Part shown: piece after piece, positions 1 through 64,000 of the stretch | How the letters are laid out: each line of letters starts with the position of its first letter | How positions within the stretch are numbered: position 1 is the stretch's first letter | Assembly (NCBI GenBank): GCA_041671485.1 | Contig: JBAZBL010000001.1 | Span: forward strand, 23,037 to 87,036 | Reading direction: 5' to 3' | Source of the DNA: Minisyncoccota bacterium | GTDB lineage: Bacteria; Patescibacteriota; Minisyncoccia; Phycocordibacterales; PALSA-1337 | Length of the DNA stretch: 64,000 bases | Notes under the pieces: model-generated | The model's database searches: none | Seen by the model: the letters and a program-made list of their open reading frames with translations, nothing else | Told to the model about the DNA's origin: nothing | Translations under genes and position numbers: made by a program

Positions 1-113
1 TTTTTATTTCAATAAACTACACATATGCGAAAGACGAAAATAATTTTTATACAGATAATAATTCATCAAAATTTCTTGCGGCCACTAGTGGCTTATGGGG
101 TACAATAAAAGGC

Positions 114-3065
114 TTGTTTAGTTCAACTCCACAAGTATTGTCAGTACGACAAGCAGGGCGAATGGTATTGTATGGTACTAATTTCACTTCGGGAGATAAT
201 GCAGTAAAATTTATAAGTAATGATACAGGGAAAGAATATGAAGTTCTAGAGATACCAAGTAGTGATGGCGTCTCTATAGCATTCAATGTTCCTGTTGATG
301 TTATTCCTGGCACATATACAGTCAAAGCTGGCGCATTCAATAGTGATTGGTCAAATACTCTAACTTTCAATGTTTTGGGAGCTCAAGCGCCAACTCTCTC
401 ATTTACCGCTACTCCATCGGCAGTATTACTTGGTCAGTCTTCAACAATAAGTTGGATATCTTCTGGCGCCTCGTCATGCGCTGGTGAAAGCGAATTGGAT
501 AAATTGCCAACTGAATGGAAAAGTCCAGGACTAACTGGCTCTTTCTCTTTCACTCCTTCTGAAAATGCTTCATTTACACTCACTTGTACCGGACCGGGTG
601 GTAATGTAACAAAGACAGTTAGTATATCAGTCGGGAACTTCGCTGGTCCGATCGTCTCATTAAATGCCACTTCAAAAAATATAACAGAAGGTCAAGGCAC
701 AACTCTTTCATGGAGTACTGCTAGGGTTTCAAGTTGTTATGGTTCAGGAACAGGAGACAGCGCCACACTTTCAAAATGGAATAAAACACAGCCAATCACT
801 GGATCTCTCTATATTACACCTAGTCAAAATTCATCTCTTTCTCTTGTGTGCGCAGGAAATGGTAGTTCAGCAACAGCAACATCAACGATTACCATAAATG
901 TTGTTCAACCACCGCCTGTACCAGAAATCACTGCTTCTTGCACCAGAGTTCCAAATAGTCCAACCAGTACATATGATACAGCAATTAAATATACGGCAAA
1001 TCCGTCTGGTGGAAATGGTACTTATACATATCTTTGGAACGGAACAGATGGTTTATCTGGAAATAGTCAATCAGTTACTTTTAATTATTATAATCCTCTT
1101 GGCCAAAGAACAACGACCAAAACAGCCAATGTAAAAATTTCATCGGGTGACAAAAATATCACTATTCAATGTCCATCAATCATAATTAATGATTCACTTG
1201 GTCGAGCAACTGGTTCTATTCCGCCATACATTGCTAGTATTAGTCCTTCCTCCGGACCAACTGGTACAGTTATTACATTATCAACAGGACCGATAAGTGG
1301 CGCGAGTGGATCATTTGATATAAAACAACATTCTGTTTTCATTAGAAATGGTAATAATACAATATATGCTCAACCTTCTTTGACTAATACTGGATACTGT
1401 ACACCGGGAATAATTGCCACACAATGTAGCACTTTAACATTTACATTACCTCAAATATTATCTGCAATAAACGGTACAGTTTATAGTGTTGGCGTATTTA
1501 CACATGGTGGTGGGTCTTCTTTCGAGAGTAATGCTATCAATTTTACTCTTGGATCTATTCCAACACCAATACCAAACATTACTTCTATTACACCAAATAG
1601 TGGAAATATAAATACAAGTGTAATATTAAAAGGAAGCAATTTTTCTGCCGACACTACAGTCCAAATATCACAAGCGAGTGAGACATATTCAATTAGACCA
1701 ACATATGCTCCAGCTTCATATCCAAACCCTGCCACTCTCACATTCAATTTTTTTCCTACTTCTGGTAAAAGTGGTCCATATGCTGTAAAAGCAAATAATA
1801 AAGGTGTTTTTGGTAATGCAGTATTATTTCAAATGACAGCAAGTACACCAACGCTTCAATTGTCTGCAATACCATCTACTATCAATATAGGATCTGGGCA
1901 ACAGATAGTGGTCAATTGGTCGGCAACAAATGTTTCTTCATGCAAAGGCGATACCAGTAATTTCAATCCTTCACCTATATGGAGAAATCCGGGAAGTTCT
2001 GGATCATTCTCATTTTCTCCTTCCGATTCTACTGTATTGACACTAACATGTGTTGGAGATGGTGGCAGTGTAACAAAGAATGTATCCATAAATGTTATTC
2101 CATTGGCTACAGCTCCGAGTATCGATCCTTTTACTTCATCTTTGTATCCGGGGACTATAACGATAAGAGGTAGAGAATTTGATACAACTGGTCCAAATAG
2201 TGTTAGGTTTGTAAAGATATCAGGATCAGATTTCGAGAGATGGTCCGATGTTACTACTAACAATGCCAATTATCTCTCTGTAACATTCAGTGATCTTCGT
2301 CCCGGCACATATCAAGTGACAGTATCGAACAAAAATGGTATTAGTGCTTCTGCAACTCTTGTAATTGAGGCTACCCCAGAACAAGTTATTACACCGCCAG
2401 TTGTTATACCGACAATACCAGTACCATCACTTTATCTAAGATTATCTCAATTGATAGTCACGTCTACAAGTCAACCAATAACGGTATCGTGGTCTTCTGT
2501 AAATGCAACATCATGTATATTTTCAACTGATAATAAAGGAGATTACTGGTCAGGAATAGTTGGTCAAGTTGAAACCTCTGGTAGTCTAACTGGAACTTCT
2601 GACTCCAATACCTCTTTTACTGTTTCGTGTACAGGTGCTGGAGGTTCTACTACAAGAACTGGTTCTGTCGAAGTTAGGATAACAGATCCAGCTACACCTC
2701 CTACAGTCACACTTACCGCCGACCCTCTTATTGTTCCGCCTAGTGAGAAAGATGGCGAACCTGTGACTATAACTTGGTCATCAACAAATGCGTCGGCCTG
2801 TACACTCAATGCAATAGGTGGAGAAAAAAGCAGCGATGGATGGGGAGGCTATCTTGGTCCAATTGATTTATCAGGTAGTTTTACAGGAAATACGGCATTT
2901 GATACAGCATTTACGGTTACTTGTACTGGAGCTGGTGGTACAGCTTCAAAAACGGTTAGTGTAACTGTTGGTACAGGATCAATGCTACAAAGATTGAATA
3001 TGGCTCAAATACTTCAATCATTAGAATGGAATCCGTTTATATTTATCAGGAATATATTCAAATAA
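114..3065 (+). CDS. Large secreted/cell-surface protein built from tandem Ig-like (IPT/TIG-like) modules and five ~65-aa Cys-containing repeat modules; probably 5'-partial (no in-frame stop back to window start)
   Basis: 983-aa ORF, Ser/Thr/Gly/Asn-rich. Five repeats of a W(S/I)S..(S/A)SC...FT(L/V)(T/S)C.G.GG...K.VS(I/V)-type module. Three or four 'I.SI.P..G..GT.I.L.G..F'-type IPT-like modules. The frame stays open upstream to position 3, so the start is likely outside the window. Confidence 0.6.
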   Translation: MFSSTPQVLSVRQAGRMVLYGTNFTSGDNAVKFISNDTGKEYEVLEIPSSDGVSIAFNVPVDVIPGTYTVKAGAFNSDWSNTLTFNVLGAQAPTLSFTATPSAVLLGQSSTISWISSGASSCAGESELDKLPTEWKSPGLTGSFSFTPSENASFTLTCTGPGGNVTKTVSISVGNFAGPIVSLNATSKNITEGQGTTLSWSTARVSSCYGSGTGDSATLSKWNKTQPITGSLYITPSQNSSLSLVCAGNGSSATATSTITINVVQPPPVPEITASCTRVPNSPTSTYDTAIKYTANPSGGNGTYTYLWNGTDGLSGNSQSVTFNYYNPLGQRTTTKTANVKISSGDKNITIQCPSIIINDSLGRATGSIPPYIASISPSSGPTGTVITLSTGPISGASGSFDIKQHSVFIRNGNNTIYAQPSLTNTGYCTPGIIATQCSTLTFTLPQILSAINGTVYSVGVFTHGGGSSFESNAINFTLGSIPTPIPNITSITPNSGNINTSVILKGSNFSADTTVQISQASETYSIRPTYAPASYPNPATLTFNFFPTSGKSGPYAVKANNKGVFGNAVLFQMTASTPTLQLSAIPSTINIGSGQQIVVNWSATNVSSCKGDTSNFNPSPIWRNPGSSGSFSFSPSDSTVLTLTCVGDGGSVTKNVSINVIPLATAPSIDPFTSSLYPGTITIRGREFDTTGPNSVRFVKISGSDFERWSDVTTNNANYLSVTFSDLRPGTYQVTVSNKNGISASATLVIEATPEQVITPPVVIPTIPVPSLYLRLSQLIVTSTSQPITVSWSSVNATSCIFSTDNKGDYWSGIVGQVETSGSLTGTSDSNTSFTVSCTGAGGSTTRTGSVEVRITDPATPPTVTLTADPLIVPPSEKDGEPVTITWSSTNASACTLNAIGGEKSSDGWGGYLGPIDLSGSFTGNTAFDTAFTVTCTGAGGTASKTVSVTVGTGSMLQRLNMAQILQSLEWNPFIFIRNIFK

Positions 3066-3073
3066 CATCGAGC

Positions 3074-3103
3074 TTGACTCATATAACATATATCTGCTAA
3101 TAT
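3074..3103 (+). promoter_or_regulatory. Putative sigma70-type promoter (TTGACT - 18 nt - TAATAT) upstream of infA operon
   Basis: TTGACT at 3074-3079 and TAATAT at 3098-3103, about 20 nt upstream of the infA start codon. Confidence 0.4.
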
Positions 3104-3121
3104 ACACAAACGCGCAAAGCG

Positions 3122-3343
3122 ATGAATAAAGCGCCCAATCCAAAAGAAATAGTTACCGGCATAATCACGGAAGCATTGCCGGATACTTTGTTTCGAGTAG
3201 AACTCGGAACATCGAAAGAGATAATTCTTGCATATTTAGCAGGAAAGATGAGGATGCATCGTATTCGAGTCTTGGTTGGGGATAAAGTCGAACTTGAGTT
3301 AGATAAGTATGGTGGTAAAGCTCGTATTACAAAAAGAATATAA
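3122..3343 (+). CDS. infA: Translation initiation factor IF-1
   Basis: 73 aa. S1-like fold signature 'LPDTLFRVELGTSKEIILAYLAGKMRMHRIRVLVGDKVELE' matches IF-1. Confidence 0.9.
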   Translation: MNKAPNPKEIVTGIITEALPDTLFRVELGTSKEIILAYLAGKMRMHRIRVLVGDKVELELDKYGGKARITKRI

Positions 3344-3370
3344 GTTAGCAAACAGAAATTTCAATAAAGT

Positions 3371-3487
3371 ATGAAGGTAAAAGCCTCGGTCAAGAAAATA
3401 TGTTCTAAATGCAAAGTCGTCCGCCGTAACGGATATGTTTGTGTAACTTGCAAGGCAAATCCTAGACATAAACAGAGACAAGGATAA
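3371..3487 (+). CDS. rpmJ: 50S ribosomal protein L36 (not in ORF track, 38 aa)
   Basis: Manual translation gives [38 protein letters not shown]. This is the classic L36 C-x2-C...C zinc-ribbon, located between infA and rpsM as in most bacteria. Confidence 0.9.
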
Positions 3488-3495
3488 TAAAATAT

Positions 3496-3876
3496 ATGAG
3501 AATATCAGGTATAACACTTCCAGAAAATAAAAGAATAGAAATTGCTCTCACGGCAATATATGGTATAGGTCGTTCTAGAGCAAAGCATATACTTTTGCTT
3601 ACAAAGATTGATGCTGGTATGAAACCAGGTCAAATATCGGTTGAGCAAGAAAACTCTATCAAAAAGCTCATAGAAAAATTCAAAATTGAAGGTGATCTAA
3701 AGCGTGAAATCGGAGGTAATATCAAAAGACTAAAAGACATCAAATCATATCGAGGACTTCGTCATGCTAGACATTTACCAGTGAGAGGACAGAGAACAAA
3801 GACCAATTCTAGGACAGTGAGGGGCAATGTGAGAAAGACTATGGGTTCAGGGAAGAGAAAAGAAGAAAAGACATAA
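3496..3876 (+). CDS. rpsM: 30S ribosomal protein S13
   Basis: 126 aa. 'RISGITLPENKRIEIALTAIYGIGRSRA' and 'YRGLRHARHLPVRGQRTKTNSRT' are S13 hallmarks. Confidence 0.93.
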   Translation: MRISGITLPENKRIEIALTAIYGIGRSRAKHILLLTKIDAGMKPGQISVEQENSIKKLIEKFKIEGDLKREIGGNIKRLKDIKSYRGLRHARHLPVRGQRTKTNSRTVRGNVRKTMGSGKRKEEKT

Positions 3877-3890
3877 AATAATATATTCAA

Positions 3891-4322
3891 ATGGGTAAAA
3901 AAAGGATTGTAACAACAGGAAATAATGAAAGTGATGGAGGCAAGTCAAAGACTACTTCATCTTCTTCGAAGAAAAAAACCGAATACGGTATTTTGCATGT
4001 ACAATCAACTTATAATAATACAAAAGTGCTTTTGACAGACAAAAGTGGTAATGCACTTATGTGGGGATCGAGCGGAGCATCTGGTTTTCGTGGAGCAAAG
4101 AAGGGTACTCCTTTTGCTGCAGCCAAAGTAGGAGAGACCCTGGGTGCTAAAGCAGTGGATATAGGACTAAAAGAGATTGACGTTATAGTCAAAGGTGTTG
4201 GTTCTGGACGAGAGTCTGCAATAAGGGGGTTTATAGGTAAAGGATTTAATATCAATTCCATAAAAGATGAGACACCTGTACCATTCAATGGACCAAAGCC
4301 AAAGAAGCCAAGACGAGTATAA
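3891..4322 (+). CDS. rpsK: 30S ribosomal protein S11
   Basis: 143 aa. 'GILHVQSTYNNTKVLLTDKSGNALMWGSSGASGFRGAKKGTPFAA' matches S11. Confidence 0.93.
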   Translation: MGKKRIVTTGNNESDGGKSKTTSSSSKKKTEYGILHVQSTYNNTKVLLTDKSGNALMWGSSGASGFRGAKKGTPFAAAKVGETLGAKAVDIGLKEIDVIVKGVGSGRESAIRGFIGKGFNINSIKDETPVPFNGPKPKKPRRV

Positions 4323-4328
4323 AATACC

Positions 4329-4934
4329 ATGCAAATAGGACCAAGATACAAAAAAGCAAGATACCTAGGAGCGCCAGTCTTCCGAAAGACGCAAACGCAA
4401 AAGTTTGCTATGCGATCGCAAAAGAAAACAAAGGTTAGGAGAGGACGTGGTGGCAAAAGCGAATACGGTCAACAATTGTTAGAAAAACAAAAAGCAAGAT
4501 ACAGCTATGGTGTTTCTAGTGGTCAATTCACAAATTATGTAAAGAAAGCTCTCAAGTCAACAGGTGACAATTCTCGCAATCTTCTGAAACTATTGGAAGG
4601 ACGATTAGATAATATAGTATTGCGTGCCAACTTTGCCCTAAGCAGGTTTGCAGCGAGACAAATGGTCTCTCACGGCCATATTATGGTTAATGATAAAATA
4701 GTTACGATCCCTTCATACGAAGTCAAGATTGGTGACAAGATATCTATTCGCGAAGGTAGTAAAAAGAAGGGAATATTCACAGATCTGGATCAAAATCTCA
4801 TCAATTTGCAAACACCAGAGTGGATAAAGGTCGATACAAAGAAGAGAGAAATAGCAATAGCAAGTGAACCATCTGTAGATATGAGTGAATTGCTATTTGA
4901 CGTTCGGTCAGTACTAGAATTCTATACACGCTAG
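4329..4934 (+). CDS. rpsD: 30S ribosomal protein S4
   Basis: 201 aa. N-terminal 'RYKKARYLG' and the S4 RNA-binding domain 'RLDNIVLRANFALSRFAARQMVSHGHIMVND' are present. Confidence 0.93.
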   Translation: MQIGPRYKKARYLGAPVFRKTQTQKFAMRSQKKTKVRRGRGGKSEYGQQLLEKQKARYSYGVSSGQFTNYVKKALKSTGDNSRNLLKLLEGRLDNIVLRANFALSRFAARQMVSHGHIMVNDKIVTIPSYEVKIGDKISIREGSKKKGIFTDLDQNLINLQTPEWIKVDTKKREIAIASEPSVDMSELLFDVRSVLEFYTR

Positions 4935-5011
4935 ACTAAGTCAATTTTTAGTGTATAATTATATGTCCATTTGCATTTTTAATAAAAATCTTAATTTTAA
5001 TAAAATATAAT

Positions 5012-5992
5012 ATGAAATACGACCTTATTTTGCCATCAAAACCAAAAGTAGTTAAAGAAGACGGTATTGTTGGAATCTATGAGATAGATGGCCTATCTCC
5101 TGGATATGGCCATACTCTCGGCAATTCTTTGAGACGGATTATCCTATCATCTCTTCCTGGAGCTGCTATAACCAAAGTCAAAATAAAGGGTGTAGATCAT
5201 GAATTTTCTGTGATAAATGGTGTTAAAGAAGATGTTATAACGATTCTCCTAAATATAAAGAAACTCCGTGTTCGCATAGATACTGATGAACCTCAAAATT
5301 TGCGTATAAAGGTGAAGGGCATTTCATCTATTGATGCCAAGGATATTGAAGCACCTGGCCAAGTAGAGATCCTAAATAAAGACCAGAATATTGCTACTCT
5401 AACAGAAAAGTCTTCTGAACTCGATATAGAGATGACAGCAGAGAAGGGTCTCGGATATGTGCAAAAAGAAATCTTACAGAAAGAGCGAGTTGATATAGGT
5501 TCAATAACACTTGATGCTGCATTCACGCCTATCCGAAAAGCAAATTATGAAGTTGAAAATATGCGTGTTGGTGATAGAACAGACTACAATCGTCTAAGGG
5601 TTATGATAGAAACTGATGGATCGATAACTCCAAGGGAGGCACTGGAAAGGTCTATAGAAATAATGATCAATCAATTGAAGTCAATAATTGGTTTCAGAGA
5701 GGGGGATGAAAAAACAGGAGAAACAGAAAGTGAAAAAGAATTGGCAAAAAGCAAACGTGAATCCAACAAAGCAAAGAATGAGCTTGGGGCGGATCTCTTG
5801 AAGACAAGGATTGACTCTATGGATCTATCATCTAGAACGACAAAAGCATTGGCTGGAGCAAATATACATACTCTAGGAGGCCTTTCGAGGAAGAAGGAGG
5901 CTGACATTATGGATGTCGATGGTTTGGGTGCAAAAGGAATGCAGGAAATCAAAAAACTTTTAGCTCAATATAGTATTACATTGAGACAATAA
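5012..5992 (+). CDS. rpoA: DNA-directed RNA polymerase subunit alpha
   Basis: 326 aa. The NTD '[21 protein letters not shown]'-type motif appears here as '[25 protein letters not shown]'. The CTD carries an HhH ('[15 protein letters not shown]'). The gene follows rpsD as in the alpha operon. Confidence 0.93.
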   Translation: [326 protein letters not shown]

Positions 5993-5996
5993 TAAA

Positions 5997-6347
5997 ATGA
6001 GACATCATAGTAATACAAGGAAATTTGGTAGAGAGAAGAATCAACGCGCGGCTTTATTGCGTTCTCTAGCACGCAACTTGATACGAGATGGACGTATAAA
6101 AACAACATTAGCAAAAGCAAAAGAATTGAGACCGATGGTAGAAAAGATGGTAACAAAGGCAAAGGTTGTTACTGTCGCTTCTAGGAGACTCATATCTTCT
6201 AGATTGAGAGGAGTAGAAGAGACAAAGAAACTTTTTAGCGAATTGGGACCAAAATATATTTCGAGAAAAGGTGGTTATACGAGGATTATCCGTATGCCAA
6301 ATAGAGATAAAGACAATAGCTCTATGGCACTTATCGAATTTGTCTAA
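5997..6347 (+). CDS. rplQ: 50S ribosomal protein L17
   Basis: 116 aa. 'MRHHSNTRKFGREKNQRAALLRSLARNLI' is the L17 N-terminus. Confidence 0.93.
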   Translation: MRHHSNTRKFGREKNQRAALLRSLARNLIRDGRIKTTLAKAKELRPMVEKMVTKAKVVTVASRRLISSRLRGVEETKKLFSELGPKYISRKGGYTRIIRMPNRDKDNSSMALIEFV

Positions 6348-6348
6348 T

Positions 6349-6693
6349 ATGAAATATACAATAGATGCAAATGGGAAAAAGATAGGCAGAGTTGCAAGTG
6401 AAGCAGCTTCAATTTTGATGGGGAAAAACTCTGTAGAATTTGCAAAAAATAAAGTTCCCGATTGTACAGTAGAGATTATCAATGCTTCAAAGGCAGATAT
6501 CAATACAAAGAAAAAGACTGATGATGTCTATATAACATATACGGGTTTTCGAGGAGGTTTGAAAGAACAAACTCTTGGAGAATTGATAGTTAGGAGAGGT
6601 ATGGATGAAGTATTCCGAAGAGCAGTAGAAAATATGTTACCAAAGAATAAGCTTCAAAAGCTGATGATTAAAAATCTATTTGTAAAAGAATAG
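6349..6693 (+). CDS. rplM: 50S ribosomal protein L13 (start placed at internal ATG right after rplQ stop; ORF track start 6271 overlaps rplQ)
   Basis: 'MKYTIDANGKKIGRVASEAASILMGK...GFRGGLKEQTLGELI' is L13-like. The ATG at 6349 directly follows the rplQ TAA. Confidence 0.85.
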   Translation: MKYTIDANGKKIGRVASEAASILMGKNSVEFAKNKVPDCTVEIINASKADINTKKKTDDVYITYTGFRGGLKEQTLGELIVRRGMDEVFRRAVENMLPKNKLQKLMIKNLFVKE

Positions 6694-6703
6694 TATCAAT
6701 AAA

Positions 6704-7114
6704 ATGTCTACAAAGGTAATAGATAATAAATATTATGAGGCAGTAGGACGCAGGAAGACTGCTATTGCAAGAGTACGTCTCTTCTTGAATTCCGCAAATT
6801 CTTTTGTAATAAATGATAAGACTCTAGAAACATATTTTCCAGTTCGTGAAATGCGAATGATTGCAAGTGAAGCATTAAAAAACTCCAAAGTATCTGAAAA
6901 ATTCAAAGTGAGTGTAAAAGTCTATGGAGGAGGTCTTGCTTCTCAAGCAGAGGCTATGAGACATGGTATTGCAAGAGCTCTCATCAAATACGATATTCTT
7001 TTGCGTGGACAAGTAAAGAAACTTGGTTATTTGAAGCGTGATCCTAGAGCCAAAGAACGTAGAAAGTTCGGTCTAAAGAAGGCCCGAAAGTCAGCTCAAT
7101 GGTCAAAGCGTTAG
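6704..7114 (+). CDS. rpsI: 30S ribosomal protein S9
   Basis: 136 aa. 'YYEAVGRRKTAIARVRL' and the C-terminal 'RDPRAKERRKFGLKKARKSAQWSKR' are S9 signatures. Confidence 0.93.
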   Translation: MSTKVIDNKYYEAVGRRKTAIARVRLFLNSANSFVINDKTLETYFPVREMRMIASEALKNSKVSEKFKVSVKVYGGGLASQAEAMRHGIARALIKYDILLRGQVKKLGYLKRDPRAKERRKFGLKKARKSAQWSKR

Positions 7115-7136
7115 AATATTTGTTATACTAGGTTTC

Positions 7137-7700
7137 ATGGAAAATGACTCTATAAATATAGTATCAGATGATAGTTTGGACGATTCGGTCGTAGCAGAAG
7201 AACATACAGGAGAAATGATAAAGAAGCTTCGCGAGAAGCTGAAGATCTGTGAAAAAGAAAAACTTGAATATCTAACAGGTTGGCAACGAGCCAAGGCCGA
7301 TCTTATTAATGCTAGAAAAAGAGATGATGATGATCGTAAAGAATTTATCAGATTTGCAAATGAAGGACTTTTGAATGATATACTGCCTGTTCTAGAGAGT
7401 TGGGACTCTGCAATGAATCACAAAGAATCTTGGGAAAAGGGAGATCCGAGCTGGAGGCAGGGGATGGAGTCTATCATAAATCAATTGAAGGGAGTTCTTT
7501 CTAATAATGGTCTAGCAGAGATAAACCCACTAGGAGAGAAGTTTGACCATTCCAAACATGAATCTGTATCACATAAAATAGTTGATGATGCCAAACTCGA
7601 CCAAATGATTCTTGATGTTGTACAAAAAGGTTATTCTCTGGGTGATAAAATATTGAAGCCTGCAAAGGTGGTAGTAGCTGAATACCGGGCTGTAGTATAG
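7137..7700 (+). CDS. grpE: Nucleotide exchange factor GrpE (3' end overlaps tRNA-Pro by ~15 nt)
   Basis: 187 aa. 'WQRAKADLINARKR' (the GrpE 'AEFENYRKR'-like motif), 'LPVLESWDSAM' and the C-terminal 'PAKVVVAE' are present. The stop TAG at 7698-7700 lies inside the predicted tRNA. Confidence 0.8.
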   Translation: MENDSINIVSDDSLDDSVVAEEHTGEMIKKLREKLKICEKEKLEYLTGWQRAKADLINARKRDDDDRKEFIRFANEGLLNDILPVLESWDSAMNHKESWEKGDPSWRQGMESIINQLKGVLSNNGLAEINPLGEKFDHSKHESVSHKIVDDAKLDQMILDVVQKGYSLGDKILKPAKVVVAEYRAVV

Positions 7701-7756
7701 CGGTAGTATACACCCATGGGGTGGGTGTAGTCCGGGTTCGACTCCCGGCAGCCCGA
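7686..7756 (+). tRNA. tRNA-Pro (anticodon GGG), atypical D/anticodon junction (71 nt, no encoded CCA)
   Basis: Perfect 7-bp acceptor CGGGCTG/CAGCCCG with discriminator A. D arm GTAT/ATAC with loop AGCGGTAGT. T arm CCGGG-TTCGACT-CCCGG. Anticodon hairpin CACCC-[ATGGGGT]-GGGTG gives U33-GGG-G37. The stretch between the D stem and the T stem is 2-3 nt shorter than canonical, so the fold is non-standard. Confidence 0.55.
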
Positions 7757-7773
7757 AGGGATGAAACAAGTCG
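7739..7773 (+). repeat. 35-bp direct repeat copy 1 (tRNA-Pro T-loop/3' end plus 17 nt of 3' flank)
   Basis: CGACTCCCGGCAGCCCGAAGGGATGAAACAAGTCG, identical to 7874-7908. Confidence 0.9.
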
Positions 7774-7873
7774 CTAATGCGACTTGTTTAGGGAGGCGAA
7801 AGGGTTTTCGATGTTTGCGAGGACGAGCTTGTCGAGTCCAAGCAAACCGAAAACCACCTGGCGACGTAGTCGC

Positions 7874-7908
7874 CGACTCCCGGCAGCCCGAAGGGATGAA
7901 ACAAGTCG
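7874..7908 (+). repeat. 35-bp direct repeat copy 2 (displaced partial tRNA-Pro 3' end); a third degenerate fragment GTAGTCCGAC at ~7925-7935
   Basis: Exact 35/35 match to 7739-7773. It is preceded by GTAGTC...GCC, which mimics the tRNA variable-loop/T-stem region with a deletion. Confidence 0.9.
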
Positions 7909-7933
7909 TTTTAACGACTTCCTGGTAGTCCGA

Positions 7934-9502
7934 CTAAAACGAGAAACTAAATGTGCTACCCATTCCAGATCCATCCGACTCTGCCCAAATCTTGCCTTTG
8001 TGACGCTCTATAATGTCTTTGGACATGTATAAACCTATACCCATGCCTTCTGTATATTGAGAACGGGCACGATTGCCACGATAAAATTTACTAAAGAGTA
8101 ATGGTATTTCTTCTTTTGGTACTCCAATACCACTATCCTTGACAGAATAAACAATTGTACCATTGATTGTATTTTTTAGTGATATAACTATAGTACCATT
8201 TTCTTTTGAATAGTGAATTGCATTCTCTAAGAATACCTGAATTACAAATTTTATTCGACTTTCATCACATACTGTATTTACATTTTGATCAAAATTTTTC
8301 TCTATTTGTAGTTTCTTTGCTCCAATTTGATCTTTCAATGAATCCACAATATCTTCAATTAGTGGATTTAGATTAATATTTGTTTTGTGATATTCATATG
8401 ATGCATTGTCAGTCTCTGAAACATTGATAAGTAAATCTGTAAGACCTACAAGCTTTGAATTTGCTTCACGGATATAGTCTATTTGTGTACGGTCTTCTAC
8501 ATTTGAGACTGTTTTATTGAGATTCTCTGCGGCCCATTTGATATGTGTAAGTGGTGTTCTAAATTTGTGTGTAACTGTTGTAATAAATTCGTATTTGAGT
8601 AGATCTTGTTCACGCAATCTACGCCATACGACTATCGCTATACTAACAACAATGATAGATATAATTATCGGTGAAACCCAAATCGGAAAATTCTGATAAT
8701 AGACTTGTGCTAGTCTATTGAAATAATCAAACAATGCTATAACTCCACCAACCAAAGCAATAGCAACGCCATAAAAAAATGCTTGTTTGGCAATAACTTT
8801 TATATCACACAATCCGTATTTCACAGCACCATATATTAAAAATGGTACAGATAGGCCAAGGAATGCCATACCCCAGACAGGGTCTATATGTATATTATAT
8901 ACAAGAAAATTGGCAGTATTTCCTGGAACATAGCCAAAAAACATTGCCAATATAAAATATTTTATTTTATTTCTCCAAAGTGTATCTTCTTTCTTGGCTT
9001 TGAAATATGCAACAATAAGTAAGTACATACAATATGGAAATATCAATACATACATAAATAACATACGAACAAAGTTCAAAACTCCAGGATCATAGTAATT
9101 TGGAAAATACATCTTTGGTATTGATGGGAGCAAGAATGTCTCTGGGAATATAATGAAAAATACAAGCATAGATATGCTAAAAGCATATACTAGAGATATA
9201 CTATATCTACTCTTATATTCTATATTTAGGAATGTTGTGATTCCGTGATAATTGAAAGTAATTATAAAAAAGTTAACTAGGTTGAACATCAATGCAATCT
9301 TAGAAATATTTGGATCGGCAATATTGACGCCTATTACATGGGAAAGGGAAAATATAGCAGCACATAGCATTGTAAGAGCAAGTAGTATAGTAGTCTTTGA
9401 TCTAAAATTATTGAAAAAGAAAAATGAAGCCAAACCAATACCAGCTATTACTGATACAATACTCAAAATATTGTGAATAATTAGATTTATATTTGCATCC
9501 AT
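7934..9502 (-). CDS. Membrane-bound sensor histidine kinase (multi-TM N-terminus, HisKA + HATPase_c)
   Basis: 522 aa. About 8 predicted TM helices. H-box 'THKFRTPLTHIKWAAENL'. ATPase G-boxes 'DSGIGVPKEEIPLLFSKFYRG' and 'GMGIGLYMSKDII'. No cognate response regulator is adjacent. Confidence 0.85.
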   Translation of the reverse strand: MDANINLIIHNILSIVSVIAGIGLASFFFFNNFRSKTTILLALTMLCAAIFSLSHVIGVNIADPNISKIALMFNLVNFFIITFNYHGITTFLNIEYKSRYSISLVYAFSISMLVFFIIFPETFLLPSIPKMYFPNYYDPGVLNFVRMLFMYVLIFPYCMYLLIVAYFKAKKEDTLWRNKIKYFILAMFFGYVPGNTANFLVYNIHIDPVWGMAFLGLSVPFLIYGAVKYGLCDIKVIAKQAFFYGVAIALVGGVIALFDYFNRLAQVYYQNFPIWVSPIIISIIVVSIAIVVWRRLREQDLLKYEFITTVTHKFRTPLTHIKWAAENLNKTVSNVEDRTQIDYIREANSKLVGLTDLLINVSETDNASYEYHKTNINLNPLIEDIVDSLKDQIGAKKLQIEKNFDQNVNTVCDESRIKFVIQVFLENAIHYSKENGTIVISLKNTINGTIVYSVKDSGIGVPKEEIPLLFSKFYRGNRARSQYTEGMGIGLYMSKDIIERHKGKIWAESDGSGMGSTFSFSF

Positions 9503-9684
9503 ATTATAAGAGAAATTATAACACTATTTAAACATTGCAAAAAGGTCAAAATTGTGAGACGATGGTTTTTCAAGATATAAATTATGTTTTTCAAGATGAT
9601 CAAATTCTTCTTTTGGATATTGTCGGCAATAGTTGTTTTGCCATGTGTATTTGTTGCAGGAGAATTGTATCCAAAATGGGTTGA

Positions 9685-11115
9685 ATGGGGAGAAAGTTTT
9701 TAAGCTATAATGCAATTATGAACAATAATGATTCATTGACTCTATATCCAACAATATTTGTTATCTTTGGCATAACTGGTGACTTGGCTTCTAGGAAGCT
9801 TTTGCCAGCATTATTATCTCTCTATTCCAAACGACTTTTGCCTATACGATTTACTGTGATTGGTTTCTCGAGACGATCTTTCAATAAAGAAGAATTTCGT
9901 GATCTTATACGAAATAAGATGAATATTCGTCCTGGTCAATTCAAGGAAGAGGATATCAAACATTTTCTCGACCATATGTCATATGAACAGGGGTATTTCG
10001 ATGATTCTAGAGCATACGAAAGGTTGTCCAAGCGTATTCAGTCTATAGATCATGAATGGGATCAATGTTCAAATAAAATATTTCATCTATCAGTTCCTCC
10101 TTCTTTCTATGCAGGAATATTGACAAATCTTTCTTCTTCGAAGCTAAATCATACATGTAATGACGAAAGTGGTTGGACGAGAATTCTAATAGAAAAACCT
10201 TTTGGTAGTGATATAAAAGAGGCAAAGGCATTGGATAATCTTCTAGGTAAACTGTTCGATGAAAAGCAAATATTCCGTATAGATCATTATCTGGCAAAAG
10301 AAGCTCTACAAAATATATTAGCATTTCGTTTCTCCAACTCTCTATTTGAATCTGTTTGGAATAATCGGTCAATAAGCAGAGTCCATATAAAACTTTTCGA
10401 GAAGATAGGCATAGAAGGGCGTGGTGACCTATATGAATCTTTGGGTGCTTTGAAGGATATGGGACAAAACCATATGTTGGCAATGCTAGCCCTCATCACA
10501 ATGGATAGGCCAAAATCATTTATAGCAGGAAATATAAGAGATGAGCGTGCAAAAGTCCTATCTACACTCTCTACTATATCTCCTCGGAATTTGGAAAGAT
10601 TTGTATCCAGAGGGCAATATGACGGATATCTCGCTGAAAAAGGTGTAGCTTCAAATTCTAGGGTTGAAACATATTTTCGAATAGAAGCTAGGCTAAATAA
10701 TAAAAACTGGAAAGGAGTGCCATTTTATCTAGAAAATGGAAAAGCAATGAGAGAGACAAAAACAGAAATAGATGTGTATTTCAAGGGTAGCAAGAATATA
10801 GAAGAGCAAAATATACTGACATTTCGGATTCAGCCAGAAGAATGTATAAAGATAAGATTCTTCGTCAAGACTCCAGGGTTTGCGTGGGAGAGGGAAGCAA
10901 AGACTCTCAAATTCAAGTATTCTGATATACCATCATTTACTTCACTACCAAATGACTATGAAAGACTCATACACGATGCATTTATAGGCGACCAGACCCT
11001 CTTTGCTTCGACTGACGAAATCATGGCTTCATGGAAATTTGTTACACCTATCATAGAGAATTGGAATAGATTACCGCTCAAAAAATATCCGAAAGGAGCA
11101 ATAGAGGTAGAGTAG
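9685..11115 (+). CDS. zwf: Glucose-6-phosphate 1-dehydrogenase (alternative start at ATG 9718)
   Basis: NADP-binding 'IFGITGDLASRKLLPAL', active site 'RIDHYLAKE' and 'NHMLAMLAL' (the G6PD 'QNHLLQ' region) are present. Confidence 0.88.
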   Translation: MGRKFLSYNAIMNNNDSLTLYPTIFVIFGITGDLASRKLLPALLSLYSKRLLPIRFTVIGFSRRSFNKEEFRDLIRNKMNIRPGQFKEEDIKHFLDHMSYEQGYFDDSRAYERLSKRIQSIDHEWDQCSNKIFHLSVPPSFYAGILTNLSSSKLNHTCNDESGWTRILIEKPFGSDIKEAKALDNLLGKLFDEKQIFRIDHYLAKEALQNILAFRFSNSLFESVWNNRSISRVHIKLFEKIGIEGRGDLYESLGALKDMGQNHMLAMLALITMDRPKSFIAGNIRDERAKVLSTLSTISPRNLERFVSRGQYDGYLAEKGVASNSRVETYFRIEARLNNKNWKGVPFYLENGKAMRETKTEIDVYFKGSKNIEEQNILTFRIQPEECIKIRFFVKTPGFAWEREAKTLKFKYSDIPSFTSLPNDYERLIHDAFIGDQTLFASTDEIMASWKFVTPIIENWNRLPLKKYPKGAIEVE

Positions 11116-11262
11116 ATAGAGCCAAATATATCTTTTAATGTTATTATTTTGTTATTCCTCTGCAGGATGAGAGAGCTCGTGCTGTAATAGGAAATTCGAA
11201 ACATGGAAACCGACGCGTCAAAATCGTTTTTTGTGTTACGAAAAAGGGCAAAGGGAGGTTCC

Positions 11263-11310
11263 GACGGATGATGTGGCTTTCTGTCATTTCATCCGTCTTT
11301 TTATTTATTT
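11263..11310 (+). terminator. Rho-independent terminator-like hairpin (GACGGATGA...TCATCCGTC + TTTTTATTTATTT), ~150 nt downstream of zwf
   Basis: Perfect 9-bp inverted repeat with a 17-nt loop followed by a T-rich tract. The ~150-nt region between zwf and this hairpin (11150-11260) is GC-richer and has no ORF. Confidence 0.5.
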
Positions 11311-11419
11311 TATAGAAGAAATTGTATTGAGACAAGTCTCTGTCTCTGTTGAAAAGATTGATTTTGAGGTGCAGATTAAAATACAGTAAAAATGTTTCAA
11401 TTGTGATATAATTGAGCAA

Positions 11420-12382
11420 ATGATCAATCAACTTGTAAAATATATGCATCCATTTGAAAAAATACTAAGTGTTTCAAAAGAAAATATTGTTCTTGAAATA
11501 AAAGGCTTTTCTGATTTACCATGGGTAGATTTCTTACTTAATCCTCGCCGTTTAAGAGGTAGCGACTTCTTGATGCGATGGTCACAGGGGGTTTGGAGCG
11601 AAAATCGTCTTATTGAAGCGATAAATGAAAGCGGGAAATATTTTGCCGTTCCTTATGGTCCGAGCGGAACTGCCCCAACAGACGATGTACGGGCATTTGA
11701 ACTTTATTTTGAACGTTTAGAGAAAGCAGGTCTTGGTCATATAAAAAGACCAGATTTACTTGTATTCAAGAAAACAAACGAGAAAGCAGTGAGCAAGATT
11801 CTAAAAAATATTGGCGGAATACAAGAATTGCCTTTTACAGAAGAAAGTAAGCTTGATGGATTGCTTAAGATGGCAACGGTGGCAGTAGAATGTGAAAACA
11901 GTCTATGGAAATCAAAGAAAATGCCTGATTATGAAACTCTTCTTACACCACAGAAAAGATTAAACGGTCAGTTTGGATTGAAGAAAACAGCTGTTTTACC
12001 AACTGTAATCATTAAAGAAGAAGACCGAGAACCTCTTAATAAGTGGCAGGAAAATAATAAAGTACTGATTCATGTGTGGCATGTATTTTACGACCAAGCA
12101 TTTGGTATTCCTCTCAAAGAAGTGGAACGGTTGATCAGTAATGGTCTTATTCAGCCGACGATTCAAACATTTCAGGCACCCGGCGGAGCAACGACAAAGA
12201 AAGCCATATACAAAATCTATTACCGTTATGCCTATCCACTTGGTGACGCTATAGAAGAACCTACGCTTATTTCAGATTGTATTGAGGACAAGAATGGACA
12301 CATTTTGCCGTATGTTAAATTCCATGGAGGTAAGTTAAGACTTAACAATGAAGCTATTAAAGTCCTGGATTCAATTTTATGA
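11420..12382 (+). CDS. Putative type II restriction endonuclease (uncharacterised family), translationally coupled to downstream N6-adenine methyltransferase
   Basis: 320-aa ORF with no recognisable family. Its TGA stop overlaps the ATG of the methylase (ATGA). There is a possible PD-(D/E)xK-like 'RPDLLVFKK'. The call rests on genomic context. Confidence 0.4.
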   Translation: MINQLVKYMHPFEKILSVSKENIVLEIKGFSDLPWVDFLLNPRRLRGSDFLMRWSQGVWSENRLIEAINESGKYFAVPYGPSGTAPTDDVRAFELYFERLEKAGLGHIKRPDLLVFKKTNEKAVSKILKNIGGIQELPFTEESKLDGLLKMATVAVECENSLWKSKKMPDYETLLTPQKRLNGQFGLKKTAVLPTVIIKEEDREPLNKWQENNKVLIHVWHVFYDQAFGIPLKEVERLISNGLIQPTIQTFQAPGGATTKKAIYKIYYRYAYPLGDAIEEPTLISDCIEDKNGHILPYVKFHGGKLRLNNEAIKVLDSIL

Positions 12383-13890
12383 AAAGAATTATTCATCAAA
12401 AATTACCATCTCAACACAATGAGAGAGAAAGACTTAGAGATAAGGGACAATTTTGGACTCCGAGCTGGGTTGCTGATGCAATGGTTGCTTATGTGGCCAA
12501 AAATGCCGATCTTGTCTTCGATCCCGGAGTTGGTAAGGGTGTTTTTTATAGCTCGCTCAAAAAGATTAATCCGAAAATTAAATTCTACGGTACGGATATT
12601 GACCCAAATATTATTACTGATGCAAAAGCTGAAGGTATTTTTGATGATAATGCTCATCTCGAGATAAGAGATTTTATCCTCAATACTCCAAAGAAACTAT
12701 TCCGAGGTATTGTCGCAAATCCACCTTATATACGCCATCATCGTCTGTCACAAGAATATAAAGAAAAATTTAAAGCAATAAGTATACGGTCAATGAATGA
12801 CACACTCGATGGTCGCGCTGGTTTGCATATTTATTTCCTTATTCAAGCTCTAAACTTACTCGATAAAGGTGGTAGACTTGCTTTCATTATGCCAGCAGAT
12901 ACATGTGAAGGCATATTTTCAAAAAAGCTTTGGGATTGGATTTCAAAAGATTTCGCCATTGATGGTGTAATAACTTTTGACCATAAAGCTACACCTTTCC
13001 CTGGTGTAGATACTAATGCAGTTATCTTTTTAATCCGCAAAGACAGTCCAATAGAAAAAATAAAGTGGATTAAATGTTTGGAGCCAGAAACTACTCAATT
13101 ATTGAGTCTTATAAACGATGATTTCAAAGACGATAAGTTTTCTGATCTAGTTATCTATGATAGAGATTTAGAAGAAGCAATCTCGACAGGCTTGTCAAGG
13201 GCACCACAGGATAGAAAATTTGAATTCACTTTGGTCGATTTTGCAAAAGTAATGCGTGGTATCGCTACAGGTGCTAACGAATTCTTTTTTCTCACAAAGA
13301 AAAAGGTGAAGGAACTTAAGATTCCCGATAAATTCTTTCTTACAGCAGTTGGTCGGACACGCGATGCTGAGGGGTCTTATATTACAAAAGAAACTCTAGA
13401 AAAATTGGAAAGAAAAGGGAGGCCTACGCTTCTGTTTTTTCCTAATGGGACTGATTGGAAAAATATGCCTGATTCAGTTAAAAATTATATTATAGAGGGT
13501 CAGAAAATGGGATTGTCTAATCGCGCGTTGATTTCAACAAGACAACCTTGGTATAAAATGGAAGTTAGAGAAAAACCAGTATTTTTATTTGCTTATCTTG
13601 GTAGAAGAAATGCGCGGTTTATAAAAAATGAAGCAGGGATTATTCCACTCACTAGTTTCCTTTGTGTATATCCCCATTCAGATAATAAGGAATATATTGA
13701 TAAACTATGGGGAGTTTTACAACATCCAGATACAATCTCAAATTTGCAACTAGTTGGAAAATCTTATGGTTCTGGAGCAATTAAAGTTGAGCCTCGGTCA
13801 TTAGAGAGATTACCTATAAGTTCTAAAATTATTAAGGAATTTGGTCTAAATCCTATTAAGTTGGGATTATCTTTGTTTACACAAACATAG
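12379..13890 (+). CDS. N6-adenine DNA methyltransferase, gamma-class (Eco57I/TaqI-like), type II R-M
   Basis: Motif X 'GQFWTPSWVADAM', motif I 'FDPGVGKGVF', motif IV 'NPPYI' (NPPY), and a C-terminal target-recognition region. Confidence 0.85.
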   Translation: MKRIIHQKLPSQHNERERLRDKGQFWTPSWVADAMVAYVAKNADLVFDPGVGKGVFYSSLKKINPKIKFYGTDIDPNIITDAKAEGIFDDNAHLEIRDFILNTPKKLFRGIVANPPYIRHHRLSQEYKEKFKAISIRSMNDTLDGRAGLHIYFLIQALNLLDKGGRLAFIMPADTCEGIFSKKLWDWISKDFAIDGVITFDHKATPFPGVDTNAVIFLIRKDSPIEKIKWIKCLEPETTQLLSLINDDFKDDKFSDLVIYDRDLEEAISTGLSRAPQDRKFEFTLVDFAKVMRGIATGANEFFFLTKKKVKELKIPDKFFLTAVGRTRDAEGSYITKETLEKLERKGRPTLLFFPNGTDWKNMPDSVKNYIIEGQKMGLSNRALISTRQPWYKMEVREKPVFLFAYLGRRNARFIKNEAGIIPLTSFLCVYPHSDNKEYIDKLWGVLQHPDTISNLQLVGKSYGSGAIKVEPRSLERLPISSKIIKEFGLNPIKLGLSLFTQT

Positions 13891-13910
13891 AGGATTCTAT
13901 TTTAATAAAT

Positions 13911-13939
13911 TTGACAAGACACTAATCTTGGTTTATACT
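13911..13939 (+). promoter_or_regulatory. Putative sigma70 promoter TTGACA-17-TATACT upstream of DEAD-box helicase
   Basis: TTGACA at 13911-13916 and TATACT at 13934-13939. Confidence 0.45.
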
Positions 13940-13946
13940 TGTATTT

Positions 13947-15119
13947 GTGTACCATCCGAAATCACGAATAAGAAGCAGATTTTCTCGTCCTACTAGCAAG
14001 AGAGGTAGAGGTAAAAACGAAAGAATTGATATCCATCGCTTTATAAACAAAGTAACAGTAGCTCTAGAAGTTGCTCTTTTTGTGCCTATCAATAAGTTTG
14101 AGAACTTCCAAATAGATCAAAGATTGAGAGATTCTATCATTACAAAAGGTTATAGTATACCAACGCCCATACAAGATAAAACTATACCGCACATTCTTCT
14201 TGGTAATGATGTAGTAGGTATTGCCAATACTGGCACAGGCAAAACTGCTGCCTTTTTGGTACCTCTCATACACAAGATTTTACAAAATAGGAAAGAGCAG
14301 GTAATGATCATTGTGCCCACTCGCGAACTGAGTATTCAGATTGACACAGAATTGAAACAGTTTGTACGAGGTATGAAAATATTTTCTGTTTGCTGTGTAG
14401 GTGGAGCGCCGATTCGTAGACAGATTGCCGATTTGAGACATCAGAATAATTTTATTATAGGCACACCTGGTAGACTCAAAGATCTGATAGACCGTAAACT
14501 GATACGCCTTTCAGAATTTAATACTATTGTTTTGGATGAGGCCGATAGAATGCTCGATATGGGTTTCATAAATGAAATGCGTGCAATAATGCTAGCCATG
14601 CCGAAAAATCGCCAAACATTGTTTTTCTCCGCAACTATTTCACCAGAAATCGAAAGACTTATCGGTGAATTTCTGAAAAATCCAATACATATTTCTGTCA
14701 AAACTTCCAATACTCCTCAAAATGTTGATCAGGATATCATCCGCGTAAAACATGGTGAAGAAAAAATAGATACTTTATACAATTTGCTCATTCAAAAAGA
14801 ATTGACCAAAGTGCTTATCTTTGGACGAACTAAGCATGGTGTAGAGAGACTTTCTCAATATTTGAAAAAGAGGGGACTAAAAACAGAATCAATTCATGGT
14901 AATAAAAATCATAATAAACGTCAGGAAGCGCTTGGTTTATTCAAGAATAACTCTATACAGATACTTGTCGCTACAGATGTGGCCGCTAGAGGTCTCGACA
15001 TTGCCGATGTGAGCCATGTTATAAACTATGACATTCCAGCCACACACGATGACTATATACACCGCATCGGCCGTACTGGTCGTGCAGGTAAGCTTGGTAA
15101 GGCATTGACGTTTGTCTGA
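13947..15119 (+). CDS. DEAD-box ATP-dependent RNA helicase
   Basis: Q-motif region. Motif I 'ANTGTGKTAAF', motif II 'VLDEADRMLDMGF', 'SAT', and motif VI 'HRIGRTGRAG'. Confidence 0.9.
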   Translation: MYHPKSRIRSRFSRPTSKRGRGKNERIDIHRFINKVTVALEVALFVPINKFENFQIDQRLRDSIITKGYSIPTPIQDKTIPHILLGNDVVGIANTGTGKTAAFLVPLIHKILQNRKEQVMIIVPTRELSIQIDTELKQFVRGMKIFSVCCVGGAPIRRQIADLRHQNNFIIGTPGRLKDLIDRKLIRLSEFNTIVLDEADRMLDMGFINEMRAIMLAMPKNRQTLFFSATISPEIERLIGEFLKNPIHISVKTSNTPQNVDQDIIRVKHGEEKIDTLYNLLIQKELTKVLIFGRTKHGVERLSQYLKKRGLKTESIHGNKNHNKRQEALGLFKNNSIQILVATDVAARGLDIADVSHVINYDIPATHDDYIHRIGRTGRAGKLGKALTFV

Positions 15120-15219
15120 TTCTGTATTTCTCACTGCAATGTATAGAAAAGGAGTTTGTATTAGGGTGTTTACAATTACTTGACAATTAGATATAGATTG
15201 GTTTACAATTGATTTACGC

Positions 15220-16272
15220 ATGATTACAAAACAGAAAATACTAGAAACTGCAAGGATTAAAGGCAAAATATTCAGTAAGGATTTTACTGAAGATTTTAAT
15301 GTTTCTAGACAGTATATTAGTGTTCTCATTTCTAGACTTGTGAAATCCAAAGAACTTTTAAGGATCGGTTCAACAAAAAATGCATTTTATATCTTACCGG
15401 AATATGCAGAAAATCATCCAGAAATTTTACCGACAAAATATTCTAAAAGTTTCAAAAACAATAATTTAGAAGAGCACGATGTTCTTATTGAAGTAGAGGA
15501 AAAGTTTCCACAAATTTCCGGACTCAAAGAACATGTCCGTAATATTTTTACTTTTGCTTTCTCTGAAATGTTCAATAATGCAATTGAACATTCCCAGTCA
15601 AAAAATATTTCTGTTGAGGTTATGGTCGCTGATAATGATTTATTGTTTATCGTGAGCGATTCGGGAATCGGAGTGTTCAGGAGCGTGATGAGAAAGGGAA
15701 AATTGAAATCAGAATTAGAAGCAATCCAAGATTTATTAAAAGGAAAAACTACAACTATGCCAAAATCTCATTCCGGAGAAGGAATCTTCTTTACATCAAA
15801 AGCAGCAGATGTCTTTATTTTAGACAGTTTCGGACACCAAATGACTATGAATAATAAGAATGGAGATGTTTCCGTGAGACAAGTCAAAGAAAAAAGGGGG
15901 ACGAGGGTTGTGTTCAGGATTAACACTAGTTCATCTAAACACCTAAGTGATGTATTTAAAAAATACACAAATCTGAAAGAGGAGAGCGATTACGGATTTG
16001 ATAAGACCGAAATACGAGTTAAACTCTATACGGTTGCTGGTATCCATATTTCCCGTTCCCAAGCGCGCCGAATTCTACATGGACTCGAGAAGTTCAAGAT
16101 CATCCTTTTTGATTTTGACAAAGTACCGATAGTCGGTCAGGCTTTTGCCGATGAAATATATAGAGTCTTTCATAACAAACATCCCAATATTGAAATACAA
16201 GAAGAAAATATGGCCGAGGCTGTAAAGTTTATGATTGATCGTGCAAAAAATGAAGCAAAACGAGCAAGATAG
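15220..16272 (+). CDS. wHTH - GHKL/HATPase_c ATPase - C-terminal STAS-like (DUF4325-like) domain protein
   Basis: N-terminal HTH 'SRQYISVLISRLVKSKELLRIG'. ATPase N-box 'AFSEMFNNAIEHS' and G-box 'VSDSGIGVF'. C-terminal 'IILFDFDKVPIVGQAFADEIYRVF' resembles the STAS-like DUF4325 fold. The domain assignment is made from memory of these families. Confidence 0.55.
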   Translation: MITKQKILETARIKGKIFSKDFTEDFNVSRQYISVLISRLVKSKELLRIGSTKNAFYILPEYAENHPEILPTKYSKSFKNNNLEEHDVLIEVEEKFPQISGLKEHVRNIFTFAFSEMFNNAIEHSQSKNISVEVMVADNDLLFIVSDSGIGVFRSVMRKGKLKSELEAIQDLLKGKTTTMPKSHSGEGIFFTSKAADVFILDSFGHQMTMNNKNGDVSVRQVKEKRGTRVVFRINTSSSKHLSDVFKKYTNLKEESDYGFDKTEIRVKLYTVAGIHISRSQARRILHGLEKFKIILFDFDKVPIVGQAFADEIYRVFHNKHPNIEIQEENMAEAVKFMIDRAKNEAKRAR

Positions 16273-16309
16273 ATTTTACTTTTCCTTATTTTTTAGCTAT
16301 CTTTATGAG

Positions 16310-17308
16310 ATGAGTTTATCCATCGGCATCGTAGGACTCCCAAATGTGGGCAAATCCACGCTTTTTAATGCACTTACAAAGAAGGGTGTGCCTGCGGAGA
16401 ATTATCCGTTCTGCACAATCGATCCTTCTGTTGGCATTGTGCCTGTACCAGATGAGAGAGTTGCAAAGCTTTCAGAGTTTTCAAAATCGGCCAAAACTAT
16501 TCCGGCTGTTGTTGAATTTGTTGACATTGCTGGCCTTGTAAAGGGGGCATCGGAGGGTGAAGGATTGGGCAACAAATTCTTGGCTCATATTCGGGAAACG
16601 GATGCTATAGCTGAAGTTGTTCGAATATTCAAGGATGATAAAATTATTCACGTTGATAAAGAGATAAATCCACTTCGCGATATAGATGTCATAAACCTAG
16701 AATTGGTACTCGCTGATCTAGAAACAGTGACAAAGAGGTTAGCCTCGGTGGAAAAGGATGTCAAAAGCAATAAAAAAGAAGCAATATTGGAGAAGGGAAT
16801 GCTTCAAAAAGTAAAAGTATTATTGGATGAAGGGAAATTGGCAAGTGGTGTAATATTGCATGATGATGAAAAACCACTATTGAAACAATTAAATCTGCTT
16901 TCTGTTAAACCGATTCTATATGTTCTCAATAGTTCTGAAGCTAGTGATAATGATGAAGAAGTCCTGTCAAAAATCTCGGGTTCTTATGTTAAAGTTGATC
17001 CTATATTTGAAAATGGTTTGGGCGATCTTATAAAGAAAAGTTATGAACTATTGGATTTGATAACATATTTTACAACTGGTGAAGATGAGACTCGTGCTTG
17101 GACAATAAAGAGACATTCAACAGCACCTGTAGCTGGTATGGCAATTCACACTGATTTCCGTGACAAATTTATTCGCGCAGAAGTGATAGAGTGGCAAAAA
17201 TTGCTCGAAGCTGGATCATATGCAAAGGCGCGAGAGAAAGGGTGGGTGAGGACGGAGGGGAAAGGGTATGTGGTGAAAGATGGGGATGTGGTGGAGTTCA
17301 AAATCTAA
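16310..17308 (+). CDS. ychF: Ribosome-binding ATPase YchF (Obg-family GTPase); start at internal ATG 16310
   Basis: 'MSLSIGIVGLPNVGKSTLFNALT' is the G1 motif, 'FCTIDP' is the G2/TGS-coupling region, and a C-terminal TGS-like domain 'GKGYVVKDGDVVEFKI' is present. Confidence 0.9.
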   Translation: MSLSIGIVGLPNVGKSTLFNALTKKGVPAENYPFCTIDPSVGIVPVPDERVAKLSEFSKSAKTIPAVVEFVDIAGLVKGASEGEGLGNKFLAHIRETDAIAEVVRIFKDDKIIHVDKEINPLRDIDVINLELVLADLETVTKRLASVEKDVKSNKKEAILEKGMLQKVKVLLDEGKLASGVILHDDEKPLLKQLNLLSVKPILYVLNSSEASDNDEEVLSKISGSYVKVDPIFENGLGDLIKKSYELLDLITYFTTGEDETRAWTIKRHSTAPVAGMAIHTDFRDKFIRAEVIEWQKLLEAGSYAKAREKGWVRTEGKGYVVKDGDVVEFKI

Positions 17309-17453
17309 ATAGAAACAGCCCTTCCTTTCGGTTGGGCTGGGACCTGGGGAGACGCTCTTAACGTATCTAACCAAGCTTATATATAGTGTAGCAGATAACA
17401 TTATTCCTGTCAAGCGCAAGAAAATGTTGGTGTTTTAGACCAAATCATATGTT

Positions 17454-17498
17454 AATCGTATCATTTTGATACAATTATAGGTGTTAAATGATACGATT
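17454..17498. repeat. 13-bp perfect inverted repeat AATCGTATCATTT / AAATGATACGATT with 19-nt spacer
   Basis: Arms at 17454-17466 and 17486-17498. The repeat lies in the ~630-bp non-coding region after ychF. Confidence 0.8.
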
Positions 17499-17532
17499 AT
17501 GCAGTAGTTGCTGGGTAAGAATGGATGGGAAG

Positions 17533-17558
17533 GGGTATGTGGTGAAAGATGGGGATGT
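17533..17558 (+). repeat. Duplicate of the last ~26-35 nt of ychF coding sequence (GGGTATGTGGTGAAAGATGGGGATGT), 270 bp downstream of the original (17264-17289)
   Basis: 26/26 identity, extended with mismatches on both sides. It is followed by the terminator hairpin at 17566-17600. Confidence 0.85.
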
Positions 17559-17565
17559 AATGAAA

Positions 17566-17600
17566 AAGCCAGATGTATTTAATCTTTGTGCATCTGGCTT
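17566..17600 (+). terminator. Hairpin AAGCCAGATG...CATCTGGCTT (10-bp stem, 15-nt loop) after the duplicated ychF 3' fragment
   Basis: Perfect 10-bp inverted repeat. The downstream tract CTCTTAATTATTTTAATT is only moderately T-rich. Confidence 0.45.
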
Positions 17601-17813
17601 CTCTTAATTATTTTAATTATCTTAACCCCACTTCACACCAGTGTTTTGTTGGCTTCAGATAATCACACCACACATACACTATCATCATGACTAGTGATTG
17701 CGGAGACGGTACAAAGAGCGCTACCCGTCAAATACGACACCAATCACAAGCAATTGCTTGTACTCTCGATCATCGTGCCGTTCTGGTAATGAGCCTAACA
17801 TAGTAGATATTTT

Positions 17814-17852
17814 TTGTCAAGCAATTGACAATATTCAAAAACCCTGTATGAT
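17814..17852 (+). promoter_or_regulatory. Putative promoter TTGACA-16-TATGAT overlapping an operator-like palindrome TTGTCAA-GCAA-TTGACAA
   Basis: Palindrome at 17814-17831. The -35 is at 17825-17830 and the -10 at 17847-17852, upstream of the membrane-protein gene at 17942. Confidence 0.4.
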
Positions 17853-17941
17853 TCTTGCTGGAAAGTAGGGGAGGTCGGACGATCTTTCCTTGAAAACTAA
17901 AAACAAATGCGATTTAGTTCGCATAGAATGGAGCAAGCAAT

Positions 17942-18931
17942 ATGAAAAAGAATGAAGTGTTTGGTCAGTTTATCAGGATGTTCATATCCGGATTCATCGG
18001 CACCGCCATCGCAATCTTGTCGAGTAGGCGTTTCGATAGTTGGTGGGCAGGGCTCGTCGGTGTACCCGTAGCACTCCTTCTCTGTGATGTGAAGGAAAGT
18101 GTTCGGGCAACCCAGTTCGCTCTTGCGACAATCAAAAATGCTGTCAGTTCGATTCGTCTTCAGAAAACAGAATCGATCAAGAAATTTCTCACTCCCAGTG
18201 AAAAAACTATATCGGTTTTCAAAGATCTACTTCAGAGTTTCTTCTGTGGACTGACTACATGTACATGGGTCATCTCAACCACTTTCTTTTCAGCTATAAT
18301 TATCAGTCTGTTATGGATCTTTATGTTCCTATACATATTCGGTAGTACCCGTTATGAAGGTGGTTTGGAAACGGTGTTTCCTACCTTAATAATGATAGCT
18401 GCTGGAATTCCTTTGCTCAGTTTTAGCAGGCATATCGAAGGATCCAGTAAGTCGATGAAGATATTTCCAATAAATCACCTATTTAGGAAATTCAAATTCT
18501 TTCGAGTTTGGGACGAACCGTCATCACCAAACAATAGTAATAATCCGACATGTTCCATTCGCGATAGAGATGAGCGACTGTACTCATCTGGAGAAATAGT
18601 CCATGCTTTGAAAGAGACTTTTCTTGGTGGCGTTCCGTCCTGCTTGATACTCTTCCTTGCGTGTTTATTTGGTTTGTTTATATTGCTCATCGATGTCATT
18701 CTTTCTGTGTTATTGAATGTCATCACGAGCAAAAGCGTCTCGGTTGGAGCAGGAGTGATCTTTGGACTTAGTGTCGATTACTTCCTCAGTCCGGTCAATG
18801 CTACAGCTATCTGGTTCATCGGTTGCTGTTTCCTCGGTGCTGTATCTGGATGGATCTTCTGGTGTGTAAGAGAGAAGTTGCTTGACATGCCATTGCCATC
18901 TACGGTATATGCAAATTTGGCAAATACATAG
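17942..18931 (+). CDS. Hypothetical polytopic membrane protein
   Basis: 329 aa with about 8 hydrophobic segments. No recognisable motif. Confidence 0.6.
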   Translation: MKKNEVFGQFIRMFISGFIGTAIAILSSRRFDSWWAGLVGVPVALLLCDVKESVRATQFALATIKNAVSSIRLQKTESIKKFLTPSEKTISVFKDLLQSFFCGLTTCTWVISTTFFSAIIISLLWIFMFLYIFGSTRYEGGLETVFPTLIMIAAGIPLLSFSRHIEGSSKSMKIFPINHLFRKFKFFRVWDEPSSPNNSNNPTCSIRDRDERLYSSGEIVHALKETFLGGVPSCLILFLACLFGLFILLIDVILSVLLNVITSKSVSVGAGVIFGLSVDYFLSPVNATAIWFIGCCFLGAVSGWIFWCVREKLLDMPLPSTVYANLANT

Positions 18932-18948
18932 GATGCAAATCAAAACAT

Positions 18949-19119
18949 ATGCCCTTCTCTTTTCCAAAACGGGTTCGCCATCAAGTGATTGAAGGAAGAG
19001 TTGAGATGCTTACAAATATGGGATATGATGGTAATGGTGCCGTCTTGGCTCTCACGCTATCTGTAGTCGCTCTTCTTTCCGGAATTGCCTACGTGGCATA
19101 TTGTTCAATCGCTTACTAA
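18949..19119 (+). CDS. Small hypothetical membrane peptide (56 aa, not in ORF track)
   Basis: ATG-initiated MPFSFPKRVRHQVIEGRVEMLTNMGYDGNGAVLALTLSVVALLSGIAYVAYCSIAY with a C-terminal TM helix. The call is speculative. Confidence 0.3.
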   Translation: MPFSFPKRVRHQVIEGRVEMLTNMGYDGNGAVLALTLSVVALLSGIAYVAYCSIAY

Positions 19120-19196
19120 ACAGTGTTGAATTATTTCAGGGTCCCTCTGTGGCATACAGTTGGGACCTTTTGTTTTATAAGCAATTTTGATATATC

Positions 19197-22100
19197 ATGA
19201 TACACATGAAAAAGAAGACATACGGAGGTCAGACCTCCGGAGACAAATCAAAAGAATATAGTCCCTCTTTGATTGAAAATAAATGGCAAAGAAAATGGAA
19301 ATCTTCCAAGCTTTTCAAGACAAAAGAAGATACAAAGAAAGATAAATATTATATTCTAGACATGTTCCCATATCCTTCTGGTGAAGGACTTCATGTCGGG
19401 CATCCCAAAGGCTATATAGCGACCGATATAGTATCACGATACAGGAGAATGAGTGGGTACTCGGTTCTGCACCCTATGGGTTTCGATGCTTTCGGACTTC
19501 CTGCAGAGAATTATGCTATCCAGATGAAGACGAACCCAGCTATTGCAGTGTCTCAGAATGTCAAAAGATTCAAGAAGCAACTAGAAATTCTTGGCTTTGA
19601 CTATGATTGGTCTCGAGAAGTGAATACTACAGATCCAAAATACTATAAATGGACGCAATGGATCTTTCTACAACTTTTGAATAAGGGTCTAGCTTATGAA
19701 TCATATGAGCCGATAAACTGGTGTCCTTCTTGCAAAACTGGTTTGGCAAATGAAGATGTCGATGATGGTAGGTGCGAGAGGTGTGGTACTCCTGTAGAGA
19801 AGAAGCCGATGAGACAATGGGTCTTGAAGATCACTGATTATGCAGGAAGGTTGCTTGAGGATTTGGATGTAAAGAATAATGATGATAAACCCTTACTCGA
19901 CTGGCCGGAATCGATCAAAGAGGCTCAAAGGAATTGGATAGGGAGGAGTGAGGGAGCGGAGATAAAATTTCAAATTTCAAATTTCAAAGGTCAAAAATTA
20001 GAAAAGAACATAAAAGTCTTCACCACCCGCCCTGACACCATATTCGGCGTGACTTATTTGGTATTGGCACCAGAGCATAGATTGGTCAAAGAACTTTTGC
20101 CATTGGTTGAAAACAAAAAGGAAGTTGAGGAATATGTTGGTCGTGCCAAGAATGAGACCGAAATAGAGCGCACTGATGCCAAGAAAGAGAAGACCGGCGT
20201 TGAGATGAAGGGTATCAAGGTGATCAACCCCGCAAATAGAGAAGAGATACCTGTTTGGATAGCAGATTATGTTCTTGCCGACTATGGTACAGGCGCCGTC
20301 ATGGCTGTACCCTCACACGATGAGAGAGATTGGGATTTTGCGAAGAAGTTCGACTTACCGATAAAGCAGGTCATTGCACCTTACTTCACAGACAATCCTG
20401 GAAGTAAAGATGCTGTTAGAGATAATAAGAAAACAGTAAAAAGAAAGACTGCATATGCTCTTGTCTTTGACAAAAAAAATGATAAATTTTTATGCTTGAA
20501 TTGGGAAAAATTTGGTTGGCACTCTGGGATCATTGGTGGAGTTGATGATGGTGAAAGTTTCAAAGATGCAGCTTTACGAGAAATAAAAGAAGAAACTGGT
20601 TATAAAAATTTAAATTTGATCAAGAAATTGGGAGGTGAGCAACACAATCATTTCTTTGCTACTCATAAAGATGAAAACCGATATGCAATTGGCCATGGCA
20701 TGCTTTTTGAACTTGTGAATGATGAAAAAGAATTGGTTCTCGAAGAACATAGTTTAAACCATAAACCTGTGTGGATTGATATGGATAAAATGGAAGACTG
20801 GCTCAATTTGTCAGCTTTTAAATATATGTGGAAAGCTTACAAATCTAATTCGGATTGTTTTACTGGATATGGTAGGTTGTTAAATTCTGAGAAATTTGAT
20901 GGGACAGAAAGTAAAGATGTGATGAAAGAGATTACAGATTTTGTCGGTGGTCAGTGGGTCACAAAGTATAAACTCCGAGACTGGGTATTTTCTAGACAAC
21001 GGTATTGGGGCGAGCCGATACCTGTAATACATTGCACAAATTGTTTTGCAAAAGAGAATAAAACAAACGCAATTATTTTGCATGGCTGTCCTTCGAATGT
21101 TGAAAGAGCGATGGATCCTAAAAGACAAACATATGATAAACATTGGATACCATGGACAAAGAAACAATTAGAAATAGCAGGTATTGAGACACTAGTGCCA
21201 TTGATGCCAGAACCATGGCATATGTCATATGAAAAATGGAAGATAGAATTTGATAAATTACCGATAACTGAAAATAGTATTCTAATAGGACATAGTTGTG
21301 GATCTGCTTTTCTGGTTAGATGGTTGGGAGAGACAAAGAAAAAAGTGAGGATGCTTGTCTTGGTTGCACCTTGGAAAATAAATAGTAATAATGATGAATT
21401 TAGAAATAAATTCTATACATACACTATTGACAATGAAATTAAAGACAAAATAAAAAATATCTTTATCTTTACATCAGATGATGAGGAGGATAATGGAAAG
21501 AAAAGTGTCAATATCTTCAGAGAATCTTTGAATGCAAAAGTAATTGAATTAAAAAAACATGGTCATTATATTTACGGTGATATGAAAACAGAAGAATTCC
21601 CTGAATTAATAAATTTGATAAGTTCGTTTTCTTCCAAAGTAGTACCAGTTCCCGAGAAAGACCTACCAATAAAACTACCCAAAGTAAAATCCTATGAACC
21701 CACAGGAACAGGCGAATCGCCACTCGCTAATATAGACAAATGGGTCAATGTAAAGTGTCCAAAGTGCAAAGGTAAAGCCAAAAGAGAGACAAATACAATG
21801 CCACAATGGGCTGGCTCGTCTTGGTATTATTTGCGATATGAAGATCCAAAGAATAAAAAAGCATTCGTTGACACAAAGAAAGACAAATACTGGTCACCAG
21901 TTGACCTCTATGTAGGCGGAGCAGAACATGCCACGCGCCACCTCATATACGCTCGATTCTGGCACAAATTCTTGTACGATATAGGCATAGTCTCAACCAT
22001 CGAACCATTCATCAAACTTCAGAACGTAGGACTCATAATAGGTGAAGATGGAAGGAAGATGTCAAAAAGATTTGGTAATGTTGTCAATCCTGATGAAATT

Positions 22101-22802
22101 GTCGAAATATATGGAGCTGATACACTCCGAATATATGAAATGTTCATGGGTCCATTTGATCAACAGATCGCTTGGAATACGAACAGTATGGTTGGTTCTA
22201 GGAGATTTATCGAAAAAGTTTGGAGACTAAATAATAATCTAAAGACGAATAGAGGATCGACCGTCGCAGGGGCGACAAATGGCGACTTGGCGAAGCCAAC
22301 GAAGGCATTTAGTCGCCCCGAGGAGGGAGATCCGTATTTAATTTTGATTGATAAAACCCTTCACAAAGCAATTAAAAAGGTAACCGAAGACATTCAAGGA
22401 CTAAAATTCAATACTGCATTGAGTACACTTATGATTGCTGTGAATGAAATGGAGTCTTCGGGATCGGTGACTAGAGAACAATTCGAAATATTACTGAAAC
22501 TGCTAGCACCATTTGCTCCTTATGTAACAGAAGAATTGTGGTCTGGACTTGGTAATAAGAAATCGATACATATATCAGAATGGCCAGAGTATGATCCGAG
22601 CCTAATAGTTGATAATGAAGTAAAAATCATTGTTCAAGTGAATGGCAAGGTTCGTGGTTCATTTGACGCTGATCCAGATATAAATGAAGAAGAAATGAAG
22701 AAGAAAGCGCTCAATCTACCTGAAGTGAAAAAGTGGATTGATGGCAATCAAATCAAGAAAGTGATCGTCGTTAAAAGTAAGTTGGTGAGTTTGGTGGTTT
22801 AA
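19197..22802 (+). CDS. leuS: Leucyl-tRNA synthetase with two embedded extra domains (NUDIX hydrolase; alpha/beta serine hydrolase) and one in-frame palindromic element
   Basis: 1201 aa, versus ~800-880 typical. HIGH motif 'PYPSGEGLHVGHPKGY'. KMSKS motif 'KMSKRFGNVV'. 'YKLRDWVFSRQRYWGEPIP'. C-terminal anticodon-binding domain. The NUDIX box is 'GGVDDGESFKDAALREIKEETG'. A GxSxG hydrolase nucleophile 'IGHSCGSAF' lies within the insertion. Confidence 0.9.
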   Translation: MIHMKKKTYGGQTSGDKSKEYSPSLIENKWQRKWKSSKLFKTKEDTKKDKYYILDMFPYPSGEGLHVGHPKGYIATDIVSRYRRMSGYSVLHPMGFDAFGLPAENYAIQMKTNPAIAVSQNVKRFKKQLEILGFDYDWSREVNTTDPKYYKWTQWIFLQLLNKGLAYESYEPINWCPSCKTGLANEDVDDGRCERCGTPVEKKPMRQWVLKITDYAGRLLEDLDVKNNDDKPLLDWPESIKEAQRNWIGRSEGAEIKFQISNFKGQKLEKNIKVFTTRPDTIFGVTYLVLAPEHRLVKELLPLVENKKEVEEYVGRAKNETEIERTDAKKEKTGVEMKGIKVINPANREEIPVWIADYVLADYGTGAVMAVPSHDERDWDFAKKFDLPIKQVIAPYFTDNPGSKDAVRDNKKTVKRKTAYALVFDKKNDKFLCLNWEKFGWHSGIIGGVDDGESFKDAALREIKEETGYKNLNLIKKLGGEQHNHFFATHKDENRYAIGHGMLFELVNDEKELVLEEHSLNHKPVWIDMDKMEDWLNLSAFKYMWKAYKSNSDCFTGYGRLLNSEKFDGTESKDVMKEITDFVGGQWVTKYKLRDWVFSRQRYWGEPIPVIHCTNCFAKENKTNAIILHGCPSNVERAMDPKRQTYDKHWIPWTKKQLEIAGIETLVPLMPEPWHMSYEKWKIEFDKLPITENSILIGHSCGSAFLVRWLGETKKKVRMLVLVAPWKINSNNDEFRNKFYTYTIDNEIKDKIKNIFIFTSDDEEDNGKKSVNIFRESLNAKVIELKKHGHYIYGDMKTEEFPELINLISSFSSKVVPVPEKDLPIKLPKVKSYEPTGTGESPLANIDKWVNVKCPKCKGKAKRETNTMPQWAGSSWYYLRYEDPKNKKAFVDTKKDKYWSPVDLYVGGAEHATRHLIYARFWHKFLYDIGIVSTIEPFIKLQNVGLIIGEDGRKMSKRFGNVVNPDEIVEIYGADTLRIYEMFMGPFDQQIAWNTNSMVGSRRFIEKVWRLNNNLKTNRGSTVAGATNGDLAKPTKAFSRPEEGDPYLILIDKTLHKAIKKVTEDIQGLKFNTALSTLMIAVNEMESSGSVTREQFEILLKLLAPFAPYVTEELWSGLGNKKSIHISEWPEYDPSLIVDNEVKIIVQVNGKVRGSFDADPDINEEEMKKKALNLPEVKKWIDGNQIKKVIVVKSKLVSLVV
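19223..19239. repeat. Palindrome CGGAGGTC-A-GACCTCCG (family also at 49341 and 51121)
   Basis: Perfect 8-bp arms. It lies at codons 9-15 of the leuS ORF. Confidence 0.8.
19965..19985 (+). repeat. Heptanucleotide tandem repeat (AAATTTC)x3 inside leuS
   Basis: AAATTTCAAATTTCAAATTTC. The same heptamer, x4, occurs at the 5' end of the M23 peptidase gene. Confidence 0.85.
22254..22333. mobile_element. GC-rich palindromic miniature element (family A) inserted in-frame in leuS
   Basis: GGATC...CGTCGCAGGGGCGACAAATGGCGACTTGGCGAAGCCAACGAAGGCATTTAGTCGCCCCGAGGAGGG...GATCC. About 93% identical to the infB copy (44490-44576) and the topA copy (40424-40530, reverse complement). It encodes 'STVAGATNGDLAKPTKAFSRPEEGD' within an otherwise AT-rich gene. 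Confidence 0.75.
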
Positions 22803-22924
22803 ATCCCAATGAAATACGCTCTTGAGCCGACACGCAATGCAATGTGATTCTCCTTGACTTATATTGTAGGAGGTGATAAAACTATAGTATTAAATGGGAC
22901 AATATTATTATTAATAAAGCAAAC

Positions 22925-23971
22925 ATGGCAACAGCAAACATTTCATTCAAACCAAAGCAGATCGTAAAGAAACTACTTTCATCTCTACCCGATAGGGCAA
23001 GAGACGTTATCATATTTCGTTTTGGACTAGGTAAAGATACAAAAAGAATGACGCTTGATGCTATAGGAAAGAAGTATGGTATCACTAGAGAAAGAGTACG
23101 CCAGATAGAAAACTATGCAAAGAATACCATACAAAAATCCGAAGAATTCAAACAATCAAAAACAGTTTTTTCTGAAATGGAAGGATTACTTCATTCATTG
23201 GGTGGTATTGTCGTAGAAGAAGATTTCCTAGGCCACGTATCCAAAGACAAGAGTCTACAAAATAATATACATTTCTTGCTAACAGTAGGTGAACCTTTCA
23301 AGAAAATAAAAGAAGATGATGATTTCAAGCATCGCTGGCATGTCAATGAAGAGCTTTCAAAAAATGTAGAGAGTGCCCTGAAGAAACTCTATGCAAGCCT
23401 GTCAATGGATGACCTTTTGCCTGAAGGAGAGATAGTAAATAAGTTTTTGAATCATTTGGAGAACGTATCAGAGCAATACAAGAATCAAGAAGTAGTAAAG
23501 CGTTGGTTATCACTTTCGAAACAAATAGGCAAAAATGCTCTAGGTGATTGGGGCAAGTCCAAGTCTGCAAATATCAAAAGCAAGGGTGTAAGAGACTATG
23601 CATTTCTTGTCATGAAGAAACACGGCTCTCCTATACACTTCCGCGATGTTGCAAAACAGATAACAAAGCTTTTCAATAAAAAGGCACATGTTGCAACTAC
23701 ACACAATGAACTCATAAAAGATAAGAGATTTGTCTTGGTAGGACGTGGCTTGTATGCTCTAGCAGAATGGGGTTATATGCCAGGAGTTGTACGAGACGTA
23801 GTACGAGCACTACTCGAAAAGCATGGGCCACTCACAAAAGAAGACATAATCGCAAGAGTATTGAAAGAGAGATATGTCAAAGAAAATACAGTTATGGTCA
23901 ATCTTCAAGATACCAAACACTTCAAGCGTGATAAAGAAGGTAAATATTCACCTGTTGTATTGTTAGCATAG
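22925..23971 (+). CDS. Hypothetical DNA-binding protein: N-terminal sigma-70 region-4-like HTH, C-terminal Mrr_N-like winged helix
   Basis: 'LPDRARDVIIFRFGL...TLDAIGKKYGITRERVRQIENYA' looks like sigma-70 region 4. The C-terminal 'FVLVGRGLYALAEWGY' is Mrr_N-like. Confidence 0.5.
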   Translation: MATANISFKPKQIVKKLLSSLPDRARDVIIFRFGLGKDTKRMTLDAIGKKYGITRERVRQIENYAKNTIQKSEEFKQSKTVFSEMEGLLHSLGGIVVEEDFLGHVSKDKSLQNNIHFLLTVGEPFKKIKEDDDFKHRWHVNEELSKNVESALKKLYASLSMDDLLPEGEIVNKFLNHLENVSEQYKNQEVVKRWLSLSKQIGKNALGDWGKSKSANIKSKGVRDYAFLVMKKHGSPIHFRDVAKQITKLFNKKAHVATTHNELIKDKRFVLVGRGLYALAEWGYMPGVVRDVVRALLEKHGPLTKEDIIARVLKERYVKENTVMVNLQDTKHFKRDKEGKYSPVVLLA

Positions 23972-23999
23972 TCTTTCTCATTTATGGTAAAATATTGGT

Positions 24000-25274
24000 A
24001 TGACAATCAATGAGGTTATTTCTTTTGTAATAAATAATTTTCGCTCGGAAGCGTGGCCAATAACTATCAATATTCTGATTGTATTATCACCGATTTTCTT
24101 GGCAATAATACTTTTTGTGATTATGTGGGATTTGTGGATGCAATACATTCGAGCCAAGAATTATCTCAAAACAAAAAGAGTTGTACTAGAACTAAAATTA
24201 CCAAAAGAGACATTCAAATCCCCACTTGCTATGGAGACATTTCTGAACTCTTTGCATAATACAGCAGATGGAAGTAAATATGCACAATACTGGAAAGGTG
24301 AGTCAAGACCATGGTATTCACTAGAGTTGGTCTCTATCGAAGGAAATGTAAAATTCTTCATCTGGACAGAAGAGATAAGAAAGTCAAATCTTATTTCAGC
24401 TCTTTATTCTCAATTCCCAGAAATAGAAGTCCACGAAGCAGAAGACTATACAAGAAGTGTTCATTTCGATCCAAAAATCACTAGAATATGGGGTGGAGAA
24501 TTCAAATTCACAATGGCAGATCCGTATCCAATAAAAACATATATTGATTATGGATTGGATAAAGATCCAAAAGAAGAATACAAAGTAGATCCTCTAACAC
24601 CACTTATTGAATTCCTAAGTAGTGTACCTATCAATCAACAGGTGTGGATACAGATAATGATAAGAGCACATAAAGATGAGCAAAGAATACCAGGTAATTT
24701 TTTTAAAACTCATGATGCTTGGAAAGAAAAAGCAATTAAAGAAGTTGATAAATTGTTACTTCGAGATTCAAAAACAAAAGTTGCAGGTACGAAGGATGAA
24801 GCAACCGGTTTTACGAAACTTCCATCTATTTCAAAAGGGGAGCAAGATATTGTAGCGGCATTAGAGAGAAGTATAACAAAACATCCATTTGATGTTGGTA
24901 TCAGAGCTCTCTATATAGCTCCAAAAGACACCTTCAATACACCATTTGGCATAGGAGGAATCGTTGGGAGTATGAAACATTTCTCTTCACCACACTTAAA
25001 TGGCTTAAAGCCAAATAGTAAGTTATGGCATATGAAGCTCGACAATCCATGGCAAGACTTTAGGAATTACAGACGCAATTTATTTAGCAAATTGGCTCTA
25101 ATGGCATATAAAAGACGTTCATATTTCTATGCACCATTTGTTAGTACGCCACTAGTTATGAATTCAGAAGAACTTGCAACTATTTATCATTTCCCAGGAT
25201 CTGTCTCTGCTACACCAGGACTAGAGAGAGTACAGTCAAAGAAAGCTCAAGCGCCGACCAATCTACCTATCTGA
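24000..25274 (+). CDS. Hypothetical protein with N-terminal TM helix
   Basis: 424 aa. One TM segment ('ITINILIVLSPIFLAIILFVIMW'). No recognisable motifs. Confidence 0.5.
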   Translation: MTINEVISFVINNFRSEAWPITINILIVLSPIFLAIILFVIMWDLWMQYIRAKNYLKTKRVVLELKLPKETFKSPLAMETFLNSLHNTADGSKYAQYWKGESRPWYSLELVSIEGNVKFFIWTEEIRKSNLISALYSQFPEIEVHEAEDYTRSVHFDPKITRIWGGEFKFTMADPYPIKTYIDYGLDKDPKEEYKVDPLTPLIEFLSSVPINQQVWIQIMIRAHKDEQRIPGNFFKTHDAWKEKAIKEVDKLLLRDSKTKVAGTKDEATGFTKLPSISKGEQDIVAALERSITKHPFDVGIRALYIAPKDTFNTPFGIGGIVGSMKHFSSPHLNGLKPNSKLWHMKLDNPWQDFRNYRRNLFSKLALMAYKRRSYFYAPFVSTPLVMNSEELATIYHFPGSVSATPGLERVQSKKAQAPTNLPI

Positions 25275-26260
25275 TGAAAATTTTTATTCGTTATTTGAAA
25301 CGCATTGTAAATAAGAAGTATAGGTCTTTTTTTATTGCTTCATCTGCAATTGTCTTTTTATCTGTAGTAATATTGATATTTGTATCTATTGCACCGAGTA
25401 ATTTCCCTGAAAAGAAAATAATCTCTATAGAGAAAAATTTAGGCCTATCACAAGTAGCAGATTTGCTTCTCCACAATAATGTCATAAAACATCCAAATGT
25501 TTACAAAGCTTTTGTAGTTATTTTGGGTGGTAGTAAGAAAGTCATAGCAGGAGACTATCTTTTTGATAGTCCACAATCCGCACTTCGCATAGCATATAGA
25601 ACAATAAAAGGCATACAGGGCTTGAAGAAGATCAAGGTGACTATTCCAGAGGGATTGGCATCTTCAGATATTGGTAGATTATTGACCAAGAATATTCCTG
25701 GTTTTGATGAAAAAAAGTTTCGAAGTCTAGCAAAGAGACAAGAAGGGTATCTATTTCCAGATACATATTTCTTCTATGAAAATGTTGAGCCAGAAAAAAT
25801 CATAGATATGATGCATTCAAATTTCGATAGACAGATAGAAAGTGTCAAAATGCGAATATTAGCTTCTGGCAAATCTCTAGAAGATGTTATCAAGATGGCC
25901 TCTATAGTCGAGGAAGAAGCAGCATCTAGTACAGATCGTAAAATTATTGCTGGTATTCTATGGAAAAGATTAGAAAGTGATATGCCACTACAAATAGATG
26001 CGCCATTTTTCTATATTCTTGGCAAAACTTCTGCACAGCTGACTCGAGATGACTTGGCAATGGATTCACCATACAATCTGTATAAAAATAAAGGTTTACC
26101 AGCTACACCTATAAGTAATCCGGGGCTTGGATCTATACAAGATGTTCTGAATCCTATAAATACAAAATATTGGTTCTATCTAGCAGATTCAAAGGGTATT
26201 ACACATTATGCAGAAGACCATGAAGGGCATTTGGAGAATATAAGAAAGTATTTGCAATAA
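25274..26260 (+). CDS. mltG: Endolytic murein transglycosylase MltG (YceG family)
   Basis: N-terminal TM anchor. A YceG-like domain with the conserved 'GDYLF' and 'LYKNKGLPATPISNPG' region. Confidence 0.8.
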   Translation: MKIFIRYLKRIVNKKYRSFFIASSAIVFLSVVILIFVSIAPSNFPEKKIISIEKNLGLSQVADLLLHNNVIKHPNVYKAFVVILGGSKKVIAGDYLFDSPQSALRIAYRTIKGIQGLKKIKVTIPEGLASSDIGRLLTKNIPGFDEKKFRSLAKRQEGYLFPDTYFFYENVEPEKIIDMMHSNFDRQIESVKMRILASGKSLEDVIKMASIVEEEAASSTDRKIIAGILWKRLESDMPLQIDAPFFYILGKTSAQLTRDDLAMDSPYNLYKNKGLPATPISNPGLGSIQDVLNPINTKYWFYLADSKGITHYAEDHEGHLENIRKYLQ

Positions 26261-26302
26261 TTAACAAATAAGATAGGTTACACAATCAATCTCTTTCAAG
26301 AA

Positions 26303-26336
26303 GAAACCGCCACAACATCGAAGTGTGGCGGTAGTT
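26303..26336. terminator. Bidirectional terminator-like hairpin CCGCCACA...TGTGGCGG between convergent mltG and response regulator
   Basis: Perfect 8-bp stem with a 9-nt loop, flanked by A-rich and T-rich tracts. Confidence 0.5.
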
Positions 26337-26361
26337 TGGTGAAGTTGTTTGTCGGAATCTA

Positions 26362-26727
26362 TTAGATTCCCAGAACCTGAACCAAATCGTTGAAAAGAAA
26401 TGGCTTATGGATTGTATACTGGGCCCCTACCGAGATTGCGGCCGCAACATCCGCTTTGCCAAGGTCTCCAGACATGAGACATATCTTGGCATCGTCCGGC
26501 AGAAGCTCCTTCGCTTCTCTGATCAGCCTGATACCATTCCCATCTGGATTGATGTTGAGGTCGGTAATGAGGACATCGAACTCTGGATCTCCAGACAAGT
26601 ATTCCAGAGTTTCACTTTCAGATCCAAAATCAACGACATGATGACCCAGTCCTCGAAAACGTATTGCCAACGTGAGACGAAGAAGCTCAGTGTCATCAAC
26701 GATTAGTATCTTTAGTAACTTATTCAT
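26362..26727 (-). CDS. Single-domain response regulator (CheY-like receiver)
   Basis: 121 aa. 'ILIVDDTELLR' and the phospho-acceptor region 'DVLITDLNI'. Confidence 0.85.
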   Translation of the reverse strand: MNKLLKILIVDDTELLRLTLAIRFRGLGHHVVDFGSESETLEYLSGDPEFDVLITDLNINPDGNGIRLIREAKELLPDDAKICLMSGDLGKADVAAAISVGAQYTIHKPFLFNDLVQVLGI

Positions 26728-26797
26728 CGTATTTTTCTCTTTCTTTATCCGAATTTATTTCTTTATCTGTTCTAAAAAGTATGATATCATCATTAAT

Positions 26798-28003
26798 ATG
26801 ATTCGTCAAGACAGAAAAAAGGTATTCATCGGCCTATCTGGAGGAGTAGATAGTGCTGTTTCTGCGACACTATTGAAAAGAGCTGGCTATGATATAACTG
26901 GTGTCTTCATCAAAGTCTGGCAACCAGATTGGATAGAGTGCTCTTGGCGAGAAGATAGGCTCGATGCAATGAGGGTTGCAGCACATCTAGATATACCCTT
27001 CATTACACTAGACCTAGAAAAAGAGTATAAACATGAAGTTATAGATTATATGATAGAGGAATACAAAAGAGGCAAAACACCAAATCCAGATGTAATGTGC
27101 AATCGAACAATCAAATTTGGTGCATTTTATGATTGGGCAATGCAAAATGGTGGAGACTTCGTAGCAACGGGGCACTATGCAAGAATCAGATGCCAGAACA
27201 TTGTCGGCGCTGACTTGTACCTGCGCGAAGCCTTTTCGCCTCACCACTACTCGCGGTTCGGCGAGAAAGGTTCGCTTCGGCACGCGTCAGCACCTGACAA
27301 TGTTAAATATTCTCTATCTATGGGAAAAGACTCAAATAAAGACCAATCGTATTTTCTCTGGACATTGAAGCAGGAACAATTGCCACATATTTTATTTCCT
27401 GTTGGCAATATGACAAAGCCGGAGGTTAGGAAGCTGGCAAAAAGGTTTGATTTGCCAAATGCTGACAAAAAAGACAGTCAAGGACTATGCTTTATTGGCA
27501 AGGTTGATGTAAAAGATTTTCTTTCACATTACATTGAGAGAGAAAGTGGTAATGTTCTAAATATGAATGGTGAAATCATAGGTAAACACCCAGGATCATT
27601 ATTTTTCACTATTGGAGAGAGACATGGTTTTAGTTTAGACAAGAAGACACCAAATGATGAGCCAATGTATGTCGTAGACAAAGACATAGAGCAAAATACG
27701 ATTACTGTCGGGGTGCGATTGGCTCGCGAAGTAAATGTGTCCGACTTGATGAACACTTCATCAGAGCAAATTTCAATTGAACAAGTGAATTGGATTCGAG
27801 GGAGTGTTCCAGAAAATTTCAAGGATAAAATATTCACTGCAAGGACTAGATATAGACAAAGACTCGAAAAAATAAGAATCATTTCTGTAACATTTACTGA
27901 AACAATAATAGAATTTATGGAAAAACAAGAGAATTTAGCTAGTGGACAATCACTTGTTATATATGATGGGGATGAATGTTTTGGTGGGGGAGTGATATCT
28001 TGA
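26798..28003 (+). CDS. mnmA: tRNA-specific 2-thiouridylase MnmA (start at internal ATG; contains ~30-aa in-frame GC-rich insertion)
   Basis: PP-loop 'VFIGLSGGVDSAVSA', 'GHYARI' and 'KDQSYFL'. The ORF track start at 26672 encodes an implausible low-complexity leader. Confidence 0.88.
   Translation: MIRQDRKKVFIGLSGGVDSAVSATLLKRAGYDITGVFIKVWQPDWIECSWREDRLDAMRVAAHLDIPFITLDLEKEYKHEVIDYMIEEYKRGKTPNPDVMCNRTIKFGAFYDWAMQNGGDFVATGHYARIRCQNIVGADLYLREAFSPHHYSRFGEKGSLRHASAPDNVKYSLSMGKDSNKDQSYFLWTLKQEQLPHILFPVGNMTKPEVRKLAKRFDLPNADKKDSQGLCFIGKVDVKDFLSHYIERESGNVLNMNGEIIGKHPGSLFFTIGERHGFSLDKKTPNDEPMYVVDKDIEQNTITVGVRLAREVNVSDLMNTSSEQISIEQVNWIRGSVPENFKDKIFTARTRYRQRLEKIRIISVTFTETIIEFMEKQENLASGQSLVIYDGDECFGGGVIS
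27204..27296. repeat. GC-rich palindromic in-frame insertion within mnmA (~90 bp)
   Basis: GGCGCTGAC...GCGCGAAGCCTTTTCGCC...GGCGAGAAAGGTTCGCTTCGGC...GCGTCAGCACC, with approximately reverse-complementary halves. It encodes 'VGADLYLREAFSPHHYSRFGEKGSLRHASAP' between the conserved GHYAR and KDQSYFL motifs. It is far GC-richer than its flanks. Confidence 0.7.
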
Positions 28004-28010
28004 TAAATAC

Positions 28011-28065
28011 GGTTAACGTCAAGGACTAACCTTACTGTTCCCAAGGTTAGTCCTTGACGTTAACC
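28011..28065. repeat. 23-bp perfect inverted repeat (GGTTAACGTCAAGGACTAACCTT - 9 nt - AAGGTTAGTCCTTGACGTTAACC) between mnmA stop and clpB start
   Basis: Seen directly in the sequence. A collapsed relative (TTACGTCAAGGTTAGTTCTTG) occurs at 31193-31215. It could be a terminator or an operator. Confidence 0.8.
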
Positions 28066-28107
28066 GAACTCCTTCCCCAGCTAGAAAATCTGTGTTATTA
28101 TACTTTT

Positions 28108-30858
28108 ATGCCTCCATTAAATAAGCTTACAACCAAAGCCCGTGAAGCTCTAAAAAGAGCCCATGAACTCGCTATTGAACGTGGACAAAACCATGTCAAT
28201 CCAGCACATTTGCTCTGTGCACTTCTTTTGCAAGAAGAAAGTATGGTTACATCTGTCTTAGACAAATTGGATATAGATACAACCATGCTTATTGATGTAG
28301 TTCTGGAACATATAGAAGCACCTGATGGATCCAATGTCCTTTCACCTTCATATCAGATATATATTACTCCAGACTTAGCACAAATTCTCGACAATTCTTT
28401 ACGAGTAACAACAAATATGAAAGAGGAATTTATATCAACCGAACATTTATTCTTGGCAATATTTGAAGTACCCTGTATAGCTCGTGATATTTTGAGTAGA
28501 TTCAAGATAGAGCGCGATCAGATAATAAAGATCATAGAGGAGCTCAAAGCCAATCCGCCATCCAAAGAAAATCAGCCAAAGAAATTTAGAACTCTATACA
28601 AATATGCAAGAAGTCTAACCAGGCTTGCACATGAAAATAAACTCGATCCTGTGATCGGTCGTGATGCAGAGATAATGCGAATAGTACAAATATTATCTCG
28701 AAGAACAAAAAACAATCCTATACTGATAGGTGAAGCTGGGGTAGGAAAGACTGCAATAGCAGAAGGCTTGGCTCTCCGTATGGCACAGGGTGATATTCCA
28801 GAATCTCTGAAAGACAAAGAGCTTGTATCACTAGATTTGGGTTCTCTCATAGCAGGTACAAAATATCGTGGAGAATTCGAAGAAAGACTCAAAAATATAC
28901 TGAAAGAAATAGAGCGTGCAGATGGAAAAATAATTTTATTTATAGATGAAATGCATACACTAGTTGGAGCTGGTGCCGCAGAAGGTTCTATGGATGCTTC
29001 AAATATGCTAAAACCTGCTCTTGCTCGTGGAGAATTGCGTGCTATAGGAGCTACAACACTCAAGGAATATCAGAAACATATAGAGAAGGATCCGGCCCTG
29101 ACTCGCAGATTTCAACCTGTTTTCGTACAAGAACCAAGTATAGAAGATGCAATAGCTATATTGCGTGGAATAAAGGAAAAATATGAACTATATCATGGTG
29201 TTAGGATCACAGACGATGCTATCGTTGCATCTGTCACCCTAGCAAGCCGTTATATCACCGACAGATTCTTGCCTGATAAAGTAGTTGATCTTATAGATGA
29301 AGCAGCATCATCTCTACGTATTTCACTAGAGAATATGCCTCCAGAACTTGAAGAGTCTAGGAGAAAGATCATGCGTCTAGAAATAGAAAAAGAGGCTTTA
29401 AAGAAAGAAAATGATCTACCGGACAAGCAAAGTAATAAAACGACTAAAACAAGGATGTTGAAGATAGAAAAAGAGATTGCTGATATTAGAGAAAGTACTT
29501 CCGAAATCGAATTGAAATGGAAAAATGAAAAATCTGCAATAGGTGATATAAAGAGAATAAAGAAAGAATTGGAGACTTTGCGTATAGAAGCAGAGATGGC
29601 AGAGTCGAGGTCCGATCTATCCAAAGCTGCAGAGATAAGATATGGCAAACTTCCTGCATTAGAAAAGGAATTGGACCAGAAGAATAAACGTCTCAAGAAA
29701 TTGCAATCCTCGAGAAGAATACTAAAAGAAGAAATAAATGCAGAAGATATAGCAGGAGTTGTATCTCGTTGGACTGGTATACCAGTCTCTAGAATGCTAG
29801 AATCCGAAGCATCAAAACTAATGCGTATGGAAAATGAATTGCAGAGGAGAATTGTTGGGCAAAATGATGCAGTATCAAAGATAGCCGATACAATAAGACG
29901 TTCTCGCGCAGGTATAGCAGATCCAAATCGCCCAATTGGCTCATTTATATTCCTAGGTCCTACTGGAGTAGGGAAAACAGAACTTACAAAAGCTCTTGCA
30001 GAATTCTTATTCAATGATGAAAAATCTCTAGTGCGAGTAGATATGTCAGAATTCATGGAGAAACATTCTGTATCAAAGTTGATCGGGGCTCCTCCTGGTT
30101 ATATTGGCCATGATGATGGAGGATCATTCACGGAAACTATAAGACATAGGCCTTACTCGGTAGTTCTCTTTGATGAAATCGAAAAGGCTCATCCAGAAGT
30201 CTTCAATATCTTACTTCAAGTACTAGACAATGGTCGCCTCACAGATGCAAAAGGCCGTATTGTCAATTTTAGAAATACGGTTATCATCATGACTTCGAAT
30301 ATTGGCGCACAATATATTGAAAAAATGGAAAAGATAGGTTTTGCAAAAAATGTGAAAGATGTTGATAGAGACAATTATACTGGAGCAAAAGAAAAAGTTA
30401 TGACATCCCTCAAGGATTATTTTCGACCAGAATTTTTGAATCGCGTAGATGATATTATAATCTTCGATATCTTGTCCCATGAAGCAATAAAAGAAATAGT
30501 TGGTATTCAGGTCAAAGAAGTTGTAAAGAGGCTTGTAGACAAAAATATCGAGCTTATCTTATCTCCAGAAGTTATGGATTATCTTTCCCTAGAAGGATAT
30601 AACCCACAATATGGTGCTAGACCATTGAAAAGACTGATCCAGACCAAGATTTTGACTCCAGTAGCTAGATTGCTCATAAGTAATGAAGTGGGTAAAAACG
30701 GTATCATAAATGTTACAATGCCAATACTACAAAAAGTTTCAAAAGATATTTCTTTAGATTCTACAGAAAAGAAAGAAGTCAATTTCGTATTTGAAGTAAG
30801 CAAGAAGAGGAAAAACAATAGATCGATTGTACTAGGGGAGATGGTACTTCAAAAATAG
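28108..30858 (+). CDS. clpB: ATP-dependent chaperone ClpB (AAA+ disaggregase); start at internal ATG 28108
   Basis: Clp_N repeats. NBD1 Walker A 'GEAGVGKTAIAEGLA'. A long coiled-coil M-domain. NBD2 Walker A 'LGPTGVGKTELTKALA'. A sensor-2 region is present. Confidence 0.9.
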   Translation: MPPLNKLTTKAREALKRAHELAIERGQNHVNPAHLLCALLLQEESMVTSVLDKLDIDTTMLIDVVLEHIEAPDGSNVLSPSYQIYITPDLAQILDNSLRVTTNMKEEFISTEHLFLAIFEVPCIARDILSRFKIERDQIIKIIEELKANPPSKENQPKKFRTLYKYARSLTRLAHENKLDPVIGRDAEIMRIVQILSRRTKNNPILIGEAGVGKTAIAEGLALRMAQGDIPESLKDKELVSLDLGSLIAGTKYRGEFEERLKNILKEIERADGKIILFIDEMHTLVGAGAAEGSMDASNMLKPALARGELRAIGATTLKEYQKHIEKDPALTRRFQPVFVQEPSIEDAIAILRGIKEKYELYHGVRITDDAIVASVTLASRYITDRFLPDKVVDLIDEAASSLRISLENMPPELEESRRKIMRLEIEKEALKKENDLPDKQSNKTTKTRMLKIEKEIADIRESTSEIELKWKNEKSAIGDIKRIKKELETLRIEAEMAESRSDLSKAAEIRYGKLPALEKELDQKNKRLKKLQSSRRILKEEINAEDIAGVVSRWTGIPVSRMLESEASKLMRMENELQRRIVGQNDAVSKIADTIRRSRAGIADPNRPIGSFIFLGPTGVGKTELTKALAEFLFNDEKSLVRVDMSEFMEKHSVSKLIGAPPGYIGHDDGGSFTETIRHRPYSVVLFDEIEKAHPEVFNILLQVLDNGRLTDAKGRIVNFRNTVIIMTSNIGAQYIEKMEKIGFAKNVKDVDRDNYTGAKEKVMTSLKDYFRPEFLNRVDDIIIFDILSHEAIKEIVGIQVKEVVKRLVDKNIELILSPEVMDYLSLEGYNPQYGARPLKRLIQTKILTPVARLLISNEVGKNGIINVTMPILQKVSKDISLDSTEKKEVNFVFEVSKKRKNNRSIVLGEMVLQK

Positions 30859-30918
30859 TATTGACTAAGTAAAGATAAAAATCTACTATATAGTAAGTAC
30901 TTTTATTATAAATTAAAT

Positions 30919-31002
30919 GCGCAGGTGGCAGAGTGGTCAATTGCAGTGGACTGTAAATCCATCGCCCTATGGGCTCCGGGGGTTCAAATCCCTCCCTGCG
31001 CA
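30919..31002 (+). tRNA. tRNA-Tyr (GTA), class II with long variable arm
   Basis: Acceptor GCGCAGG/CCTGCGC with discriminator A. Anticodon arm GTGGA-[CTGTAAA]-TCCAT. Variable hairpin GCCC-TAT-GGGC. T arm GGGGG-TTCAAAT-CCCTC. Confidence 0.9.
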
Positions 31003-31012
31003 CATGAAAAAA

Positions 31013-31032
31013 CCGAGCAAAGCTCGGTTTTT
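31013..31032 (+). terminator. Rho-independent terminator CCGAGC-AAA-GCTCGG-TTTTT immediately after tRNA-Tyr
   Basis: 6-bp GC stem followed by a T5 tract. Confidence 0.7.
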
Positions 31033-31187
31033 GAGTGGACGCAGAGCAAAGCGCTTGAGCGCTTTGCGTGGAGGGATTTGAAAAGGTCGAGCATATTTTC
31101 GAACCTGAGCGAGCGATCAGCGAGTCGAAGGTGAGAAAATGCGAGACCTGTACAGAGTCTGTAAGACTCAAATCCCTCCCTGCGCAC
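31033..31187 (+). mobile_element. tRNA-3'-end-associated miniature element (copy 1), ending in a 20-bp duplicate of the tRNA-Tyr 3' end
   Basis: The direct repeat TCAAATCCCTCCCTGCGCAC occurs at 30984-31003 and 31168-31187. The left arm ACGCAG-[GC hairpin AGCAAAGCGCTTGAGCGCTTTGC]-GTGGAGGGATTTGAA is antisense to the tRNA 3' end. A ~60-nt core GAAAAGGTCGAGCATATTTTCGAACCTGAGCGAGCGATCAGCGAGTCGAAGGTGAGAAAATGCGA is ~97% identical to 43378-43438. Confidence 0.7.
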
Positions 31188-31219
31188 AAAATTTTACGTC
31201 AAGGTTAGTTCTTGCTGTA

Positions 31220-32389
31220 TCATACAATGACTCTTTTCAAATGTGCTGGTATCTTGACCACTATTTCATAGGGAATAGTGTTGCACTTCTGTGCAATTGA
31301 TATTATTGAATTCTGATCAGAGCTATTGTCGCTTATCACCGTGACTGGTGTATTGATCTTAATATCTTTCACATTTGATACATCAATAGAAGTGATATTC
31401 ATACTCACGTGGCCGATGATGGGGCATGGAATATTATTATCTCCAACCAATATTGTTCCAACATTAGATAGTCTCCTATCCACACCTTCGAAATAACCAA
31501 CAGGTATGGTTGCAATTCGCATATCATTCAATGCTTTGAATGTATTGCCATAGCCAACTGTCTCGCCCTTCTTTATTTGTTTTATACTTGTAATGATAGT
31601 CTTCATCTTGAGAACTGGTAATAAATTGATCTTATGTTCAAATAGATCTCCATCTTTGAGACCATAAAGACCTATCCCTAGTCTTGAAACATTGGACTTT
31701 ATTTTATCCGAAAATTTGTTACCATCTGTATTGCTTATATGAAAATATTTTATGTCAGGAAAAGTTTTCTTGAATTTGTCTACAATACTATTCCAAAGAA
31801 TTATTTGCTTCTGTGTAAAAAAAGTGTCTAGATTATCTGCATCAGATAAGTGTGAAGCAATGCCTTCTATCTTAATATTTTTATTATTCTTTATGATCTC
31901 TATTGCTTGATTTACTTCTTCGGGTAATATACCTTGGCGATGCATACCTGTATCTATCTTCAAATGAATAGGGGATTTGATCTTTTTGTATTTGGATAAG
32001 GCATGAAGTACTTCGACACTACTAACAGTAAAAGAGATATTTTTTAGTCTAGAATTGGCAATCGTTTCTGGGTGAGAATAGCCGATGATAAGTAGTGGAG
32101 TCTTTATACCTTTTGCTCTCAATGCAATTGCTTCAAAATACGAATCGACAACGAAAAATGGTATATCTCCGTTCACGAGGTCCGACCTTGCGGAATTCAA
32201 TATTTGAGCTACCTCTAATAGACCATGACCATAGGCATTACTCTTCAATACGGGGGCAATTTGACCATTTGGCACCAATTTACGGAACTCATTGAGATTG
32301 TCCAATAGGCGACTTTTAGAAATCTCAATAGTTATAAGTGGTTCGTAAGGAAAACATGATTTGGACAAGCTTTTGAGCCATTTTTTCAT
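31220..32389 (-). CDS. alr: Alanine racemase
   Basis: PLP-lysine motif 'APVLKSNAYGHG'. 389 aa with a TIM-barrel plus beta C-domain architecture. Confidence 0.88.
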   Translation of the reverse strand: MKKWLKSLSKSCFPYEPLITIEISKSRLLDNLNEFRKLVPNGQIAPVLKSNAYGHGLLEVAQILNSARSDLVNGDIPFFVVDSYFEAIALRAKGIKTPLLIIGYSHPETIANSRLKNISFTVSSVEVLHALSKYKKIKSPIHLKIDTGMHRQGILPEEVNQAIEIIKNNKNIKIEGIASHLSDADNLDTFFTQKQIILWNSIVDKFKKTFPDIKYFHISNTDGNKFSDKIKSNVSRLGIGLYGLKDGDLFEHKINLLPVLKMKTIITSIKQIKKGETVGYGNTFKALNDMRIATIPVGYFEGVDRRLSNVGTILVGDNNIPCPIIGHVSMNITSIDVSNVKDIKINTPVTVISDNSSDQNSIISIAQKCNTIPYEIVVKIPAHLKRVIV

Positions 32390-32554
32390 AATCTATATTG
32401 TACCCCTCATTTATGGCGAAAACCACCTTGACAGATACTTTGCTATATGCTAGACTATCTTCCAGTTAAACCGAGGCTATAATAGCCTCATTTTCGTTCT
32501 TTTACAGTCGCATATTGTCAGTAAACATAGCTTTTTGCGAGTAGCAAGAAGCGT

Positions 32555-32839
32555 GTGCGAATGTTTGAGGACGATGAACGGAGTATTATGATCCAAAAAC
32601 AAAGATTCATTTTGTCTGTCGCCATGTTGATGGCCCTGGTAGCAGCGCTACTAGTGTTCATCAGCTATCCAAAAGAGGTGGCGCCGGTGATGACTCCGGT
32701 CATCACGAACACGGCTCCTGTAGAGGAGATCGTTGAGACCAACAATGTAGTCACCAATTCCGCGAAAGTGGATGGGGTGATAAACAAAACTGGATCAGTC
32801 TCGGTGACTGGAACAGTTCGTGCAGAGTTCGGGAAGTGA
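32555..32839 (+). CDS. Small membrane-anchored hypothetical protein (GC-rich island)
   Basis: 94 aa. One TM ('FILSVAMLMALVAALLVFI') and a Thr/Val-rich tail. Its GC content is distinctly higher than the surrounding genome. Confidence 0.5.
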   Translation: MRMFEDDERSIMIQKQRFILSVAMLMALVAALLVFISYPKEVAPVMTPVITNTAPVEEIVETNNVVTNSAKVDGVINKTGSVSVTGTVRAEFGK

Positions 32840-32898
32840 AGTGCAGTGCAGAAAACAACAGAAACAAACACAACAAACAGAGAAGAAAGACAACGCAG

Positions 32899-33990
32899 AT
32901 GAAAAAAACACAAATCCTATCGGTAATCTTATCAGTCACACTGCTCGCAGTCGGCGCCTTTGCGCAATCACCTCCAGCTTCTAGCGGTGGTGGTTCGAGC
33001 GGAGGCACGGGGACAATCGTGGTTCCGGCAGATAAAATGCCAACCGCGCTTGCCTTCCTCGGTTCCAAGGCGGCACTACGCGCTTTCGCTCGTGAAAGTG
33101 CAAGGAGCGCGAACTTAAACATCAACTCTGCCGGCATGCAGGGTACATGGGGAACTGGTTCCTCATGGGATTCCCCAAAAAGTCAAGAACAAATCCTTTC
33201 GATAATCAATGCGTGGAGGTTCACCTTCACCATGGAGAATCCAGCGGATTCTGTTCAGGCGACGACGGAAATCAAGAACAGCGACTGGGAGACTCTCTTC
33301 AGCGCGGAGTCTTGGCGGACGCCACAGCTTGTGAGTGGAAGTAGTTACCGATTGCCGGAACTTTACTTCCACTTAACACTGGCGGATATCATCCCATTCA
33401 AGGTTGACAGGTCGGTTCAATGGGGTCAAATCAAGTACCTCAATGACGACGGCAGAACGATCACTACCGTTGACCTTGTTGTCCGGAACGGAAAAGTTTA
33501 TTTCCGATCCGATCTCGCAGGTAAGGGAATTCTCGTCCTGCACAATAACGATGGGAGAACATTCCTGTATAACCTCCGGAATGGTGGAGTACAGGTACCA
33601 GTTGCAAGTGTTCAGTACATGGGGAGTTCCTCGTGGATTGAGAATATGCCATGGTTCAACAACCCAAGCACCATCAATCAGCAGGTCTGGAGCTGGAATG
33701 GTGTTGGCCAAAATCCTACATTCGATGTCAACATGGACTCGAGTGCATGGGTATCGTTCAGGACATATTCCAACGAAGGTGCCGAAGCGATTGGTTTCCA
33801 GGTACGACCACAAGGTGGCACGAACTGGACTTTCTATCCGGTTGTCCTACCTGCCAAGTATGTACCAATCCAACTCACCCCAGGCACCTCGTTTATCATT
33901 CCGGTATGGAATCCGGATGAGTTCAAGGAACCGGAGCCGTACATTCCTGAGAATGGGACGCCGGTGGGTTTCTTCGATGGTAAGGGTTAA
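32899..33990 (+). CDS. Secreted hypothetical protein with signal peptide (GC-rich island); start at ATG 32899
   Basis: 'MKKTQILSVILSVTLLAVGAFAQSP' looks like a signal peptide. It is followed by a Gly/Ser linker and a ~330-aa beta-rich domain rich in W and Y. No family was recognised. Confidence 0.6.
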   Translation: MKKTQILSVILSVTLLAVGAFAQSPPASSGGGSSGGTGTIVVPADKMPTALAFLGSKAALRAFARESARSANLNINSAGMQGTWGTGSSWDSPKSQEQILSIINAWRFTFTMENPADSVQATTEIKNSDWETLFSAESWRTPQLVSGSSYRLPELYFHLTLADIIPFKVDRSVQWGQIKYLNDDGRTITTVDLVVRNGKVYFRSDLAGKGILVLHNNDGRTFLYNLRNGGVQVPVASVQYMGSSSWIENMPWFNNPSTINQQVWSWNGVGQNPTFDVNMDSSAWVSFRTYSNEGAEAIGFQVRPQGGTNWTFYPVVLPAKYVPIQLTPGTSFIIPVWNPDEFKEPEPYIPENGTPVGFFDGKG

Positions 33991-34012
33991 CTGACCCCCG
34001 AATCAGTTTCAT

Positions 34013-34051
34013 CCCCGCAAGTTGCGCAAGCAGCTTGCGGGGTATTCTTTT
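34013..34051 (+). terminator. Rho-independent terminator CCCCGCAAG...CTTGCGGGG + TATTCTTTT
   Basis: 9-bp GC-rich stem with a 12-nt loop and a T-rich tail, directly after the island ORF. Confidence 0.75.
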
Positions 34052-34073
34052 ATACGCTATAGTAATGCTTACC

Positions 34074-34229
34074 ATGTCCCAAAATTCACTCATACAACTC
34101 AAGAACAAATCAACTGGCGAAGTGTATTGGACACGCAAGAATAAGAAAACAGTTGAAAAGAAGATAGAACTCAAGAAATATAGTGCCAAGTTGAGAAAGC
34201 ATGTAGTGTTCAAAGAGACTAAGAAATAA
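34074..34229 (+). CDS. rpmG: 50S ribosomal protein L33 (Cys-less form); start at ATG 34074
   Basis: 'LIQLKNKSTGEVYWTRKNKKTVEKKIELKKYSAKLRKHVVFKETKK' matches the L33 pattern (...YTT.KNKRN.PERLELKKY.P..RKH..HKETK) without zinc-binding cysteines. Confidence 0.85.
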   Translation: MSQNSLIQLKNKSTGEVYWTRKNKKTVEKKIELKKYSAKLRKHVVFKETKK

Positions 34230-34260
34230 ACATACAAATATACGGATTAGTTGATTGCTT

Positions 34261-34306
34261 TTATTCGTATTCATTCGTATCATTAGTATTATTCGTATAT
34301 TCGAAT
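34261..34306. repeat. ~10-bp-periodic tandem repeats of ATTCGTAT (4 copies) ending in palindrome TATTCGAATA, upstream of tRNA-Trp
   Basis: ttATTCGTATtcATTCGTATcATTaGTATtATTCGTATattcgaataa. Confidence 0.75.
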
Positions 34307-34314
34307 AATTTTTT

Positions 34315-34385
34315 GGGCGATTAGTTAAGTGGTATAACTACGGTCTCCAAAACCGTTGTCCGAGGTCCGATTCCTCGATCGCCCG
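34315..34385 (+). tRNA. tRNA-Trp (CCA)
   Basis: Acceptor GGGCGAT/ATCGCCC with discriminator G. Anticodon arm ACGGT-[CTCCAAA]-ACCGT. T arm CGAGG-TCCGATT-CCTCG. The rpmG-tRNA-Trp order is conserved in bacteria. Confidence 0.9.
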
Positions 34386-34476
34386 CCTTTGATTAATAGT
34401 CTTCTAGTTTTATTGTATAATTGATAAATATTTGTTAGTATAAGTATATTATTAATCATATTTATAATATATTATT

Positions 34477-34875
34477 ATGAGTGAATTTAATGAAAAAGCA
34501 CCAATAGAGGCAGTAAATCCTGATGTTAAACCAAAACATGAAGCAGATAATAAGATACTAGAATTGTCAGAAGAACAAATGGATATGATTGTTAGAACAA
34601 TTATTGACCGTCTCACAGAAAAAAAGGGGCTTCCAAATCGTCAAAATGTTTCTCCGAGACCACCCATGGTTTCTCCGGAAACTCCTAAAGGTGTACCTAC
34701 TGAAGAAAAAAGACCTGAACTTAGTAAAGACGAAGTGTGGTCTCGTGAAGTAGATAAATTTGTTTTGAGAGCATTAGATAGAGTTATTGATAACGCTGAT
34801 GCTACAAAGCGACTTGATGATAAGCTTAGAGAGGAATATAAAAATACAGCAAAGTATCGAGAAGGTTTGAAATAA
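34477..34875 (+). CDS. Hypothetical protein (charged, coiled-coil-like)
   Basis: 132 aa. No motif recognised. Confidence 0.45.
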   Translation: MSEFNEKAPIEAVNPDVKPKHEADNKILELSEEQMDMIVRTIIDRLTEKKGLPNRQNVSPRPPMVSPETPKGVPTEEKRPELSKDEVWSREVDKFVLRALDRVIDNADATKRLDDKLREEYKNTAKYREGLK

Positions 34876-34976
34876 CAAGTTTCTTCATAATAGTTACTAT
34901 ATAGGTTCTAGATTATATTTGACACAATAGTGATGACTATGTTAATATATATTTATTAAATATTAATATAAAATTC

Positions 34977-35483
34977 ATGCAAATATCCCCAAATAAATGG
35001 ACAGTAATAGCTTCTATTTTGACAGCAGTCATTGTTGTTTCAACTGCATTGAATATTCCAGGTACAAAATCTCCTAGCCTCATATATGACAATCTTGGTA
35101 ATAGTGGTAATACAGTATTCACATTTCTCGATCCAAATATATCTTCTGTAGAAGTCGGTCAAGTTGAAACAATTCGCTGGATATCCGAAGGTTATATTCC
35201 AAGAACAGTCAGTATCAATCTAATTCGTAAAGTATCCAGTATGCCAGAACAGTATGAATTGATTCGTACTATAGCAACTAGTACCATGAATGATGGTGTA
35301 GCTATATGGGTACCGGGAAAAAGTGATGTAGGAGACAATCTTTATATAGAGATAGGGTGTGAACTTTCTCAAAATTCATGTAATGCTGGAGGATCGATCT
35401 CTCCTATAGCAGTTAACGATACTGGTCGTTTTGCTAATACCGCCGCGAGTTATCAAGCTATCGAACAGTTGAATAATAGATAA
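34977..35483 (+). CDS. Hypothetical exported/membrane-anchored protein
   Basis: 168 aa. N-terminal signal-anchor ('WTVIASILTAVIVVSTAL'). Confidence 0.5.
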   Translation: MQISPNKWTVIASILTAVIVVSTALNIPGTKSPSLIYDNLGNSGNTVFTFLDPNISSVEVGQVETIRWISEGYIPRTVSINLIRKVSSMPEQYELIRTIATSTMNDGVAIWVPGKSDVGDNLYIEIGCELSQNSCNAGGSISPIAVNDTGRFANTAASYQAIEQLNNR

Positions 35484-35534
35484 AAAGTGGCACTCAAGAC
35501 TACTAGAGTCTCGAGTGCCGTGAAGATCTTACCA

Positions 35535-35819
35535 CTAATTGTTGTGTACGCTGGCATTTGCCAATGCCAAGCGTTTCGCAATTGTTTCCGGGTGCCAGTC
35601 AAACGCGAGAGTGGCGCCTGTACCTGGAACAATGATTCTCGCCACAAGAGTCCTTGGATCTCCATGTGCTGGTCCAACTTCAAATGCGAGTTGGCCACAA
35701 TGTCTGAATTCCCTGACAATTTCCTCGAGATGAGGATTGAGGTCAGTTACCATCAAACTCATTGTTGGTAACTCAGAGATGAGCGCATCTAACGCTATAA
35801 GATCAGCCTTCGTTATCAT
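35535..35819 (-). CDS. Hypothetical protein in a GC-richer patch
   Basis: 94 aa. It is convergent with the upstream gene and separated from it by a hairpin (GGCACTC...GAGTGCC at ~35490-35525). Confidence 0.4.
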   Translation of the reverse strand: MITKADLIALDALISELPTMSLMVTDLNPHLEEIVREFRHCGQLAFEVGPAHGDPRTLVARIIVPGTGATLAFDWHPETIAKRLALANASVHNN

Positions 35820-35859
35820 ACGTTTTTAGCTTTTGTGCAGTTTACCTACTAGTATAGTA

Positions 35860-36831
35860 TTACATAAGTAATTGTTTGTCAATAGCACACTTTTCTATCA
35901 GATTCTTAGGATCAAACCACTTTATCCTCTCATCTTTCCTCCACCATGTCTTCTGTCTTCTAGCATATTGCCATATCTTCGTAGAAAGTATTTCAATCAA
36001 TTGATCTTTGTCTATTTTTCCTTGTAGGAATTCTGCTAGATAGCGATATTCAAGTCCCAATTCATTCATACGTTCATATGATAAACCATTTTTATGTAAA
36101 TTTTTTGCTTCATCTATCATTCCTATATCAATCCTATCTACAAGACGTTTGTGAATGCGTTTTCTCAATTCTTCTGATGATATATTGACACCAATAAATA
36201 TTGGATCATAATGATCGTGGAGGGATGGCTCATGAGGAAGCATTCGACTGGTTGATTCGTCGACTGGTTGACTGGCACAAACCCGCTGTCCCTCCATCTT
36301 TTCTTGTACTGAAGTCGCTATCTCAATAGCTCTTATCAAACGCCTTTTATTCTTATCATCACCATTTCTCGATCCAGATATCATTTTCTTTGCATAAACA
36401 GGATCTAACCTCTTCAAAATATCAAACAATTCCTCGACTGACTTTTCTCCTAATTCTCTGCGCAAATCTTCATTTGGTGATACATCTGGTATTTCCAGAT
36501 TATCGACTAAAGCAGAAATATAGAAACCTGTACCGCCACATATTATTGGCAATTTACCTCTATTGTGAATATCCAAGATCGCTTGTCTGGCTTTCTCTTT
36601 CCAGTCTACAACAGTGAATCTATCTCTCGGATCAGCAATATCTAAACAATAGTGGGGAATTCCTTGCATTTCTTCTTTTGTAATCTTACCAGTACCGATA
36701 TCAAGTCCTTTATATACTTGCCTAGAATCAGCAGATATCACTTCACCATTCCATTGTTGGGCCAGTTTAACAGCCAAATCACTTTTGCCAGAAGCGGTGG
36801 GACCTAGGATAATTAGGATCTTAAATTTCAT
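35860..36831 (-). CDS. miaA: tRNA dimethylallyltransferase MiaA (contains in-frame GC-rich palindromic insertion)
   Basis: P-loop 'ILGPTASGKSDLAV' and 'ISADSRQVYKGLDIGTGKIT'. An internal ~26-aa GC-rich segment encodes 'RVCASQPVDESTSRMLPHEP'. Confidence 0.88.
   Translation of the reverse strand: MKFKILIILGPTASGKSDLAVKLAQQWNGEVISADSRQVYKGLDIGTGKITKEEMQGIPHYCLDIADPRDRFTVVDWKEKARQAILDIHNRGKLPIICGGTGFYISALVDNLEIPDVSPNEDLRRELGEKSVEELFDILKRLDPVYAKKMISGSRNGDDKNKRRLIRAIEIATSVQEKMEGQRVCASQPVDESTSRMLPHEPSLHDHYDPIFIGVNISSEELRKRIHKRLVDRIDIGMIDEAKNLHKNGLSYERMNELGLEYRYLAEFLQGKIDKDQLIEILSTKIWQYARRQKTWWRKDERIKWFDPKNLIEKCAIDKQLLM
36219..36295. repeat. GC-rich in-frame element in miaA with 7-bp terminal inverted repeats GGAGGGA/TCCCTCC and internal 11-bp tandem duplication CGACTGGTTGA x2
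   Basis: Seen directly in the sequence. It is GC-rich relative to its flanks. Confidence 0.6.
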
Positions 36832-36900
36832 ATATCAAATAAGCTGTATTTGAATCTTTATAATTCATGGTGCGCCGTCTGTGACAATCTTAGATAGCAA

Positions 36901-37170
36901 CTAGATTATAGTGAGTTTCAAACCTAACCCAGAGGTAACTTTTTGGAGAAAAGAAAGGGTAGGATTTGTTCTACCGGATTCAAGACGAGAAAGGGCTGCT
37001 TGAGTAATACCCAATTTTAATGCCAGTTGTTTCTGGGTGAGTTTCTTTTGGATCCGAGCTTCTATAAGTGCATCGTGAATTTTGAATTCCACCTCAAGAC
37101 TATCATAAGCTTTCTTGTTCTCTGGATCACTAAGAAACTCCTCCATGACTTGTTTGTGTGTTTTCATCAT
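36901..37170 (-). CDS. HTH XRE-family antitoxin (HigA-like)
   Basis: 89 aa. C-terminal HTH 'LTQKQLALKLGITQAALSRLESGRTNPTLSFLQKV'. It sits immediately downstream of the toxin gene on the same strand. Confidence 0.75.
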   Translation of the reverse strand: MMKTHKQVMEEFLSDPENKKAYDSLEVEFKIHDALIEARIQKKLTQKQLALKLGITQAALSRLESGRTNPTLSFLQKVTSGLGLKLTII

Positions 37171-37196
37171 AAAACTAATATAGCATATACGGCATA

Positions 37197-37514
37197 TTAT
37201 GCAAATCCAACAACCTCTTTCTGAATTCTCCTGGCATAACTAATATCTTTTAAACTTATTCTCCAAGCTTTCTTGATAAAACCATGAACAATGTATGCTT
37301 TATTATTCTGGAATACGTACAAGATTCTTATTTGATTTTTACCAAGAGTTCTAAGTTCAAATAACCCCTTACCCAGACTTTTAGAATCAGGCATCCCTAA
37401 TAAATATCCGAATTTTTCCAGAGAATTTACTGTCTTTTTTATGCGGGAGGATGTGATCTTGTCTAGACCATTTATAAATTCTCGCACTTTTTCATTCCAA
37501 TAAATTATTTCCAT
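37197..37514 (-). CDS. RelE/HigB-type toxin (Gp49-like, DUF891 family)
   Basis: 'GLFELRTLGKNQIRILYVFQNNKAYIVHGFIKK' matches the Gp49/HigB family pattern. It lies upstream of an XRE antitoxin, the reversed HigBA order. Confidence 0.7.
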   Translation of the reverse strand: MEIIYWNEKVREFINGLDKITSSRIKKTVNSLEKFGYLLGMPDSKSLGKGLFELRTLGKNQIRILYVFQNNKAYIVHGFIKKAWRISLKDISYARRIQKEVVGFA

Positions 37515-37598
37515 ATCCGCATAATACATCACACATAAGAAAATGCAAAAAGATGGCATTGAATGACTGTGTCCACTTTATGGGGTACAGATCAATTG

Positions 37599-37680
37599 TG
37601 CCGGGAGAGAGAATCGAACTCTCATGGATTACTCCGTACGATTTTGAGTCGTATGCGTCTACCAATTCCGCCATCCCGGC
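37599..37680 (-). tRNA. tRNA-Leu (CAA), class II
   Basis: Reverse complement reads GCCGGGATGGCGGAATTGGTAGACGCATACGACTCAAAATCGTACGGAGTAATCCATGAGAGTTCGATTCTCTCTCCCGGCA. Anticodon arm TACGA-[CTCAAAA]-TCGTA, with a long variable arm. Confidence 0.9.
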
Positions 37681-37769
37681 TTGTTATTCAATATTACAAG
37701 AAATACAACTAAAATCAATGATCAAAATTACAAAAAAACTTATAAGAATTTCGCAAATAGAAATATTGA

Positions 37770-38255
37770 TTAAAGGGGTAGGTATTGTCGGCCTGTATCA
37801 AATGCAGTATCCGATATAGCTACCATCCATTGTTTATTCTTGCCATCACTACTTCGCCACCTTTTTTCAAATTTATCTATCTCCAATGTAAATCCTTCAC
37901 CATTCCAAGGATCATTGAGGATAATATTATCTTCATCTATACCAATAACAACAGCATAATGACCTTCTTCATTTGAAGGTTCAATAAAATTTATGATCAC
38001 TGGGTGACCATTATTTATTTGGTCTTTGATAGAGATTATTGATGTATCATTATCAACAAAAGCATATAATCCAGACTTTACTATTACATGAATGATGCCA
38101 CCGTGTTTTGTCCCATCTTTTCCTTGTTTAGAAATCTCTTTCAATTCAAGTTCTGATTTCTTTATACCATAATATTCAAGAACCATACGCAAAGAAGCAG
38201 GACCACATGATGTATTTGAATTTTGACTATAGAATGGTACCTTTATTGTTTTCAT
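37770..38255 (-). CDS. C39-like papain-fold cysteine peptidase
   Basis: 'PFYSQNSNTSCGPASLRMVLEYYG' carries the Gln and catalytic Cys. 'EGHYAVVIG' is the His region and 'NDPW' the Asp/Asn region. Confidence 0.7.
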   Translation of the reverse strand: MKTIKVPFYSQNSNTSCGPASLRMVLEYYGIKKSELELKEISKQGKDGTKHGGIIHVIVKSGLYAFVDNDTSIISIKDQINNGHPVIINFIEPSNEEGHYAVVIGIDEDNIILNDPWNGEGFTLEIDKFEKRWRSSDGKNKQWMVAISDTAFDTGRQYLPL

Positions 38256-38290
38256 AGATTCCTATATTTGCTATAATAACACTTAATACT

Positions 38291-39253
38291 ATGTCCACAC
38301 CATATGTAAACAATGCGATATTCTGGATAGAGATAGAGAAGGTCAGCCCAAATCCATATCAACCGCGACGAGAATTTGACGAGATGGCTTTGAAGAGCTT
38401 GGCAGAATCCATAAGGATGTATGGTGTACTCCAACCCCTAGTTGTGACTAGGAAAGAAGTCGAAAAAGATGATGGTGGACTTTCTGTAGAATATGAACTC
38501 ATTTCAGGTGAAAGGAGACTACGCGCATCGAAACTAGCTGGATTATCACAAGTACCAGCTCTCATAAGGAGCGGGGAAGACGGAGCGAGAGAAAAACTAG
38601 AGATCGCTATCATAGAAAATCTACAAAGAGAAGATCTCAATCCTGTTGAGAGAGCAAGATCTTTCAGTAGACTTATCAAAGAATTTGGCTTGAAGCAAAT
38701 ACAAGTCGCAGACAAAGTAGGCAAGAGCCGTGAATATGTAGCTAACACTTTGCGTATATTGGCTTTGCCAGAAGAAATACTAACTGCTTTGGGAGAAGGA
38801 AAAATATCAGAAGGGCATACAAGACCGCTTCTTATGTTATCGGGAAGACCCGAAGAACAGCTTGTTCTATTCAAGGAAATTTTGATCAAGAAATTATCAG
38901 TGCGTGATGCAGAATCAGCTTCGAGAAGGGTTGCAACAGATAGGGTCAGGAATCGTGACAAATATCTGGACCCAGCAGTACTTGAAATTGAAAAGAAACT
39001 GAACGAAGCTCTAGGTACACGAGTAAAGGTTGATAGGACAAATGAAAATGGTGGTACTGTAAAAATTGACTTCTTTTCTACAGATGATCTTCGCGCATTA
39101 TTGGTCAAACTAGGCGCAGAATTGAATCTAGGTGAAGCAACAAAAGCAGACGCCAAATTGCAAAATAATTCACCAGTTGATGATCGTTCACCAGATGAAA
39201 TACAAAAAGAAGAGAACGAGGATCTTTATTCTCTGAAGAATTTTTCGGTTTAA
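38291..39253 (+). CDS. parB: Chromosome partitioning protein ParB/Spo0J
   Basis: ParB box 'GERRLRASKLAGLSQVPALIR', an HTH 'IQVADKVGKSREYVANTLRIL', and a C-terminal dimerisation region. Confidence 0.88.
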   Translation: MSTPYVNNAIFWIEIEKVSPNPYQPRREFDEMALKSLAESIRMYGVLQPLVVTRKEVEKDDGGLSVEYELISGERRLRASKLAGLSQVPALIRSGEDGAREKLEIAIIENLQREDLNPVERARSFSRLIKEFGLKQIQVADKVGKSREYVANTLRILALPEEILTALGEGKISEGHTRPLLMLSGRPEEQLVLFKEILIKKLSVRDAESASRRVATDRVRNRDKYLDPAVLEIEKKLNEALGTRVKVDRTNENGGTVKIDFFSTDDLRALLVKLGAELNLGEATKADAKLQNNSPVDDRSPDEIQKEENEDLYSLKNFSV

Positions 39254-39259
39254 CCTGTA

Positions 39260-41710
39260 TCAAGGATTAACTTCCTTTATTTTCTTTTTGAATCCACGTT
39301 GTTTCTTTTCTTGTGCCAATAACTCTAATGCACGTTCGAATGTAATATTGTAAATATCATCTGGTGCTTTGACTGAACGGAAGTCGCCATCAAGGACGAC
39401 GTATGGACCAAAACGTCCGATCGAAGCTGTAATTTCTTTATTTGTCTTTGGATCTATACCCAATACTTTTGGCAAACTCAAATATTTGAGAGCATCTGCA
39501 ACCGTAACTTTCATAGGATCAGCGTTCTTTGGAATCGAGGCCATCTTTGGTTTAAAATTAGCAACAATTTTATTGGCATCTTGCTCTTCACTTTTCACTT
39601 TTAACTTTTCCCCGCGCGCCAAGCTTCGCCCGGCGAAGCGGGCGGGACTTTTAATCTTTATTTTCCCCTTAATCCTCTCCCCCAACTGCACATATGGTCC
39701 AAATCTTCCATTCAAAACAAATATTGGCAATCCTGTTGTCGGATCTATACCTATAGGTTCATCTTTCTTGAATTCCATACCGTCTATAGTGAGTGCTCCA
39801 TCACAATCGGGATATTTTGAACATGATATAAATTTGCCGTTCTTTCCTAGTTTTATTTCCATAGAAGGACTGCCACATTTCGGACATTTGAACTTTGAAT
39901 CTGCTAAACCAAGATTGGTCAATTTGTCTATCTTTTCTTTGGACTTCACTTCTTTGTGAAATGGTCCATAAAAGTCAGTAAGAGTCTTCAAATATGTACG
40001 TTCACCATTTGCTATTTCATCGAGTTCATTCTCCATCTCTGCTGTAAAGTCATCACTTATATAAGTAGGGAAGTTCTCCTCTAGGAATGTAGAAACAACT
40101 TCACCTATATCGGTCGGCTTTAGAGAGCGACCCTCCTTTTCTACATAACCTCTATCTTCTATAGTCTTTGAAATAGAAGCGTATGTAGAAGGACGCCCTA
40201 TGCCTCTCTTTTCCAATTCTTTGATCAAACCTGCTTCTGTATATCGAGACGGTGGTTGTGTTTGCTTTTCTTCGGAATCAATATTCAAAAGCTTCAATGA
40301 TTCTCCTTTATCACATTTTGGTAAATTAACTTCATCGCCACTTGAATCTGGATCAGCCTTGAGCCAGCCGTCGAATAAAATACGAGAACCATTTGCTTCG
40401 AAGTTTGGGATGCCACCGGCCGCTTCTCCCTCCTCGGCGCGACTAAATGTCTTCGTTTGCTTCGCAAAGTCGACATTTGTCGCCGCCTCGACGGTCGAAG
40501 CGGCCTCCGACGCCGTTCGCGGAGGGAGAATGTTCTCCACCGATTCCAAAATGTTTGCAATAATCTTTGTTTTCGCCAATCTTGCATCTGCCATTTGAGA
40601 AGCAACCGCTCTTTGCCAAATAAGTTTATAAAGACGCTTTTGTTCATCCGTATGTCCAGCAACAGATTTATTGAAATGACTTGGTCTTATAGCTTCATGT
40701 GCTTCTTGAGCATTTTTGCTCTTTGTAGCATATGTTCTTATATGTAGGTAATTTTTGCCATATTCTTTTTCTACCACTTGGCTTATCTGTGCCAATGCTT
40801 GCTCTCCTAGATTCGTAGAATCTGTCCTCATATATGTGATATATCCAGATTCGTACAATTTCTGGGCAATACTCATTGTCCTAGAAGGAGAAAAACCGAG
40901 TCTTGAACTAGCGGTCTGTTGCAAAGTAGATGTTATAAATGGTGCGCGTGGAGATCTCTTTTGTTCTGATTCTTCTATGTCTATGACTTTCCAATCATTC
41001 TTTTTTGCAGTGTCAATTATGTATTCAGCTTCTTCTTTCTTCTTTGGCTCTACAGAACAAGATAGATGCAATTTACCATCTTTTGTAGTCAACCAATCTC
41101 CAGCAATAGTCCAATATGTCTCTGGCTTGAATGCACGGATCTCTCTTTCTCTCTCCATTATTATACGTAGAGCAGGGGACTGGACTCGGCCAGCAGACAA
41201 GCCATAACGAACTTTTTTCCAGATAAGTCCGGAGAGATCATATCCTACTATCCTGTCTAGAACACGACGAGCTTCTTGTGCTTCTTTTAGATTTTCATCT
41301 ATAGGTCTAGGACTTTTGAGAGCTTCCTCTACAGCTTCTTTTGTAACTTCATGATATGTGATTCTCTTTATCTTCGATGCAGGGATCTTGTCATAACCAT
41401 CAGACAAGCCCTTCTTGGTCAGAAGCTCCTTCAAATGCCAAGCTATGGCTTCACCTTCACGGTCTGGGTCGGTTGCAAGAAGTATTTCATCGGCTTTCTC
41501 TGCTTCAATCCTTATTTCATCTATGATAGTTTGCTTCTTTGCTACGACTTCATAGTGGGGTATAAAACCGCCTTCTATATCTACTGCTTTTTTATTGGAC
41601 TTTGGCAGATCACGCACATGACCAACAGAAGCACGTACGATAAAATCTTTTCCCAAATATTTGGAAATAGTTTTTGCTTTTGAGGGGGACTCGACGATCA
41701 GTAGTTTCAT
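39260..41710 (-). CDS. topA: DNA topoisomerase I (with two in-frame GC-rich palindromic insertions)
   Basis: Toprim N-terminus 'LLIVESPSKAKTISKYLG', the catalytic Tyr region, and C-terminal zinc ribbons 'CPKCGS...CSKYPDC'. Confidence 0.92.
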   Translation of the reverse strand: MKLLIVESPSKAKTISKYLGKDFIVRASVGHVRDLPKSNKKAVDIEGGFIPHYEVVAKKQTIIDEIRIEAEKADEILLATDPDREGEAIAWHLKELLTKKGLSDGYDKIPASKIKRITYHEVTKEAVEEALKSPRPIDENLKEAQEARRVLDRIVGYDLSGLIWKKVRYGLSAGRVQSPALRIIMEREREIRAFKPETYWTIAGDWLTTKDGKLHLSCSVEPKKKEEAEYIIDTAKKNDWKVIDIEESEQKRSPRAPFITSTLQQTASSRLGFSPSRTMSIAQKLYESGYITYMRTDSTNLGEQALAQISQVVEKEYGKNYLHIRTYATKSKNAQEAHEAIRPSHFNKSVAGHTDEQKRLYKLIWQRAVASQMADARLAKTKIIANILESVENILPPRTASEAASTVEAATNVDFAKQTKTFSRAEEGEAAGGIPNFEANGSRILFDGWLKADPDSSGDEVNLPKCDKGESLKLLNIDSEEKQTQPPSRYTEAGLIKELEKRGIGRPSTYASISKTIEDRGYVEKEGRSLKPTDIGEVVSTFLEENFPTYISDDFTAEMENELDEIANGERTYLKTLTDFYGPFHKEVKSKEKIDKLTNLGLADSKFKCPKCGSPSMEIKLGKNGKFISCSKYPDCDGALTIDGMEFKKDEPIGIDPTTGLPIFVLNGRFGPYVQLGERIKGKIKIKSPARFAGRSLARGEKLKVKSEEQDANKIVANFKPKMASIPKNADPMKVTVADALKYLSLPKVLGIDPKTNKEITASIGRFGPYVVLDGDFRSVKAPDDIYNITFERALELLAQEKKQRGFKKKIKEVNP
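39596..39653. repeat. 42-bp GC-rich palindromic element (CTTTTCCCCGCGCGCCAAGCTTCGCCCGGCGAAGCGGGCGGG) flanked by 8-bp direct repeat ACTTTTAA, in-frame in topA
   Basis: The direct repeats sit at 39596-39603 and 39646-39653. The element contains the perfect palindrome GCTTCGCC-C-GGCGAAGC. It encodes 'SPARFAGRSLARGE' between KIK and KVK codons. Confidence 0.7.
40424..40530. mobile_element. GC-rich palindromic miniature element (family A, reverse orientation) with 10-bp perfect TIR TTCTCCCTCC/GGAGGGAGAA, in-frame in topA
   Basis: The reverse complement of the inner ~65 nt (CCGTCGAGGCGGCGACAAATGTCGACTTTGCGAAGCAAACGAAGACATTTAGTCGCGCCGAGGAGGG) matches the leuS and infB copies at ~85-90%. It encodes 'STVEAATNVDFAKQTKTFSRAEEGE', paralleling the leuS peptide. 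Confidence 0.75.
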
Positions 41711-41771
41711 GACTTTTAGTATTGCATGAATGAATTGTCTAAGTCAAAAAAATCTGGTAGATTATGCATAT

Positions 41772-41844
41772 CCGCCCATAGCTCAGCTGGTAGAGCAGAT
41801 CCCTCTTAAGGATAAGGTCGTAGGTTCAAATCCTACTGGGCGGA
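41772..41844 (+). tRNA. tRNA-Lys (CTT)
   Basis: Acceptor CCGCCCA/TGGGCGG with discriminator A. Anticodon arm GATCC-[CTCTTAA]-GGATA. T arm GTAGG-TTCAAAT-CCTAC. Confidence 0.88.
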
Positions 41845-41874
41845 CAGAAATAGATAAAAGATCAAAAATAAAAA

Positions 41875-42246
41875 ATGATAAAAAACAAGAATAAATTTAA
41901 GAAGAGGTTGTATTCATGGACTTTGAATATAATTAGATTAACAGACACATTACCTGATTTATTGTCTGCGGATGTAATAGGTAAACAATTGATGAGAAGC
42001 GGAACAAGCATTATTGCCAATTATGTTGAAGCAAAATCTGCCAGTTCAAGAAAAGATTATATAAACTTTTTCACTCACGCACTAAAATCTGCCAATGAAT
42101 CAAAAGTGTGGTTAACAATGATGAAAGATTTAGAAATTGGAAATAGAGAGCAAACCTGTGTATTATTAAGAGAGTTAGATGAAATATCAAAAATATTGGC
42201 ATCTAGTATCATAACCCTTAAGAATAAAGGTGATAAAAATCTTTGA
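41875..42246 (+). CDS. Four-helix-bundle protein (family often found in rRNA IVS/tRNA loci)
   Basis: 'LMRSGTSIIANYVEAKSASSRKDYINFFTHALKSANESKVWL' fits the four-helix-bundle (PF05635-like) pattern. Family membership is recalled from memory. Confidence 0.6.
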   Translation: MIKNKNKFKKRLYSWTLNIIRLTDTLPDLLSADVIGKQLMRSGTSIIANYVEAKSASSRKDYINFFTHALKSANESKVWLTMMKDLEIGNREQTCVLLRELDEISKILASSIITLKNKGDKNL

Positions 42247-42276
42247 TTTTTGATCTTTTATTTTTGATTTATTTCC

Positions 42277-42361
42277 GCCGGGGTGGCGAAATTGGTAGAC
42301 GCACTTGGCTTAGGACCAAGCGAAGCAATTCATGGAGGTTCGAGTCCTCTCCCCGGCACCA
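42277..42361 (+). tRNA. tRNA-Leu (TAG), class II, CCA encoded
   Basis: Acceptor GCCGGGG/CCCCGGC with discriminator A plus CCA. Anticodon arm CTTGG-[CTTAGGA]-CCAAG. Long variable arm. Confidence 0.9.
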
Positions 42362-42367
42362 AATAAA

Positions 42368-42949
42368 ATGGACACCCTCCACTTCTTCAAAGAGTCAATA
42401 ATAGACTTCAAAAATACTGGTAGTTTCTTGCCGAGTTCGAACAGGCTGGCAAAGCGTTTGAGTCGACCGATAATTGGAAAACCAAAATTGATAATAGTTG
42501 AGCTTGGTGCTGGTACTGGATCGGTAACAAAATACCTTTTGAAAATACTACCAAAAGACTCAATGCTCATATCCCTAGAGATAAATGAATCGCTTATAAA
42601 CAAACTGACAAAGAATATTCATGATCCTAGACTAATGCTGATCAAAGGGGATGCATCGAAACTTGGTACATATTTACAAGAATTGAATATTGGTAAGGTT
42701 GATTATATAGTTTCTGGATTGCCACTAGGCAATTTCTCACGAAAATCTCGCTATGCTATATATTCAGAAATTTGCACAAATCTAAAAGATAACGGTATAT
42801 ACACTCAATTCCAATACCTTCTTGCCAGCTTTGTTGAAATTCGAAGGATCTTCTCTATAACAGATCTTGCTTTTGAATGGCGCAATATGCCTCCAGCATT
42901 CGTATATACTTGTAAATTGCGTCAGCTGAATAATTTTGTACGAGGATAA
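42368..42949 (+). CDS. Class I SAM-dependent methyltransferase (start at ATG 42368; ORF-track start 42332 lies inside tRNA-Leu)
   Basis: Motif I 'IIVELGAGTGSVTKYL'. Motif II/post-I acidic residue 'LEINESL'. 'LIKGDASKL...DYIVSGLPL' is of the rRNA/small-molecule methyltransferase type. Confidence 0.7.
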   Translation: MDTLHFFKESIIDFKNTGSFLPSSNRLAKRLSRPIIGKPKLIIVELGAGTGSVTKYLLKILPKDSMLISLEINESLINKLTKNIHDPRLMLIKGDASKLGTYLQELNIGKVDYIVSGLPLGNFSRKSRYAIYSEICTNLKDNGIYTQFQYLLASFVEIRRIFSITDLAFEWRNMPPAFVYTCKLRQLNNFVRG

Positions 42950-43011
42950 GCAGAAATATGACCAAATACTAGTTTGTCAATACTCTAAACTTACTGTAAT
43001 ATTTGGAAAGT

Positions 43012-43083
43012 GGCCACGTAGACAAGTGGTAAGTCAGCGGTCTGCAAAACCGCTATACGCGAGTTCGATTCTCGCCGTGGCCT
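43012..43083 (+). tRNA. tRNA-Cys (GCA)
   Basis: Acceptor GGCCACG/CGTGGCC with discriminator U, as is universal for Cys. Anticodon arm GCGGT-[CTGCAAA]-ACCGC. T arm GCGAG-TTCGATT-CTCGC. Confidence 0.9.
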
Positions 43084-43220
43084 CTGCGAATTTTGCATAA
43101 GCGTAGCGAATGGCAAAATTCAGCATCCTCTCGAAGTTCGATCCGCCAGCTGGCGGAGAGGGACGAAGCAGGAATTAGTATTAATTTTTGATCTTTGATT
43201 TTTAATTTTTGACTTAATAT

Positions 43221-43304
43221 GCCCGGGTGGCGAAATTGGTATACGCGCAAGACTTAAAATTTTGTAGCCGTAAGGCTGTGTGGGTTCGATTCCCACCCCG
43301 GGCA
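43221..43304 (+). tRNA. tRNA-Leu (TAA), class II
   Basis: Acceptor GCCCGGG/CCCGGGC with discriminator A. Anticodon arm CAAGA-[CTTAAAA]-TTTTG. Variable hairpin TAGCCGTAAGGCTG. T arm TGGGT-TCGATTC-CCACC. Confidence 0.85.
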
Positions 43305-43486
43305 CACTAAAAAATATATAATGATAGACTTATTTGCCCGGGAGCAAGGTGCATTTGCACCTTGCGAGTGAGAATCGAAAAGTCTGAGCATATTTTCGAA
43401 CCTGAGCGAGCGATCAGCGAGTGGAAGGTGAGAAAATGCGAAGACTATACCGTTCCAGTATGGAAAGATTCCCACCCCGGGCACAC
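43305..43486 (+). mobile_element. tRNA-3'-end-associated miniature element (copy 2), ending in a 20-bp duplicate of the tRNA-Leu(TAA) 3' end
   Basis: The direct repeat GATTCCCACCCCGGGCACAC occurs at 43288-43307 and 43467-43486. The left arm TTTGCCCGGG-[GC hairpin AGCAAGGTGCATTTGCACCTTGC]-GAGTGAGAATCGAA is antisense to the tRNA 3' end. The ~60-nt core at 43378-43438 is shared with the tRNA-Tyr copy. Confidence 0.7.
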
Positions 43487-43502
43487 TTGATCTGTACCCC
43501 AT

Positions 43503-43820
43503 TTATATAGCAATCATATCTATCTTCTGCCTATTTTTCTCGCCTTTGTCTATTGCCACATCAAAATAGGGGACTCTCATCATCCTTGCGTGTTCGCATA
43601 CATATGTTCGAAAATCTGTGAGTTGTCTATGTATAAAGTCTAGTGCAGCCGGCTCTTGATCTTGAGGCAAAACAGTAAACATGATGACTGCCCTTGATCC
43701 ACGATTTTTTATTTCTACATCTGTAATCGTGATTAGGGAAGTGCGGTTTGATTCACGCGAAAAAAACTCCGCTGCTAACTCTTTTATAAGTTCTTTGAGT
43801 TTTTGTTCTTTGAAGCTCAT
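43503..43820 (-). CDS. rbfA: Ribosome-binding factor A
   Basis: 105 aa. KH-like RbfA pattern 'RESNRTSLITITDVEIKNRGSRAVIMFTV'. It sits downstream of infB as in the nusA-infB-rbfA operon. Confidence 0.8.
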   Translation of the reverse strand: MSFKEQKLKELIKELAAEFFSRESNRTSLITITDVEIKNRGSRAVIMFTVLPQDQEPAALDFIHRQLTDFRTYVCEHARMMRVPYFDVAIDKGEKNRQKIDMIAI

Positions 43821-43835
43821 GATTATTTTTCACTT

Positions 43836-45437
43836 TTAACCTACCTTTTCCACCGTCTTCACCGCCTCCACTCTATCTCCAACAGCAATTTCAACTTTTG
43901 CTTCTACCATAACACCAAATTCATGTCCCTCTCTAACTTCACCTGTTCTCATCTTCTTTTCTTGAAGTTCTCTTATCTTACCTCGTCCAATCTCTGCATC
44001 TCTTCTAATTATCTTTACTTCATTTCCAGTCAAAATAGTACCCGTTACAACCTTTCCACCAATAACTTGTTTATCTCTTTCTTTTGAAAATATCGCAAGA
44101 ATCTTGGCGAGGCCAATTGATTCCTCTATATATTCTTTTGGCACTTTTGCCAGTAATGAATCACGAACGAATTGAACCAATTCATATATAACTTTGAATG
44201 TTTTGACATTTACAGAATTGTGCTCGATCACAGCAACAACCTTCTTGTCTGGCATTGAATTGAAACCAATTATTGTAATATTTGGATCACCCATGGCAAT
44301 CTTTACATCATTTTCATTTATATCACCAATACCTTCGGAAACAACCTTTATTTGCACCTTATCATGTTTTATCTTTGCCAATTCATGTTTGACACCATCG
44401 AGACTGCCTATAACATCAGCTTTGATGATAATGGGGAATGAAATAATTTCTGTCTCTGTATTCTCTTCAGAATCAATAGCTGACTTGTTGTCGTCGCCCC
44501 CGTCGCAGGCGGCGACAAATGGCGACTTCGCGAAGCGAACGAAGGCATTTCGTCGCGCCGAGGAGGGGGCGACGACTGAAATCTTATTTACCTCCACCAA
44601 CTTCTCTGCCTCTTTCTTTGTATCAACTATAGTAAATGTACTTCCACAAACAGGTATTTCATTCCAGCCACTAACAATTACAGGCATTGAAGCTATCGCT
44701 CTATCAATCTTTTGTCCTTTGAAATCTTCTATAAAACGAATTGGTGTGTAAGATACACCTGCAACAGCAAATGTACCTATTCCAAGTGTTCCATTTTTTA
44801 TCAATAATGTGGCTTGTATTCCTTTTTGTGTATCCATTTCAGATTCTATGACTATACCTTCTGCAGATTTATCTGGATCTGTTTTGAGATCGGCCAATTC
44901 GGAAATCAAAATAACCATATCCAAAAGTTCTGAAATGCCTTCTCCATTCAAGGAAGAAATTGATACATTTGGAATATCACCACCCCAACCTTCAAGATAT
45001 ACCTCATTCTCGCCCAAACTTTGTTTTGTCTTATTTATATCTGCATTTGGTTTGTCTATCTTATTTATAGCAACAACATAGGGGATTTTTGCATTTTTAA
45101 TTTCGTTCAAAGCTTCTATCGTTTGTGGCTTTACACCATCTTCAGCAGAAACAACCAATATTGCTACATCAGCAGCTTTGGCACCTCTCTCACGGATAGT
45201 ACAAAAGGCTTCATGACCTGGTGTATCCAAAAATGTGATTTCATGTTTATTCCCATCACTACTTATATGCTCTACTTCATATGCGCCAACGTGCTGGGTT
45301 ATACCACCAGCTTCGCCTGCAACTATATTTGATTTCCTGATGAAATCGAGCAGAGTAGATTTGCCATGATCTATATGACCCATAACAACGACTATAGGAG
45401 GCCGCTTTATGCAGTTTTTTGTATTCTTATTTGGCAT
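43836..45437 (-). CDS. infB: Translation initiation factor IF-2 (short form; contains in-frame palindromic element)
   Basis: G-domain 'VVVMGHIDHGKSTLLDFIR', 'DTPGHEAF' and 'NKIDK'. The C-terminal beta-barrel domains are present. Confidence 0.92.
   Translation of the reverse strand: MPNKNTKNCIKRPPIVVVMGHIDHGKSTLLDFIRKSNIVAGEAGGITQHVGAYEVEHISSDGNKHEITFLDTPGHEAFCTIRERGAKAADVAILVVSAEDGVKPQTIEALNEIKNAKIPYVVAINKIDKPNADINKTKQSLGENEVYLEGWGGDIPNVSISSLNGEGISELLDMVILISELADLKTDPDKSAEGIVIESEMDTQKGIQATLLIKNGTLGIGTFAVAGVSYTPIRFIEDFKGQKIDRAIASMPVIVSGWNEIPVCGSTFTIVDTKKEAEKLVEVNKISVVAPSSARRNAFVRFAKSPFVAACDGGDDNKSAIDSEENTETEIISFPIIIKADVIGSLDGVKHELAKIKHDKVQIKVVSEGIGDINENDVKIAMGDPNITIIGFNSMPDKKVVAVIEHNSVNVKTFKVIYELVQFVRDSLLAKVPKEYIEESIGLAKILAIFSKERDKQVIGGKVVTGTILTGNEVKIIRRDAEIGRGKIRELQEKKMRTGEVREGHEFGVMVEAKVEIAVGDRVEAVKTVEKVG
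44490..44576. mobile_element. GC-rich palindromic miniature element (family A) with 12-14-bp perfect TIR GTCGTCGCCCCC/GGGGGCGACGAC, 87 bp (29 codons), in-frame in infB
   Basis: Inner sequence CGTCGCAGGCGGCGACAAATGGCGACTTCGCGAAGCGAACGAAGGCATTTCGTCGCGCCGAGGAGGG. It is in the opposite coding orientation to the leuS and topA copies. It encodes 'SSARRNAFVRFAKSPFVAACDGGDD' in IF-2. Confidence 0.8.
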
Positions 45438-45534
45438 TTGCTAAATAATAACACAGACTTTGGCCGTTTGACAAGTCACAATATTCAAAAAGATCTAGAT
45501 TATTGTCAATAATAAGATTATAATCGATAGTAAT

Positions 45535-46647
45535 ATGCAAACAGCCCTTGTAGTACTCGTTGTAATAGCAGTAATTACCAATATCATTCTAGGTATTGCT
45601 CTTTTCAGGCGAAAAAATAAAGGAGAATATAAATATACTAGTAACAATGATGGATTACAACTCATATTGGAACAGGTCAATGAATTATCACGTACAGTTG
45701 ATCGTAAAGTCGGTGACCTTACAAAAACGGTTGATTCAAAAATGCATGACACTGCAAAAAATATGCAGGAATCAGTCCGCAATCAACTTTCAGAATCTTC
45801 AAAACTTATACGAGAAGTAACAGAGGGTATTACCAAGCTAGACGAGACCAATAAACAAGTAATATCATTTGCAGATCAGTTACAAAACCTTCAGGATATC
45901 CTGAAGAATCCGAAGCAAAGAGGAATATTGGGTGAATACTATCTCGAAACTCTGCTAAAAAATGTCATGCCACCAGGAAGTTATGCTATGCAATATGAAT
46001 TGCCGTCAAAAGAAGAAGATGGCAAAAAAGTGATAGCGGATGCAGTTGTATTTGTGAAAGACAAGATAATACCTATTGACTCCAAATTCTCATTGGAAAA
46101 TTACAATCGTCTTGTAGAAGAAAAGAATCCTATAGAAAGAGACAGACTTGAAAAACTATTCAAAAACGATTTGAAGACAAGGATAGATGAAACATCAAAA
46201 TATATACAACCAGAAAACGGAACTATGGACTTTGCTTTTATGTTTATACCTCATGAAGCTATCTACTATGACCTATTGGTCGCAGAAGTTGGGGGCATGA
46301 AGATAAATACACGAGATCTTATCGAATATGCTTTCAAAGATAGGCATGTACTTATCGTATCACCAACTTCATTCCTGGCATTCTTGCAAACTGTACTTCA
46401 AGGATTAAAAGCATTACAGATAGAAGAAACTGCAAAAGATATAGTAAAGAGAGTAGGTGAGCTAGGCAAACATTTGAAATCATTTGAAGATTTCTACGAA
46501 AAGATGGGAGTACATCTCGGCACTGTAGTCAGTCAATACAATAAAGCTGGTCATGAATTCAAGAAAATAGATAAAGATGTTATGAGGATCACTGGAATAA
46601 GTCCAGAACTAGAAGTCCCACTCATAGAAAAGCCAGAAGTTGAATAA
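45535..46647 (+). CDS. rmuC: DNA recombination protein RmuC
   Basis: N-terminal TM helix followed by coiled coil. The RmuC domain shows 'QRGILGEYYLETLL' and 'MFIPHEAIYYDLL'. Confidence 0.8.
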   Translation: MQTALVVLVVIAVITNIILGIALFRRKNKGEYKYTSNNDGLQLILEQVNELSRTVDRKVGDLTKTVDSKMHDTAKNMQESVRNQLSESSKLIREVTEGITKLDETNKQVISFADQLQNLQDILKNPKQRGILGEYYLETLLKNVMPPGSYAMQYELPSKEEDGKKVIADAVVFVKDKIIPIDSKFSLENYNRLVEEKNPIERDRLEKLFKNDLKTRIDETSKYIQPENGTMDFAFMFIPHEAIYYDLLVAEVGGMKINTRDLIEYAFKDRHVLIVSPTSFLAFLQTVLQGLKALQIEETAKDIVKRVGELGKHLKSFEDFYEKMGVHLGTVVSQYNKAGHEFKKIDKDVMRITGISPELEVPLIEKPEVE

Positions 46648-46676
46648 TTCGGCAGTCCATGTATAATATAGCGACT

Positions 46677-46994
46677 ATGGAATTTGCCATTATTAAAACT
46701 GGTGGAAAGCAGTACAATGTCTCAAAAGGGGACGTTATTACTATTGAAAAGCTTGGTGATACCCAAAAAGAGGGTGATTCTGTTATATTTGACAAGGTTT
46801 TACTAGTTGATGATGGCAAAAATACTACAATTGGTACTCCTTACATTCCAAAAGCACAAGTAAAAGGCACAATCGAGAAGATAGGCCGTGCACAAAAGAT
46901 CATAGTAACTCACTACAAACAAAAGAGCCGTTACTGGAAAAGAAACGGCCACAGACAACATTTCTTCAATGTGAAGATTGATTCGATCAAATAA
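46677..46994 (+). CDS. rplU: 50S ribosomal protein L21 (start at internal ATG 46677)
   Basis: 'MEFAIIKTGGKQYNVSKGDVITIEKL' matches the L21 N-terminus (MYAVIKTGGKQYKV). Confidence 0.88.
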   Translation: MEFAIIKTGGKQYNVSKGDVITIEKLGDTQKEGDSVIFDKVLLVDDGKNTTIGTPYIPKAQVKGTIEKIGRAQKIIVTHYKQKSRYWKRNGHRQHFFNVKIDSIK

Positions 46995-47037
46995 TAATTT
47001 GAAAGGAGTCAAATAAATTGGACCCTTTCAAATAGGG

Positions 47038-47213
47038 TTTGGAGGTGCAAATACAGAAACTCAAACCTGCGTAACTCGCTTGCGTCATTCTCTTGTATTT
47101 TCACAAAAGACTCGACCTCTCGGACATGAACGGCCTCGTCTTTTGGAAAATACTAGTCGAATGACTACGCTCGAACAGTACTCGGTTTGAGTTTCTGTAT
47201 TTGCACCTCCAAA
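47038..47213. repeat. 176-bp element with 30-bp perfect terminal inverted repeats (TTTGGAGGTGCAAATACAGAAACTCAAACC ... GGTTTGAGTTTCTGTATTTGCACCTCCAAA); interior is an imperfect palindrome
   Basis: Arms at 47038-47067 and 47184-47213. The interior halves (GCGTCATTC.../...GAATGAC...GC and TTTTCACAAAAGAC/GTCTTTTGGAAAA) are also roughly symmetric. The element is intergenic between rplU and recR. Confidence 0.85.
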
Positions 47214-47226
47214 CTAAACTTTTCTG

Positions 47227-47838
47227 TCAAAATCGATTCTTCAATGCATTTTTTATCGTATCACTATCTGCATATTCAAGTTCTGAACCAGTAGATAGAC
47301 CTCTCCCTAAAATAGATACTTTTGTCTCTTTTGTATCGATGAATTTTGAGATTGCATCTTTGACTATATTTGTTGTATGTTCACCGTCTGGTGTAGCATT
47401 GAGAGATAGGATTATTTCTTTAGGTTTGGATTCGTCCGATATTCTTTCGAGCAATTCTTTTAGCCTAATTCTCTTGTCTGGTTCTTTGTCGAGAATTGGC
47501 ACGATGCCACCAAGAACAAAATATAATCCTCTATATGCACCACTCTTTTCTATAGATTCAAGATCTGTATCTCTAGCAACTATCATCAATGCCGATACAT
47601 CTCTAGAATTGTCATTGCATATATCACATGTAGTTTTCTTGATACCATTCTCTATAAAAAATCGATGGCATTTATTACATTCATGAGCAAGTCTCTTTAT
47701 AGTCTCTATGAGATATGTAAATTCTTTTGCAAAAGATGGTGGCCTACTCAATACATAATTCACAAAACGCCTAGCTTGTCTCGGTCCAATACCAGGGAAA
47801 TGTGCAAATATTTCTTCTAAACGATGCAACGAATCCAT
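47227..47838 (-). CDS. recR: Recombination protein RecR
   Basis: HhH 'FPGIGPRQARRF', C4 zinc finger 'CNKCHRF...CDIC', and a Toprim domain. Confidence 0.9.
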   Translation of the reverse strand: MDSLHRLEEIFAHFPGIGPRQARRFVNYVLSRPPSFAKEFTYLIETIKRLAHECNKCHRFFIENGIKKTTCDICNDNSRDVSALMIVARDTDLESIEKSGAYRGLYFVLGGIVPILDKEPDKRIRLKELLERISDESKPKEIILSLNATPDGEHTTNIVKDAISKFIDTKETKVSILGRGLSTGSELEYADSDTIKNALKNRF

Positions 47839-47869
47839 ATGAGAATAATAGCATACCTATTGGCATGAA

Positions 47870-49261
47870 TCAGTCTTTTGTCTCACTTTTTTCAAAATCC
47901 CCAAATTCTCCTTTGTCCATAGAGAGAAATGTAGTTTTTTTGCTATCAAAATAGAGCTTTGCAATACCAGTAGGACCATTTCTATGTTTTTCGATGAGAA
48001 TATCTGTTTCTTCTTTCTTGCCACCCTGATCCTGATCAATTTCGCGGTGAATGAACATAACAACATCGGCGTCTTGTTCAATAGATCCAGAATCGCGCAG
48101 GTCTGATAGTCTAGGACGGCCACCACGCTGTTCGACAGCACGACTCAATTGTGAAAGTGCCAATACTGGTACTTCGAGTTCACGGGCTAAATTCTTGAGT
48201 GAACGAGAAATCTCTGTTACTTGTTGTACCAAATTGTCATTGTATCTAGCATTGGTAGGTAACATCAATTGCAAATAATCAACAACGATTAGTCCTAGCC
48301 CTTTTTCATTTTTAAGTCTCCTAGCTACAGCTCTCATTTTCAAAATATTATTGCCTGGCTGATCATCTATATATATTGGTGCTTGCGAAAGTCGAGATAT
48401 AGCATCACCAATTGCACGAAAATCATTTTCAACAGATAGATTGTGTCCTGTCCTTATCTTCCAAGAATCAACTTGAGATTCGGCAGAAAGCATACGATCT
48501 ACCAATTGCTGTGAACTCATTTCAAGGGAAAATATTGCAACAGGTACTTTGTGATTGACTGCTGTCTTCCTAGCAATATCGAGTGCTAGGGAAGTCTTAC
48601 CCATAGAAGGTCTTGCTGCAAGAATGATGAGATCTGACTTTTGCAAACCAGACAATTTATTGTCCAGTTCTGGAAAACCTGTTGGCACACCGCGCAATTC
48701 ATCTTTTGTTTTATGGAGATGATCAAGCCTTTCCCATGCTTCGTCCAATGTATCTTTGAGAGCAACGTATTTGTGTGAACCTGTTTTATTTGTTACTGCA
48801 TACAGAGCTTTTTCGGCTTTTTCCAAGACTTCATGTAATTCTGTTTCCTCATCATATCCAAGAATATTTATCTGTTCTCCTGCGTGTAAAAGTTCGCGCA
48901 TAACATGCTTATTTTCTACAATTTCTGCATAGTGATGGGCATTTGCAGATGATGGAACAATATTCACCAACTCTGTGAGATATGTCATACCACCCGCATT
49001 CTCCAATAAATTTTTCTCTTTGAGACGTAAAGATACAGACAGAAGATCTATGGGTATTCCTTTGCCGTGAAGTTCGAAGAGTACTATCCATACAGAGCGA
49101 TTTTGATTGGAATAGAAAGAAGTCTCATGAATAATATCTATGACATCATGCATAACTTCTGGATTCATGAGTATTGATCCAAGAAGAGCTTTCTCCGCAT
49201 CAATACTATGAGGTGGAATTTTGAGGTCTCTGGCTTTTAGAAAAGGGGATACTGTAGACAT
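47870..49261 (-). CDS. dnaB: Replicative DNA helicase DnaB
   Basis: N-terminal DnaB domain 'PHSIDAEKALLGSIL'. Walker A 'ILAARPSMGKTSLALDIA'. The H4 'SQLSR' region is present. Confidence 0.92.
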   Translation of the reverse strand: MSTVSPFLKARDLKIPPHSIDAEKALLGSILMNPEVMHDVIDIIHETSFYSNQNRSVWIVLFELHGKGIPIDLLSVSLRLKEKNLLENAGGMTYLTELVNIVPSSANAHHYAEIVENKHVMRELLHAGEQINILGYDEETELHEVLEKAEKALYAVTNKTGSHKYVALKDTLDEAWERLDHLHKTKDELRGVPTGFPELDNKLSGLQKSDLIILAARPSMGKTSLALDIARKTAVNHKVPVAIFSLEMSSQQLVDRMLSAESQVDSWKIRTGHNLSVENDFRAIGDAISRLSQAPIYIDDQPGNNILKMRAVARRLKNEKGLGLIVVDYLQLMLPTNARYNDNLVQQVTEISRSLKNLARELEVPVLALSQLSRAVEQRGGRPRLSDLRDSGSIEQDADVVMFIHREIDQDQGGKKEETDILIEKHRNGPTGIAKLYFDSKKTTFLSMDKGEFGDFEKSETKD

Positions 49262-49340
49262 GAAAGCTATTATAACAGAAGATCAAATCTTTAATCTCAT
49301 AATAAATCAAAAATGGGGATATGATGTGGATTACATCTAA

Positions 49341-49359
49341 TACGAGGTCCGACCTCGTA
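49341..49359. repeat. Palindrome TACGAGGTC-C-GACCTCGTA (variant of the CGGAGGTC/GACCTCCG family), ~80 nt upstream of dnaB start
   Basis: Perfect 9-bp arms. Confidence 0.8.
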
Positions 49360-49476
49360 GCGCCGAAAGAAAACTTTATCATTTCTTCAGCGGAAATTTA
49401 TCAAAATTTTAGGAGAATTTTATCAGGATTTTATCTCCATTTTATATGATTATCTATTATTAGGTAATAAATAAAT

Positions 49477-49722
49477 ATGTCATTAGATCAAAAAGATTTG
49501 GAACTTATAGAACGCATAATATACAAATGCGGTGATGATATTGCTATTGCAATAGGGCGTAGCTTCGAACATCTAGAAGAACGTATAGATGGTGTCGAAT
49601 CGCGCATGTATTCGAGATTGGCCGATGTCGAAGAGAGGATAGAGGATTCACATCAGAGTTCTGTTGATTGTTTCGACTTGATCCGTGAAGATATACGTGG
49701 ACTCGATCAAGAAGAAGTATAG
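49477..49722 (+). CDS. Hypothetical small acidic protein
   Basis: 81 aa. No recognisable motif. It is Glu/Asp-rich. Confidence 0.4.
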   Translation: MSLDQKDLELIERIIYKCGDDIAIAIGRSFEHLEERIDGVESRMYSRLADVEERIEDSHQSSVDCFDLIREDIRGLDQEEV

Positions 49723-49725
49723 AGA

Positions 49726-51111
49726 TCAATTGCTATGAATTACTGAACCACTATCTGTATCAATAACATTAAAGCCTTTTCCTTCTATTTCTTTACGGAG
49801 TATATCTGCCTTTGACCAATCTTTATCATTGCGTGCTTTTTCTCTTTCTTTTGAAAGAGTCACTATATCTTCTGGAATATTCTCATCTGAAATAATCTTC
49901 AAAGCTGATCCTAAATTCAAGCCAAGTACACGATCAAAATCAAGTATCGTAGACTTCTTGTCTGCATCAGAATGACTAGGATCTTTGACCAATTCCCAAA
50001 TAAGCGCTATTGCTTGTGGAGTATCCAAATCATTACCTATAAAAGCCTCAAAACGGCCCTTATATTGGGATATAATGCTTCCTTGGCCTCCATACCCAGA
50101 AACAGTAATATTTAGACGTATAAGGGCATTTTGGGCCGATTCTAGGGCTTCAAATGAGAAGTTGATAGGTGAACGATAGTGCGCTGTCAAAAGCCAGTAA
50201 CGATATGCCAGAGGAGGAATCCTTTTATCTAATAATGTACCAACTGTAATAGTATTACCCTTTGACTTCGACATTTTGTCTTCATTCATTATCAAAAATT
50301 CATTGTGCATCCAATAATTGGAAAGTTGAGTATCATATGCCGATTCTGATTGAGCAATTTCATTATTGTGGTGTACTGGAATATGATCGATACCACCAGT
50401 ATGAATATCGAAAGGCTGTCCCAAATATTTTCTAGACATTGCCGAACATTCTATATGCCAACCAGGGAAACCTTTTCCCCAAGGACTGTCCCAACCGATA
50501 TTTGCATCGGATTTCCATAAAAGAAAATCTGTAGGATTTCTCTTTTCCGAATCAGACGCTATACGAGCACCTTCTCTAAGTGATTTGACATCGATATTTC
50601 CAAGCTTGCCATAAGTAGGGAATAGGGAAGTATCAAAACATATTCCACTTGATATTTGATATGCAATACCTTTCTTCATCAAAAGATCTATGATTTCTAT
50701 ATCTTCTTTTATATTCTCACTTGCTTTGGGGAATTCATCTGGCAATTTGATATTCAAAGCCTTTAAATCTTCGACAAATATATCAAAAAATTTTATGCCT
50801 ACTTCTTGCATTGCTTCTATAGTCAGTGGTTTATTCTCTCTTTTGAGTGCTTTCGTCATCTTGTCTTCTCCTTCATCAGCATCACTTGAGAGATGACCAA
50901 CGTCAGTAATATTTATGATTTGATGTACTTTGTAATCGAAATATTCAAATGTCCTCCTCAAAGTATCTGCAAAAATATATGAACGCAAATTGCCTATATG
51001 AGCCCTGTCATAAACAGTTGGTCCACAATTGTACATGCCTACTTGTTTGGGCTTAATGGGCTGGAATACTTCTTTTTCCTTTGAAAGGGTATTGTATAAC
51101 TTTATTTCCAT
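49726..51111 (-). CDS. cysS: Cysteinyl-tRNA synthetase
   Basis: HIGH motif 'GPTVYDRAHIGN'. KMSKS motif 'KMSKSKGN'. Zinc-binding Cys residues are present. Confidence 0.92.
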   Translation of the reverse strand: MEIKLYNTLSKEKEVFQPIKPKQVGMYNCGPTVYDRAHIGNLRSYIFADTLRRTFEYFDYKVHQIINITDVGHLSSDADEGEDKMTKALKRENKPLTIEAMQEVGIKFFDIFVEDLKALNIKLPDEFPKASENIKEDIEIIDLLMKKGIAYQISSGICFDTSLFPTYGKLGNIDVKSLREGARIASDSEKRNPTDFLLWKSDANIGWDSPWGKGFPGWHIECSAMSRKYLGQPFDIHTGGIDHIPVHHNNEIAQSESAYDTQLSNYWMHNEFLIMNEDKMSKSKGNTITVGTLLDKRIPPLAYRYWLLTAHYRSPINFSFEALESAQNALIRLNITVSGYGGQGSIISQYKGRFEAFIGNDLDTPQAIALIWELVKDPSHSDADKKSTILDFDRVLGLNLGSALKIISDENIPEDIVTLSKEREKARNDKDWSKADILRKEIEGKGFNVIDTDSGSVIHSN

Positions 51112-51120
51112 ATTTATTCA

Positions 51121-51141
51121 TACGGAGGTCTGACCTCCGTA
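51121..51141. repeat. Palindrome TACGGAGGTC-T-GACCTCCGTA, ~10 nt upstream of the cysS start codon
   Basis: Perfect 10-bp arms. It contains an SD-like GGAGGT and its complement. Confidence 0.8.
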
Positions 51142-51151
51142 TCGCTCGGCA

Positions 51152-52078
51152 TTACTGTAACCATTTCTTCTTCTTGAATGTTATCCAGATACTTGCTGTT
51201 ATTATGACCATAAATACCAATATACCCATCCAACCATAAGAACTTCCGATAAAAGGGACTTTTATGGCAGGAATAGTAAAGAGTGCAGAGATAAATGTGA
51301 GTGGATAAAATATAAAGGCTACAAGTGTAAGGACTTTGATTATCTGATTCTGTTTTGTATTGAGTAGAGAATCATTGGTTTCTCGAAGATCTATGAGCAA
51401 TTCACGACAATTGCCGATCAATTCATGAACTCTATTGAATTGATCTCTTATATCACGGAGATATGGCACGAAGTCTTTTCCGAGTAAATTTGGATTGTCA
51501 TATTCCAAGAATTCATTCCATATATCCCTATGAATACGAGCGGTTTGCCGAAAGTCAATGAGTTCGCGACTTAGATTGGAAAGATTTTTGACCATTTTCA
51601 ATTCGTCTCCACTAAATATCTTTGTTTCCGAACTAGTGAGTGAATCACGAATATTTTCTAGATCTTCGAACATTCCAGAATATATCTTTTTCATCATAAA
51701 ATAAAAAAGATTTGCCGCATTTTCGATCTTTTCATCTTTGTCGAGAATAGAATTGGCTTCGAAAATCTTTGCAAAATATTCCAATTGTTCGATGGTATCA
51801 TTCCTAGCAGTGATCATGAAATTCTTGCCAATGACAAAATCTATTTCTCTATCGACAACTGTATATGAATTACCATCTCTCTCTCTTATTGGCAAAGTCA
51901 ACACAATCAAAATGTATTCTTCATAAAAGTCTATCTTAGCTAGAGATGAAGAACTCTTCAATTCTTCGCCTACCAATGGGTGTAAACCGTACCGTCGGAC
52001 GAGTCCCCCTATTTCAGTATCACTAGGAGACTCGAGATCAATCCATACAATACCACGATATGTGTGAGTTGTAGTCAT
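51152..52078 (-). CDS. corA: CorA-family divalent cation transporter (non-canonical GMN motif)
   Basis: N-terminal CorA-like cytoplasmic domain ('GIVWIDLESPSDTEIGGLVRRYGLHPL'). Two C-terminal TM helices with 'YGWMG' in place of YGMN. Confidence 0.7.
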   Translation of the reverse strand: MTTTHTYRGIVWIDLESPSDTEIGGLVRRYGLHPLVGEELKSSSSLAKIDFYEEYILIVLTLPIRERDGNSYTVVDREIDFVIGKNFMITARNDTIEQLEYFAKIFEANSILDKDEKIENAANLFYFMMKKIYSGMFEDLENIRDSLTSSETKIFSGDELKMVKNLSNLSRELIDFRQTARIHRDIWNEFLEYDNPNLLGKDFVPYLRDIRDQFNRVHELIGNCRELLIDLRETNDSLLNTKQNQIIKVLTLVAFIFYPLTFISALFTIPAIKVPFIGSSYGWMGILVFMVIITASIWITFKKKKWLQ

Positions 52079-52112
52079 TTGTATTTTATATTAGTTATGC
52101 AATAATTATATC

Positions 52113-53318
52113 GTGAATCAGCAAAACAAGACAACTGTTAGATTTTTGGTCTCAATAGCGATTGTGATCACTTTTATTTTGGGTCTATACATTGGCCGAA
52201 GCCAAATGCCTATAAGGTTTGCAAATTCAAATCTAACCGATCTTACAAAAGTTGAACAGGATCAGTTTTCATCATTCTGGAAAGCTTGGAGATTACTCGA
52301 TGAAAAATATGTTACTGCCGCTAGTACTACTATACAAGACAAGATATGGGGGTCTATCGGTGGTTTGGCTGGATCATATAAAGATCCATACACTGTTTTC
52401 TTTCCACCAGTTGAAGACAAAATGTTCAAAGAAGATATATCTGGTGATTTCGAAGGAGTGGGTATGGAGATAGGTATAAAGAATAAACAATTGCAAGTTG
52501 TATCTCCACTAAAGGGAAGTCCTGCTGACAATGCAGGAGTAAAGTCTGGTGACTTTATATTGAAGATTGATGACAAATCAACCGTGGATATGGCAGTTGA
52601 CCAGGCTGTAAAGCTCATTCGTGGTCCAAAGGGCAGTGTAGTAAAAATAACTTTCCTACCTCAAGGCGCTTCGAAGACTGTTGATAGATCTATCACTCGT
52701 GACAAGATAAGCATACCAACGATAGAAACATCAACAAAAGGGAATGGTATATTTGTAATCCGTTTATTTAGCTTTACTGCACAGTCGCCAGACCTATTCC
52801 GTAATGCTCTAAGGGAATTTGTACTTTCTGGTAAAGAAAAACTTATTCTCGATCTTCGTGGCAATCCAGGTGGCTATTTAGACGCTGCATGGGATATGGC
52901 TTCATGGTTCCTTCCAGCAGGGAAGATAGTTGTAAACGAAGACTTTGGCAACAAAGAATCTCCAAAAATTTATCGCAGTAAAGGATATGATATATTCAAT
53001 AACAATCTAAAAATGCTAATACTAGTAGATGGTGGATCTGCATCAGCATCAGAAATATTGGCTGGAGCTCTGGCCGAGAATAGTAAAGCCAAGCTCGTTG
53101 GTACAAAGACTTTTGGCAAGGGTTCGGTCCAAGAATTGGTACCTATCACTTCAGATACATCTCTAAAGATTACAATTGCTCGTTGGCTTACGCCCAATGG
53201 TCACAATCTATCTCAAAGCGGTTTGGATCCAGACTATCCTGTAGAGATAACAGAAGAAAATACAAAAAATGGCAGAGACCCAGTGATGGAGAAGGCAGTT
53301 GAGTTGCTGTCAAAATAG
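52113..53318 (+). CDS. ctpA: Carboxy-terminal processing protease (S41 family, PDZ domain)
   Basis: PDZ 'SPLKGSPADNAGVKSGDFILKID'. S41 catalytic region 'LRGNPGGYLDAA' and 'VDGGSASASEI'. Confidence 0.88.
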   Translation: MNQQNKTTVRFLVSIAIVITFILGLYIGRSQMPIRFANSNLTDLTKVEQDQFSSFWKAWRLLDEKYVTAASTTIQDKIWGSIGGLAGSYKDPYTVFFPPVEDKMFKEDISGDFEGVGMEIGIKNKQLQVVSPLKGSPADNAGVKSGDFILKIDDKSTVDMAVDQAVKLIRGPKGSVVKITFLPQGASKTVDRSITRDKISIPTIETSTKGNGIFVIRLFSFTAQSPDLFRNALREFVLSGKEKLILDLRGNPGGYLDAAWDMASWFLPAGKIVVNEDFGNKESPKIYRSKGYDIFNNNLKMLILVDGGSASASEILAGALAENSKAKLVGTKTFGKGSVQELVPITSDTSLKITIARWLTPNGHNLSQSGLDPDYPVEITEENTKNGRDPVMEKAVELLSK

Positions 53319-53339
53319 ATTGATGGTAGATTGGAAGAT

Positions 53340-53780
53340 ATGAAAATCATTTTACTCAAAGATGTTCCGAAGCTTGGTCATCGTCTCGATATCAAAGACG
53401 TTAGTTCTGGCTATGCCACAAATCTCCTCATACCAAAAGGAATGGCTGTATCTGCTACAAAAGAAATGATAAGAAAAACAGAAATAGAAAAGGCTATGAT
53501 AGAAGGGGAGAAGAGGGTACAACAAGATCTATTGGTCAAAAATATCCAAGACTTGGAAGGTATCACTATCACCATGAAGAGTAAGGCCAATGAAAAAGGC
53601 CACCTTTTTGCAGGACTTCATAAAGAAGCTATAGCAGAAGAATTGGCAAAACAAACAAAACTAACTATAGATCCAACATTTATTCAGCTAGAACACCCTA
53701 TCAAAGAAATTGGTGAGCACAATATAGAGGTCAAGGGAATAAAAAAATCAGTCAAGTTCAAACTAGTGATTGAGACCTAA
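53340..53780 (+). CDS. rplI: 50S ribosomal protein L9 (start at ATG 53340)
   Basis: 'MKIILLKDVPKLGHRLDIKDVSSGYATNLLIPKGMA' matches the L9 N-domain. Confidence 0.88.
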   Translation: MKIILLKDVPKLGHRLDIKDVSSGYATNLLIPKGMAVSATKEMIRKTEIEKAMIEGEKRVQQDLLVKNIQDLEGITITMKSKANEKGHLFAGLHKEAIAEELAKQTKLTIDPTFIQLEHPIKEIGEHNIEVKGIKKSVKFKLVIET

Positions 53781-53786
53781 ATATAA

Positions 53787-54059
53787 TTAGACGATACTTA
53801 CTAGTTTCTTTCTATCAATATCGTTATTGAAAGAGATTTTTCTTTTTGTAGCAAATTGGACAGTTCCATCCTTCAAAGCAAAAAGGGTATAGTCTTTACC
53901 CATACCTACATTCCTGCCTGGCAAGACTGTAGTACCACGCTGGCGGACGATTATTTGTCCAGTATTGGCATTTTGGCCATGGTTAATCTTGATACCAAGG
54001 AATTTTGGATTTGAATCGCGACCATTTTTGGTTGATCCTTCTGCTTTACGATGGGCCAT
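53787..54059 (-). CDS. rpmA: 50S ribosomal protein L27
   Basis: '[61 protein letters not shown]' is canonical L27. It is not adjacent to rplU here. Confidence 0.92.
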
Positions 54060-54298
54060 AAAATTAAATCAAAGATTAAAGATAAAAAATCAAAAATTAG
54101 TATAAAAATAGCTTAACATGGGACTATTCTTTATGCAAGTCTCTAAATATGGCTCAAAATAAGGGTATTTATGGTGTTTTATATGGCTTTGTTGAGCCAT
54201 ATTCTGACAGTATGGACTTGACTTTATGCCTTTGAGGTGCTAAGCTATATGCAAATGAGTAAAGTGGGCACCATGCTTACGAAGCTCGTTTTTTATTT

Positions 54299-54766
54299 AT
54301 GATTGAACTTACAACAGGTGTAATCTTCCTAATGTCATCCCTATACGGCTCTCAACATGCAGATATGCAAGTTGCAAATATTGCAAATGCACAGATGCAG
54401 GACGAAGAAAAAGTAGAGAAGGTGGCAATTGTGAAGATTGTTGATCCAAAAGACATCGAAGCATATATCCGCAAAGAATTTTCTGATAAGCCAATCCTAA
54501 TTGAAATTGCATGGTGCGAATCACGCTTCAGGCAATTCAATGAAAATGGAACAGTAATTCGTGGTGAAAAAAATAGCAAAGATGTCGGTGTGATGCAGAT
54601 CAATGAAAGATTCCATGCCGAAGATGCAGTCGAACTAGGATATAACATATATTCAACACAGGGTAATACAGCATTTGGTAAATATCTTTATGAGAAGTAT
54701 GGAACAGATCCATGGAGCGCGTCCAAGAAGTGTTGGAGTCAGTCGGGTGATCTCGCGAAGAAGTAA
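54299..54766 (+). CDS. Small lysozyme-like / lytic transglycosylase (SLT-like) domain protein
   Basis: N-terminal hydrophobic segment. Catalytic-Glu context 'IAWCESRFRQ' and 'GVMQIN' fit the family-1 lytic transglycosylase pattern. Confidence 0.6.
   Translation: MIELTTGVIFLMSSLYGSQHADMQVANIANAQMQDEEKVEKVAIVKIVDPKDIEAYIRKEFSDKPILIEIAWCESRFRQFNENGTVIRGEKNSKDVGVMQINERFHAEDAVELGYNIYSTQGNTAFGKYLYEKYGTDPWSASKKCWSQSGDLAKK
54639..54766 (+). repeat. 128-bp direct repeat, copy 1 (3' end of SLT-like gene)
   Basis: 126/128 identical to 57332-57459. Similarity continues ~45 bp further downstream into terminator-like hairpins (GGCTCC..GGAGTCTTTTGTT). Confidence 0.9.
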
Positions 54767-54922
54767 AATTATTATTCAAGAACAAAACAAGAGGCTCCCC
54801 AACAGGGGAGTCTTTTGTTATACAGTACCGCGCTTTACACACCATGTCGCACAATAGAAACTTGCAAGTCACATTGTCGCACAACTGTGGATAACTCTTT
54901 TGATCGTGTTTTATCCTGAAAT

Positions 54923-55324
54923 CTACTTGTCGATGATACATCGATATTTAGCAGTCACAGCTTGTCCAGGAGAAAGGTAAGGATACAATTTACTGTCAGT
55001 CAATTTCTGTAAGCTTACTGGAGAACAAATAGGATCAGCGGGACCCGATAACGAAATTGAGGAACCGGTACTATCTCCCTTACAATAACCGACTGATTCT
55101 CCAGTAGGAGTAAAATAATATGTAGTAGCCTTGGCGACATCTGCTAATTTCATTAACTTTCTCTCTATTTTACAAATACCCAGCTCCTTCTCGGTCTCAT
55201 CAAAATACTTACCTGATTGGACGGTCACATTCTCAACTTGGTTCAGATAAAAGAATAGAGCGAGTCCACACAAAATTATAATCACAAGCACTACTAGAAA
55301 GGAGATTAAGATTTTCTTTTTCAT
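54923..55324 (-). CDS. Hypothetical membrane-anchored protein (inside repeat-flanked cassette)
   Basis: 133 aa. N-terminal TM ('ILISFLVVLVIIILCGLALFFYL') and several Cys residues. Confidence 0.5.
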   Translation of the reverse strand: MKKKILISFLVVLVIIILCGLALFFYLNQVENVTVQSGKYFDETEKELGICKIERKLMKLADVAKATTYYFTPTGESVGYCKGDSTGSSISLSGPADPICSPVSLQKLTDSKLYPYLSPGQAVTAKYRCIIDK

Positions 55325-55351
55325 AGATTAAGCATACCACATTTAGCCAAC

Positions 55352-55986
55352 TTGTGGTATAATATTCCACATATGAAAAACTCACAAAAAGGTTTTATAA
55401 ATATTATTATTGCTATAGTAGTTGTCGTCGCGATCGCTGGATATGTTGCTTGGGATAACAATCTGATCCCCAAAAATATTCTTTCTAATAACAGCGAGAA
55501 ACAGGAAAATGTGGAAATAAATACAAGACTCTTCCGATCGGTCAATCATACAAAAACATCCAATATGGAATTGAAATAACTCCACCTGCGAATTGGGCAG
55601 TAGACGAAAGTAAAAAAGATGGCCAGGTAGTTGGTTTTATTGAGAGATCGCAAGATATTTTATCAATCATATCGGTAACAGCCATTTCTGATCCTGATAT
55701 TACACCGTCTTTCTTTGATCAATACATTGATAACGGGATTCAGCAAGCTCGTGCTACACAAGGAGTTACTTTTATTGGTAGCAGTAAACTCGAATCCAGC
55801 AACCTCCCTACGTACTTGATCGAGTTAAAAATGAATGTAGGGAACAAGCTTATGCACGCTTTACAATTGAGTCTTTTAGCTAAGTCGGGACAAGTGTTCA
55901 TTATTACTGGGATGAGTGAGGATACTCAATGGATAAATCGTAAAGACTTGATCAGAGATTCACTAATGAGTTTCCATTTGCTGTAA
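55352..55986 (+). pseudogene. Frameshifted gene for a TM-anchored exported protein (N-terminal part 55352-55579 in one frame, C-terminal ~140 codons continue in the -1 frame to 55986 without any start codon)
   Basis: Frame A gives 'MWYNIPHMKNSQKGFINIIIAIVVVVAIAGYVAW...'. The frame ending at 55986 is open from 55492 and reads '...KNIQYGIEITPPANWAVDESKKDGQVVGFIE...'. The frames probably join near the A5 run at 55552-55556. Confidence 0.5.
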
Positions 55987-56130
55987 TTTAGAGGTGTCTA
56001 GTATTACCATTACCGAAATGCTCATGTCTATGTTATCAACACATTTGCTATTAACTTTTAATCTGAATTGTCTATACTAGTAGAGTCATCAGAAAACGCT
56101 GGCCTGTACGGCGTTTTTCTTTGTATATAA

Positions 56131-57174
56131 CTATGCTCTTTTCCACTCCTCTATATCAGGATGAAAATCAACTTGATACTCTGGGATTCCTAGAGAGATT
56201 CCATATTCTTTAGCTTCGTTGTACTGGTCTTTACTTTTCCTGTCTATGAGAAATACCTTGTTTTTGAAAATAATATAGTGATGTGATTCACTCTTGAAAT
56301 CTGCATACCAATTATATTTACTATCGAGGGCTTTGGATATTTCCTCTGCCACCTCTTTTGATTCTTTTACTGGGATTATGACTGAGTGCATTGTCCATTG
56401 AGATACCCATGGAGTTTTATGCTCATCAGTGACTTTTTCAATTTCTGTTGAGATAATTTCGATTTTCTTAAGTATATCCTTATTTTCCAGAGACTCATCA
56501 ATAATTACTCCCTTAAATGGTTGTTTTCGGAGCAATTTCTTTAGGTCACTTTCTACTAGGACTCTTTGTGTGTCAGTATTTGATATCATAGATTGGAGTG
56601 GCTTAGTCGAATTCTTGGGATTAGACTTGTCCTCAATAGAAAAACCGATATACTCCACGTGCTTTTTCTTCCGGTCACGCACCCACTTGATAGCAGGGAG
56701 GAGATCAGCGTCAGAACTTACGACAATAGCTATATCATATACATTCTCAACTGCCCCTACGATGAGATCTGTGGCGAGCATGACATCAATACCTTTTTCT
56801 CTTTTTCGCTCGTATGTTATTTCGGTGATACCAGCTTTTTTGAGTTTCTGATATTCTTTCATGCGATCATCTACAGTTATAGTTTCAGTGCGGGTTTTCA
56901 ATTTGCTTGTGCGTAATATCCAGCCATACTTCTTGAGTTCGGCAAAAAACCTCGTCTGTCGTGCCATTGAATATTTTGATTTGAGATTTCCTTCTTGTTC
57001 CCGGACTGTACCGATGTAGTAGCGCTTGTGACCAGATGAGATAGTTTTGCCGTTCGCAAGAAGTGCGGTGAATGCTTCAAAATCAAAACCGAGTTCTGAT
57101 ACCCCGATCTTCTTCAGGGCTATATGGTGGAGATTCCCTCCGTCTATAAAAATGGCAGCTCGGTTCTTATTCAT
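56131..57174 (-). CDS. NYN-domain (LabA-like PIN) protein with uncharacterised C-terminal extension
   Basis: 'AAIFIDGGNL' and 'DIAIVVSSDADLLPAIKWVRD' are NYN/LabA acidic motifs. The ~150-aa C-terminal region has no recognised domain. Confidence 0.65.
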   Translation of the reverse strand: MNKNRAAIFIDGGNLHHIALKKIGVSELGFDFEAFTALLANGKTISSGHKRYYIGTVREQEGNLKSKYSMARQTRFFAELKKYGWILRTSKLKTRTETITVDDRMKEYQKLKKAGITEITYERKREKGIDVMLATDLIVGAVENVYDIAIVVSSDADLLPAIKWVRDRKKKHVEYIGFSIEDKSNPKNSTKPLQSMISNTDTQRVLVESDLKKLLRKQPFKGVIIDESLENKDILKKIEIISTEIEKVTDEHKTPWVSQWTMHSVIIPVKESKEVAEEISKALDSKYNWYADFKSESHHYIIFKNKVFLIDRKSKDQYNEAKEYGISLGIPEYQVDFHPDIEEWKRA

Positions 57175-57331
57175 GGATATATTGACTGAATCATATCAAA
57201 AAAACGGCTAATAACAAAACTCGCACACACATTGCTGTGGCGCGAGTGACTTGTACTTATAGCATTACAAATAACGTTGCAGAAGTCAAGGGATTACATG
57301 AGGATACAGAAAAGGGAAGTGTCAGTATTTT

Positions 57332-57459
57332 GATATAACATATATTCAACACAGGGTAATACAGCATTTGGTAAATATCTTTATGAGAAGTATGGAACAG
57401 ATCCATGGAGCGCGTCCAAGAAGTGTTGGAATCAGGCGGGTGATCTCGCGAAGAAGTAA
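57332..57459 (+). repeat. 128-bp direct repeat, copy 2 (orphan 3' fragment of the SLT-like gene; preceded by in-frame stop)
   Basis: It matches 54639-54766 with 2 mismatches. It has no upstream coding continuation. Confidence 0.9.
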
Positions 57460-57630
57460 TCTAAACTAATTGCACTAATAGCAATTTCAAAAAACACAAA
57501 AGGCTCCACGAAATGGAGTCTTTTGTGTTGGAAAAAATGAATACTTTGTTAAAGTTTCTGCCAAAAATACTTCCAACACATTTTTTCATCGTTGGGAACT
57601 TCACAGAAATTTTTTGTTTGATACAATTAC

Positions 57631-58245
57631 GTGATGATGAAGCAAGAAATCATTCAACAACTCCACAGAAACTTTGATGATTACGTCCAGAAGACTGACG
57701 GTGGAGTTGAATTTTGGTTTGCCCGTGATTTGCAGGTGTTGCTTGGATATGACGAGTGGCGTAATTTCCTTAAGGTTGTTGAGAAGGCCAAAATTGCGTG
57801 TAAAAAAAGTGGTTTAGTCATTGAGGATCAATTTGTTGATGTCAACAAGATGATCGTTGCCGGTAAAGGAGCGGAGCGCGAAATTGATGACATTTCACTA
57901 ACCCGTTACGCCTGTTATCTCATTGCACAAAATGGTGACCCTAACAAAGAACCTATCGCTTTTGCTATGGCCTATTTCGCGATACAGACGCGCAAACAGG
58001 AACTGATCGAAAAAAGATTGAACGAACTGGAAAGATTAACTCTTCGTGAAAAACTTTCTGGTTCAGAGAAACTATTGTCCGGAATCATGTACGAACGGGG
58101 TGTTGATAGTGCTGGTTTCGCACGCATTAGAAGCAAGGGGGATCAGGCTCTATTTGGTGGTAGAACAACTTTAGATATGAAAAATAAACTAAATAAATTA
58201 GTCATACGTTTACCTTCAGTCTATCGATATGAACTACAAAGGTAA
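57631..58245 (+). CDS. dinD: DNA damage-inducible protein D (DinD family), C-terminally shorter than E. coli DinD
   Basis: 'EFWFARDLQVLLGYDEWRNFLKV' and 'LTRYACYLIAQNGDPNKEPIAFAMAYFAIQTRKQEL' align with the E. coli DinD motifs (EFWSARELAPLLDYRDWRNFQKV; LSRYACYLVVQNGDPAKP...YFAIQTRRQEL). Confidence 0.75.
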   Translation: MMMKQEIIQQLHRNFDDYVQKTDGGVEFWFARDLQVLLGYDEWRNFLKVVEKAKIACKKSGLVIEDQFVDVNKMIVAGKGAEREIDDISLTRYACYLIAQNGDPNKEPIAFAMAYFAIQTRKQELIEKRLNELERLTLREKLSGSEKLLSGIMYERGVDSAGFARIRSKGDQALFGGRTTLDMKNKLNKLVIRLPSVYRYELQR

Positions 58246-58456
58246 GAGTCCACAAGTTGGCGGCCCTCTTGTTCATACCTATTACTCCAAAGATGAATTC
58301 ATAAAGAAATGTGCAGAGTGGGGAATAGATATTATTGAATATTCAAACTGTGGTTTCTGTCAGAAAACTATTTATGGTTCGTGTACATTCAGAGATGGAA
58401 AACTTTGTTGTTATAGTTGTGAGTTGAAAACAGAACATAAAAAAGTTCAGGGATAA
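58229..58456 (+). CDS. Small Cys-rich (zinc-ribbon-like) hypothetical protein
   Basis: 75 aa with 'CGFC...CTFRDGKLCCYSC'. It overlaps the dinD end in another frame. Confidence 0.4.
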   Translation: MNYKGKSPQVGGPLVHTYYSKDEFIKKCAEWGIDIIEYSNCGFCQKTIYGSCTFRDGKLCCYSCELKTEHKKVQG

Positions 58457-58563
58457 TAATTACCGGAACATTCTGTGCTAGAGGGGATAGTGGTGATGCG
58501 CCAGCCTTGGCCAGATTTATCCTCTACATACCATGTCGCACAATATATGTTGGGTACACTATA

Positions 58564-58911
58564 TCATCTAACTATGGGGAGGAGGGGTGAAGTGGTCGAC
58601 ATCTTTGGTACTTGATCTCTTGTAATAGCTGGACCGCCATCCTTCATCCTATCTATCGTAGTGAAGAATGGATCCCATATATATGGCAAGAAGAATTTGT
58701 CCCAAAGATATGTTGCAGGTCTCTTCAGATAGTCATTCCAGCCAACTACAACCAATTCTTTGGCATAGATGAGGTTATCATGGACTACAGGAGAAGCTAC
58801 AATGTTCCTTAGATTGAAACCAAAGTATCCTAGAATGATGAGAATAGCGACAATAAATATGACTGTTCTCAATAGCCCTCCCCTTCTGTAATAAATTTTT
58901 TTTGAATTCAT
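58564..58911 (-). CDS. Hypothetical membrane-anchored protein
   Basis: 115 aa. One TM helix ('TVIFIVAILIILGYFGF'). Confidence 0.45.
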   Translation of the reverse strand: MNSKKIYYRRGGLLRTVIFIVAILIILGYFGFNLRNIVASPVVHDNLIYAKELVVVGWNDYLKRPATYLWDKFFLPYIWDPFFTTIDRMKDGGPAITRDQVPKMSTTSPLLPIVR

Positions 58912-58963
58912 TTGTGAGACTTAAATGATTAATCAATATAATTATCTTATTAATAGCAAAAAA

Positions 58964-60274
58964 TTACAAATAGGAAAGTGGATTGAGATATGCTTTGAAA
59001 TCAGCGAGTGGTATAAGTGCACCTGCACAATTCCTGCTTTGCCCAGCAGTAAGCTTCTGGATCTCTACACCCTCTGTAGCATATACACCAAAGTGTAGAT
59101 GTGGCCCTGTAGTGTATCCTGTATTACCTGTGTAACCAACGATTTGTCCTACTGAAACATCCTGACCTTTTTGTACTGATTGAAGTGATAAATGAGCATA
59201 TAGTGTTGATAAACCATTTACATGTTTGATCATGACCCATTTACCATATGAATAACATCCTCTCACCAAATCTGTATTGCCGACACCTATGACAGTACCT
59301 GATAGAGATGCCTTTATAGGTGTTCCTATAGATGCCCTGAAGTCTATACCATTATGCCCCTTCCCTCCATAAACTTGTGGATTTGCTGTAGCAAAAGATG
59401 TATTGCCGAAATATTGAGTAATAAATACTTTATCGAGTGGCCAAGACAATACACCAGATCCGGTGCTAGGTAATTTTGAAGCATCAACTGCCAGTTTCAA
59501 TTGTGATTCATAAGCTAGTACTTCCCTTTCGAATGCTTCTTTTTGGGCCAACTTTTCAGACATCATCTTTTTGTATTGGGATTCTGATTGTTTTGTTTCC
59601 TTGAGAAGAGTATTTTTCTCTGATTGAGTATCTATTACAACTTGCCTCTGGTCTTTGAGTTGCTTATTCAACCTTATCAATTCATCTTTTGCTTTCTCTG
59701 TCGCTTTTTTATTTGCTTCAAGATTGGATTTCACTAGACGTAGATTCTCGATGCGCTTCAAAAGGCTTCCTTGTATTGAACTTAATTCATCCATAGAATT
59801 CCATGCAGAAAGTAATGAATTGCTACTTAATAAAACCTCTATTAGCGATTGATCTTCTGTTCTCTGTATAAGTGCCAATGAATGAGATATTATCCTTTTA
59901 TCATCTATTATAGTATCTTCTTTATTTATAATTTCCGAAGACAATCCTTGTATTTCATCATTCTTTACCCCTATCTTATTCTCTGTGAGCTGGATATCAG
60001 CCTTCAATTTCTTCTCTGTAAGATCAAGTGATTTGACTGTTGCAGATAATGTATTCACTTCTTTACCTAGATCCTCAATCTCTTTTTGATATCCTAGAAT
60101 CTCTTTCTCAAGATTTTGTATATCTGTATTCCTCTGATCTATTTTTTCCTGCAATTGAGAAGCTGTTTGCGCATTGGAATTTGGTATAGTAAATATGAGT
60201 AAACAAAATAGTGCAAAGAATAAAAATAATACTCCGACATTTGAAATTTGAAATTTGAAATTTGAAATTCTCAC
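58964..60274 (-). CDS. M23 family metallopeptidase with N-terminal coiled coil (EnvC-like); GTG start coupled to gltX stop
   Basis: M23 zinc motifs 'GHNGIDF' (HxxxD) and 'GNTGYTTGPHLHF' (HxH), a long coiled-coil region, and a signal peptide. Confidence 0.88.
   Translation of the reverse strand: MRISNFKFQISNVGVLFLFFALFCLLIFTIPNSNAQTASQLQEKIDQRNTDIQNLEKEILGYQKEIEDLGKEVNTLSATVKSLDLTEKKLKADIQLTENKIGVKNDEIQGLSSEIINKEDTIIDDKRIISHSLALIQRTEDQSLIEVLLSSNSLLSAWNSMDELSSIQGSLLKRIENLRLVKSNLEANKKATEKAKDELIRLNKQLKDQRQVVIDTQSEKNTLLKETKQSESQYKKMMSEKLAQKEAFEREVLAYESQLKLAVDASKLPSTGSGVLSWPLDKVFITQYFGNTSFATANPQVYGGKGHNGIDFRASIGTPIKASLSGTVIGVGNTDLVRGCYSYGKWVMIKHVNGLSTLYAHLSLQSVQKGQDVSVGQIVGYTGNTGYTTGPHLHFGVYATEGVEIQKLTAGQSRNCAGALIPLADFKAYLNPLSYL
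60239..60266. repeat. Heptanucleotide tandem repeat (ATTTGAA)x4 (coding strand AAATTTC x4) at codons 3-12 of the M23 peptidase gene
   Basis: Plus strand ATTTGAAATTTGAAATTTGAAATTTGAA. The repeat unit is not a multiple of 3. Confidence 0.85.
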
Positions 60275-61608
60275 ATCAGTTTACTTATTGCCAGATCTAT
60301 TCTGACCAGTGATTCGTCTTTACCAAGAATATATGCAGAGCTAAATGGATCTGGTGACTTCTCTTGGCCCGTAAGAGCAAATCTAAATGGCCATAAGACG
60401 TCACCTTTGCCATTCCCTTCTGCATATGGCCAGATTGCACTCTTCACTACTTCACTGGTGAAATTATCTTTGGCAATTGTATCTAATAATTTCTTTATCT
60501 CTTTCAAATGATTTGAAGCTATTTCTTTATTTGGATTCTTTTTCCACAAAAGAGAGTCAGCAGTATATTCTCCTAGGTCTTGAATAAAATTCATCTCACT
60601 TCCCTTCTCAAAAATTTTTGCTATATCACCGAAAGAATGTATTTTCTCACGAATGATATGTAATGCTCTGCCAAATAATTCTGGCTTATTGGAGAGCCAT
60701 TTAGGGACAAATTTAGAGCAATGATCTATAAAATCTTCATTGCTCAACTTTGACATATATTGTTTATTGAACCAGTCCAATTTTTCTCTATTGAATACTG
60801 CTCCGGCTTTTTGTACCTTTTCAATATTGAATTTCTCAATCATTTGATCGATACTCAATATCTCTTCATCATTTCCTGGATTCCAGCCGAGTAAGACTAG
60901 AAAATTGAGCAGTGCATCCCTCAAATATCCTTGTTCTTTATAATATTCTACAGAAACTATTTCTCCATGCTTTCTCTTGGATATCTTTTCTCTATTCTCG
61001 GAAAGTATGAGTGGAATATGTGCATATCGAGGTAGTGACACTTCATTTATCGCTTCCCATATGAGTATTTGTCTCGGAGTATTGGATAGATGCTCTTCAC
61101 CACGTATCACATGAGTTATGCCTGAAGTGATATCATCAACGACGTTCGATAGATGGAAAATAGGTTCATCGAGACTTTTGGCAATAACAAAATCACCTAG
61201 TTCTGTAGTATTGAACTTGACTTGACCTTTTATGATATCATCTACCGTAACATCTTTATTTGGATTCTTGAATCTTATAACTTCATTCCTATCTCCTTCT
61301 TTTTTTATTTCTTCTTTGGAAATATATGCTTTTCCAGATGATATGAGTTTTTCTATGTATTTCCTATGAATTGGGAAATTGTCAGATTGTTTGTATGTCA
61401 GATCGAAACCTATACCAAGCCATTTGAATGCATCGGTAATTCCTGTAATATATTCTTCTTTATTCCTCTCTATATCTGTATCTTCTATCCTCAATATGAT
61501 TTGCCCGCCATTTTGCTTTGCAAAAAGATAATTGAACAATGCCGAACGAGCTCCTCCTACATGGAGAAAGCCAGTTGGTGATGGTGCAAAACGGGTAATG
61601 ACTTTCAT
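60271..61608 (-). CDS. gltX: Glutamyl-tRNA synthetase
   Basis: HIGH motif 'PSPTGFLHVGGARSALFNYLFA'. KMSKS-like motif 'KISKRKHG'. Confidence 0.92.
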   Translation of the reverse strand: MKVITRFAPSPTGFLHVGGARSALFNYLFAKQNGGQIILRIEDTDIERNKEEYITGITDAFKWLGIGFDLTYKQSDNFPIHRKYIEKLISSGKAYISKEEIKKEGDRNEVIRFKNPNKDVTVDDIIKGQVKFNTTELGDFVIAKSLDEPIFHLSNVVDDITSGITHVIRGEEHLSNTPRQILIWEAINEVSLPRYAHIPLILSENREKISKRKHGEIVSVEYYKEQGYLRDALLNFLVLLGWNPGNDEEILSIDQMIEKFNIEKVQKAGAVFNREKLDWFNKQYMSKLSNEDFIDHCSKFVPKWLSNKPELFGRALHIIREKIHSFGDIAKIFEKGSEMNFIQDLGEYTADSLLWKKNPNKEIASNHLKEIKKLLDTIAKDNFTSEVVKSAIWPYAEGNGKGDVLWPFRFALTGQEKSPDPFSSAYILGKDESLVRIDLAISKLM

Positions 61609-61843
61609 ATGGGTATTATAGCAAGAAAGTATATGAATTTCTTTATGCTAGAGTTATCAACAACAAGTAAATTTGACTATATATATCCAATTTGTTAGTC
61701 TTTAATTAGAAGTATGCAATAATAACTTACGAGGTGCTCCGATGTTCCCTCAGAATATCTGGGGCTTGAGTTGGAGAACACCACCTTGTGAGACGCTACT
61801 TCTAACAAAGAACCCCTTTCCACTTCGGTCAGGGATTTTTTGT

Positions 61844-62509
61844 TTATATTATAATCGATTTTCCATTGAACAATTCCCTCCCCTTTCCAATAATATTTTT
61901 CTTCAGAATTTTGAAACATTCCTCACCTAGTTTTCCTTTTTCAAGATATCGTGCCAAAGCTCCTGCAATCCAGTCGGCAATTTGAATATTCACTACCGCA
62001 GTTGAATCAACCATTTCAATTTGTAAAACTACACCCTTTGGCAAGGATGGTAACAGACGAGCTTTTAGGACTTCCTTGAATTCTGTCTCGGACATACCAC
62101 TCAATCTTCTACGGTCGCAGAAAACACGAAACTCTTTATCAGTTGTCGGTAAATATGATGTTAGTATTTCGCCGACTATATTTGTATATAAAAGTCCGCT
62201 CTGTAATTTATTTTTATGATGATACTCTGCTGGAATATTTCTATGAAGTAAATAGGCAAAATGTATTCGAACATCTAGTTTTGAAATCTCTCTCAAAGTC
62301 TTTAGGCGTAAGGCATCAGAAAATCCGGTACTTGCCCATTTAATCTCACTCAGATCACGCATCTTTCTAGGAAAATGGCCACGAAGCCATGCTCGAAATC
62401 CCTTTGCTGTTCGCCGAACATTGCCAACAGTAAATGAAGCAACAATAAAATAGTTTTTATTACTGTACTTGGAAAATTGTCCACTTTCATCAAGAAAAAT
62501 ATATGGCAT
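61844..62509 (-). CDS. DUF3800-family protein
   Basis: N-terminal 'YIFLDESG' and C-terminal 'IQIADWIAGAL' match the DUF3800 signature motifs. Family membership is recalled from memory. Confidence 0.6.
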   Translation of the reverse strand: MPYIFLDESGQFSKYSNKNYFIVASFTVGNVRRTAKGFRAWLRGHFPRKMRDLSEIKWASTGFSDALRLKTLREISKLDVRIHFAYLLHRNIPAEYHHKNKLQSGLLYTNIVGEILTSYLPTTDKEFRVFCDRRRLSGMSETEFKEVLKARLLPSLPKGVVLQIEMVDSTAVVNIQIADWIAGALARYLEKGKLGEECFKILKKNIIGKGRELFNGKSIII

Positions 62510-62587
62510 GTAGCAAATATGCTAACGTAAATTAGAATCTCCAGCAACTTAAAAGAGAATAGAAAACATGTTATAATATCTCAGTAT

Positions 62588-63205
62588 ATGGAAGTCTCAT
62601 TTAATGATCTACCAGTTGGACCATATTCAGAAGAAATGTGGCGAAAACAATGGCATGGCGTTACAAAGCCTCGCGGTGTTGCCGAAGGTAGACTTTCAGT
62701 AGTTGAACTTCACAATGAGCATGTCCTCTGTGTCACCTGCTTAAAAGATAAGTGTGGCCCTGATCAAGGTGGAACATCATGGAGTTCTTGTTTTGATAAG
62801 TCTTACGAAGAGGCAACGGTTGAATATAAGGTGAGGATTAGCAGTGACTTTGACTATAAGCGAGGCGGTAAACTTCCGGGATTTTGTGGTGGTTCAAGCC
62901 CTATGGGAGGAAGGAATACGACTGATGGATTTTCCGCACGAGTAATGTGGAGAGAGTTGGGTATGATGACTCAGTATGTATATTATTTGGAAAAAGATAC
63001 GACGAAACAATGGGGACAAGATTTTATCTGGACTAAAGCAGAAAACAAACAAGTTCCGATCACTTCTCACATGTGGAAAATGTGGGACACCTTAAAGACA
63101 CATCATGAAGATAGGGTGTATTTGACACATAGGGTATGGCATACAATAAAAACTTATATCAAAATGAATACTCCAGACAAAGAAGATAGTAAACTTATTT
63201 CTTGA
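62588..63205 (+). CDS. Hypothetical protein, possibly beta-jelly-roll (polysaccharide-lyase/lectin-like) fold
   Basis: 205 aa, W/Y/G-rich ('KLPGFCGGSSPMGG', 'YVYYLEK'). The family assignment is uncertain. Confidence 0.35.
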   Translation: MEVSFNDLPVGPYSEEMWRKQWHGVTKPRGVAEGRLSVVELHNEHVLCVTCLKDKCGPDQGGTSWSSCFDKSYEEATVEYKVRISSDFDYKRGGKLPGFCGGSSPMGGRNTTDGFSARVMWRELGMMTQYVYYLEKDTTKQWGQDFIWTKAENKQVPITSHMWKMWDTLKTHHEDRVYLTHRVWHTIKTYIKMNTPDKEDSKLIS

Positions 63206-63448
63206 TTCGATGGAGATGAAGTCGCCAATCTAACATTACGCTTTAGAAATGATAAATCATTTGGTATAGATGCATTCAAATTTGCAGTATTTTTTGGCAG
63301 GAATGATGAAACATGGGCACCAGAAAAAGACGAAAAGATTTACTTCAAAGATTTCAAATTTTCTTTCTAAAAGATATCTAGTAACCTTTCTCACAATCAA
63401 AAAACCAGTATAAAACTGGTTTTTTGATTCACATAATGTGAGAGTATA

Positions 63449-63949
63449 CTATCCCTTGACCTCCGAATCTGCAGACGTAGTTGCGCGGAATATCTTCATG
63501 ATGACGCTGCCATTTTTGTCTTTGACAGTCGTATCTTTTGTAATGTCAAATAATCCATTACCATCGTCCTTATACATAACTGCATAGTATGTAGCACCAT
63601 CCAAGGTTGGTTCTGTAAGAGTAACTTTGCCTGGATTGATACCTACTGCAAATATAGTCTTACCAATAACCTTGCCCGGCTTACCTGCATCATCCTTTTG
63701 TACAACTACCCATGAAGGATTCTCTGCTTGTACAGATGATATATATACTACATCACCTGGGAATTGATCACTCATTATTATACGGTTTACAGGTTGAGTT
63801 GGTATTTCTGTATTTGGTGTTTCTGTAGTAACTGGAGCTTCGGTCTTTTTGCCACCAAAGACGAATATACCAATAATGATAAGTGCAATAATAACTATCA
63901 CAGTAACTACCCATTGCCATGTCTTCACACCATTTGTTTCTGGTTGCAT
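63449..63949 (-). CDS. Hypothetical membrane-anchored exported protein
   Basis: 166 aa. N-terminal TM ('WQWVVTVIVIIALIIIGIFVF') and a Thr/Pro linker. Confidence 0.5.
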   Translation of the reverse strand: MQPETNGVKTWQWVVTVIVIIALIIIGIFVFGGKKTEAPVTTETPNTEIPTQPVNRIIMSDQFPGDVVYISSVQAENPSWVVVQKDDAGKPGKVIGKTIFAVGINPGKVTLTEPTLDGATYYAVMYKDDGNGLFDITKDTTVKDKNGSVIMKIFRATTSADSEVKG

Positions 63950-64000
63950 TTTATTAAAATTATTTATAATTAACTGATAATTCGACTTTGTTTATTTTGC

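Follow-up and report, generated by a model that had tools for sequence, protein, structure and literature searches.

The palindromic insertion in mnmA

The stretch of DNA analysed here, 64 kb in length and referred to below as the window, carries a complete gene for the tRNA 2-thiouridine(34) synthase MnmA, whose reading frame runs through a long GC-rich palindrome (table 1). The gene product is identical to P0001, a protein annotated as MnmA from a metagenome-assembled genome (MAG) of Candidatus Paceibacterota; it has the Pfam tRNA_Me_trans domains and is matched by MnmA structures in the PDB at E about 1e-86. The palindrome begins with the first position of an mnmA codon and encodes the peptide NIVGADLYLREAFSPHHYSRFGEKGSLRHASAPDNV, flanked by GHYARIRCQ on one side and KYSLSMGKDSNKDQSYFL on the other. 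Its GC-rich arms are enclosed by a perfect 9-bp inverted repeat in AT-rich sequence, and the unit therefore comprises 108 nt. A sequence-only reading of the same DNA had described a GC-rich palindromic in-frame insertion of ~90 bp at 27204-27296 that adds ~30 residues. Palindrome, base composition and frame all stood up to analysis, but the outer inverted repeat had been missed, and both the size and the number of added residues (36 by our count) had been set too low. The reverse-complementary halves of that reading are present as two 40-nt inner arms, which are 70% complementary. The ends of the element are confirmed by a covariance model built from the four full copies described below, which matches exactly 27197-27304, as well as by the nucleotide identity to orthologous copies, which is high up to the element borders and then stops. 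With 57% GC overall, and 0.60 between 27200 and 27299, the element stands out against the ~37.5% GC of the window.

Table 1. Position and parts of the mnmA element, its copy in tgt and other in-frame hairpins of the window.
Feature	Position	Strand	Remarks
mnmA (tRNA 2-thiouridine(34) synthase)	26798-28003	+	401 aa; ATG at 26798, stop at 28001-28003
Whole palindromic element	27197-27304	+	108 nt, 36 in-frame codons, MnmA residues 134-169
Outer left arm, AACATTGTC	27197-27205	+	AT-rich; perfect 9-bp inverted repeat (repeat search)
GC-rich left arm	27206-27245	+	contains GCGAAGC; repeat search, pair list
Apical region between arms	27246-27254	+	unpaired, variable part; length differs among copies
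GC-rich right arm	27255-27294	+	contains GGCGAGAAAGGTTCGCTTCGGCACGCGTCAGC, the most conserved stretch
Outer right arm, GACAATGTT	27296-27304	+	partner of the outer left arm
Copy in tgt	L040, 1278-1400	opposite to gene	123 nt, in the tRNA-guanine transglycosylase gene
Family A, three in-frame copies	about 22258-22336, 40418-40508, 44489-44578		hosts leuS, topA, infB
Further in-frame hairpin	36204-36300		in miaA

When folded as RNA, the segment 27190-27310 forms one long imperfect hairpin of -54.8 kcal/mol, compared with a mean of -33.5 +/- 3.3 for its dinucleotide shuffles (z = -6.4; none of 200 shuffles was as stable), and folding as DNA gives -29.6 (z = -4.6). In a scan of all 64 kb with 110-nt segments (mean -18.8, sd 6.8), the mnmA element is among the few most stable structures, and like the palindromic elements of Rickettsia (RPEs) it is a unit of the ~100-150 bp class that forms a stable hairpin. 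The two strands of the window copy fold with -53.7 (+) and -69.1 (-), and throughout the mnmA copies antisense folding equals or exceeds sense folding. Folding is thus about equally good on both strands, and the hairpin is no peculiarity of the mRNA sense strand. Over the four full copies the stem consists of 40 pairs, with 98% of the cells paired, and 7 of these pairs show two-sided, i.e. compensatory, changes, a number reached by 1 of 500 shuffles, while slid controls gave 0. Covariation extends into the outer arms, where AAC..GTT in some copies corresponds to GAA..TTC in others and GTC/GAC to GAC/GTC. Rfam, introns included, gave no match over 27100-27400 up to E = 10 and none at the gathering threshold, and terminator or promoter features sought at the element were not found.

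At the protein level, the insertion lies between the conserved GHYAR and KDQSYFL motifs, as had been proposed. The solved structures 2hma, 9hlv and 2der align to the window protein in two blocks, leaving its residues 132-172 unaligned against ~8 residues in 2hma. An AlphaFold2 model based on 60 orthologues (mean pLDDT 87.6) predicts strands 128-134 and 169-175 to form a beta-hairpin around the insert with pLDDT 96-98. The inserted residues themselves have pLDDT 44-72, with a short predicted helix only, and low confidence is confined to them. According to this model the insert would be located where a beta-hairpin on the protein surface turns, i.e. at a fold-compatible surface site as known for RPE peptides; from this location and the low pLDDT, the 36 residues are therefore probably disordered. 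Alignment with the 120 best MnmA orthologues, all of them from Patescibacteria and 54-66% identical, shows that the insertion is real. The segment from GHY to KDQSYF has 14-15 aa in the shortest orthologues (e.g. ARIEGGKMLAGKDSN), 53 aa in the window protein and 115 aa in the longest, and with a loop of more than 30 aa in 54 of the 120 proteins, ~45% have some insertion at this place.

Copies, empty sites and other hairpins

Two further mnmA genes contain the element at the identical codon, namely those encoding P0002 (DNA L001; element peptide EIDGADLYLRETFSPHKFGEKGSLRHASAPVNF) and P0004 (DNA L002/L003; element peptide NIDDADLYLREAFSPRKLGEKGSLRHASASVNV), and the gene for P0043 (DNA L046) has retained the right half only, as a decayed half-copy. 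The copies in L001 and L002 are 99 nt each, their GC content being 55-57% while that of the loci is 42-43%. All collections searched yielded four full copies, three in mnmA and one in tgt, plus the one half-copy, and the lengths of the full copies (99, 99, 108 and 123 nt) are all multiples of 3. The sequence-only reading had named as evidence against itself that MnmA orthologues of related lineages might have the same segment at comparable AT content. Instead, two full copies and one half-copy were found among 119 orthologues, and the two full ones are as GC-rich as the window copy.

In pairwise comparisons of the window, L001 and L002, nucleotide identity is 0.87-0.91 within the element versus 0.63-0.68 in the rest of mnmA, and the difference is still larger at third codon positions, which are 0.82-0.97 identical inside the element versus 0.38-0.42 outside. 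Within the element, third positions do not have more than their share of the differences (1 of 9 between the window and L002), and it therefore appears that the DNA is what is conserved, with no sign of selection on the encoded peptide. A gene-conversion tract around the element was considered and rejected, because identity falls to the gene background immediately outside its borders. This DNA conservation above that of the gene, together with stem covariation and the reversed copy in tgt described below, bears out the proposal that a palindromic element rather than an ordinary protein loop is present.

The distribution of the element is patchy: some mnmA orthologues have it, but those most closely related to them do not. 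In conserved columns of MnmA, identity among the carriers is 66-73%. P0004 is 84% identical in amino acid sequence to P0034, which has a 15-aa loop without the element, P0043 is 86% identical to P0036, which is also without it, and so are P0003, P0005 and P0009, the nearest relatives of P0001 at 72% identity; the underlying MnmA tree, calculated by neighbour joining, is approximate and has long branches. L047, the DNA encoding P0034, represents an empty site, which lacks the 99 nt as well as two adjacent codons of the filled site in L002. Both loci come from the same aquifer, at Hainich, where the filled P0004 and the empty P0034 allele are both found in wells H41 and H43; they have the same gene order and share 82% of mnmA nucleotides; synteny around mnmA is also kept among the carriers. 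Filled and empty sites thus occur side by side in related genomes, as known for miniature inverted-repeat elements (MITEs), both in mnmA (L002/L047) and in tgt. A possible deletion footprint or host-derived outer stem, suggested by GTTAATCAT in L047 and the element end GTCAATGTT in L002, was dismissed, as 6 of 9 matches are too weak. The loop of P0003, taken for a reversed mnmA element at one point, turned out to be a different GC hairpin with weak similarity to family A.

The copy in tgt resides in L040, which belongs to the same MAG as L001/L023 (ERP113451_co1_453), so that this genome has two copies. It reads ...EEIDRRGRVPQRTFLAEFTRGEFFESMRRKGFAQAQGHAGNF... and is open in the frame used. 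In the mnmA copies this frame has a stop codon, which in tgt is replaced (on the element strand, TCA -> TCC). The termini GAAATTG..CAATTTC and a CTGCGG variant are common to the copies in tgt and mnmA of this genome; this points to spread or homogenisation of the element within the ERP113451_co1_453 genome. Terminal inverted repeats, a hallmark of MITEs, are present as the perfect 9-bp repeat and are kept between these two copies. Among the 120 best Tgt orthologues the site is filled in P0122 only, and the element is absent from the other 119. The equivalent loop has 14 to 66 aa in these orthologues, with recurring inserts, one of which, ...TDISLLGNSSCSRQSRSQ..., is also present in the MnmA loop of P0080. 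In-frame, stop-free insertion into unrelated genes, as described for RPEs, is therefore seen in mnmA of three genomes and in tgt of one.

Sequence and covariance-model searches found the mnmA element as a single copy in the window. A metagenome scan with both inner arms re-found only the mnmA gene of P0004, and a contig scan with a right-arm pattern gave 39 loci, with L023, L031 and L040 as true matches and ~35 in a gene of high GC content from Verrucomicrobia and other groups, which is unrelated. Two scans of viral contigs gave no copy. With the 36-aa peptide as query, HMMER found one match among 1.84 billion cluster representatives, P0121, an unrelated tandem-repeat protein that is a spurious hit. 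The element peptide is rare in the mnmA frame, and cluster representatives at 50% identity hide most carriers. Six-frame element peptides had no match in an index of 5.8 billion proteins, a word index that misses segments this short and that also missed P0001, which was expected at 8e-13 by local phmmer.

The mnmA element is not the only hairpin of its kind in this DNA. Family A is represented in the window by three in-frame copies that have GCGAAGC as apex, with compensating flanks; its orientation relative to the gene is the same in leuS and topA and opposite in infB. Together with a further hairpin in miaA, this agrees with the earlier suggestion that several palindromic families coexist. 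That the mnmA element differs from family A was also correctly recognised from sequence, as local alignment with the three family A copies gives z < 2, versus z about 30 among the family A copies themselves. When insertions in the MnmA loop of other genomes were read as DNA, six of seven loci folded as strong GC-rich hairpins, including L045 (-52.6 kcal/mol) as well as L049 and L050 (-85.7 and -83.6 kcal/mol). L049 and L050 contain the same core of ~70 nt in opposite orientations, open in both and flanked by perfect 20-bp inverted repeats, and their outer stems differ between the two genomes. The most striking aspect of the system is that a single turn of MnmA is repeatedly occupied by several hairpin families.

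A probable mobile palindrome and its alternatives

Overall, the element represents a discrete hairpin unit of 99-123 nt with conserved termini, which occurs in at least two unrelated host genes and in both orientations with open frames. We consider it the probable explanation, with a chance of roughly two in three, that it belongs to a small family of non-autonomous GC-rich palindromic elements, similar to RPEs or MITEs, in coding genes of AT-rich Paceibacteria. Few copies were found, and we therefore infer its mobility from its distribution. Such an element would have arrived in mnmA by insertion and may move via recognition of a single-stranded hairpin or via recombination. It could persist because MnmA tolerates 36 extra, probably disordered residues at the two-residue turn between the strands of a beta-hairpin on its surface, and the palindrome of the element would be upheld either by the needs of its own propagation or by templated correction of one arm by the other. 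The hairpin is probably of no use to the host. The element would be transcribed with mnmA and translated, i.e. neither spliced nor bypassed; translation seems likely from the preserved reading frames. Target-site duplications are absent from the four full copies, whose flanks (CAG|AAA, CAA|AGG, CGG|ATA and TTG|TTC) have no direct repeat in common, and a common target motif was not found at the insertion sites. Nor was a transposase, invertase or recombinase found in 27 ORFs of the window (mnmA and 26 scanned with Pfam, out of ~43 larger ORFs in total).

What speaks against a mobile element is that the three mnmA copies share codon, orientation and frame. Three independent random insertions that alike would, at a rough estimate, have a probability of about 1%, unless insertions are tolerated in a very short stretch only, and vertical descent with several losses and strong constraint at the nucleotide level could also give the same-codon pattern. 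An ancient vertical insertion kept for a functional DNA or mRNA hairpin, with all relatives that are without it having lost it, thus has to be weighed, and overall we regard it as unlikely. Such a hairpin could make ribosomes pause for MnmA folding, affect mRNA stability or serve as a binding site for an RNase or another protein. Identical codon, orientation and frame in three divergent mnmA genes would be natural under this assumption, and it is also consistent with strong conservation of the element next to saturated flanks, with the covarying stem, with conserved synteny around mnmA among the carriers and with the decayed half-copy in P0043, which suggests age. However, the closest relatives of each carrier are without the element, so that several independent precise losses would be needed, and the reversed copy in tgt fits neither a role of the sense-strand RNA nor one specific to MnmA. 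In the mnmA copies folding of the antisense strand is no weaker than that of the sense strand, Rfam matches are absent at E = 10, as are terminator or promoter features, and in other genomes the same loop holds many unrelated hairpin families. Also rather doubtful, and in our judgement somewhat less probable than such a functional hairpin, is that the hairpins are not just passengers but cassettes of conserved sequence, distributed throughout the Paceibacteria, that repeatedly take permissive loops of proteins essential for translation and tRNA modification (MnmA, Tgt, MiaA, LeuRS, IF-2 and TopA). These could home without an endonuclease, either by transformation and recombination or with the help of a hairpin-specific recombinase encoded elsewhere, or they could be invertible modules that recode surface loops. 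If so, near-identical elements amid synonymously saturated mnmA genes would mean ongoing horizontal exchange between lineages of the candidate phyla radiation (CPR).

Other alternatives have far less to recommend them. A compact and very stable hairpin within an ORF is reminiscent of intervening sequences that never appear in the protein since they are cut out of the mRNA or bypassed during translation. Precedents for bypassing are T4 gene 60 and the 'byp' elements of Magnusiomyces, GC-rich palindromes in an AT-rich mitochondrial genome. For the mnmA element this is very improbable, because in each of the four full copies the length is divisible by 3 and the frame used is free of stops, and because the sole stop codon of that frame is mutated away in the tgt copy, which indicates selection for translatability that a removed element would not need. 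Moreover, the codons on the two sides of the element do not match (CAG/AAA, CAA/AGG, CGG/ATA) and provide no take-off and landing pair, intron or intein motifs are absent, 108 nt (36 aa) is far too small when a mini-intein has about 130 aa or more, and the residue following the insert is K, R or I instead of the C, S or T expected after an intein. Scarcely more credible, if not slightly less so, is an intragenic invertible cassette that switches the loop between two peptide versions by phase variation. Intragenic invertons are reported in a preprint (bioRxiv 10.1101/2023.03.11.532203), and the L049/L050 family, with its core in opposite orientations in the very same MnmA loop, fits such a mechanism better than does the window element. 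In the latter, however, the arms are nearly contiguous, so that inversion alters only an apex of 10-34 nt, and among the ORFs of the window that were scanned none encodes an invertase or recombinase. An assembly or binning artefact, i.e. a chimeric join or a mis-assembled repeat, comes to mind with any sequence from a MAG, in particular as library artefacts can create palindromes, but its likelihood is next to nil: the identical protein is known from two contigs (up to 121,530 bp), reported from NCBI, JGI, ENA and Logan assemblies, the P0004 variant comes from no fewer than four independent samples or assemblies (L002, L003/L031, L043 and L044), and the reading frame is intact.

Relation to known palindromic elements

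Rickettsia palindromic elements, RPE-1 to RPE-10 (Ogata et al. 2000, as summarised in PMC10969869 and PMC3184786), form several families of roughly 100-150 bp that are inserted in-frame into unrelated housekeeping genes. The elements described here are similar in all these respects, including the hairpin and the AT-rich, reduced genome of the host; like RPEs, they would be translated as an extra peptide thought to be compatible with the fold of the protein, and they have no transposase of their own. Differences are that the mnmA element has a GC content markedly above that of its host, that very few copies are known in comparison with the 44 copies of RPE-1 in R. conorii, and that one and the same protein loop holds different families, in both orientations, across genomes. 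As the host belongs to another phylum (Paceibacteria within the CPR), a relationship by sequence is neither expected nor shown; our claim is one of similar behaviour and not of membership.

With MITEs and other small repeats such as ERIC, Correia, BOX, RUP and Nezha elements, the mnmA element has in common that it is small and non-autonomous, with inverted termini and a long stem-loop (PMC3184786, PMC10969869), that empty and filled sites exist in related genomes and that ORFs are occasionally fused. Unlike these, it is not flanked by a target-site duplication, the window ORFs scanned gave no related insertion sequence, it consists of a single hairpin rather than of terminal repeats around a core, and all copies seen are intragenic. 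REP and BIME sequences, which go with RAYT transposases, resemble it as GC-rich palindromes that are probably recognised as single-stranded hairpins, but REPs are 20-40 bp long, extragenic and of high copy number and carry GTAG/CGTC tags, none of which is true of the mnmA element (PMC3733652).

A different parallel exists in organelles. GC clusters and hairpins occur in the mitochondrial genomes of yeast, where one is inserted in var1, as well as in those of sponges and placozoans, and the byps of Magnusiomyces belong to the same context. As in our case, these are GC-rich palindromes that spread in AT-rich, gene-dense genomes and do so even within coding genes. Apart from being organellar, they differ in their length of 30-60 nt and in that some are bypassed or disrupt the frame, whereas the mnmA element keeps it, with translation being the simplest reading for a frame-preserving element.

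In-frame palindromic elements have mostly been deemed a peculiarity of Rickettsia, apart from mitochondrial GC clusters, and our literature search found no description of them in the CPR, where several unrelated families now emerge. Nearly half of the closest MnmA orthologues have an insertion at one beta-turn, which suggests as a general rule that selfish hairpin DNA, where a small, AT-rich and gene-dense genome leaves it little room between genes, survives in tolerant protein loops. Insertions of this type account for part of the unusual length variation in conserved CPR proteins, and it would be misleading to use such loops as characters in phylogenetics or to regard them as functional domains specific to a lineage. 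Conversely, they provide natural maps of permissive insertion sites, as seen here for MnmA and Tgt, and could be used as markers for following DNA exchange between uncultivated lineages.

Family A hairpins within essential genes

Besides the hairpin element inserted in mnmA, the window holds a second family of GC-rich hairpins, family A, of which three in-frame copies are present, all of them within essential genes (leuS, topA and infB). Their calculated minimum free energies range from -46 to -60 kcal/mol, the hairpins have GCGAAGC as their apex, and the pairs that flank it are compensatory. Two of the three copies are read in one orientation, giving the peptides STVAGATNGDLAKPTKAFSRPEEG and STVEAATNVDFAKQTKTFSRAEEG, and the remaining one is read in the opposite orientation, giving SVVAPSSARRNAFVRFAKSPFVAACDGG. 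In the leucyl-tRNA synthetase (LeuRS) of the window, NUDIX and Ser_hydrolase domains interrupt the enzyme between synthetase domains in addition to the family A element; this protein comprises 1201 aa, with 860 aa in the relative at locus L002 and 1027 aa in that at L001.

Coordinates of hairpins, repeats and associated genes (window positions unless a relative's locus is named)
Feature	Position	Strand	Host or context
Family A copy	22258-22336	+	leuS 19197-22802
Family A copy	40418-40508		topA 39260-41710, minus
Family A copy	44489-44578		infB 43836-45437, minus
In-frame hairpin, ~97 nt	36204-36300		miaA 35860-36831, minus
GC-rich hairpin	L002 1206-1297		leuS
GC-rich hairpin	L045 1444-1533		mnmA of P0003, second site
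GGGCACATGTCGCGCCTTGCTAGGCGCGCATTCC-core family copy	L049 10403-10561		MnmA loop
GGGCACATGTCGCGCCTTGCTAGGCGCGCATTCC-core family copy	L050 6489-6671		MnmA loop
Perfect stem	28010-28066		directly 3' of mnmA stop
Inverted repeat arms	47037-47067 and 47184-47214		recR 47227-47838, minus
128-nt direct repeats	54639-54766 and 57332-57459
NYN-domain gene	56131-57174	minus	between the direct repeats
Bro-N domain gene	57631-58245		beyond the bracketed region
tRNA-associated pair	7739-7785 and 7874-7920
tRNA-associated pair	30984-31004 and 31168-31188
tRNA-associated pair	31075-31188 and 43372-43485
Restriction endonuclease and methyltransferase genes	11420-13890		adjacent
DUF3800-V RNA motif	61708-61803	+

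Hairpin families in MnmA, Tgt and other hosts

The same MnmA loop, i.e. the turn between GHYAR and KDQSYFL, is occupied in two other genomes (loci L049 and L050) by copies of one element family with the core GGGCACATGTCGCGCCTTGCTAGGCGCGCATTCC..., which lie in opposite orientations and yield peptides of the types SGHMSRLARRAF... and ...GGAKAPRRNARLARRDMCP. Perfect outer stems of about 20 bp, which are not the same in sequence in the two genomes, enclose both copies, a layout that would suit an invertible cassette. An additional element family, represented by the peptide ...DISLLGNSSCSRQSRSQ..., is common to the host genes MnmA and Tgt, as it is found in different Paceibacteria in the MnmA loop of P0080 and in the Tgt loops of P0176 and P0211.

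The hairpins in leuS of L002 and at the second mnmA site of L045 (64-72% GC) resemble each other, with ...TTCCCTCCRCGAGCC...GGCTCGYTCCGSGAAGTG..., and look like another intragenic family; both are weak matches to the covariance model built from four copies of the mnmA element. The miaA hairpin of the window (-41 kcal/mol, 52% GC), which codes for KMEGQRVCASQPVDESTSRMLPHEPSLHDHYDP, has no sequence relationship to the mnmA element.

Repeats beside genes and possible traces of integration

The spacer that follows mnmA contains a stem-loop of 24 perfectly paired bp and 9 loop nucleotides, CGGTTAACGTCAAGGACTAACCTT...AAGGTTAGTCCTTGACGTTAACCG, without further copies in the window. No T-run follows its 3' side, and a classical terminator was therefore rejected. 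Adjoining recR at its 3' end, or overlapping it, is a perfect 31-bp inverted repeat, GTTTGGAGGTGCAAATACAGAAACTCAAACC, which surrounds 116 nt and may represent either a unit of the MITE type or a segment capable of inversion.

The 128-nt direct repeats, 98% identical and spaced by 2.7 kb, may be the termini of an integrated element. Nearby duplicates also exist of the 3' portion of tRNA-Pro and of sequences adjoining tRNA-Tyr and tRNA-Leu, with identities of 89-100% and 78%; they may represent integration scars or tRNA-associated repeats. The window also contains a restriction-modification pair, consisting of genes for an AccI-like endonuclease and an Eco57I-type N6 methyltransferase. Among the Rfam models, that of the DUF3800-V RNA motif matches strongly, at 82.6 bits (E = 2e-17).

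Follow-up and report, generated by a model that had tools for sequence, protein, structure and literature searches.

A folded repeat family with sense and antisense copies of tRNA tails lies at the 3′ ends of tRNA genes in Patescibacteria

The 64,000-nucleotide stretch of contig JBAZBL010000001.1 analysed here (the window) carries a tRNA-Tyr(gta) gene that spans 30919-31003 according to ARAGORN and 30919-31002 according to Rfam (59.7 bits). Its tail, TCAAATCCCTCCCTGCGCAC, is present in exactly two copies in the window, at 30984-31003 and 31168-31187, where shuffled sequences predict 0. An earlier note on this DNA had reported a 20-nt tail duplicated downstream of the gene; the duplication is real and extends one base further, to 21 nt, the two copies being separated by 164 nt. 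DR2, the downstream copy, is followed by AAATT and then by the 3′ end of the convergent gene alr. In two independent Logan assemblies the alr/repeat/core junction is identical base for base, and both Logan contigs end within the repeated core. The organism is present in samples such as SRR18595301 and SRR6484324, and JGI and ENA assemblies contain its alr, P0001 and P0002 in identical or near-identical form. The 164-nt insert is non-coding and, as the note had stated, too small for a recombinase.

Between the two repeats lies a succession of short helices (Table 1). The note had recognized an antisense arm split by a hairpin, a core and a 3′ hairpin, all of which stand, except that hairpin B is not pure G+C and hairpin E is 15 nt long instead of 23. 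It had also placed the tRNA's own terminator in the interval. The spacer hairpin does have the A-run, GC-stem and T-run of a terminator but went unflagged in a simple terminator scan, because its A and T runs pair with each other. In folds, this hairpin and its flanking bases extend into a long hairpin in which the tRNA acceptor 3′ strand is paired to left-arm part 1, and an equivalent is found in most of the 19 tRNA-adjacent units examined. Left-arm part 1 is only partially adapted to tRNA-Tyr. Hairpin B splits the antisense arm at the boundary between the acceptor and the T-stem, left-arm part 2 folds with 31168-31179 into stem C, and the 3′ strand of hairpin E overlaps the first bases of DR2. 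The apical module of hairpin D (31103-31132) varies among units, and other modules replace it elsewhere.

Table 1. Features of the three unit-bearing tRNA loci in the window.
Feature	Position	Strand	Basis
tRNA-Tyr(gta) gene; its 3′ end is repeat copy 1	30919..31002	+	ARAGORN, Rfam tRNA
Repeat copy 1 (DR1): 6 nt of T-loop, T-stem 3′ strand, acceptor 3′ strand, discriminator base, CA	30984..31004	+	exact 20-nt match, 21 nt identical
Spacer hairpin AAAAAACCGAGC-AAA-GCTCGGTTTTT, shaped like a two-way intrinsic terminator	31008..31032	+	sequence, fold
Left-arm part 1, CGCAG, antisense to acceptor 3′ strand CTGCG	31040..31044	+	
Hairpin B, GCAAAGCGC-TTGA-GCGCTTTGC, perfect 9-bp	31046..31067	+	covariation across 26 units
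Left-arm part 2, GGAGGGATTTGA, antisense to T-loop and T-stem 3′ strand of the repeat	31070..31081	+	folds
Hairpin D (core), long hairpin: basal stem P1, tandem GA/GA internal loops, GCAT/ATGC stem, AU bulge, TTTC/GAAA stem, second GA/GA loop	31084..31149	+	fold, family alignment, pair counts
TGTAC linker, single-stranded, conserved	31149..31153	+	conservation; IS110-family insertion site in locus L024
Hairpin E, GAGTC-TGTAA-GACTC, 15 nt, YGTAR loop	31155..31169	+	all 5 pairs with double changes
Repeat copy 2 (DR2), the tRNA-Tyr tail	31168..31188	+	21-nt identity
Second unit, tRNA-Leu(taa) locus: tRNA 43221-43305, AT-rich spacer, left arm from 43335, core 43386-43441, repeat 43466-43486	43221..43486	+	covariance model 114.5 bits
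Third, diverged unit, tRNA-Pro(ggg) locus: tRNA 7686-7756, unit 7763-7885, 35-nt repeat 7874-7908	7686..7908	+	repeat by script; covariance model 58 bits, E = 4e-11

Three units accompany the eight tRNAs of the window, after tRNA-Tyr, tRNA-Leu(taa) and tRNA-Pro(ggg). The unit at tRNA-Leu(taa) (43335-43486) is the second site at which the note had seen the same core beside a different repeat: its 56-nt core has 1 mismatch relative to that of the Tyr unit, and it carries its own 21-nt repeat, GATTCCCACCCCGGGCACACT. At tRNA-Pro(ggg), hairpin B immediately follows the tRNA and the 35-nt repeat continues into the start of another, truncated unit. A role as the 3′ UTR of a convergent gene would fit all three window units; it was rejected since elsewhere the downstream genes are often on the same strand.

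As the note had argued from two sites, the unit after tRNA-Tyr is no one-off scar: it is one copy of a widespread family of folded repeats that carry a tRNA tail in both sense and antisense orientation. Units of ~150-185 bases occur 3′ of many different tRNA genes in Patescibacteria. Besides those of the window, ~25 further units come from independent Patescibacteria metagenome and genome contigs, the first 19 units having been gathered with a pattern that fixes 22 core bases; 26 units from 20 sources pass a threshold of E = 1e-3, and more than 20 independent assemblies show this architecture. Wherever the contig of a unit includes a tRNA, the unit directly follows the 3′ end of the tRNA and has its orientation. 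The tRNAs concerned belong to at least 12 species (Tyr, Leu with three anticodons, Pro with two, Arg, Ala, Val with two or three, His, Ser and Gly), and the arms match the neighbouring tRNA. An exact tail repeat of 19-35 nt, reaching from a point within the T-loop to 0-3 nt beyond the discriminator base, is present in 13 of 20 units and has decayed or been lost in the others. Among loci fetched irrespective of the presence of a unit, 5 of 23 tRNAs bear one (0 of 5 in L035). Many units are preceded by a terminator-like hairpin, and about one third have only a small GA-capped hairpin, with no U-tract terminator, between tRNA and unit. Promoter-like sites were found upstream of the tRNAs and none ahead of the units. 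Downstream genes are in mixed orientation.

The test for compensatory changes that the note had proposed for its structured element found them in abundance. Five helices covary across the 26 units, with double changes at 33 of 37 pairs, and 96.9% of the cells are paired in an alignment that was itself fitted to the model, compared to 73.8% in shuffles (0 of 500 shuffles match the observed values) and 30-54% in slid controls. In hairpin B, 9 of 9 pairs show double compensatory changes and 99.6% of the cells are paired (26 units), and helix 2, formed by left-arm part 2, covaries with the type of tRNA. When a single repeat period is folded as a circle, 60-77% of it is paired (z from −5.6 to −14), with the tail paired over its full length with both antisense parts. 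A small peptide was rejected as the product of the unit: open reading frames over it are not conserved and the variation in its stems is compensatory.

The fold is also strand-asymmetric. In 24 of 24 units, stability is higher for the sense strand than for its complement (p = 2e-5). Tandem G·A (GA/GA) loops are conserved solely on the tRNA-sense strand, where they persist in GC-rich units in which all stems have changed, and the YGUAR loop is likewise conserved on that strand only. Departures to G·U and to A·C are about equally frequent once the invariant core is excluded, so that it is mainly the GA loops that support the strand call. The antisense arm has a Watson-Crick A at 4 of 4 tRNA G·U positions, for instance A3-U70 in the tRNA-Ala unit, which makes it a complement of the tail, as opposed to a duplicate of the 5′ strand of the tRNA. 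Its pairing covers the discriminator base (N73) and two trailer bases, so that no free NCCA-type end is left, and T-loop bases are paired as well. For these reasons, including the conversion of G·U identity pairs to A-U, we rejected a tRNA-like structure, and with it the note's suggestion that the ends mimic a tRNA minihelix.

The family includes copies that are tandem, truncated or decayed. Two different units stand in tandem at one tRNA-His in L033, and L017 has near-identical tandem units with arms mismatched to the adjacent tRNA. Truncated remnants lie in L021, in L025 and 3′ of the window's Pro unit, and an orphan copy adjoins a Bro-N gene in L019. Orthologous units have been retained with compensatory changes between L016 and L030. 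The window and L008 likewise have Tyr units that appear to be orthologues, with compensatory changes and alr genes that are 66% identical; in hairpin B of the L008 unit an A-T pair has become G-C. This persistence shows long vertical retention under selection, and it fits a host function too. A 30-nt apical module common to the window's Tyr and Leu units is missing from the L008 orthologue. Units come and go among relatives: the window has a unit at tRNA-Leu(taa) and not at tRNA-Leu(tag), and its relative L040 has the reverse. Contigs of a relative at 86-87% stop just short of the tRNA-Leu locus. The tRNA-Tyr genes of L007 (alr 87% identical) and L035 have no unit, and the neighbourhood is rearranged in both. 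Among the loci compared, neither an excised circle nor a clean filled/empty pair from a single species was seen.

The interval between tRNA-Tyr and alr is a hotspot of insertion in relatives. In L036 it holds a 2.8-kb Bro-N island that ends in a unit remnant, and the far end of the island, next to alr, bears the same GCGCACAAAA(A)TT sequence as is found at DR2. On the JGI 3300075153 contig, which carries the alr homologue P0007, an island with a large serine recombinase and Rep lies at tRNA-Tyr. Units are themselves targets: in L024, the conserved TGTAC linker has taken up an IS110-family element, whose transposase gene lies 63 nt downstream of the left part of the unit, on the same strand. 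Hairpin E and the tRNA-Ser repeat resume past the IS, which thus interrupts the unit. Members of the IS110 family are known to insert into structured sites present in many copies, REP and attC among them.

We looked for enzymes and for known families. No recombinase, transposase, integrase or reverse transcriptase was detected in the 30 of ~66 window ORFs that were scanned against Pfam, a scan that likewise returned no IntI, RAYT or Y1 (HUH) transposase. Across loci, no recombinase-type gene consistently adjoins the units, and no transposase lies near a unit other than that of L024. Over the Tyr unit, Rfam 15 scores only the tRNA, the next best model reaching 23 bits against a 48-bit threshold, and units of 20 further loci gave no Rfam match. 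A permissive Rfam scan (30800-31400, E up to 10) returned no ribozyme or intron match, and ribozyme, riboswitch and known-sRNA identities were rejected on this empty result. No description of the element was found in the literature searched; the group I introns published from Patescibacteria tRNA genes are a different feature. A scan of genome contigs with the apical 20-mer CTGAGCGAGCGATCAGCGAG, which lies in the variable tip of hairpin D, gave only four chance matches, in GC-rich genomes. In viral contigs an apical 21-mer had no match and the core pattern had one chance match within a coding region, and blastn of phage records found no match.

We tentatively propose, at somewhat less than an even chance, that the units are modular, multi-copy, non-autonomous and non-coding recombining repeat elements anchored in the 3′ ends of Patescibacteria tRNA genes. 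A unit spans from one tRNA-tail copy to the next and, on the sense strand, comprises a tail copy running from the T-loop to ~2 nt beyond the discriminator base, a capping and often terminator-like hairpin, an antisense tail copy divided by hairpin B, the GA-loop hairpin D with its exchangeable tip and then hairpin E. As a single strand in tRNA-sense orientation, it folds into a closed dumbbell in which the tail and its antisense copy form a ~20-bp duplex replica of the tRNA gene end. This folded strand, presumably DNA and not RNA, would be the substrate that an enzyme provided in trans recombines with a tRNA gene bearing the identical tail, in the manner of integron attC, of CTX-phi attP or of the pairing between internal guide and end in IS200/IS605. 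Insertion would spare the tRNA, because the unit would bring a replacement tail and often a terminator, and the old tail would be pushed to the far side, generating the direct repeat; the corresponding empty site would be tRNA-Tyr joined straight to AAAATTTTACGTCAAGG. Since each insertion would regenerate its target, tandem arrays could build up. Within a genome, modules may be exchanged among units by gene conversion, and arms may be kept matched to the tRNA by templated correction of the quasi-palindrome type together with selection for pairing.

Several observations count against a mobile element, namely that no recombinase-type gene was found in the scanned ORFs or consistently beside units, that no circle or same-species filled/empty pair was observed among the loci compared, and that the Tyr unit persists vertically between the window and L008. 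Furthermore, the presence of different arms on the same internal modules requires a retargeting process, which is postulated only. In a guide-programmed version of mobility, which we consider rather unlikely, the ~20-nt antisense arm of a miniature element would pair both with its own terminal tail and with a chromosomal tRNA tail, a dumbbell-shaped single-stranded circle of DNA or RNA would insert at and excise from matching tRNA genes, and the arms would be rewritten by template for retargeting. If true, tRNA genes would be the target of a naturally occurring insertion system that is guided by nucleic acid.

The main rival to a mobile element is a functional sense RNA, either the last module of the tRNA transcript, reached by read-through, or a separate small RNA; we regard it as possible though doubtful. 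Such an RNA could be a module for processing, termination or stability of tRNA operons, or a protein-binding small RNA whose closing stem reuses the tRNA tail, and the copies would be host genes that duplicate and are homogenized via gene conversion. The strong covariation of five helices, the retention of the sheared-type tandem GA/GA loops and of the YGUAR loop on the tRNA-sense strand only, and the orthologous units with compensatory changes (window/L008, L016/L030) all speak for it, as does the uniform orientation of the units with the upstream tRNA. Promoter-like sites before the tRNAs and none before the units point the same way, and co-transcription is expected for the one third of units that have no intervening U-tract terminator. 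Against an RNA stand the terminator-like hairpin ahead of many units, their patchy and dispensable distribution (5 of 23 tRNAs, 0 of 5 in L035) and the existence of truncated, decayed, tandem and orphan copies, one copy being interrupted by an IS. The arms offer no tRNA-like free 3′ end, A3-U70 in the tRNA-Ala unit speaks against mimicry for aminoacylation, no Rfam family matches, and the mixed orientation of downstream genes leaves no gene evidently regulated in cis.

The note had read the repeats as the classic attL/attR signature of site-specific integration into a tRNA gene. As the footprint of an ordinary tyrosine-integrase element, they would enclose a 164-bp interval left by internal deletion, CIME-like, or a scar. 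The identity block of integrases that target tRNA genes usually runs from the T-loop to the 3′ end, as the repeat does here, and in relatives the tRNA-Tyr/alr interval bears differing islands (one with a serine recombinase and Rep, one with Bro-N and a GCGCACAAAA-TT flank). The family data nevertheless largely refute this improbable reading: independent deletions would not arrive at a single conserved, covarying fold of 150 nt in units from at least 12 tRNA species, a fold that also makes an excision scar unlikely. An integrase footprint leaves unexplained the antisense arm, the constant core with tRNA-specific arms, the shuffled helix modules, the orthologous units kept over a long time and the incomplete adaptation of the left arm to tRNA-Tyr; beside the crossover region there is no inverted core site of the T-stem kind, and no integrase was found in the window ORFs scanned. 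Large serine recombinases, which leave only ~2-bp repeats, would not account for the duplication either. It is very improbable that the unit is a guide RNA of the IS110/IS1111 type (bridge RNA, seekRNA) or another part of an IS. The transposase gene downstream of the L024 unit would suit this identity, which the L024 junctions refute, as the unit continues after the IS and is split by it; all other units have no transposase nearby. Moreover, the guide loops of bridge RNAs, which are encoded inside the IS beside its DEDD transposase gene, are unpaired, in contrast to the arms of the unit, which are complementary to each other. Short-read assemblies do break within the core, but the chance of an artefact or of a fortuitous repeat is negligible: 0 chance matches are expected, independent assemblies agree, the two Logan assemblies included, and more than 20 loci share the architecture.

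Known repeats and elements share parts of this design. Like REP/BIME sequences and MITEs of the Correia, RUP and ERIC types, the units are short, non-coding, multi-copy, extragenic and imperfectly palindromic, often lie at gene ends or terminators, are modular and mosaic, serve as IS110-family targets and evolve with preservation of structure. In contrast, the present units are tied to tRNA 3′ ends, with arms that are site-specific sense and antisense tail copies, their direct repeat measures ~20 nt versus a target duplication of 2-9 bp or none, and their fold, which is branched and has five helices, is far larger. No parent IS was identified, nor, among the window ORFs scanned, a RAYT, the Y1 transposase with which REP/BIME sequences are associated. 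An identity as a MITE was rejected on the arms that vary with the neighbouring tRNA, the ~20-nt duplication of tRNA sequence and the lack of a parent IS, the sole IS found being one that interrupts a unit. The integron attC site and the CTX-phi attP(+) resemble the units in having inverted site copies around a variable structured centre, one structured strand, extra-helical features on one arm (hairpin B in the unit), a conserved fold with varying sequence, and cassette-like tandem arrays divided by a repeated site. In addition, attC is targeted by IS1111-attC elements, as the unit is by the IS of L024. Unlike these sites, the unit has no GTTRRRY/RYYYAAC core, its T-loop reading GTTCRAN, its pairing reproduces the end of a tRNA gene over 20 bp, and its "cassette" is geneless and consists of a hairpin only. 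An integron attC was rejected because the arms hold no GTTRRRY core and the window ORFs scanned no IntI.

Integrative elements that target tRNA genes (P4-like elements, others with T-loop or 3′-end sublocation integrases, CIMEs) have the same T-loop-to-3′-end repeat, restore the tRNA with an element-borne tail, accrete in tandem at one tRNA and, as at this locus in relatives, share island hotspots. By contrast, the units are geneless and 150-185 bp long, their one core recurs with matching arms at no fewer than 12 tRNA species, and they have in addition an arm antisense to the tail and a single-strand fold that covaries. IS200/IS605 elements and their PATE derivatives are strand-specific and hairpin-based and give rise to small non-autonomous derivatives. 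In IS200/IS605, internal sequence beside a hairpin pairs both with the target and with the end of the element. Pairing of this kind would account for an antisense arm matched to both tails, and we take the resemblance as a lead; their guides, however, are 4-5 nt long versus ~20 nt in the unit, they make no direct repeat, and the window ORFs scanned include no Y1 (HUH) transposase. With tRNA-like modules (the tmRNA domain, mascRNA, viral TLS, the bacterial Y RNA domain) the units share ends that pair as acceptor and T stem, a hairpin at the junction of the two and a site within a tRNA transcription unit. Unlike in those modules, the T-loop, discriminator and trailer bases of the unit are paired and identity pairs are not kept (A3-U70), and the Rfam tRNA, tmRNA and TLS models all miss the unit. 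To our knowledge, no REP, MITE, attC or integrative element has arms rewritten to match the neighbouring tRNA.

The design is unusual in that a constant folded core is flanked by outer arms matched to whichever tRNA precedes, and its covariation signal is among the clearest for an uncharacterised element, in a family absent from Rfam 15. Patescibacteria have very small genomes and yet carry many of these 150-185-nt units. If the units are mobile, they imply a form of recombination that reads the tRNA tail by base pairing, and their mobility would also explain the breaks of short-read assemblies at tRNA loci. If they act as RNA, they add a new module, and a common one, to the tRNA transcription units of a major bacterial radiation. 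In both cases, the family is a testable object and provides an annotation model for a feature now covered by spurious ORFs, such as those called at 30779-31189 and 43254-43502.

The last 20 nt of tRNA-Tyr (TCAAATCCCTCCCTGCGCAC) occur exactly twice in the 64 kb, at 30984-31003 and 31168-31187; 0 matches are expected in shuffles, and the identity reaches 21 nt. The junction between alr (the convergent gene 3′ of the tRNA-Tyr unit), the repeat and the core of the unit was reproduced in two independent Logan assemblies, both of which break inside the core, as expected of contigs that run into repeated sequence. The exact duplication and the agreement between assemblies uphold the direct repeat described in the earlier note. 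Its claim of an antisense left arm also holds, as CGCAG and GGAGGGATTTGA are jointly the antisense of the tRNA-Tyr tail, i.e., of the 3′ end copied in the repeat. The initial observation is correct and understated. Mechanically called ORFs of 67-136 aa cross the tRNAs and units (30779-31189, 30984-31187 and 43254-43502, all on the minus strand); such ORFs are likely spurious gene calls in automatic annotation.

Anatomy of the tRNA-Tyr unit and position of other features in the window
Feature	Position	Strand	Basis or remark
tRNA-Tyr(gta)	30919-31002/3		ARAGORN and Rfam
A-run / GC-stem / T-run hairpin	31008-31032		sequence reading
CGCAG, antisense of part of the tRNA tail	31040-31044		sequence reading
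Hairpin B, perfect 9-bp	31046-31067		sequence reading
GGAGGGATTTGA, antisense of part of the tRNA tail	31070-31081		sequence reading
Hairpin D, long	31084-31149		sequence reading
Linker TGTAC	31149-31153		sequence reading
Hairpin E (GAGTC-TGTAA-GACTC), small, overlapping repeat copy 2	31155-31169		sequence reading
Second unit, behind tRNA-Leu(taa)	43335-43486		own 21-nt repeat
Restriction-modification pair, AccI-like endonuclease and Eco57I-type N6-methylase	11420-13890	+	
Gp49/HigB-like toxin and HTH_3 antitoxin-like genes	36901-37559	-	directly behind tRNA-Leu(caa)
'23S rRNA intervening sequence protein' gene (PF05635)	41875-42246	+	between tRNA-Lys and tRNA-Leu(tag)
DUF3800-V RNA (Rfam RF02964)	61708-61803	+	82.6 bits, threshold 37.4
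ORF with DUF3800-V RNA upstream	61844-62509	-	

The constant part of the unit was recognised through comparison with L008, a relative whose alr is 66% identical and in which clpB, tRNA-Tyr and the unit follow the same order as in the window. Between the two Tyr units, compensatory changes are found in the terminator-like hairpin, in B, at the base of D and in E; the L008 unit carries a short hairpin in place of the D tip, and its second repeat copy has decayed. Scanning a metagenome collection with the pattern GCATATTTTCGA-N(8-38)-GAGAAAATGC yielded 23 loci with approximately 19 true units, and a covariance model of the family (R1) returned 26 units above E = 1e-3 from 20 sources. All units with a tRNA on their contig directly follow a tRNA at its 3′ side, in the same orientation. 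The tRNA species used in this way are Tyr, Leu(taa, gag, tag), Pro(ggg, tgg), Arg(ccg), Ala(tgc), Val(cac, tac, gac), His, Ser(gct), Gly(gcc) and one intron-containing tRNA, thereby bearing out the suggestion of the earlier note that the shared core denotes a family. The host was assigned to Patescibacteria through alr and infB homologues that the sources name Patescibacteria, Paceibacterota or Parcubacteria. No family of Rfam 15 covers the unit in the window and the 20 loci scanned, no description was found in the literature searched, and searches of viral and phage collections yielded no unit. In locus L032, the tRNA preceding the unit contains a group I intron (4881-5195), because of which ARAGORN missed this tRNA. 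Locus L025 contains a LOOT RNA (RF03000) at 528-646.

Read 5′ to 3′ on the tRNA-sense strand, the units follow a common plan. It begins with the tRNA tail, followed by a capping hairpin that is either terminator-like or a small UGAGCnnAGCGAA hairpin, by the antisense of the acceptor 3′ strand with the discriminator base and ~2 trailer nt, and by hairpin B, (G)AGCAAGnnGC-loop-GCnnCTTGCG. The antisense of the T-stem 3′ strand and T-loop and the linker GAAAAG then lead to hairpin D, which consists of the basal stem P1, GA/GA, GCAU/AUGC, an AU bulge, UUUC/GAAA, GA/GA and a variable tip; the linker UGUAC, hairpin E with its YGUAR loop and the second tail copy complete the unit. In the 26-unit alignment, which was fitted to the model and in which 22 core bases were fixed by the collecting pattern, standard pairs fill 96.9% of cells compared to 73.8% in shuffles, and 33 of the 37 pairs show changes on both sides (211 cells), values reached by 0 of 500 shuffles. 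Sliding the partner columns by 1-3 reduced pairing to 30-54%. L040 and the GC-rich units have compensatory changes in core stems that are otherwise fixed; in the GC-rich units among the 26, every stem is changed and the GA/GA loops and AU bulge are kept. Folded as a circle, one repeat period is predicted to form a dumbbell in which both antisense parts pair with the tail end to end and B branches off, the capping hairpin closing one end and D/E the other. These circular folds have 60-77% of bases paired, with z from -5.6 to -14.

In 13 of 20 units, the second copy repeats the tail exactly over 19-35 nt, from within the T-loop to 0-3 nt past the discriminator base; in the remaining units this copy is shortened or lost. 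The first antisense part of the Tyr units matches only 4-5 nt; it resembles a modified version of the His-type arm, with a capping hairpin module common to both types of unit. Alleles of B, P1, E, the D tip and the capping hairpin recur in shuffled combinations across units whose arms differ, and a 30-nt D tip common to the Tyr and Leu units of the window is missing from the orthologous L008 unit. This pattern points to exchange between units within a genome combined with adaptation of the arms in place.

The Leu(taa) and Tyr units share a 56-nt core with one base different, and their arms differ. A script matching every tRNA tail of the window against the sequence downstream of that tRNA revealed a third case, a diverged unit with a 35-nt repeat behind tRNA-Pro(ggg), which the later covariance model recognised at 7763-7885 (58 bits, E = 4e-11) and in which it identifies the hairpin directly after tRNA-Pro as hairpin B. 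The 35-nt repeat extends into the beginning of another unit, which is truncated and has a B-like hairpin (AAACAAGTCGTTTTAACGACTT); 7757-7960 is a small tandem array adjoining a convergent histidine-kinase gene. The spacer between tRNA-Cys and tRNA-Leu(taa) (43085-43170) contains a small GA-capped hairpin (GAATTTTGC..GCAAAATTC) and a module, GATCCGCCAGCTGGCGGAGAG, that recurs as the D tip at loci L019 and L027. The covariance model gives no detection in this spacer, which may be a degenerate relative of the unit or a separately moving module. The 16-mer TTGATCTGTACCCCAT has two exact matches, at 37580-37595 (-) after tRNA-Leu(caa) and at 43487-43502 (+) after repeat copy 2 of the tRNA-Leu(taa) unit; it is similar to the GACCTGTACC linker region of the unit and may be a remnant of older units.

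Locus L033 carries a tandem pair of different units, both with tRNA-His arms, and beside tRNA-Val in L017 are two near-identical units whose arms are of the tRNA-Leu(tag) type, on a contig with no cognate tRNA for these arms. Truncated units occur in L021, L025 and at the Pro locus of the window, and L019 contains a degenerate orphan unit adjoining a Bro-N gene. While the window has a unit on tRNA-Leu(taa) and none on tRNA-Leu(tag), the situation is reversed in the relative L040, and tRNA-Tyr is without a unit in L007 and L035. In loci fetched via neighbouring proteins, and hence unbiased for the unit, units are present at 5 of 23 tRNAs (0 of 5 in L035).

The interval between tRNA-Tyr and alr is a hotspot. 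In L036, a 2.8-kb Bro-N island ends in a unit remnant joined to GCGCACAAAAATT beside alr, the same flank as that of the second repeat copy in the window. On the contig bearing the alr homologue P0007 (JGI 3300075153), genes for NYN, Rep (REP_ORF2-G2P) and a 495-aa large serine recombinase lie between alr and clpB; the recombinase gene stops 119 nt short of clpB, at the place of tRNA-Tyr in other loci, and the island resembles a plasmid- or phage-like element integrated at this hotspot. In L024, an IS110-family element of ~1.35 kb (DEDD_Tnp_IS110 and Transposase_20; 4771-6112 in locus coordinates, minus strand) sits exactly at the conserved TGTAC linker of a tRNA-Ser unit, with hairpin E and the tRNA-Ser repeat continuing beyond it. 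The unit thus serves as a target for insertion, in the way that IS110-family elements use REP and attC sites. The ~200 non-coding nt that follow the transposase gene may encode the guide RNA of this IS.

These data exclude chance, artefact or a one-off scar, and the unit does not fit any known family tested. The classic attL/attR signature invoked in the earlier note is not sufficient to explain a covarying family fold and an antisense arm, with arms matched to the tRNA. Nor is its alternative of a structured RNA mimicking a tRNA minihelix: the antisense arm is similar to the acceptor and T-stem 5′ strands of the tRNA itself; at 4 of 4 tRNA G·U positions examined, however, it has A, the Watson-Crick complement of the tail, and its pairing extends across the discriminator base and trailer. 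It is therefore a complement of the tail rather than a mimic of a free-ended tRNA. We tentatively favour a non-autonomous repeat element anchored in the tRNA tail, the sense single strand of which would fold into the dumbbell, and the paired tail/antisense duplex of which would act as a recombination substrate comparable to attC, the CTX-phi attP or the guide/end pairing of IS200/IS605. This model accounts for the direct repeat and the antisense arm matching both tail copies, for an intact tRNA that keeps its own terminator, and for tandem arrays, turnover and conservation of the fold rather than the sequence. What we infer in this model is the enzyme, the chemical identity of its active strand and the retargeting of arms; no recombinase was found among the 30 of ~66 window ORFs scanned.

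The main rival, which we consider somewhat less likely, is a sense RNA arising from read-through of the tRNA transcript; in its favour are the GA motifs, the units that lack a terminator, and the vertical retention of units over long times with compensatory change. Of the two strands, the tRNA-sense one gives the more stable fold in 24 of 24 units (mean difference 6.4 kcal/mol, p = 2e-5), mainly because of the tandem GA/GA loops, which both arms of D carry on the sense strand and which are retained in the most diverged units. A symmetric double-stranded site could not account for such a placement. G·U and A·C departures occur about equally often outside the invariant core, and the variable stems therefore favour neither strand; the data fit a sense RNA and top-strand DNA alike. 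The two readings, repeat element and sense RNA, are compatible with each other. We rate the unit as belonging with small structured repeat or integrative elements, as a variant not met before. There is also a real possibility that tRNA genes are targeted here in a new way, guided by base pairing.

Among the other genes listed in the table, the PF05635 product is a four-helix bundle related to the DGR protein Avd. A fragment of a toxin gene similar to the Gp49/HigB-like one of the window follows tRNA-Tyr in the relative L035.

Follow-up and report, generated by a model that had tools for sequence, protein, structure and literature searches.

A topA insertion from a dispersed hairpin repeat family that is kept in frame in housekeeping genes of Patescibacteria

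The 64-kb stretch of DNA analysed here (hereafter the window) carries on its minus strand an 816-aa open-reading frame (39260–41710) for DNA topoisomerase I, topA, which is the host gene of a short element. The gene is identified by Pfam Toprim, Topoisom_bac and Zn_ribbon_Top1 domains and by a match to the E. coli TopA structure (E = 1e-140). The element has a GC content of 55–59%, and positions 40424–40530 one of 58%, compared with 37.6% for the window; the element encodes ...EAASTVEAATNVDFAKQTKTFSRAEEGEAAGG..., which corresponds to TopA residues ~394–431. The whole segment folds at −57.4 kcal/mol (z = −5.7), and none of 200 shuffled versions folded equally well. An assembly artefact is unlikely, as two observations count against it: an identical TopA protein is present in NCBI, JGI and ENA records (Candidatus Paceibacterota), and in Logan SRR6484324, a separate sequencing run, the junction between host and element is identical base for base, in a contig which ends 37 nt into the element.

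The topA segment is a member of a repeat family, which we refer to as family A. An nhmmer search with a 28-copy model detected three copies in the window, in topA, leuS and infB (E = 1e-25 to 3e-23), in agreement with the sequence-only reading of this DNA, which had called the topA copy the third family member; no fourth copy was detected in the 64 kb, there being no further nhmmer match below E = 5. The topA copy was matched at 40421–40505 (envelope 40412–40510, E = 4e-25). The three copies are mutually 89–93% identical over 61–74 nt, and the topA segment matches the leuS and infB copies over 74 nt at 89% and over 61 nt at 92% complementary identity. The translations (STVAGATNGDLAKPTKAFSRPEEGD in leuS, PSSARRNAFVRFAKSPFVAACDG in infB) bear out the further proposal that the topA and leuS copies share element frame and orientation, whilst the infB copy is reversed. 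Against Mycoplasma LeuS (3ziu) the leuS copy falls in a stretch left unaligned, with an aligned block on either side, and the infB copy is in the linker following IF2 domain II. In the window, pairing delimits hairpin units of 80 or 89 nt, neither a multiple of three, therefore the DNA truly inserted differs by at least 1 nt from the pairing-defined unit.

With the topA unit redefined from the family alignment (Table 1), the span proposed earlier, 40424–40530, proves to be 6 nt short and to include 24 nt of copy-specific surplus. It had been described as bounded by a 10-bp perfect terminal inverted repeat. The exact inverted repeat is present, each strand of the window having TTCTCCCTCC just once (40424–40433 on the plus strand, 40521–40530 on the minus strand), but it is not the terminal inverted repeat of the family, because the conserved part of the family is internal and the second arm lies outside the canonical unit. 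It consists of the conserved 3′ GGAGGGAG motif, paired with the inverted copy in the extra module. Perfect 10-bp inverted repeats within 120 nt number ~30 in the window, against ~6 expected by chance (a rough estimate). The topA copy is indeed longer through an extra palindromic module, as had been noticed from its sequence: a small palindrome of 22 nt (CCTCCG-ACGCCGTTCG-CGGAGG, 40504–40525) is absent from all other fetched loci, and the 24-nt module falls outside the family model match. In translation (LPPR...) the module resembles the family's reverse frame, which makes it a possible relic of another family copy in inverted orientation.

Table 1 Features of the topA copy and of the other two family A copies in the window.
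Feature	Position	Strand	Remarks
Family-type unit of the topA copy, 89 nt	40418..40506	(-)	Outer stem, core and apical hairpin; boundaries from family alignment A4
Conserved core, CGACCGTCGAGG to GAGGAGGGAG	40426..40497	(-)	Invariant or near-invariant columns of A4
Outer stem, 3′ arm, GAAGCGGCC in element orientation (GGCCGCTTC on the plus strand)	40418..40426	(-)	Complementary to 40498–40506
Outer stem, 5′ arm, GGCCGCTTC in element orientation	40498..40506	(-)	
Apical hairpin, TTTGC-GAA-GCAAA	40456..40468	(-)	Third stem pair covaries in the window copies
Copy-specific extra module, 24 nt	40507..40530	(-)	Holds most of the small palindrome, and the 3′ motif in inverted form (TTCTCCCTCC)
leuS copy, outer stem GGATC/GATCC	22254..22333	(+)	Read as STVAGATNGDLAKPTKAFSRPEEGD; frame and orientation as in topA
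infB copy, 12-bp outer stem GTCGTCGCCCCC/GGGGGCGACGAC	44490..44578	(+), gene on minus strand	Translated from the reverse strand as PSSARRNAFVRFAKSPFVAACDG

The sequence-only reading had made the family depend on other copies existing, and 27 further distinct copies were found (25 fetched loci, one duplicating another), in Patescibacteria MAGs and in groundwater or sediment metagenomes; alignment A4 and the family model comprise 28 aligned distinct copies. As the metagenome copies were collected with a pattern requiring the 3′ motif, the diversity of the family is under-sampled. The family unit is a GC-rich imperfect palindrome of ~75–112 nt, composed of a conserved core of ~66–72 nt rich in purine mismatches, a swappable apical module and a complementary outer stem specific to each subfamily. 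Across the 28 copies the conserved internal core reads CGACCGTCG[C]AGGCGGCGACAARTG ... CAYTTNGTCGCGCCGAGGAGGGAG. Copies in unrelated genes and different metagenomes share 89–96% nucleotide identity over ~70 nt, and the core retains ~90% identity between genomes in which IF2 or TopA is no more than 65–76% identical at the protein level. Unrelated genes carry family DNA in both orientations and in three reading frames or more; it is also found in spacers separating ORFs or tRNAs, with many copies placed directly after gene ends in short spacers.

GGAGGG-containing termini, put up for testing as a general feature of the family, prove general at only one of the two ends. The 3′ motif GGAGGGAG (element orientation) is general at this one end only, and GAGGAGGGAG is present there in three of the four copies found with a pattern not requiring it, whilst the 5′ complement CTCCC occurs in only 3 of 28 copies (infB, L002 and L020). 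Outer stems differ within one genome (GGATC in leuS, GTCGTCGCCCCC in infB and GGCCGCTTC in topA); an identical 12-bp outer stem is found in both SecA copies of locus L013 and in the TopA copy of P0036, which implies that the outer stem travels with the element.

No family A copy was found in a viral contig collection, nor any further copy in short Logan contigs from the flanks of the source contig. A six-frame profile of the element peptide recovered nothing at E ≤ 1 from a database of 5.8 billion proteins, probably because HMMER entropy weighting leaves a 25-aa segment too few bits, and a concatenated single-sequence query of the protein database added only three more host proteins at E ≤ 10. 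Neither the window nor 20 loci gave a gathering-score match to Rfam 15, and the top match to the element at E up to 10 scored 12 bits against a cut-off of 37.8 bits. We found no paper describing family A, and none tying Patescibacteria/CPR to MITEs or to in-frame palindromic elements; we regard family A as a previously undescribed repeat family of CPR/Patescibacteria.

The element forms a hairpin in which base pairing is maintained through compensatory changes. Across the 28 copies, 84.1% of alignment cells were paired compared with 35–52% in slid-partner controls, 23 pairs exhibited changes on both sides, and the covariation score was reached by none of 500 shuffles. For example, AAATG/CATTT in one form is replaced by AAGTG/CACTT in another, and in the window the third pair of the apical stem is T-A in topA, G-C in leuS and C-G in infB. 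Outer-stem columns 11–14/99–102 are paired in 26–28 of the 28 copies, with two to five pair types per position. The core contains tandem G.A/A.G oppositions and one invariant T.G, with G.A at column pairs 15–98, 19–94 and 22–91 and A.G at 16–97 and 24–90 (25–28 of 28 copies). A kink-turn was considered for the core and rejected, as no G.A, which a kink-turn requires, follows the 3-nt bulge on the bulged strand; tandem sheared G.A pairs would fit better. Fold z-scores ranged from −5.7 to −6.8, and the element strand folded 5–9 kcal/mol better than its complement. Outside the invariant T.G, wobbles were equally common on the two strands (15 G.T, 16 A.C), which points to a DNA palindrome rather than to one selected RNA strand.

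Around two thirds of the copies lie in frame in housekeeping genes (topA, leuS, infB, secA, gyrB, pnp, metG, pheS, gatB, smc and dus). Intact ORFs with a copy encode TopA, LeuS, IF2 (twice), SecA (three loci, two sites), GyrB, PNPase, MetRS, PheS, GatB, SMC, Dus, a GT4 glycosyltransferase, a SAM methyltransferase, an M50-type protease and a GATase. Every coding copy is free of stop codons and retains a long ORF with its downstream domains in frame. The reading frame is preserved with a strong bias, 15 of 20 coding copies sharing one frame of six, which gives an acidic, Cys-free peptide (STVEAATxVDFAKxTKTxxRAEEG). Such a bias counts in favour of translation, because it is not expected if the element is removed before translation, and on the strength of frame preservation and frame statistics we infer that the element is translated as part of its host proteins. 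The known coding sites are variable loops or linkers (TopA, LeuS and IF2 examined). The IF2 of L024, which is 65% identical, carries a family copy at the site of the infB copy but in the opposite orientation, and the TopA of P0036 carries one in another linker than the query TopA.

The stretch of the query TopA at the site of the element comprises 52 residues, compared with 7 in E. coli TopA (residues 416–422) and 3–6 in the shortest Paceibacterota homologues. The absence of the segment from TopA orthologues, on which the sequence-only reading had also relied, is what we found: the element peptide is shared at this site by none of the 119 closest homologues, relatives which are no more than 76% identical to the query. 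Judged from these alignments, the element is an insertion relative to its orthologues. The site is hypervariable, many homologues carrying unrelated inserts there, and TopA homologues range in length from 734 to 911 aa; by the same comparison the site appears as an insertion hot spot in Paceibacterota. AlphaFold2 assigns residues 393–431 a pLDDT below 50 and the flanking strands (376–387 and 437–446) values of 81–94, and so models the loop as disordered between two confident strands.

We consider it likely that the topA segment is one copy of a selfish, dispersed and translated hairpin repeat, analogous to the RPEs of Rickettsia. Family A would be non-coding by origin and would have spread through CPR/Patescibacteria genomes, its copies landing, or surviving, between genes or where a surface loop or linker of a protein tolerates them. 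Coding copies would keep frame and be transcribed and translated with the host gene, adding a hydrophilic, probably disordered peptide of ~25–45 aa, which in TopA would be placed between two beta-strands. The element itself we infer to be selfish or neutral.

A different reading of the same hairpin is that it serves as a functional structured RNA or DNA signal, such as a processing or RNase III site, a translational pause, a REP-like mRNA stabiliser or terminator, or a binding site for nucleoid or repair proteins, with the coding copies making use of tolerant loops. The strong compensatory variation would suit such a role, as would the near-invariant core with its five purine-purine oppositions and invariant T.G, conserved at ~90% where IF2 and TopA are 65–76% identical, the better folding of the element strand by 5–9 kcal/mol and the many copies just past gene ends in short spacers. 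However, the element has no Rfam match even at E up to 10, it occurs in both orientations relative to transcription, the 15 and 16 wobbles on the two strands favour a DNA palindrome, and one struggles to see what it would regulate from within a dozen essential ORFs that are unrelated and carry it at non-homologous positions. We regard a functional signal as rather unlikely; it is compatible with mobility, and hence does not exclude a selfish repeat.

Nor need the host proteins be altered at all, if the hairpin were an intervening sequence that is cut out of the mRNA or skipped over by the ribosome. Ribosome bypassing occurs at phage T4 gene 60 and at the mitochondrial “byp” elements of Magnusiomyces, and mitochondrial byps and GC clusters are, like family A, GC-rich hairpins in AT-rich genomes inserted in essential genes. 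The perfect stem would juxtapose both flanks, and CPR rRNA genes are full of intervening sequences (PMC9297842). Yet neither excision nor bypassing would need coding copies to be stop-free and in frame downstream, or their sites always to be variable loops and linkers, and 15 of 20 copies use the one frame of six that gives the most loop-compatible peptide; an intervening sequence is in our view very improbable. We give almost no weight to the suggestion that there is no dispersed element, and that the segment is a by-product of local evolution (low-complexity loops, or palindromes growing by template switching) or of mis-assembly. The hypervariable TopA site with its unrelated inserts, the abundance of 10-bp inverted repeats in the window and the variation of outer stems from copy to copy, as local palindrome extension predicts, could all be read that way, but the family census contradicts it, with 89–96% identity over ~70 nt across unrelated genes and metagenomes, a 12-bp outer stem common to two copies in one SecA gene and the TopA of another genome, and a topA junction that is identical in an independent assembly.

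Returning to the selfish, translated repeat, its closest parallel in behaviour, the RPEs, was reportedly described by Ogata and colleagues in 2000 (Science 290:347) and 2002. RPEs are short palindromic repeats that lie in frame in many Rickettsia housekeeping genes as well as in non-coding DNA (PMC10969869). Neither RPEs nor family A have coding capacity of their own. Both inhabit host-dependent bacteria with reduced genomes, where they lie in frame in unrelated housekeeping genes and also in non-coding DNA; in each, one frame predominates and yields a conserved peptide at fold-compatible positions. As expected of an RPE-like element, family A leaves unrelated coding genes undisrupted and in frame, at insertion sites which are surface-exposed or variable and compatible with the fold. 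They differ in that RPEs are ~100–150 nt and inhabit Alphaproteobacteria, whilst family A is ~75–112 nt, inhabits Patescibacteria/CPR, is strongly GC-rich in an AT-rich genome, is modular and is ~90% identical between divergent genomes. We call family A RPE-like by behaviour and, given its Paceibacterota host and its GC-richness, do not claim that it belongs to the RPE families proper.

As to how the element moves, no flanking direct repeats were found around seven copies of one metagenome, two SecA copies and the three window copies (boundaries ±1–2 nt), and no terminal inverted repeat is conserved across family copies. A CGTYAGCC extension is limited to one subfamily and is missing from the window copies. 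The left flanks of copies from the same metagenome (AAAT, AAAT, TGAC, AGTC, CAGT and AAAC) have no tetranucleotide in common. No transposase, including the Y1/HUH type, was detected among the scanned or annotated ORFs (≥150 aa) of the 64-kb window, which represents under a tenth of the genome. We also considered that insertion itself creates the outer stem on the spot, through palindrome extension or an inverted duplication of target DNA; as a general rule this is contradicted by the shared 12-bp stem, but it could still account for the extra 24-nt module of the topA copy. As a possibility, we tentatively suggest that the element moves by way of a single-stranded hairpin, which a REP/RAYT-like or IS200/IS605-like enzyme would recognise in trans.

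Several other mobile repeats invite comparison. MITEs (Coxiella QMITE1, PMC5896051; ERIC, BOX and Correia) are likewise small, non-autonomous, hairpin-forming and multi-copy, with occasional in-frame fusions, but are defined by target-site duplications and by terminal inverted repeats that are conserved and match those of an IS element, whereas family A has variable termini, neither feature was seen, and it is not known to have a parent IS. REP/BIME-RAYT and IS200/IS605-derived elements share with it an imperfect, conserved and presumably recognised hairpin and intergenic copies just downstream of genes; they also lack target-site duplications, of which none was visible in family A. REPs, however, are 20–40 nt, extragenic and marked by a conserved 5′ GTAG, which was not seen in family A, and IS200/IS605 derivatives insert 3′ of a fixed tetranucleotide (TTAC-type), of which none was seen. 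Mitochondrial GC clusters, byps and the coding palindromes of Nematomorpha (PMC6649704) are also GC-rich hairpins within coding genes of AT-rich reduced genomes. All of these are organellar, however; byps are skipped by the ribosome, whilst family A is apparently translated straight through, and the nematomorph palindromes are long perfect repeats with both arms coding.

Patescibacteria are a huge, uncultured and gene-poor radiation. In-frame palindromic repeats in essential genes have hitherto been treated as a near-unique oddity of Rickettsia, and a 2024 review presents RPEs as an extreme case, only speculating that the same occurs elsewhere (PMC10969869). That a seemingly unrelated element behaves like RPEs in Patescibacteria suggests that selfish hairpins have repeatedly been able to colonise protein loops in the reduced genomes of host-dependent bacteria. 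A bolder reading, to which we give limited credence, is that hairpin elements are CPR-wide, that their core is the recognition module of an undescribed mobilisation machinery, and that they spread horizontally and remodel the loops of essential proteins; horizontal spread is suggested because the core is ~90% identical while orthologous proteins are 65–76% identical. If true, such elements would be a major source of lineage-specific insertions in CPR proteins. Family A itself may explain some of the variation in length among CPR housekeeping proteins, its copies could act as markers for strain typing, and the modular hairpin with its non-canonical core is a handle for finding the mobilising enzyme. 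For annotators and structure predictors it is a warning that such loops are repeat-derived; the predicted tryptic peptides spanning the element are TASEAASTVEAATNVDFAK and AEEGEAAGGIPNFEANGSR.

Family A proved to be a dispersed repeat with three copies in the window. In topA, GC content climbs from 37.6% across the whole window to 55-59% at 40350-40550, inside an open-reading frame with Toprim, Topoisom_bac, Zn_ribbon_Top1 and Toprim_C_rpt domains (Pfam), the product of which matches the E. coli TopA structure 4rul (E = 1.4e-140); records with an identical TopA protein, named Candidatus Paceibacterota, are present in NCBI, JGI and ENA, which places the source among the uncultured Patescibacteria (CPR). 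The 107-nt topA segment (40424-40530) encodes ...ILPPRTASEAASTVEAATNVDFAKQTKTFSRAEEGEAAGGIPNFEANGSR... and folds with an MFE of -57.4 kcal/mol (z = -5.7, 0/200 shuffles as stable). Its host/element junction was reproduced exactly in the Logan assembly of run SRR6484324, the contig of which stops 37 nt inside the element (window position 40454), as is expected when a unitig meets a repeat. Repeat search and nhmmer located the copies in leuS, topA and infB (E = 1e-25 to 3e-23), with nothing further in the window below E = 5, so the window has exactly three copies, the topA copy being the third family member that the sequence-only reading took it for. The topA and leuS peptides are parallel (STVEAATNVDFAKQTKTFSRAEEGE and STVAGATNGDLAKPTKAFSRPEEGD, in one element frame), whilst the infB copy is reversed and read on the opposite strand (PSSARRNAFVRFAKSPFVAACDG), both also as described there.

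Features of the window, with the outer stems of four family-A copies
Feature	Position	Strand	Outer stem	Basis
tRNA-gene 3' end and downstream duplicate (135 nt)	7739-7785 / 7874-7920			
Type II restriction-modification pair	11420-13890			
LeuS (1201 aa)	19197-22802			
Family-A copy in leuS	22254-22333	+	GGATC/GATCC	nhmmer
ORF of mnmA	26672-28003			Pfam tRNA_Me_trans
109-nt hairpin in mnmA	27196-27304			
tRNA-gene 3' end and downstream duplicate (184 nt)	30984-31004 / 31168-31188			
topA, DNA topoisomerase I, 816-aa ORF	39260-41710	-		Pfam + structure match
GC-rich short palindrome in topA	39583-39671			
Family-A copy in topA	40418-40506	-	GGCCGCTTC/GAAGCGGCC	nhmmer
Extra palindromic module in topA, CCTCCG(N10)CGGAGG	40504-40525			
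24-nt stretch of the topA copy	40507-40530			
Family-A copy in infB	44490-44578	+ (gene minus strand)	GTCGTCGCCCCC/GGGGGCGACGAC	nhmmer
128-nt direct repeats	54639-54766 and 57332-57459			
DUF3800-V RNA	61708-61803			Rfam RF02964, 82.6 bits
DUF3800 gene	61844-62509			
Family-A copy at L024 (fetched locus)			CCGCAAAATCCTC/GAGGATTTTGCGG	

Outside the window, a scan for the apical hairpin pattern in one genome per GTDB species returned four loci, all in Patescibacteria or "Saccharibacteria" MAGs, and a scan of JGI/ENA metagenome contigs for GGCGACAA-N(25-45)-GTCGCNCCGAGGAGGG returned 21, mostly from groundwater (the Hainich aquifer among others) or sediment. Searching the fetched loci with nhmmer gave 31 matches, including one refetched topA copy and one duplicated locus, which reduced to 29 distinct copies after removing redundancy; L018, a pattern-only match, was rejected as lying outside the family. 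Several loci carry two copies within 3-6 kb. The viral contigs searched contained no copy, and no Rfam family matched.

An alignment of 28 distinct copies shows that the conserved part is internal to the unit, 5'-CGACCGTCG(C)AGGCGGCGACAARTG ... CAYTTNGTCGCGCCGAGGAGGGAG-3'. The core halves are separated by an apical module, of which there are at least five kinds; those of the window are short hairpins with a GAA loop, and other loci have longer hairpins. Abutting the core on the outside, the two arms of an outer stem pair over 3-13 bp, and their sequence varies by copy or subfamily. The hairpin is kept by compensatory change: on a hand-drawn structure 84.1% of cells were paired, vs 35-52% when the 3' partners were slid by 1-3 columns, both-side changes were seen in 23 pairs, and 0/500 shuffles reached the observed covariation score. 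At each of the four core-proximal positions of the outer stem, 26-28 of the 28 copies form a pair and 2-5 pair types occur, and among the window copies one apical position takes three different base pairs (TTGGC-GAA-GCCAA, TTCGC-GAA-GCGAA, TTTGC-GAA-GCAAA). Within the core, five purine-purine oppositions (three G.A and two A.G, each in 25-28 of 28 copies) and one invariant T.G make the element strand fold 5-9 kcal/mol better than its complement; in three copies CTCCC/GGGAG Watson-Crick pairs substitute for the tandem G.A/A.G. Outside the invariant pair, G.T (15 cells) and A.C (16 cells) occur with equal frequency, and the variable pairs therefore behave like a DNA palindrome. At L005 (5920-5990, a 'Saccharibacteria' MAG) an identical apical hairpin, CGACTTTGCGAAGCAAACGAAG, lies inside a different outer palindrome, so apical modules seem to be common to otherwise different hairpin families.

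The factual statements of the sequence-only reading were all confirmed, including the extra palindromic module and the exact 10-bp inverted repeat in topA, TTCTCCCTCC, which occurs in the window only at 40424-40433 (+) and 40521-40530 (-). Its interpretation as the terminal inverted repeat ("TIR") of the family did not hold. One arm, GGAGGGAGAA (40433-40424, in element orientation), corresponds to the core's conserved 3' motif, whilst its partner (40530-40521) falls in the 24-nt stretch upstream of the canonical unit, which is unique to the topA copy and outside the coverage of the family model. GGAGGG termini are thus general at one end of the family, not at both. As the 24-nt stretch reads LPPR..., much as the family does in its reverse-strand frame (LPPRRDE...), it may be what is left of a second copy in inverted orientation, or have arisen by a template switch. 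A 10-bp perfect inverted repeat is by itself weak evidence, as the window holds ~30 distinct ones with a spacing of <=120 nt (a rough estimate of the number expected is ~6).

Relative to orthologues, the copy is an insertion. Residues 384-435 of the query (52 residues) stand opposite seven residues of E. coli TopA (416-422), and in the homologue comparison that the sequence-only reading had proposed, the query's peptide was absent at this site from every homologue in an alignment of the 120 best database proteins (65-76% identical), in which the stretch between "ANI/V" and "IP(D/N)FEA(N/T)GSR" ranges from 3 to >100 residues. Two homologues, P0036 (…AVTTVEAAIPDF…) and P0055 (…AATVEAAPNN…), have only "TTVEAA" or "ATVEAA" exactly there, strings that are possibly decayed remnants of family-A copies. 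Copies are placed in variable loops, which are probably disordered: in an AlphaFold2 model of TopA (61 aligned sequences, mean pLDDT 70) residues 393-431 have pLDDT <50 and no secondary structure, between strands (376-387 and 437-446) that lie in blocks with scores of 81-94; the LeuS copy occupies an unaligned gap relative to 3ziu and the IF2 copy the linker after domain II. Peptides of the form PAKAGIQ...LDSRLRGNDK or DPRFRGDD occur in the hot-spot loops of other Paceibacterota proteins, namely the TopA homologues P0016, P0019, P0045 and P0049 and SecA at L007 (aa ~110-150), and look as if they were translated from another repeat family that is widespread. The second GC-rich palindrome in topA (residues ~680-710, fold z only -1.6) lies in a C-terminal linker where residues 681-718 have pLDDT <50 and where P0036 carries a family-A copy.

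Hosts, assigned by Pfam on copy-containing open-reading frames, three database proteins and one TopA homologue, include TopA (a different site in each of two genomes), LeuS, IF2 (one linker, occupied in opposite orientations in two genomes with 65% identical proteins) and SecA (two sites, one gene having two copies in opposite orientations), as well as GyrB, PNPase, MetRS, PheS, GatB, SMC, Dus, a GT4 glycosyltransferase, a SAM methyltransferase, an M50-type protease and a glutamine amidotransferase; ~10 further copies lie in short spacers between open-reading frames or tRNA genes. The LeuS of the window is itself unusual in architecture, in that its synthetase body houses two extra enzyme domains, NUDIX (aa 416-532) and Ser_hydrolase (aa 646-805). 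In every coding copy the long open-reading frame is intact and downstream domains remain in frame, and one frame is preferred: STVEAATxVDFAKxTKTxxRAEEG in 15 of 20, PSSARR...VAACDG in three, LPPRRDE...SRHLSPP in one and a mixture in one. The core lacks stops in four to six frames, so the preference is not a by-product of stop codons, and orientation bias alone cannot yield a three-fold frame bias. The simplest reading would be selection on the peptide, and therefore translation.

A conserved TIR defines a MITE, yet the aligned copies have no conserved terminal repeat; a flanking tetranucleotide defines REP or IS200/605 derivatives, yet the compared copies share none. No target duplication is visible beside seven copies from one metagenome, two in SecA and three in the window (boundaries +/- 1-2 nt), and no transposase was found among the scanned or annotated open-reading frames of the 64-kb window. 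One 12-bp outer stem is common to both SecA copies at L013 and the TopA copy of P0036, which argues that the element carries its stem along and against stems made afresh at each insertion as the general rule. A conserved non-canonical middle with flanks of anything that pairs would be expected if a protein recognises the hairpin, and because family A fits this form, movement by a REP/RAYT-like or IS200/IS605-like single-strand route is weakly favoured.

In behaviour, family A comes closest to the Rickettsia palindromic elements (RPEs), for which a 2024 MITE review gives an unusually high frequency of in-frame integration; on other prokaryotes the review only speculates (PMC10969869). By analogy, we infer that family A is translated and tolerated, as a selfish or neutral element, as proposed for the RPEs. 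Full-text literature searches found no papers in which MITEs or in-frame palindromic elements are connected with CPR or Patescibacteria, and a paper on CPR ribosomes is confined to rRNA insertions and protein extensions (PMC9297842). Family A belongs with the coding palindromic repeats, from which it stands apart by its phylum, new for such repeats, and by the modular build of its hairpin; it defines no new category of element, and opens a way to test where CPR-specific protein insertions come from.

The window holds other features of note. Within mnmA there is an in-frame, GC-rich and near-perfect hairpin of 109 nt (RNA MFE -54.8 kcal/mol, z = -6.4); its sequence shows no relation to family A, so the genome has a second family of coding hairpins. 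Between the two 128-nt direct repeats, which are 98% identical, lies a 2.7-kb segment with an NYN-domain gene, adjoined by a Bro-N gene; this may be a small integrated element. Two tRNA-gene 3' ends are duplicated downstream, with GC-rich structured spacers in between, and these att-like duplications suggest past integrations. The restriction-modification pair combines an AccI-like endonuclease with an Eco57I-type methylase, and the DUF3800-V RNA lies immediately upstream of the DUF3800 gene.
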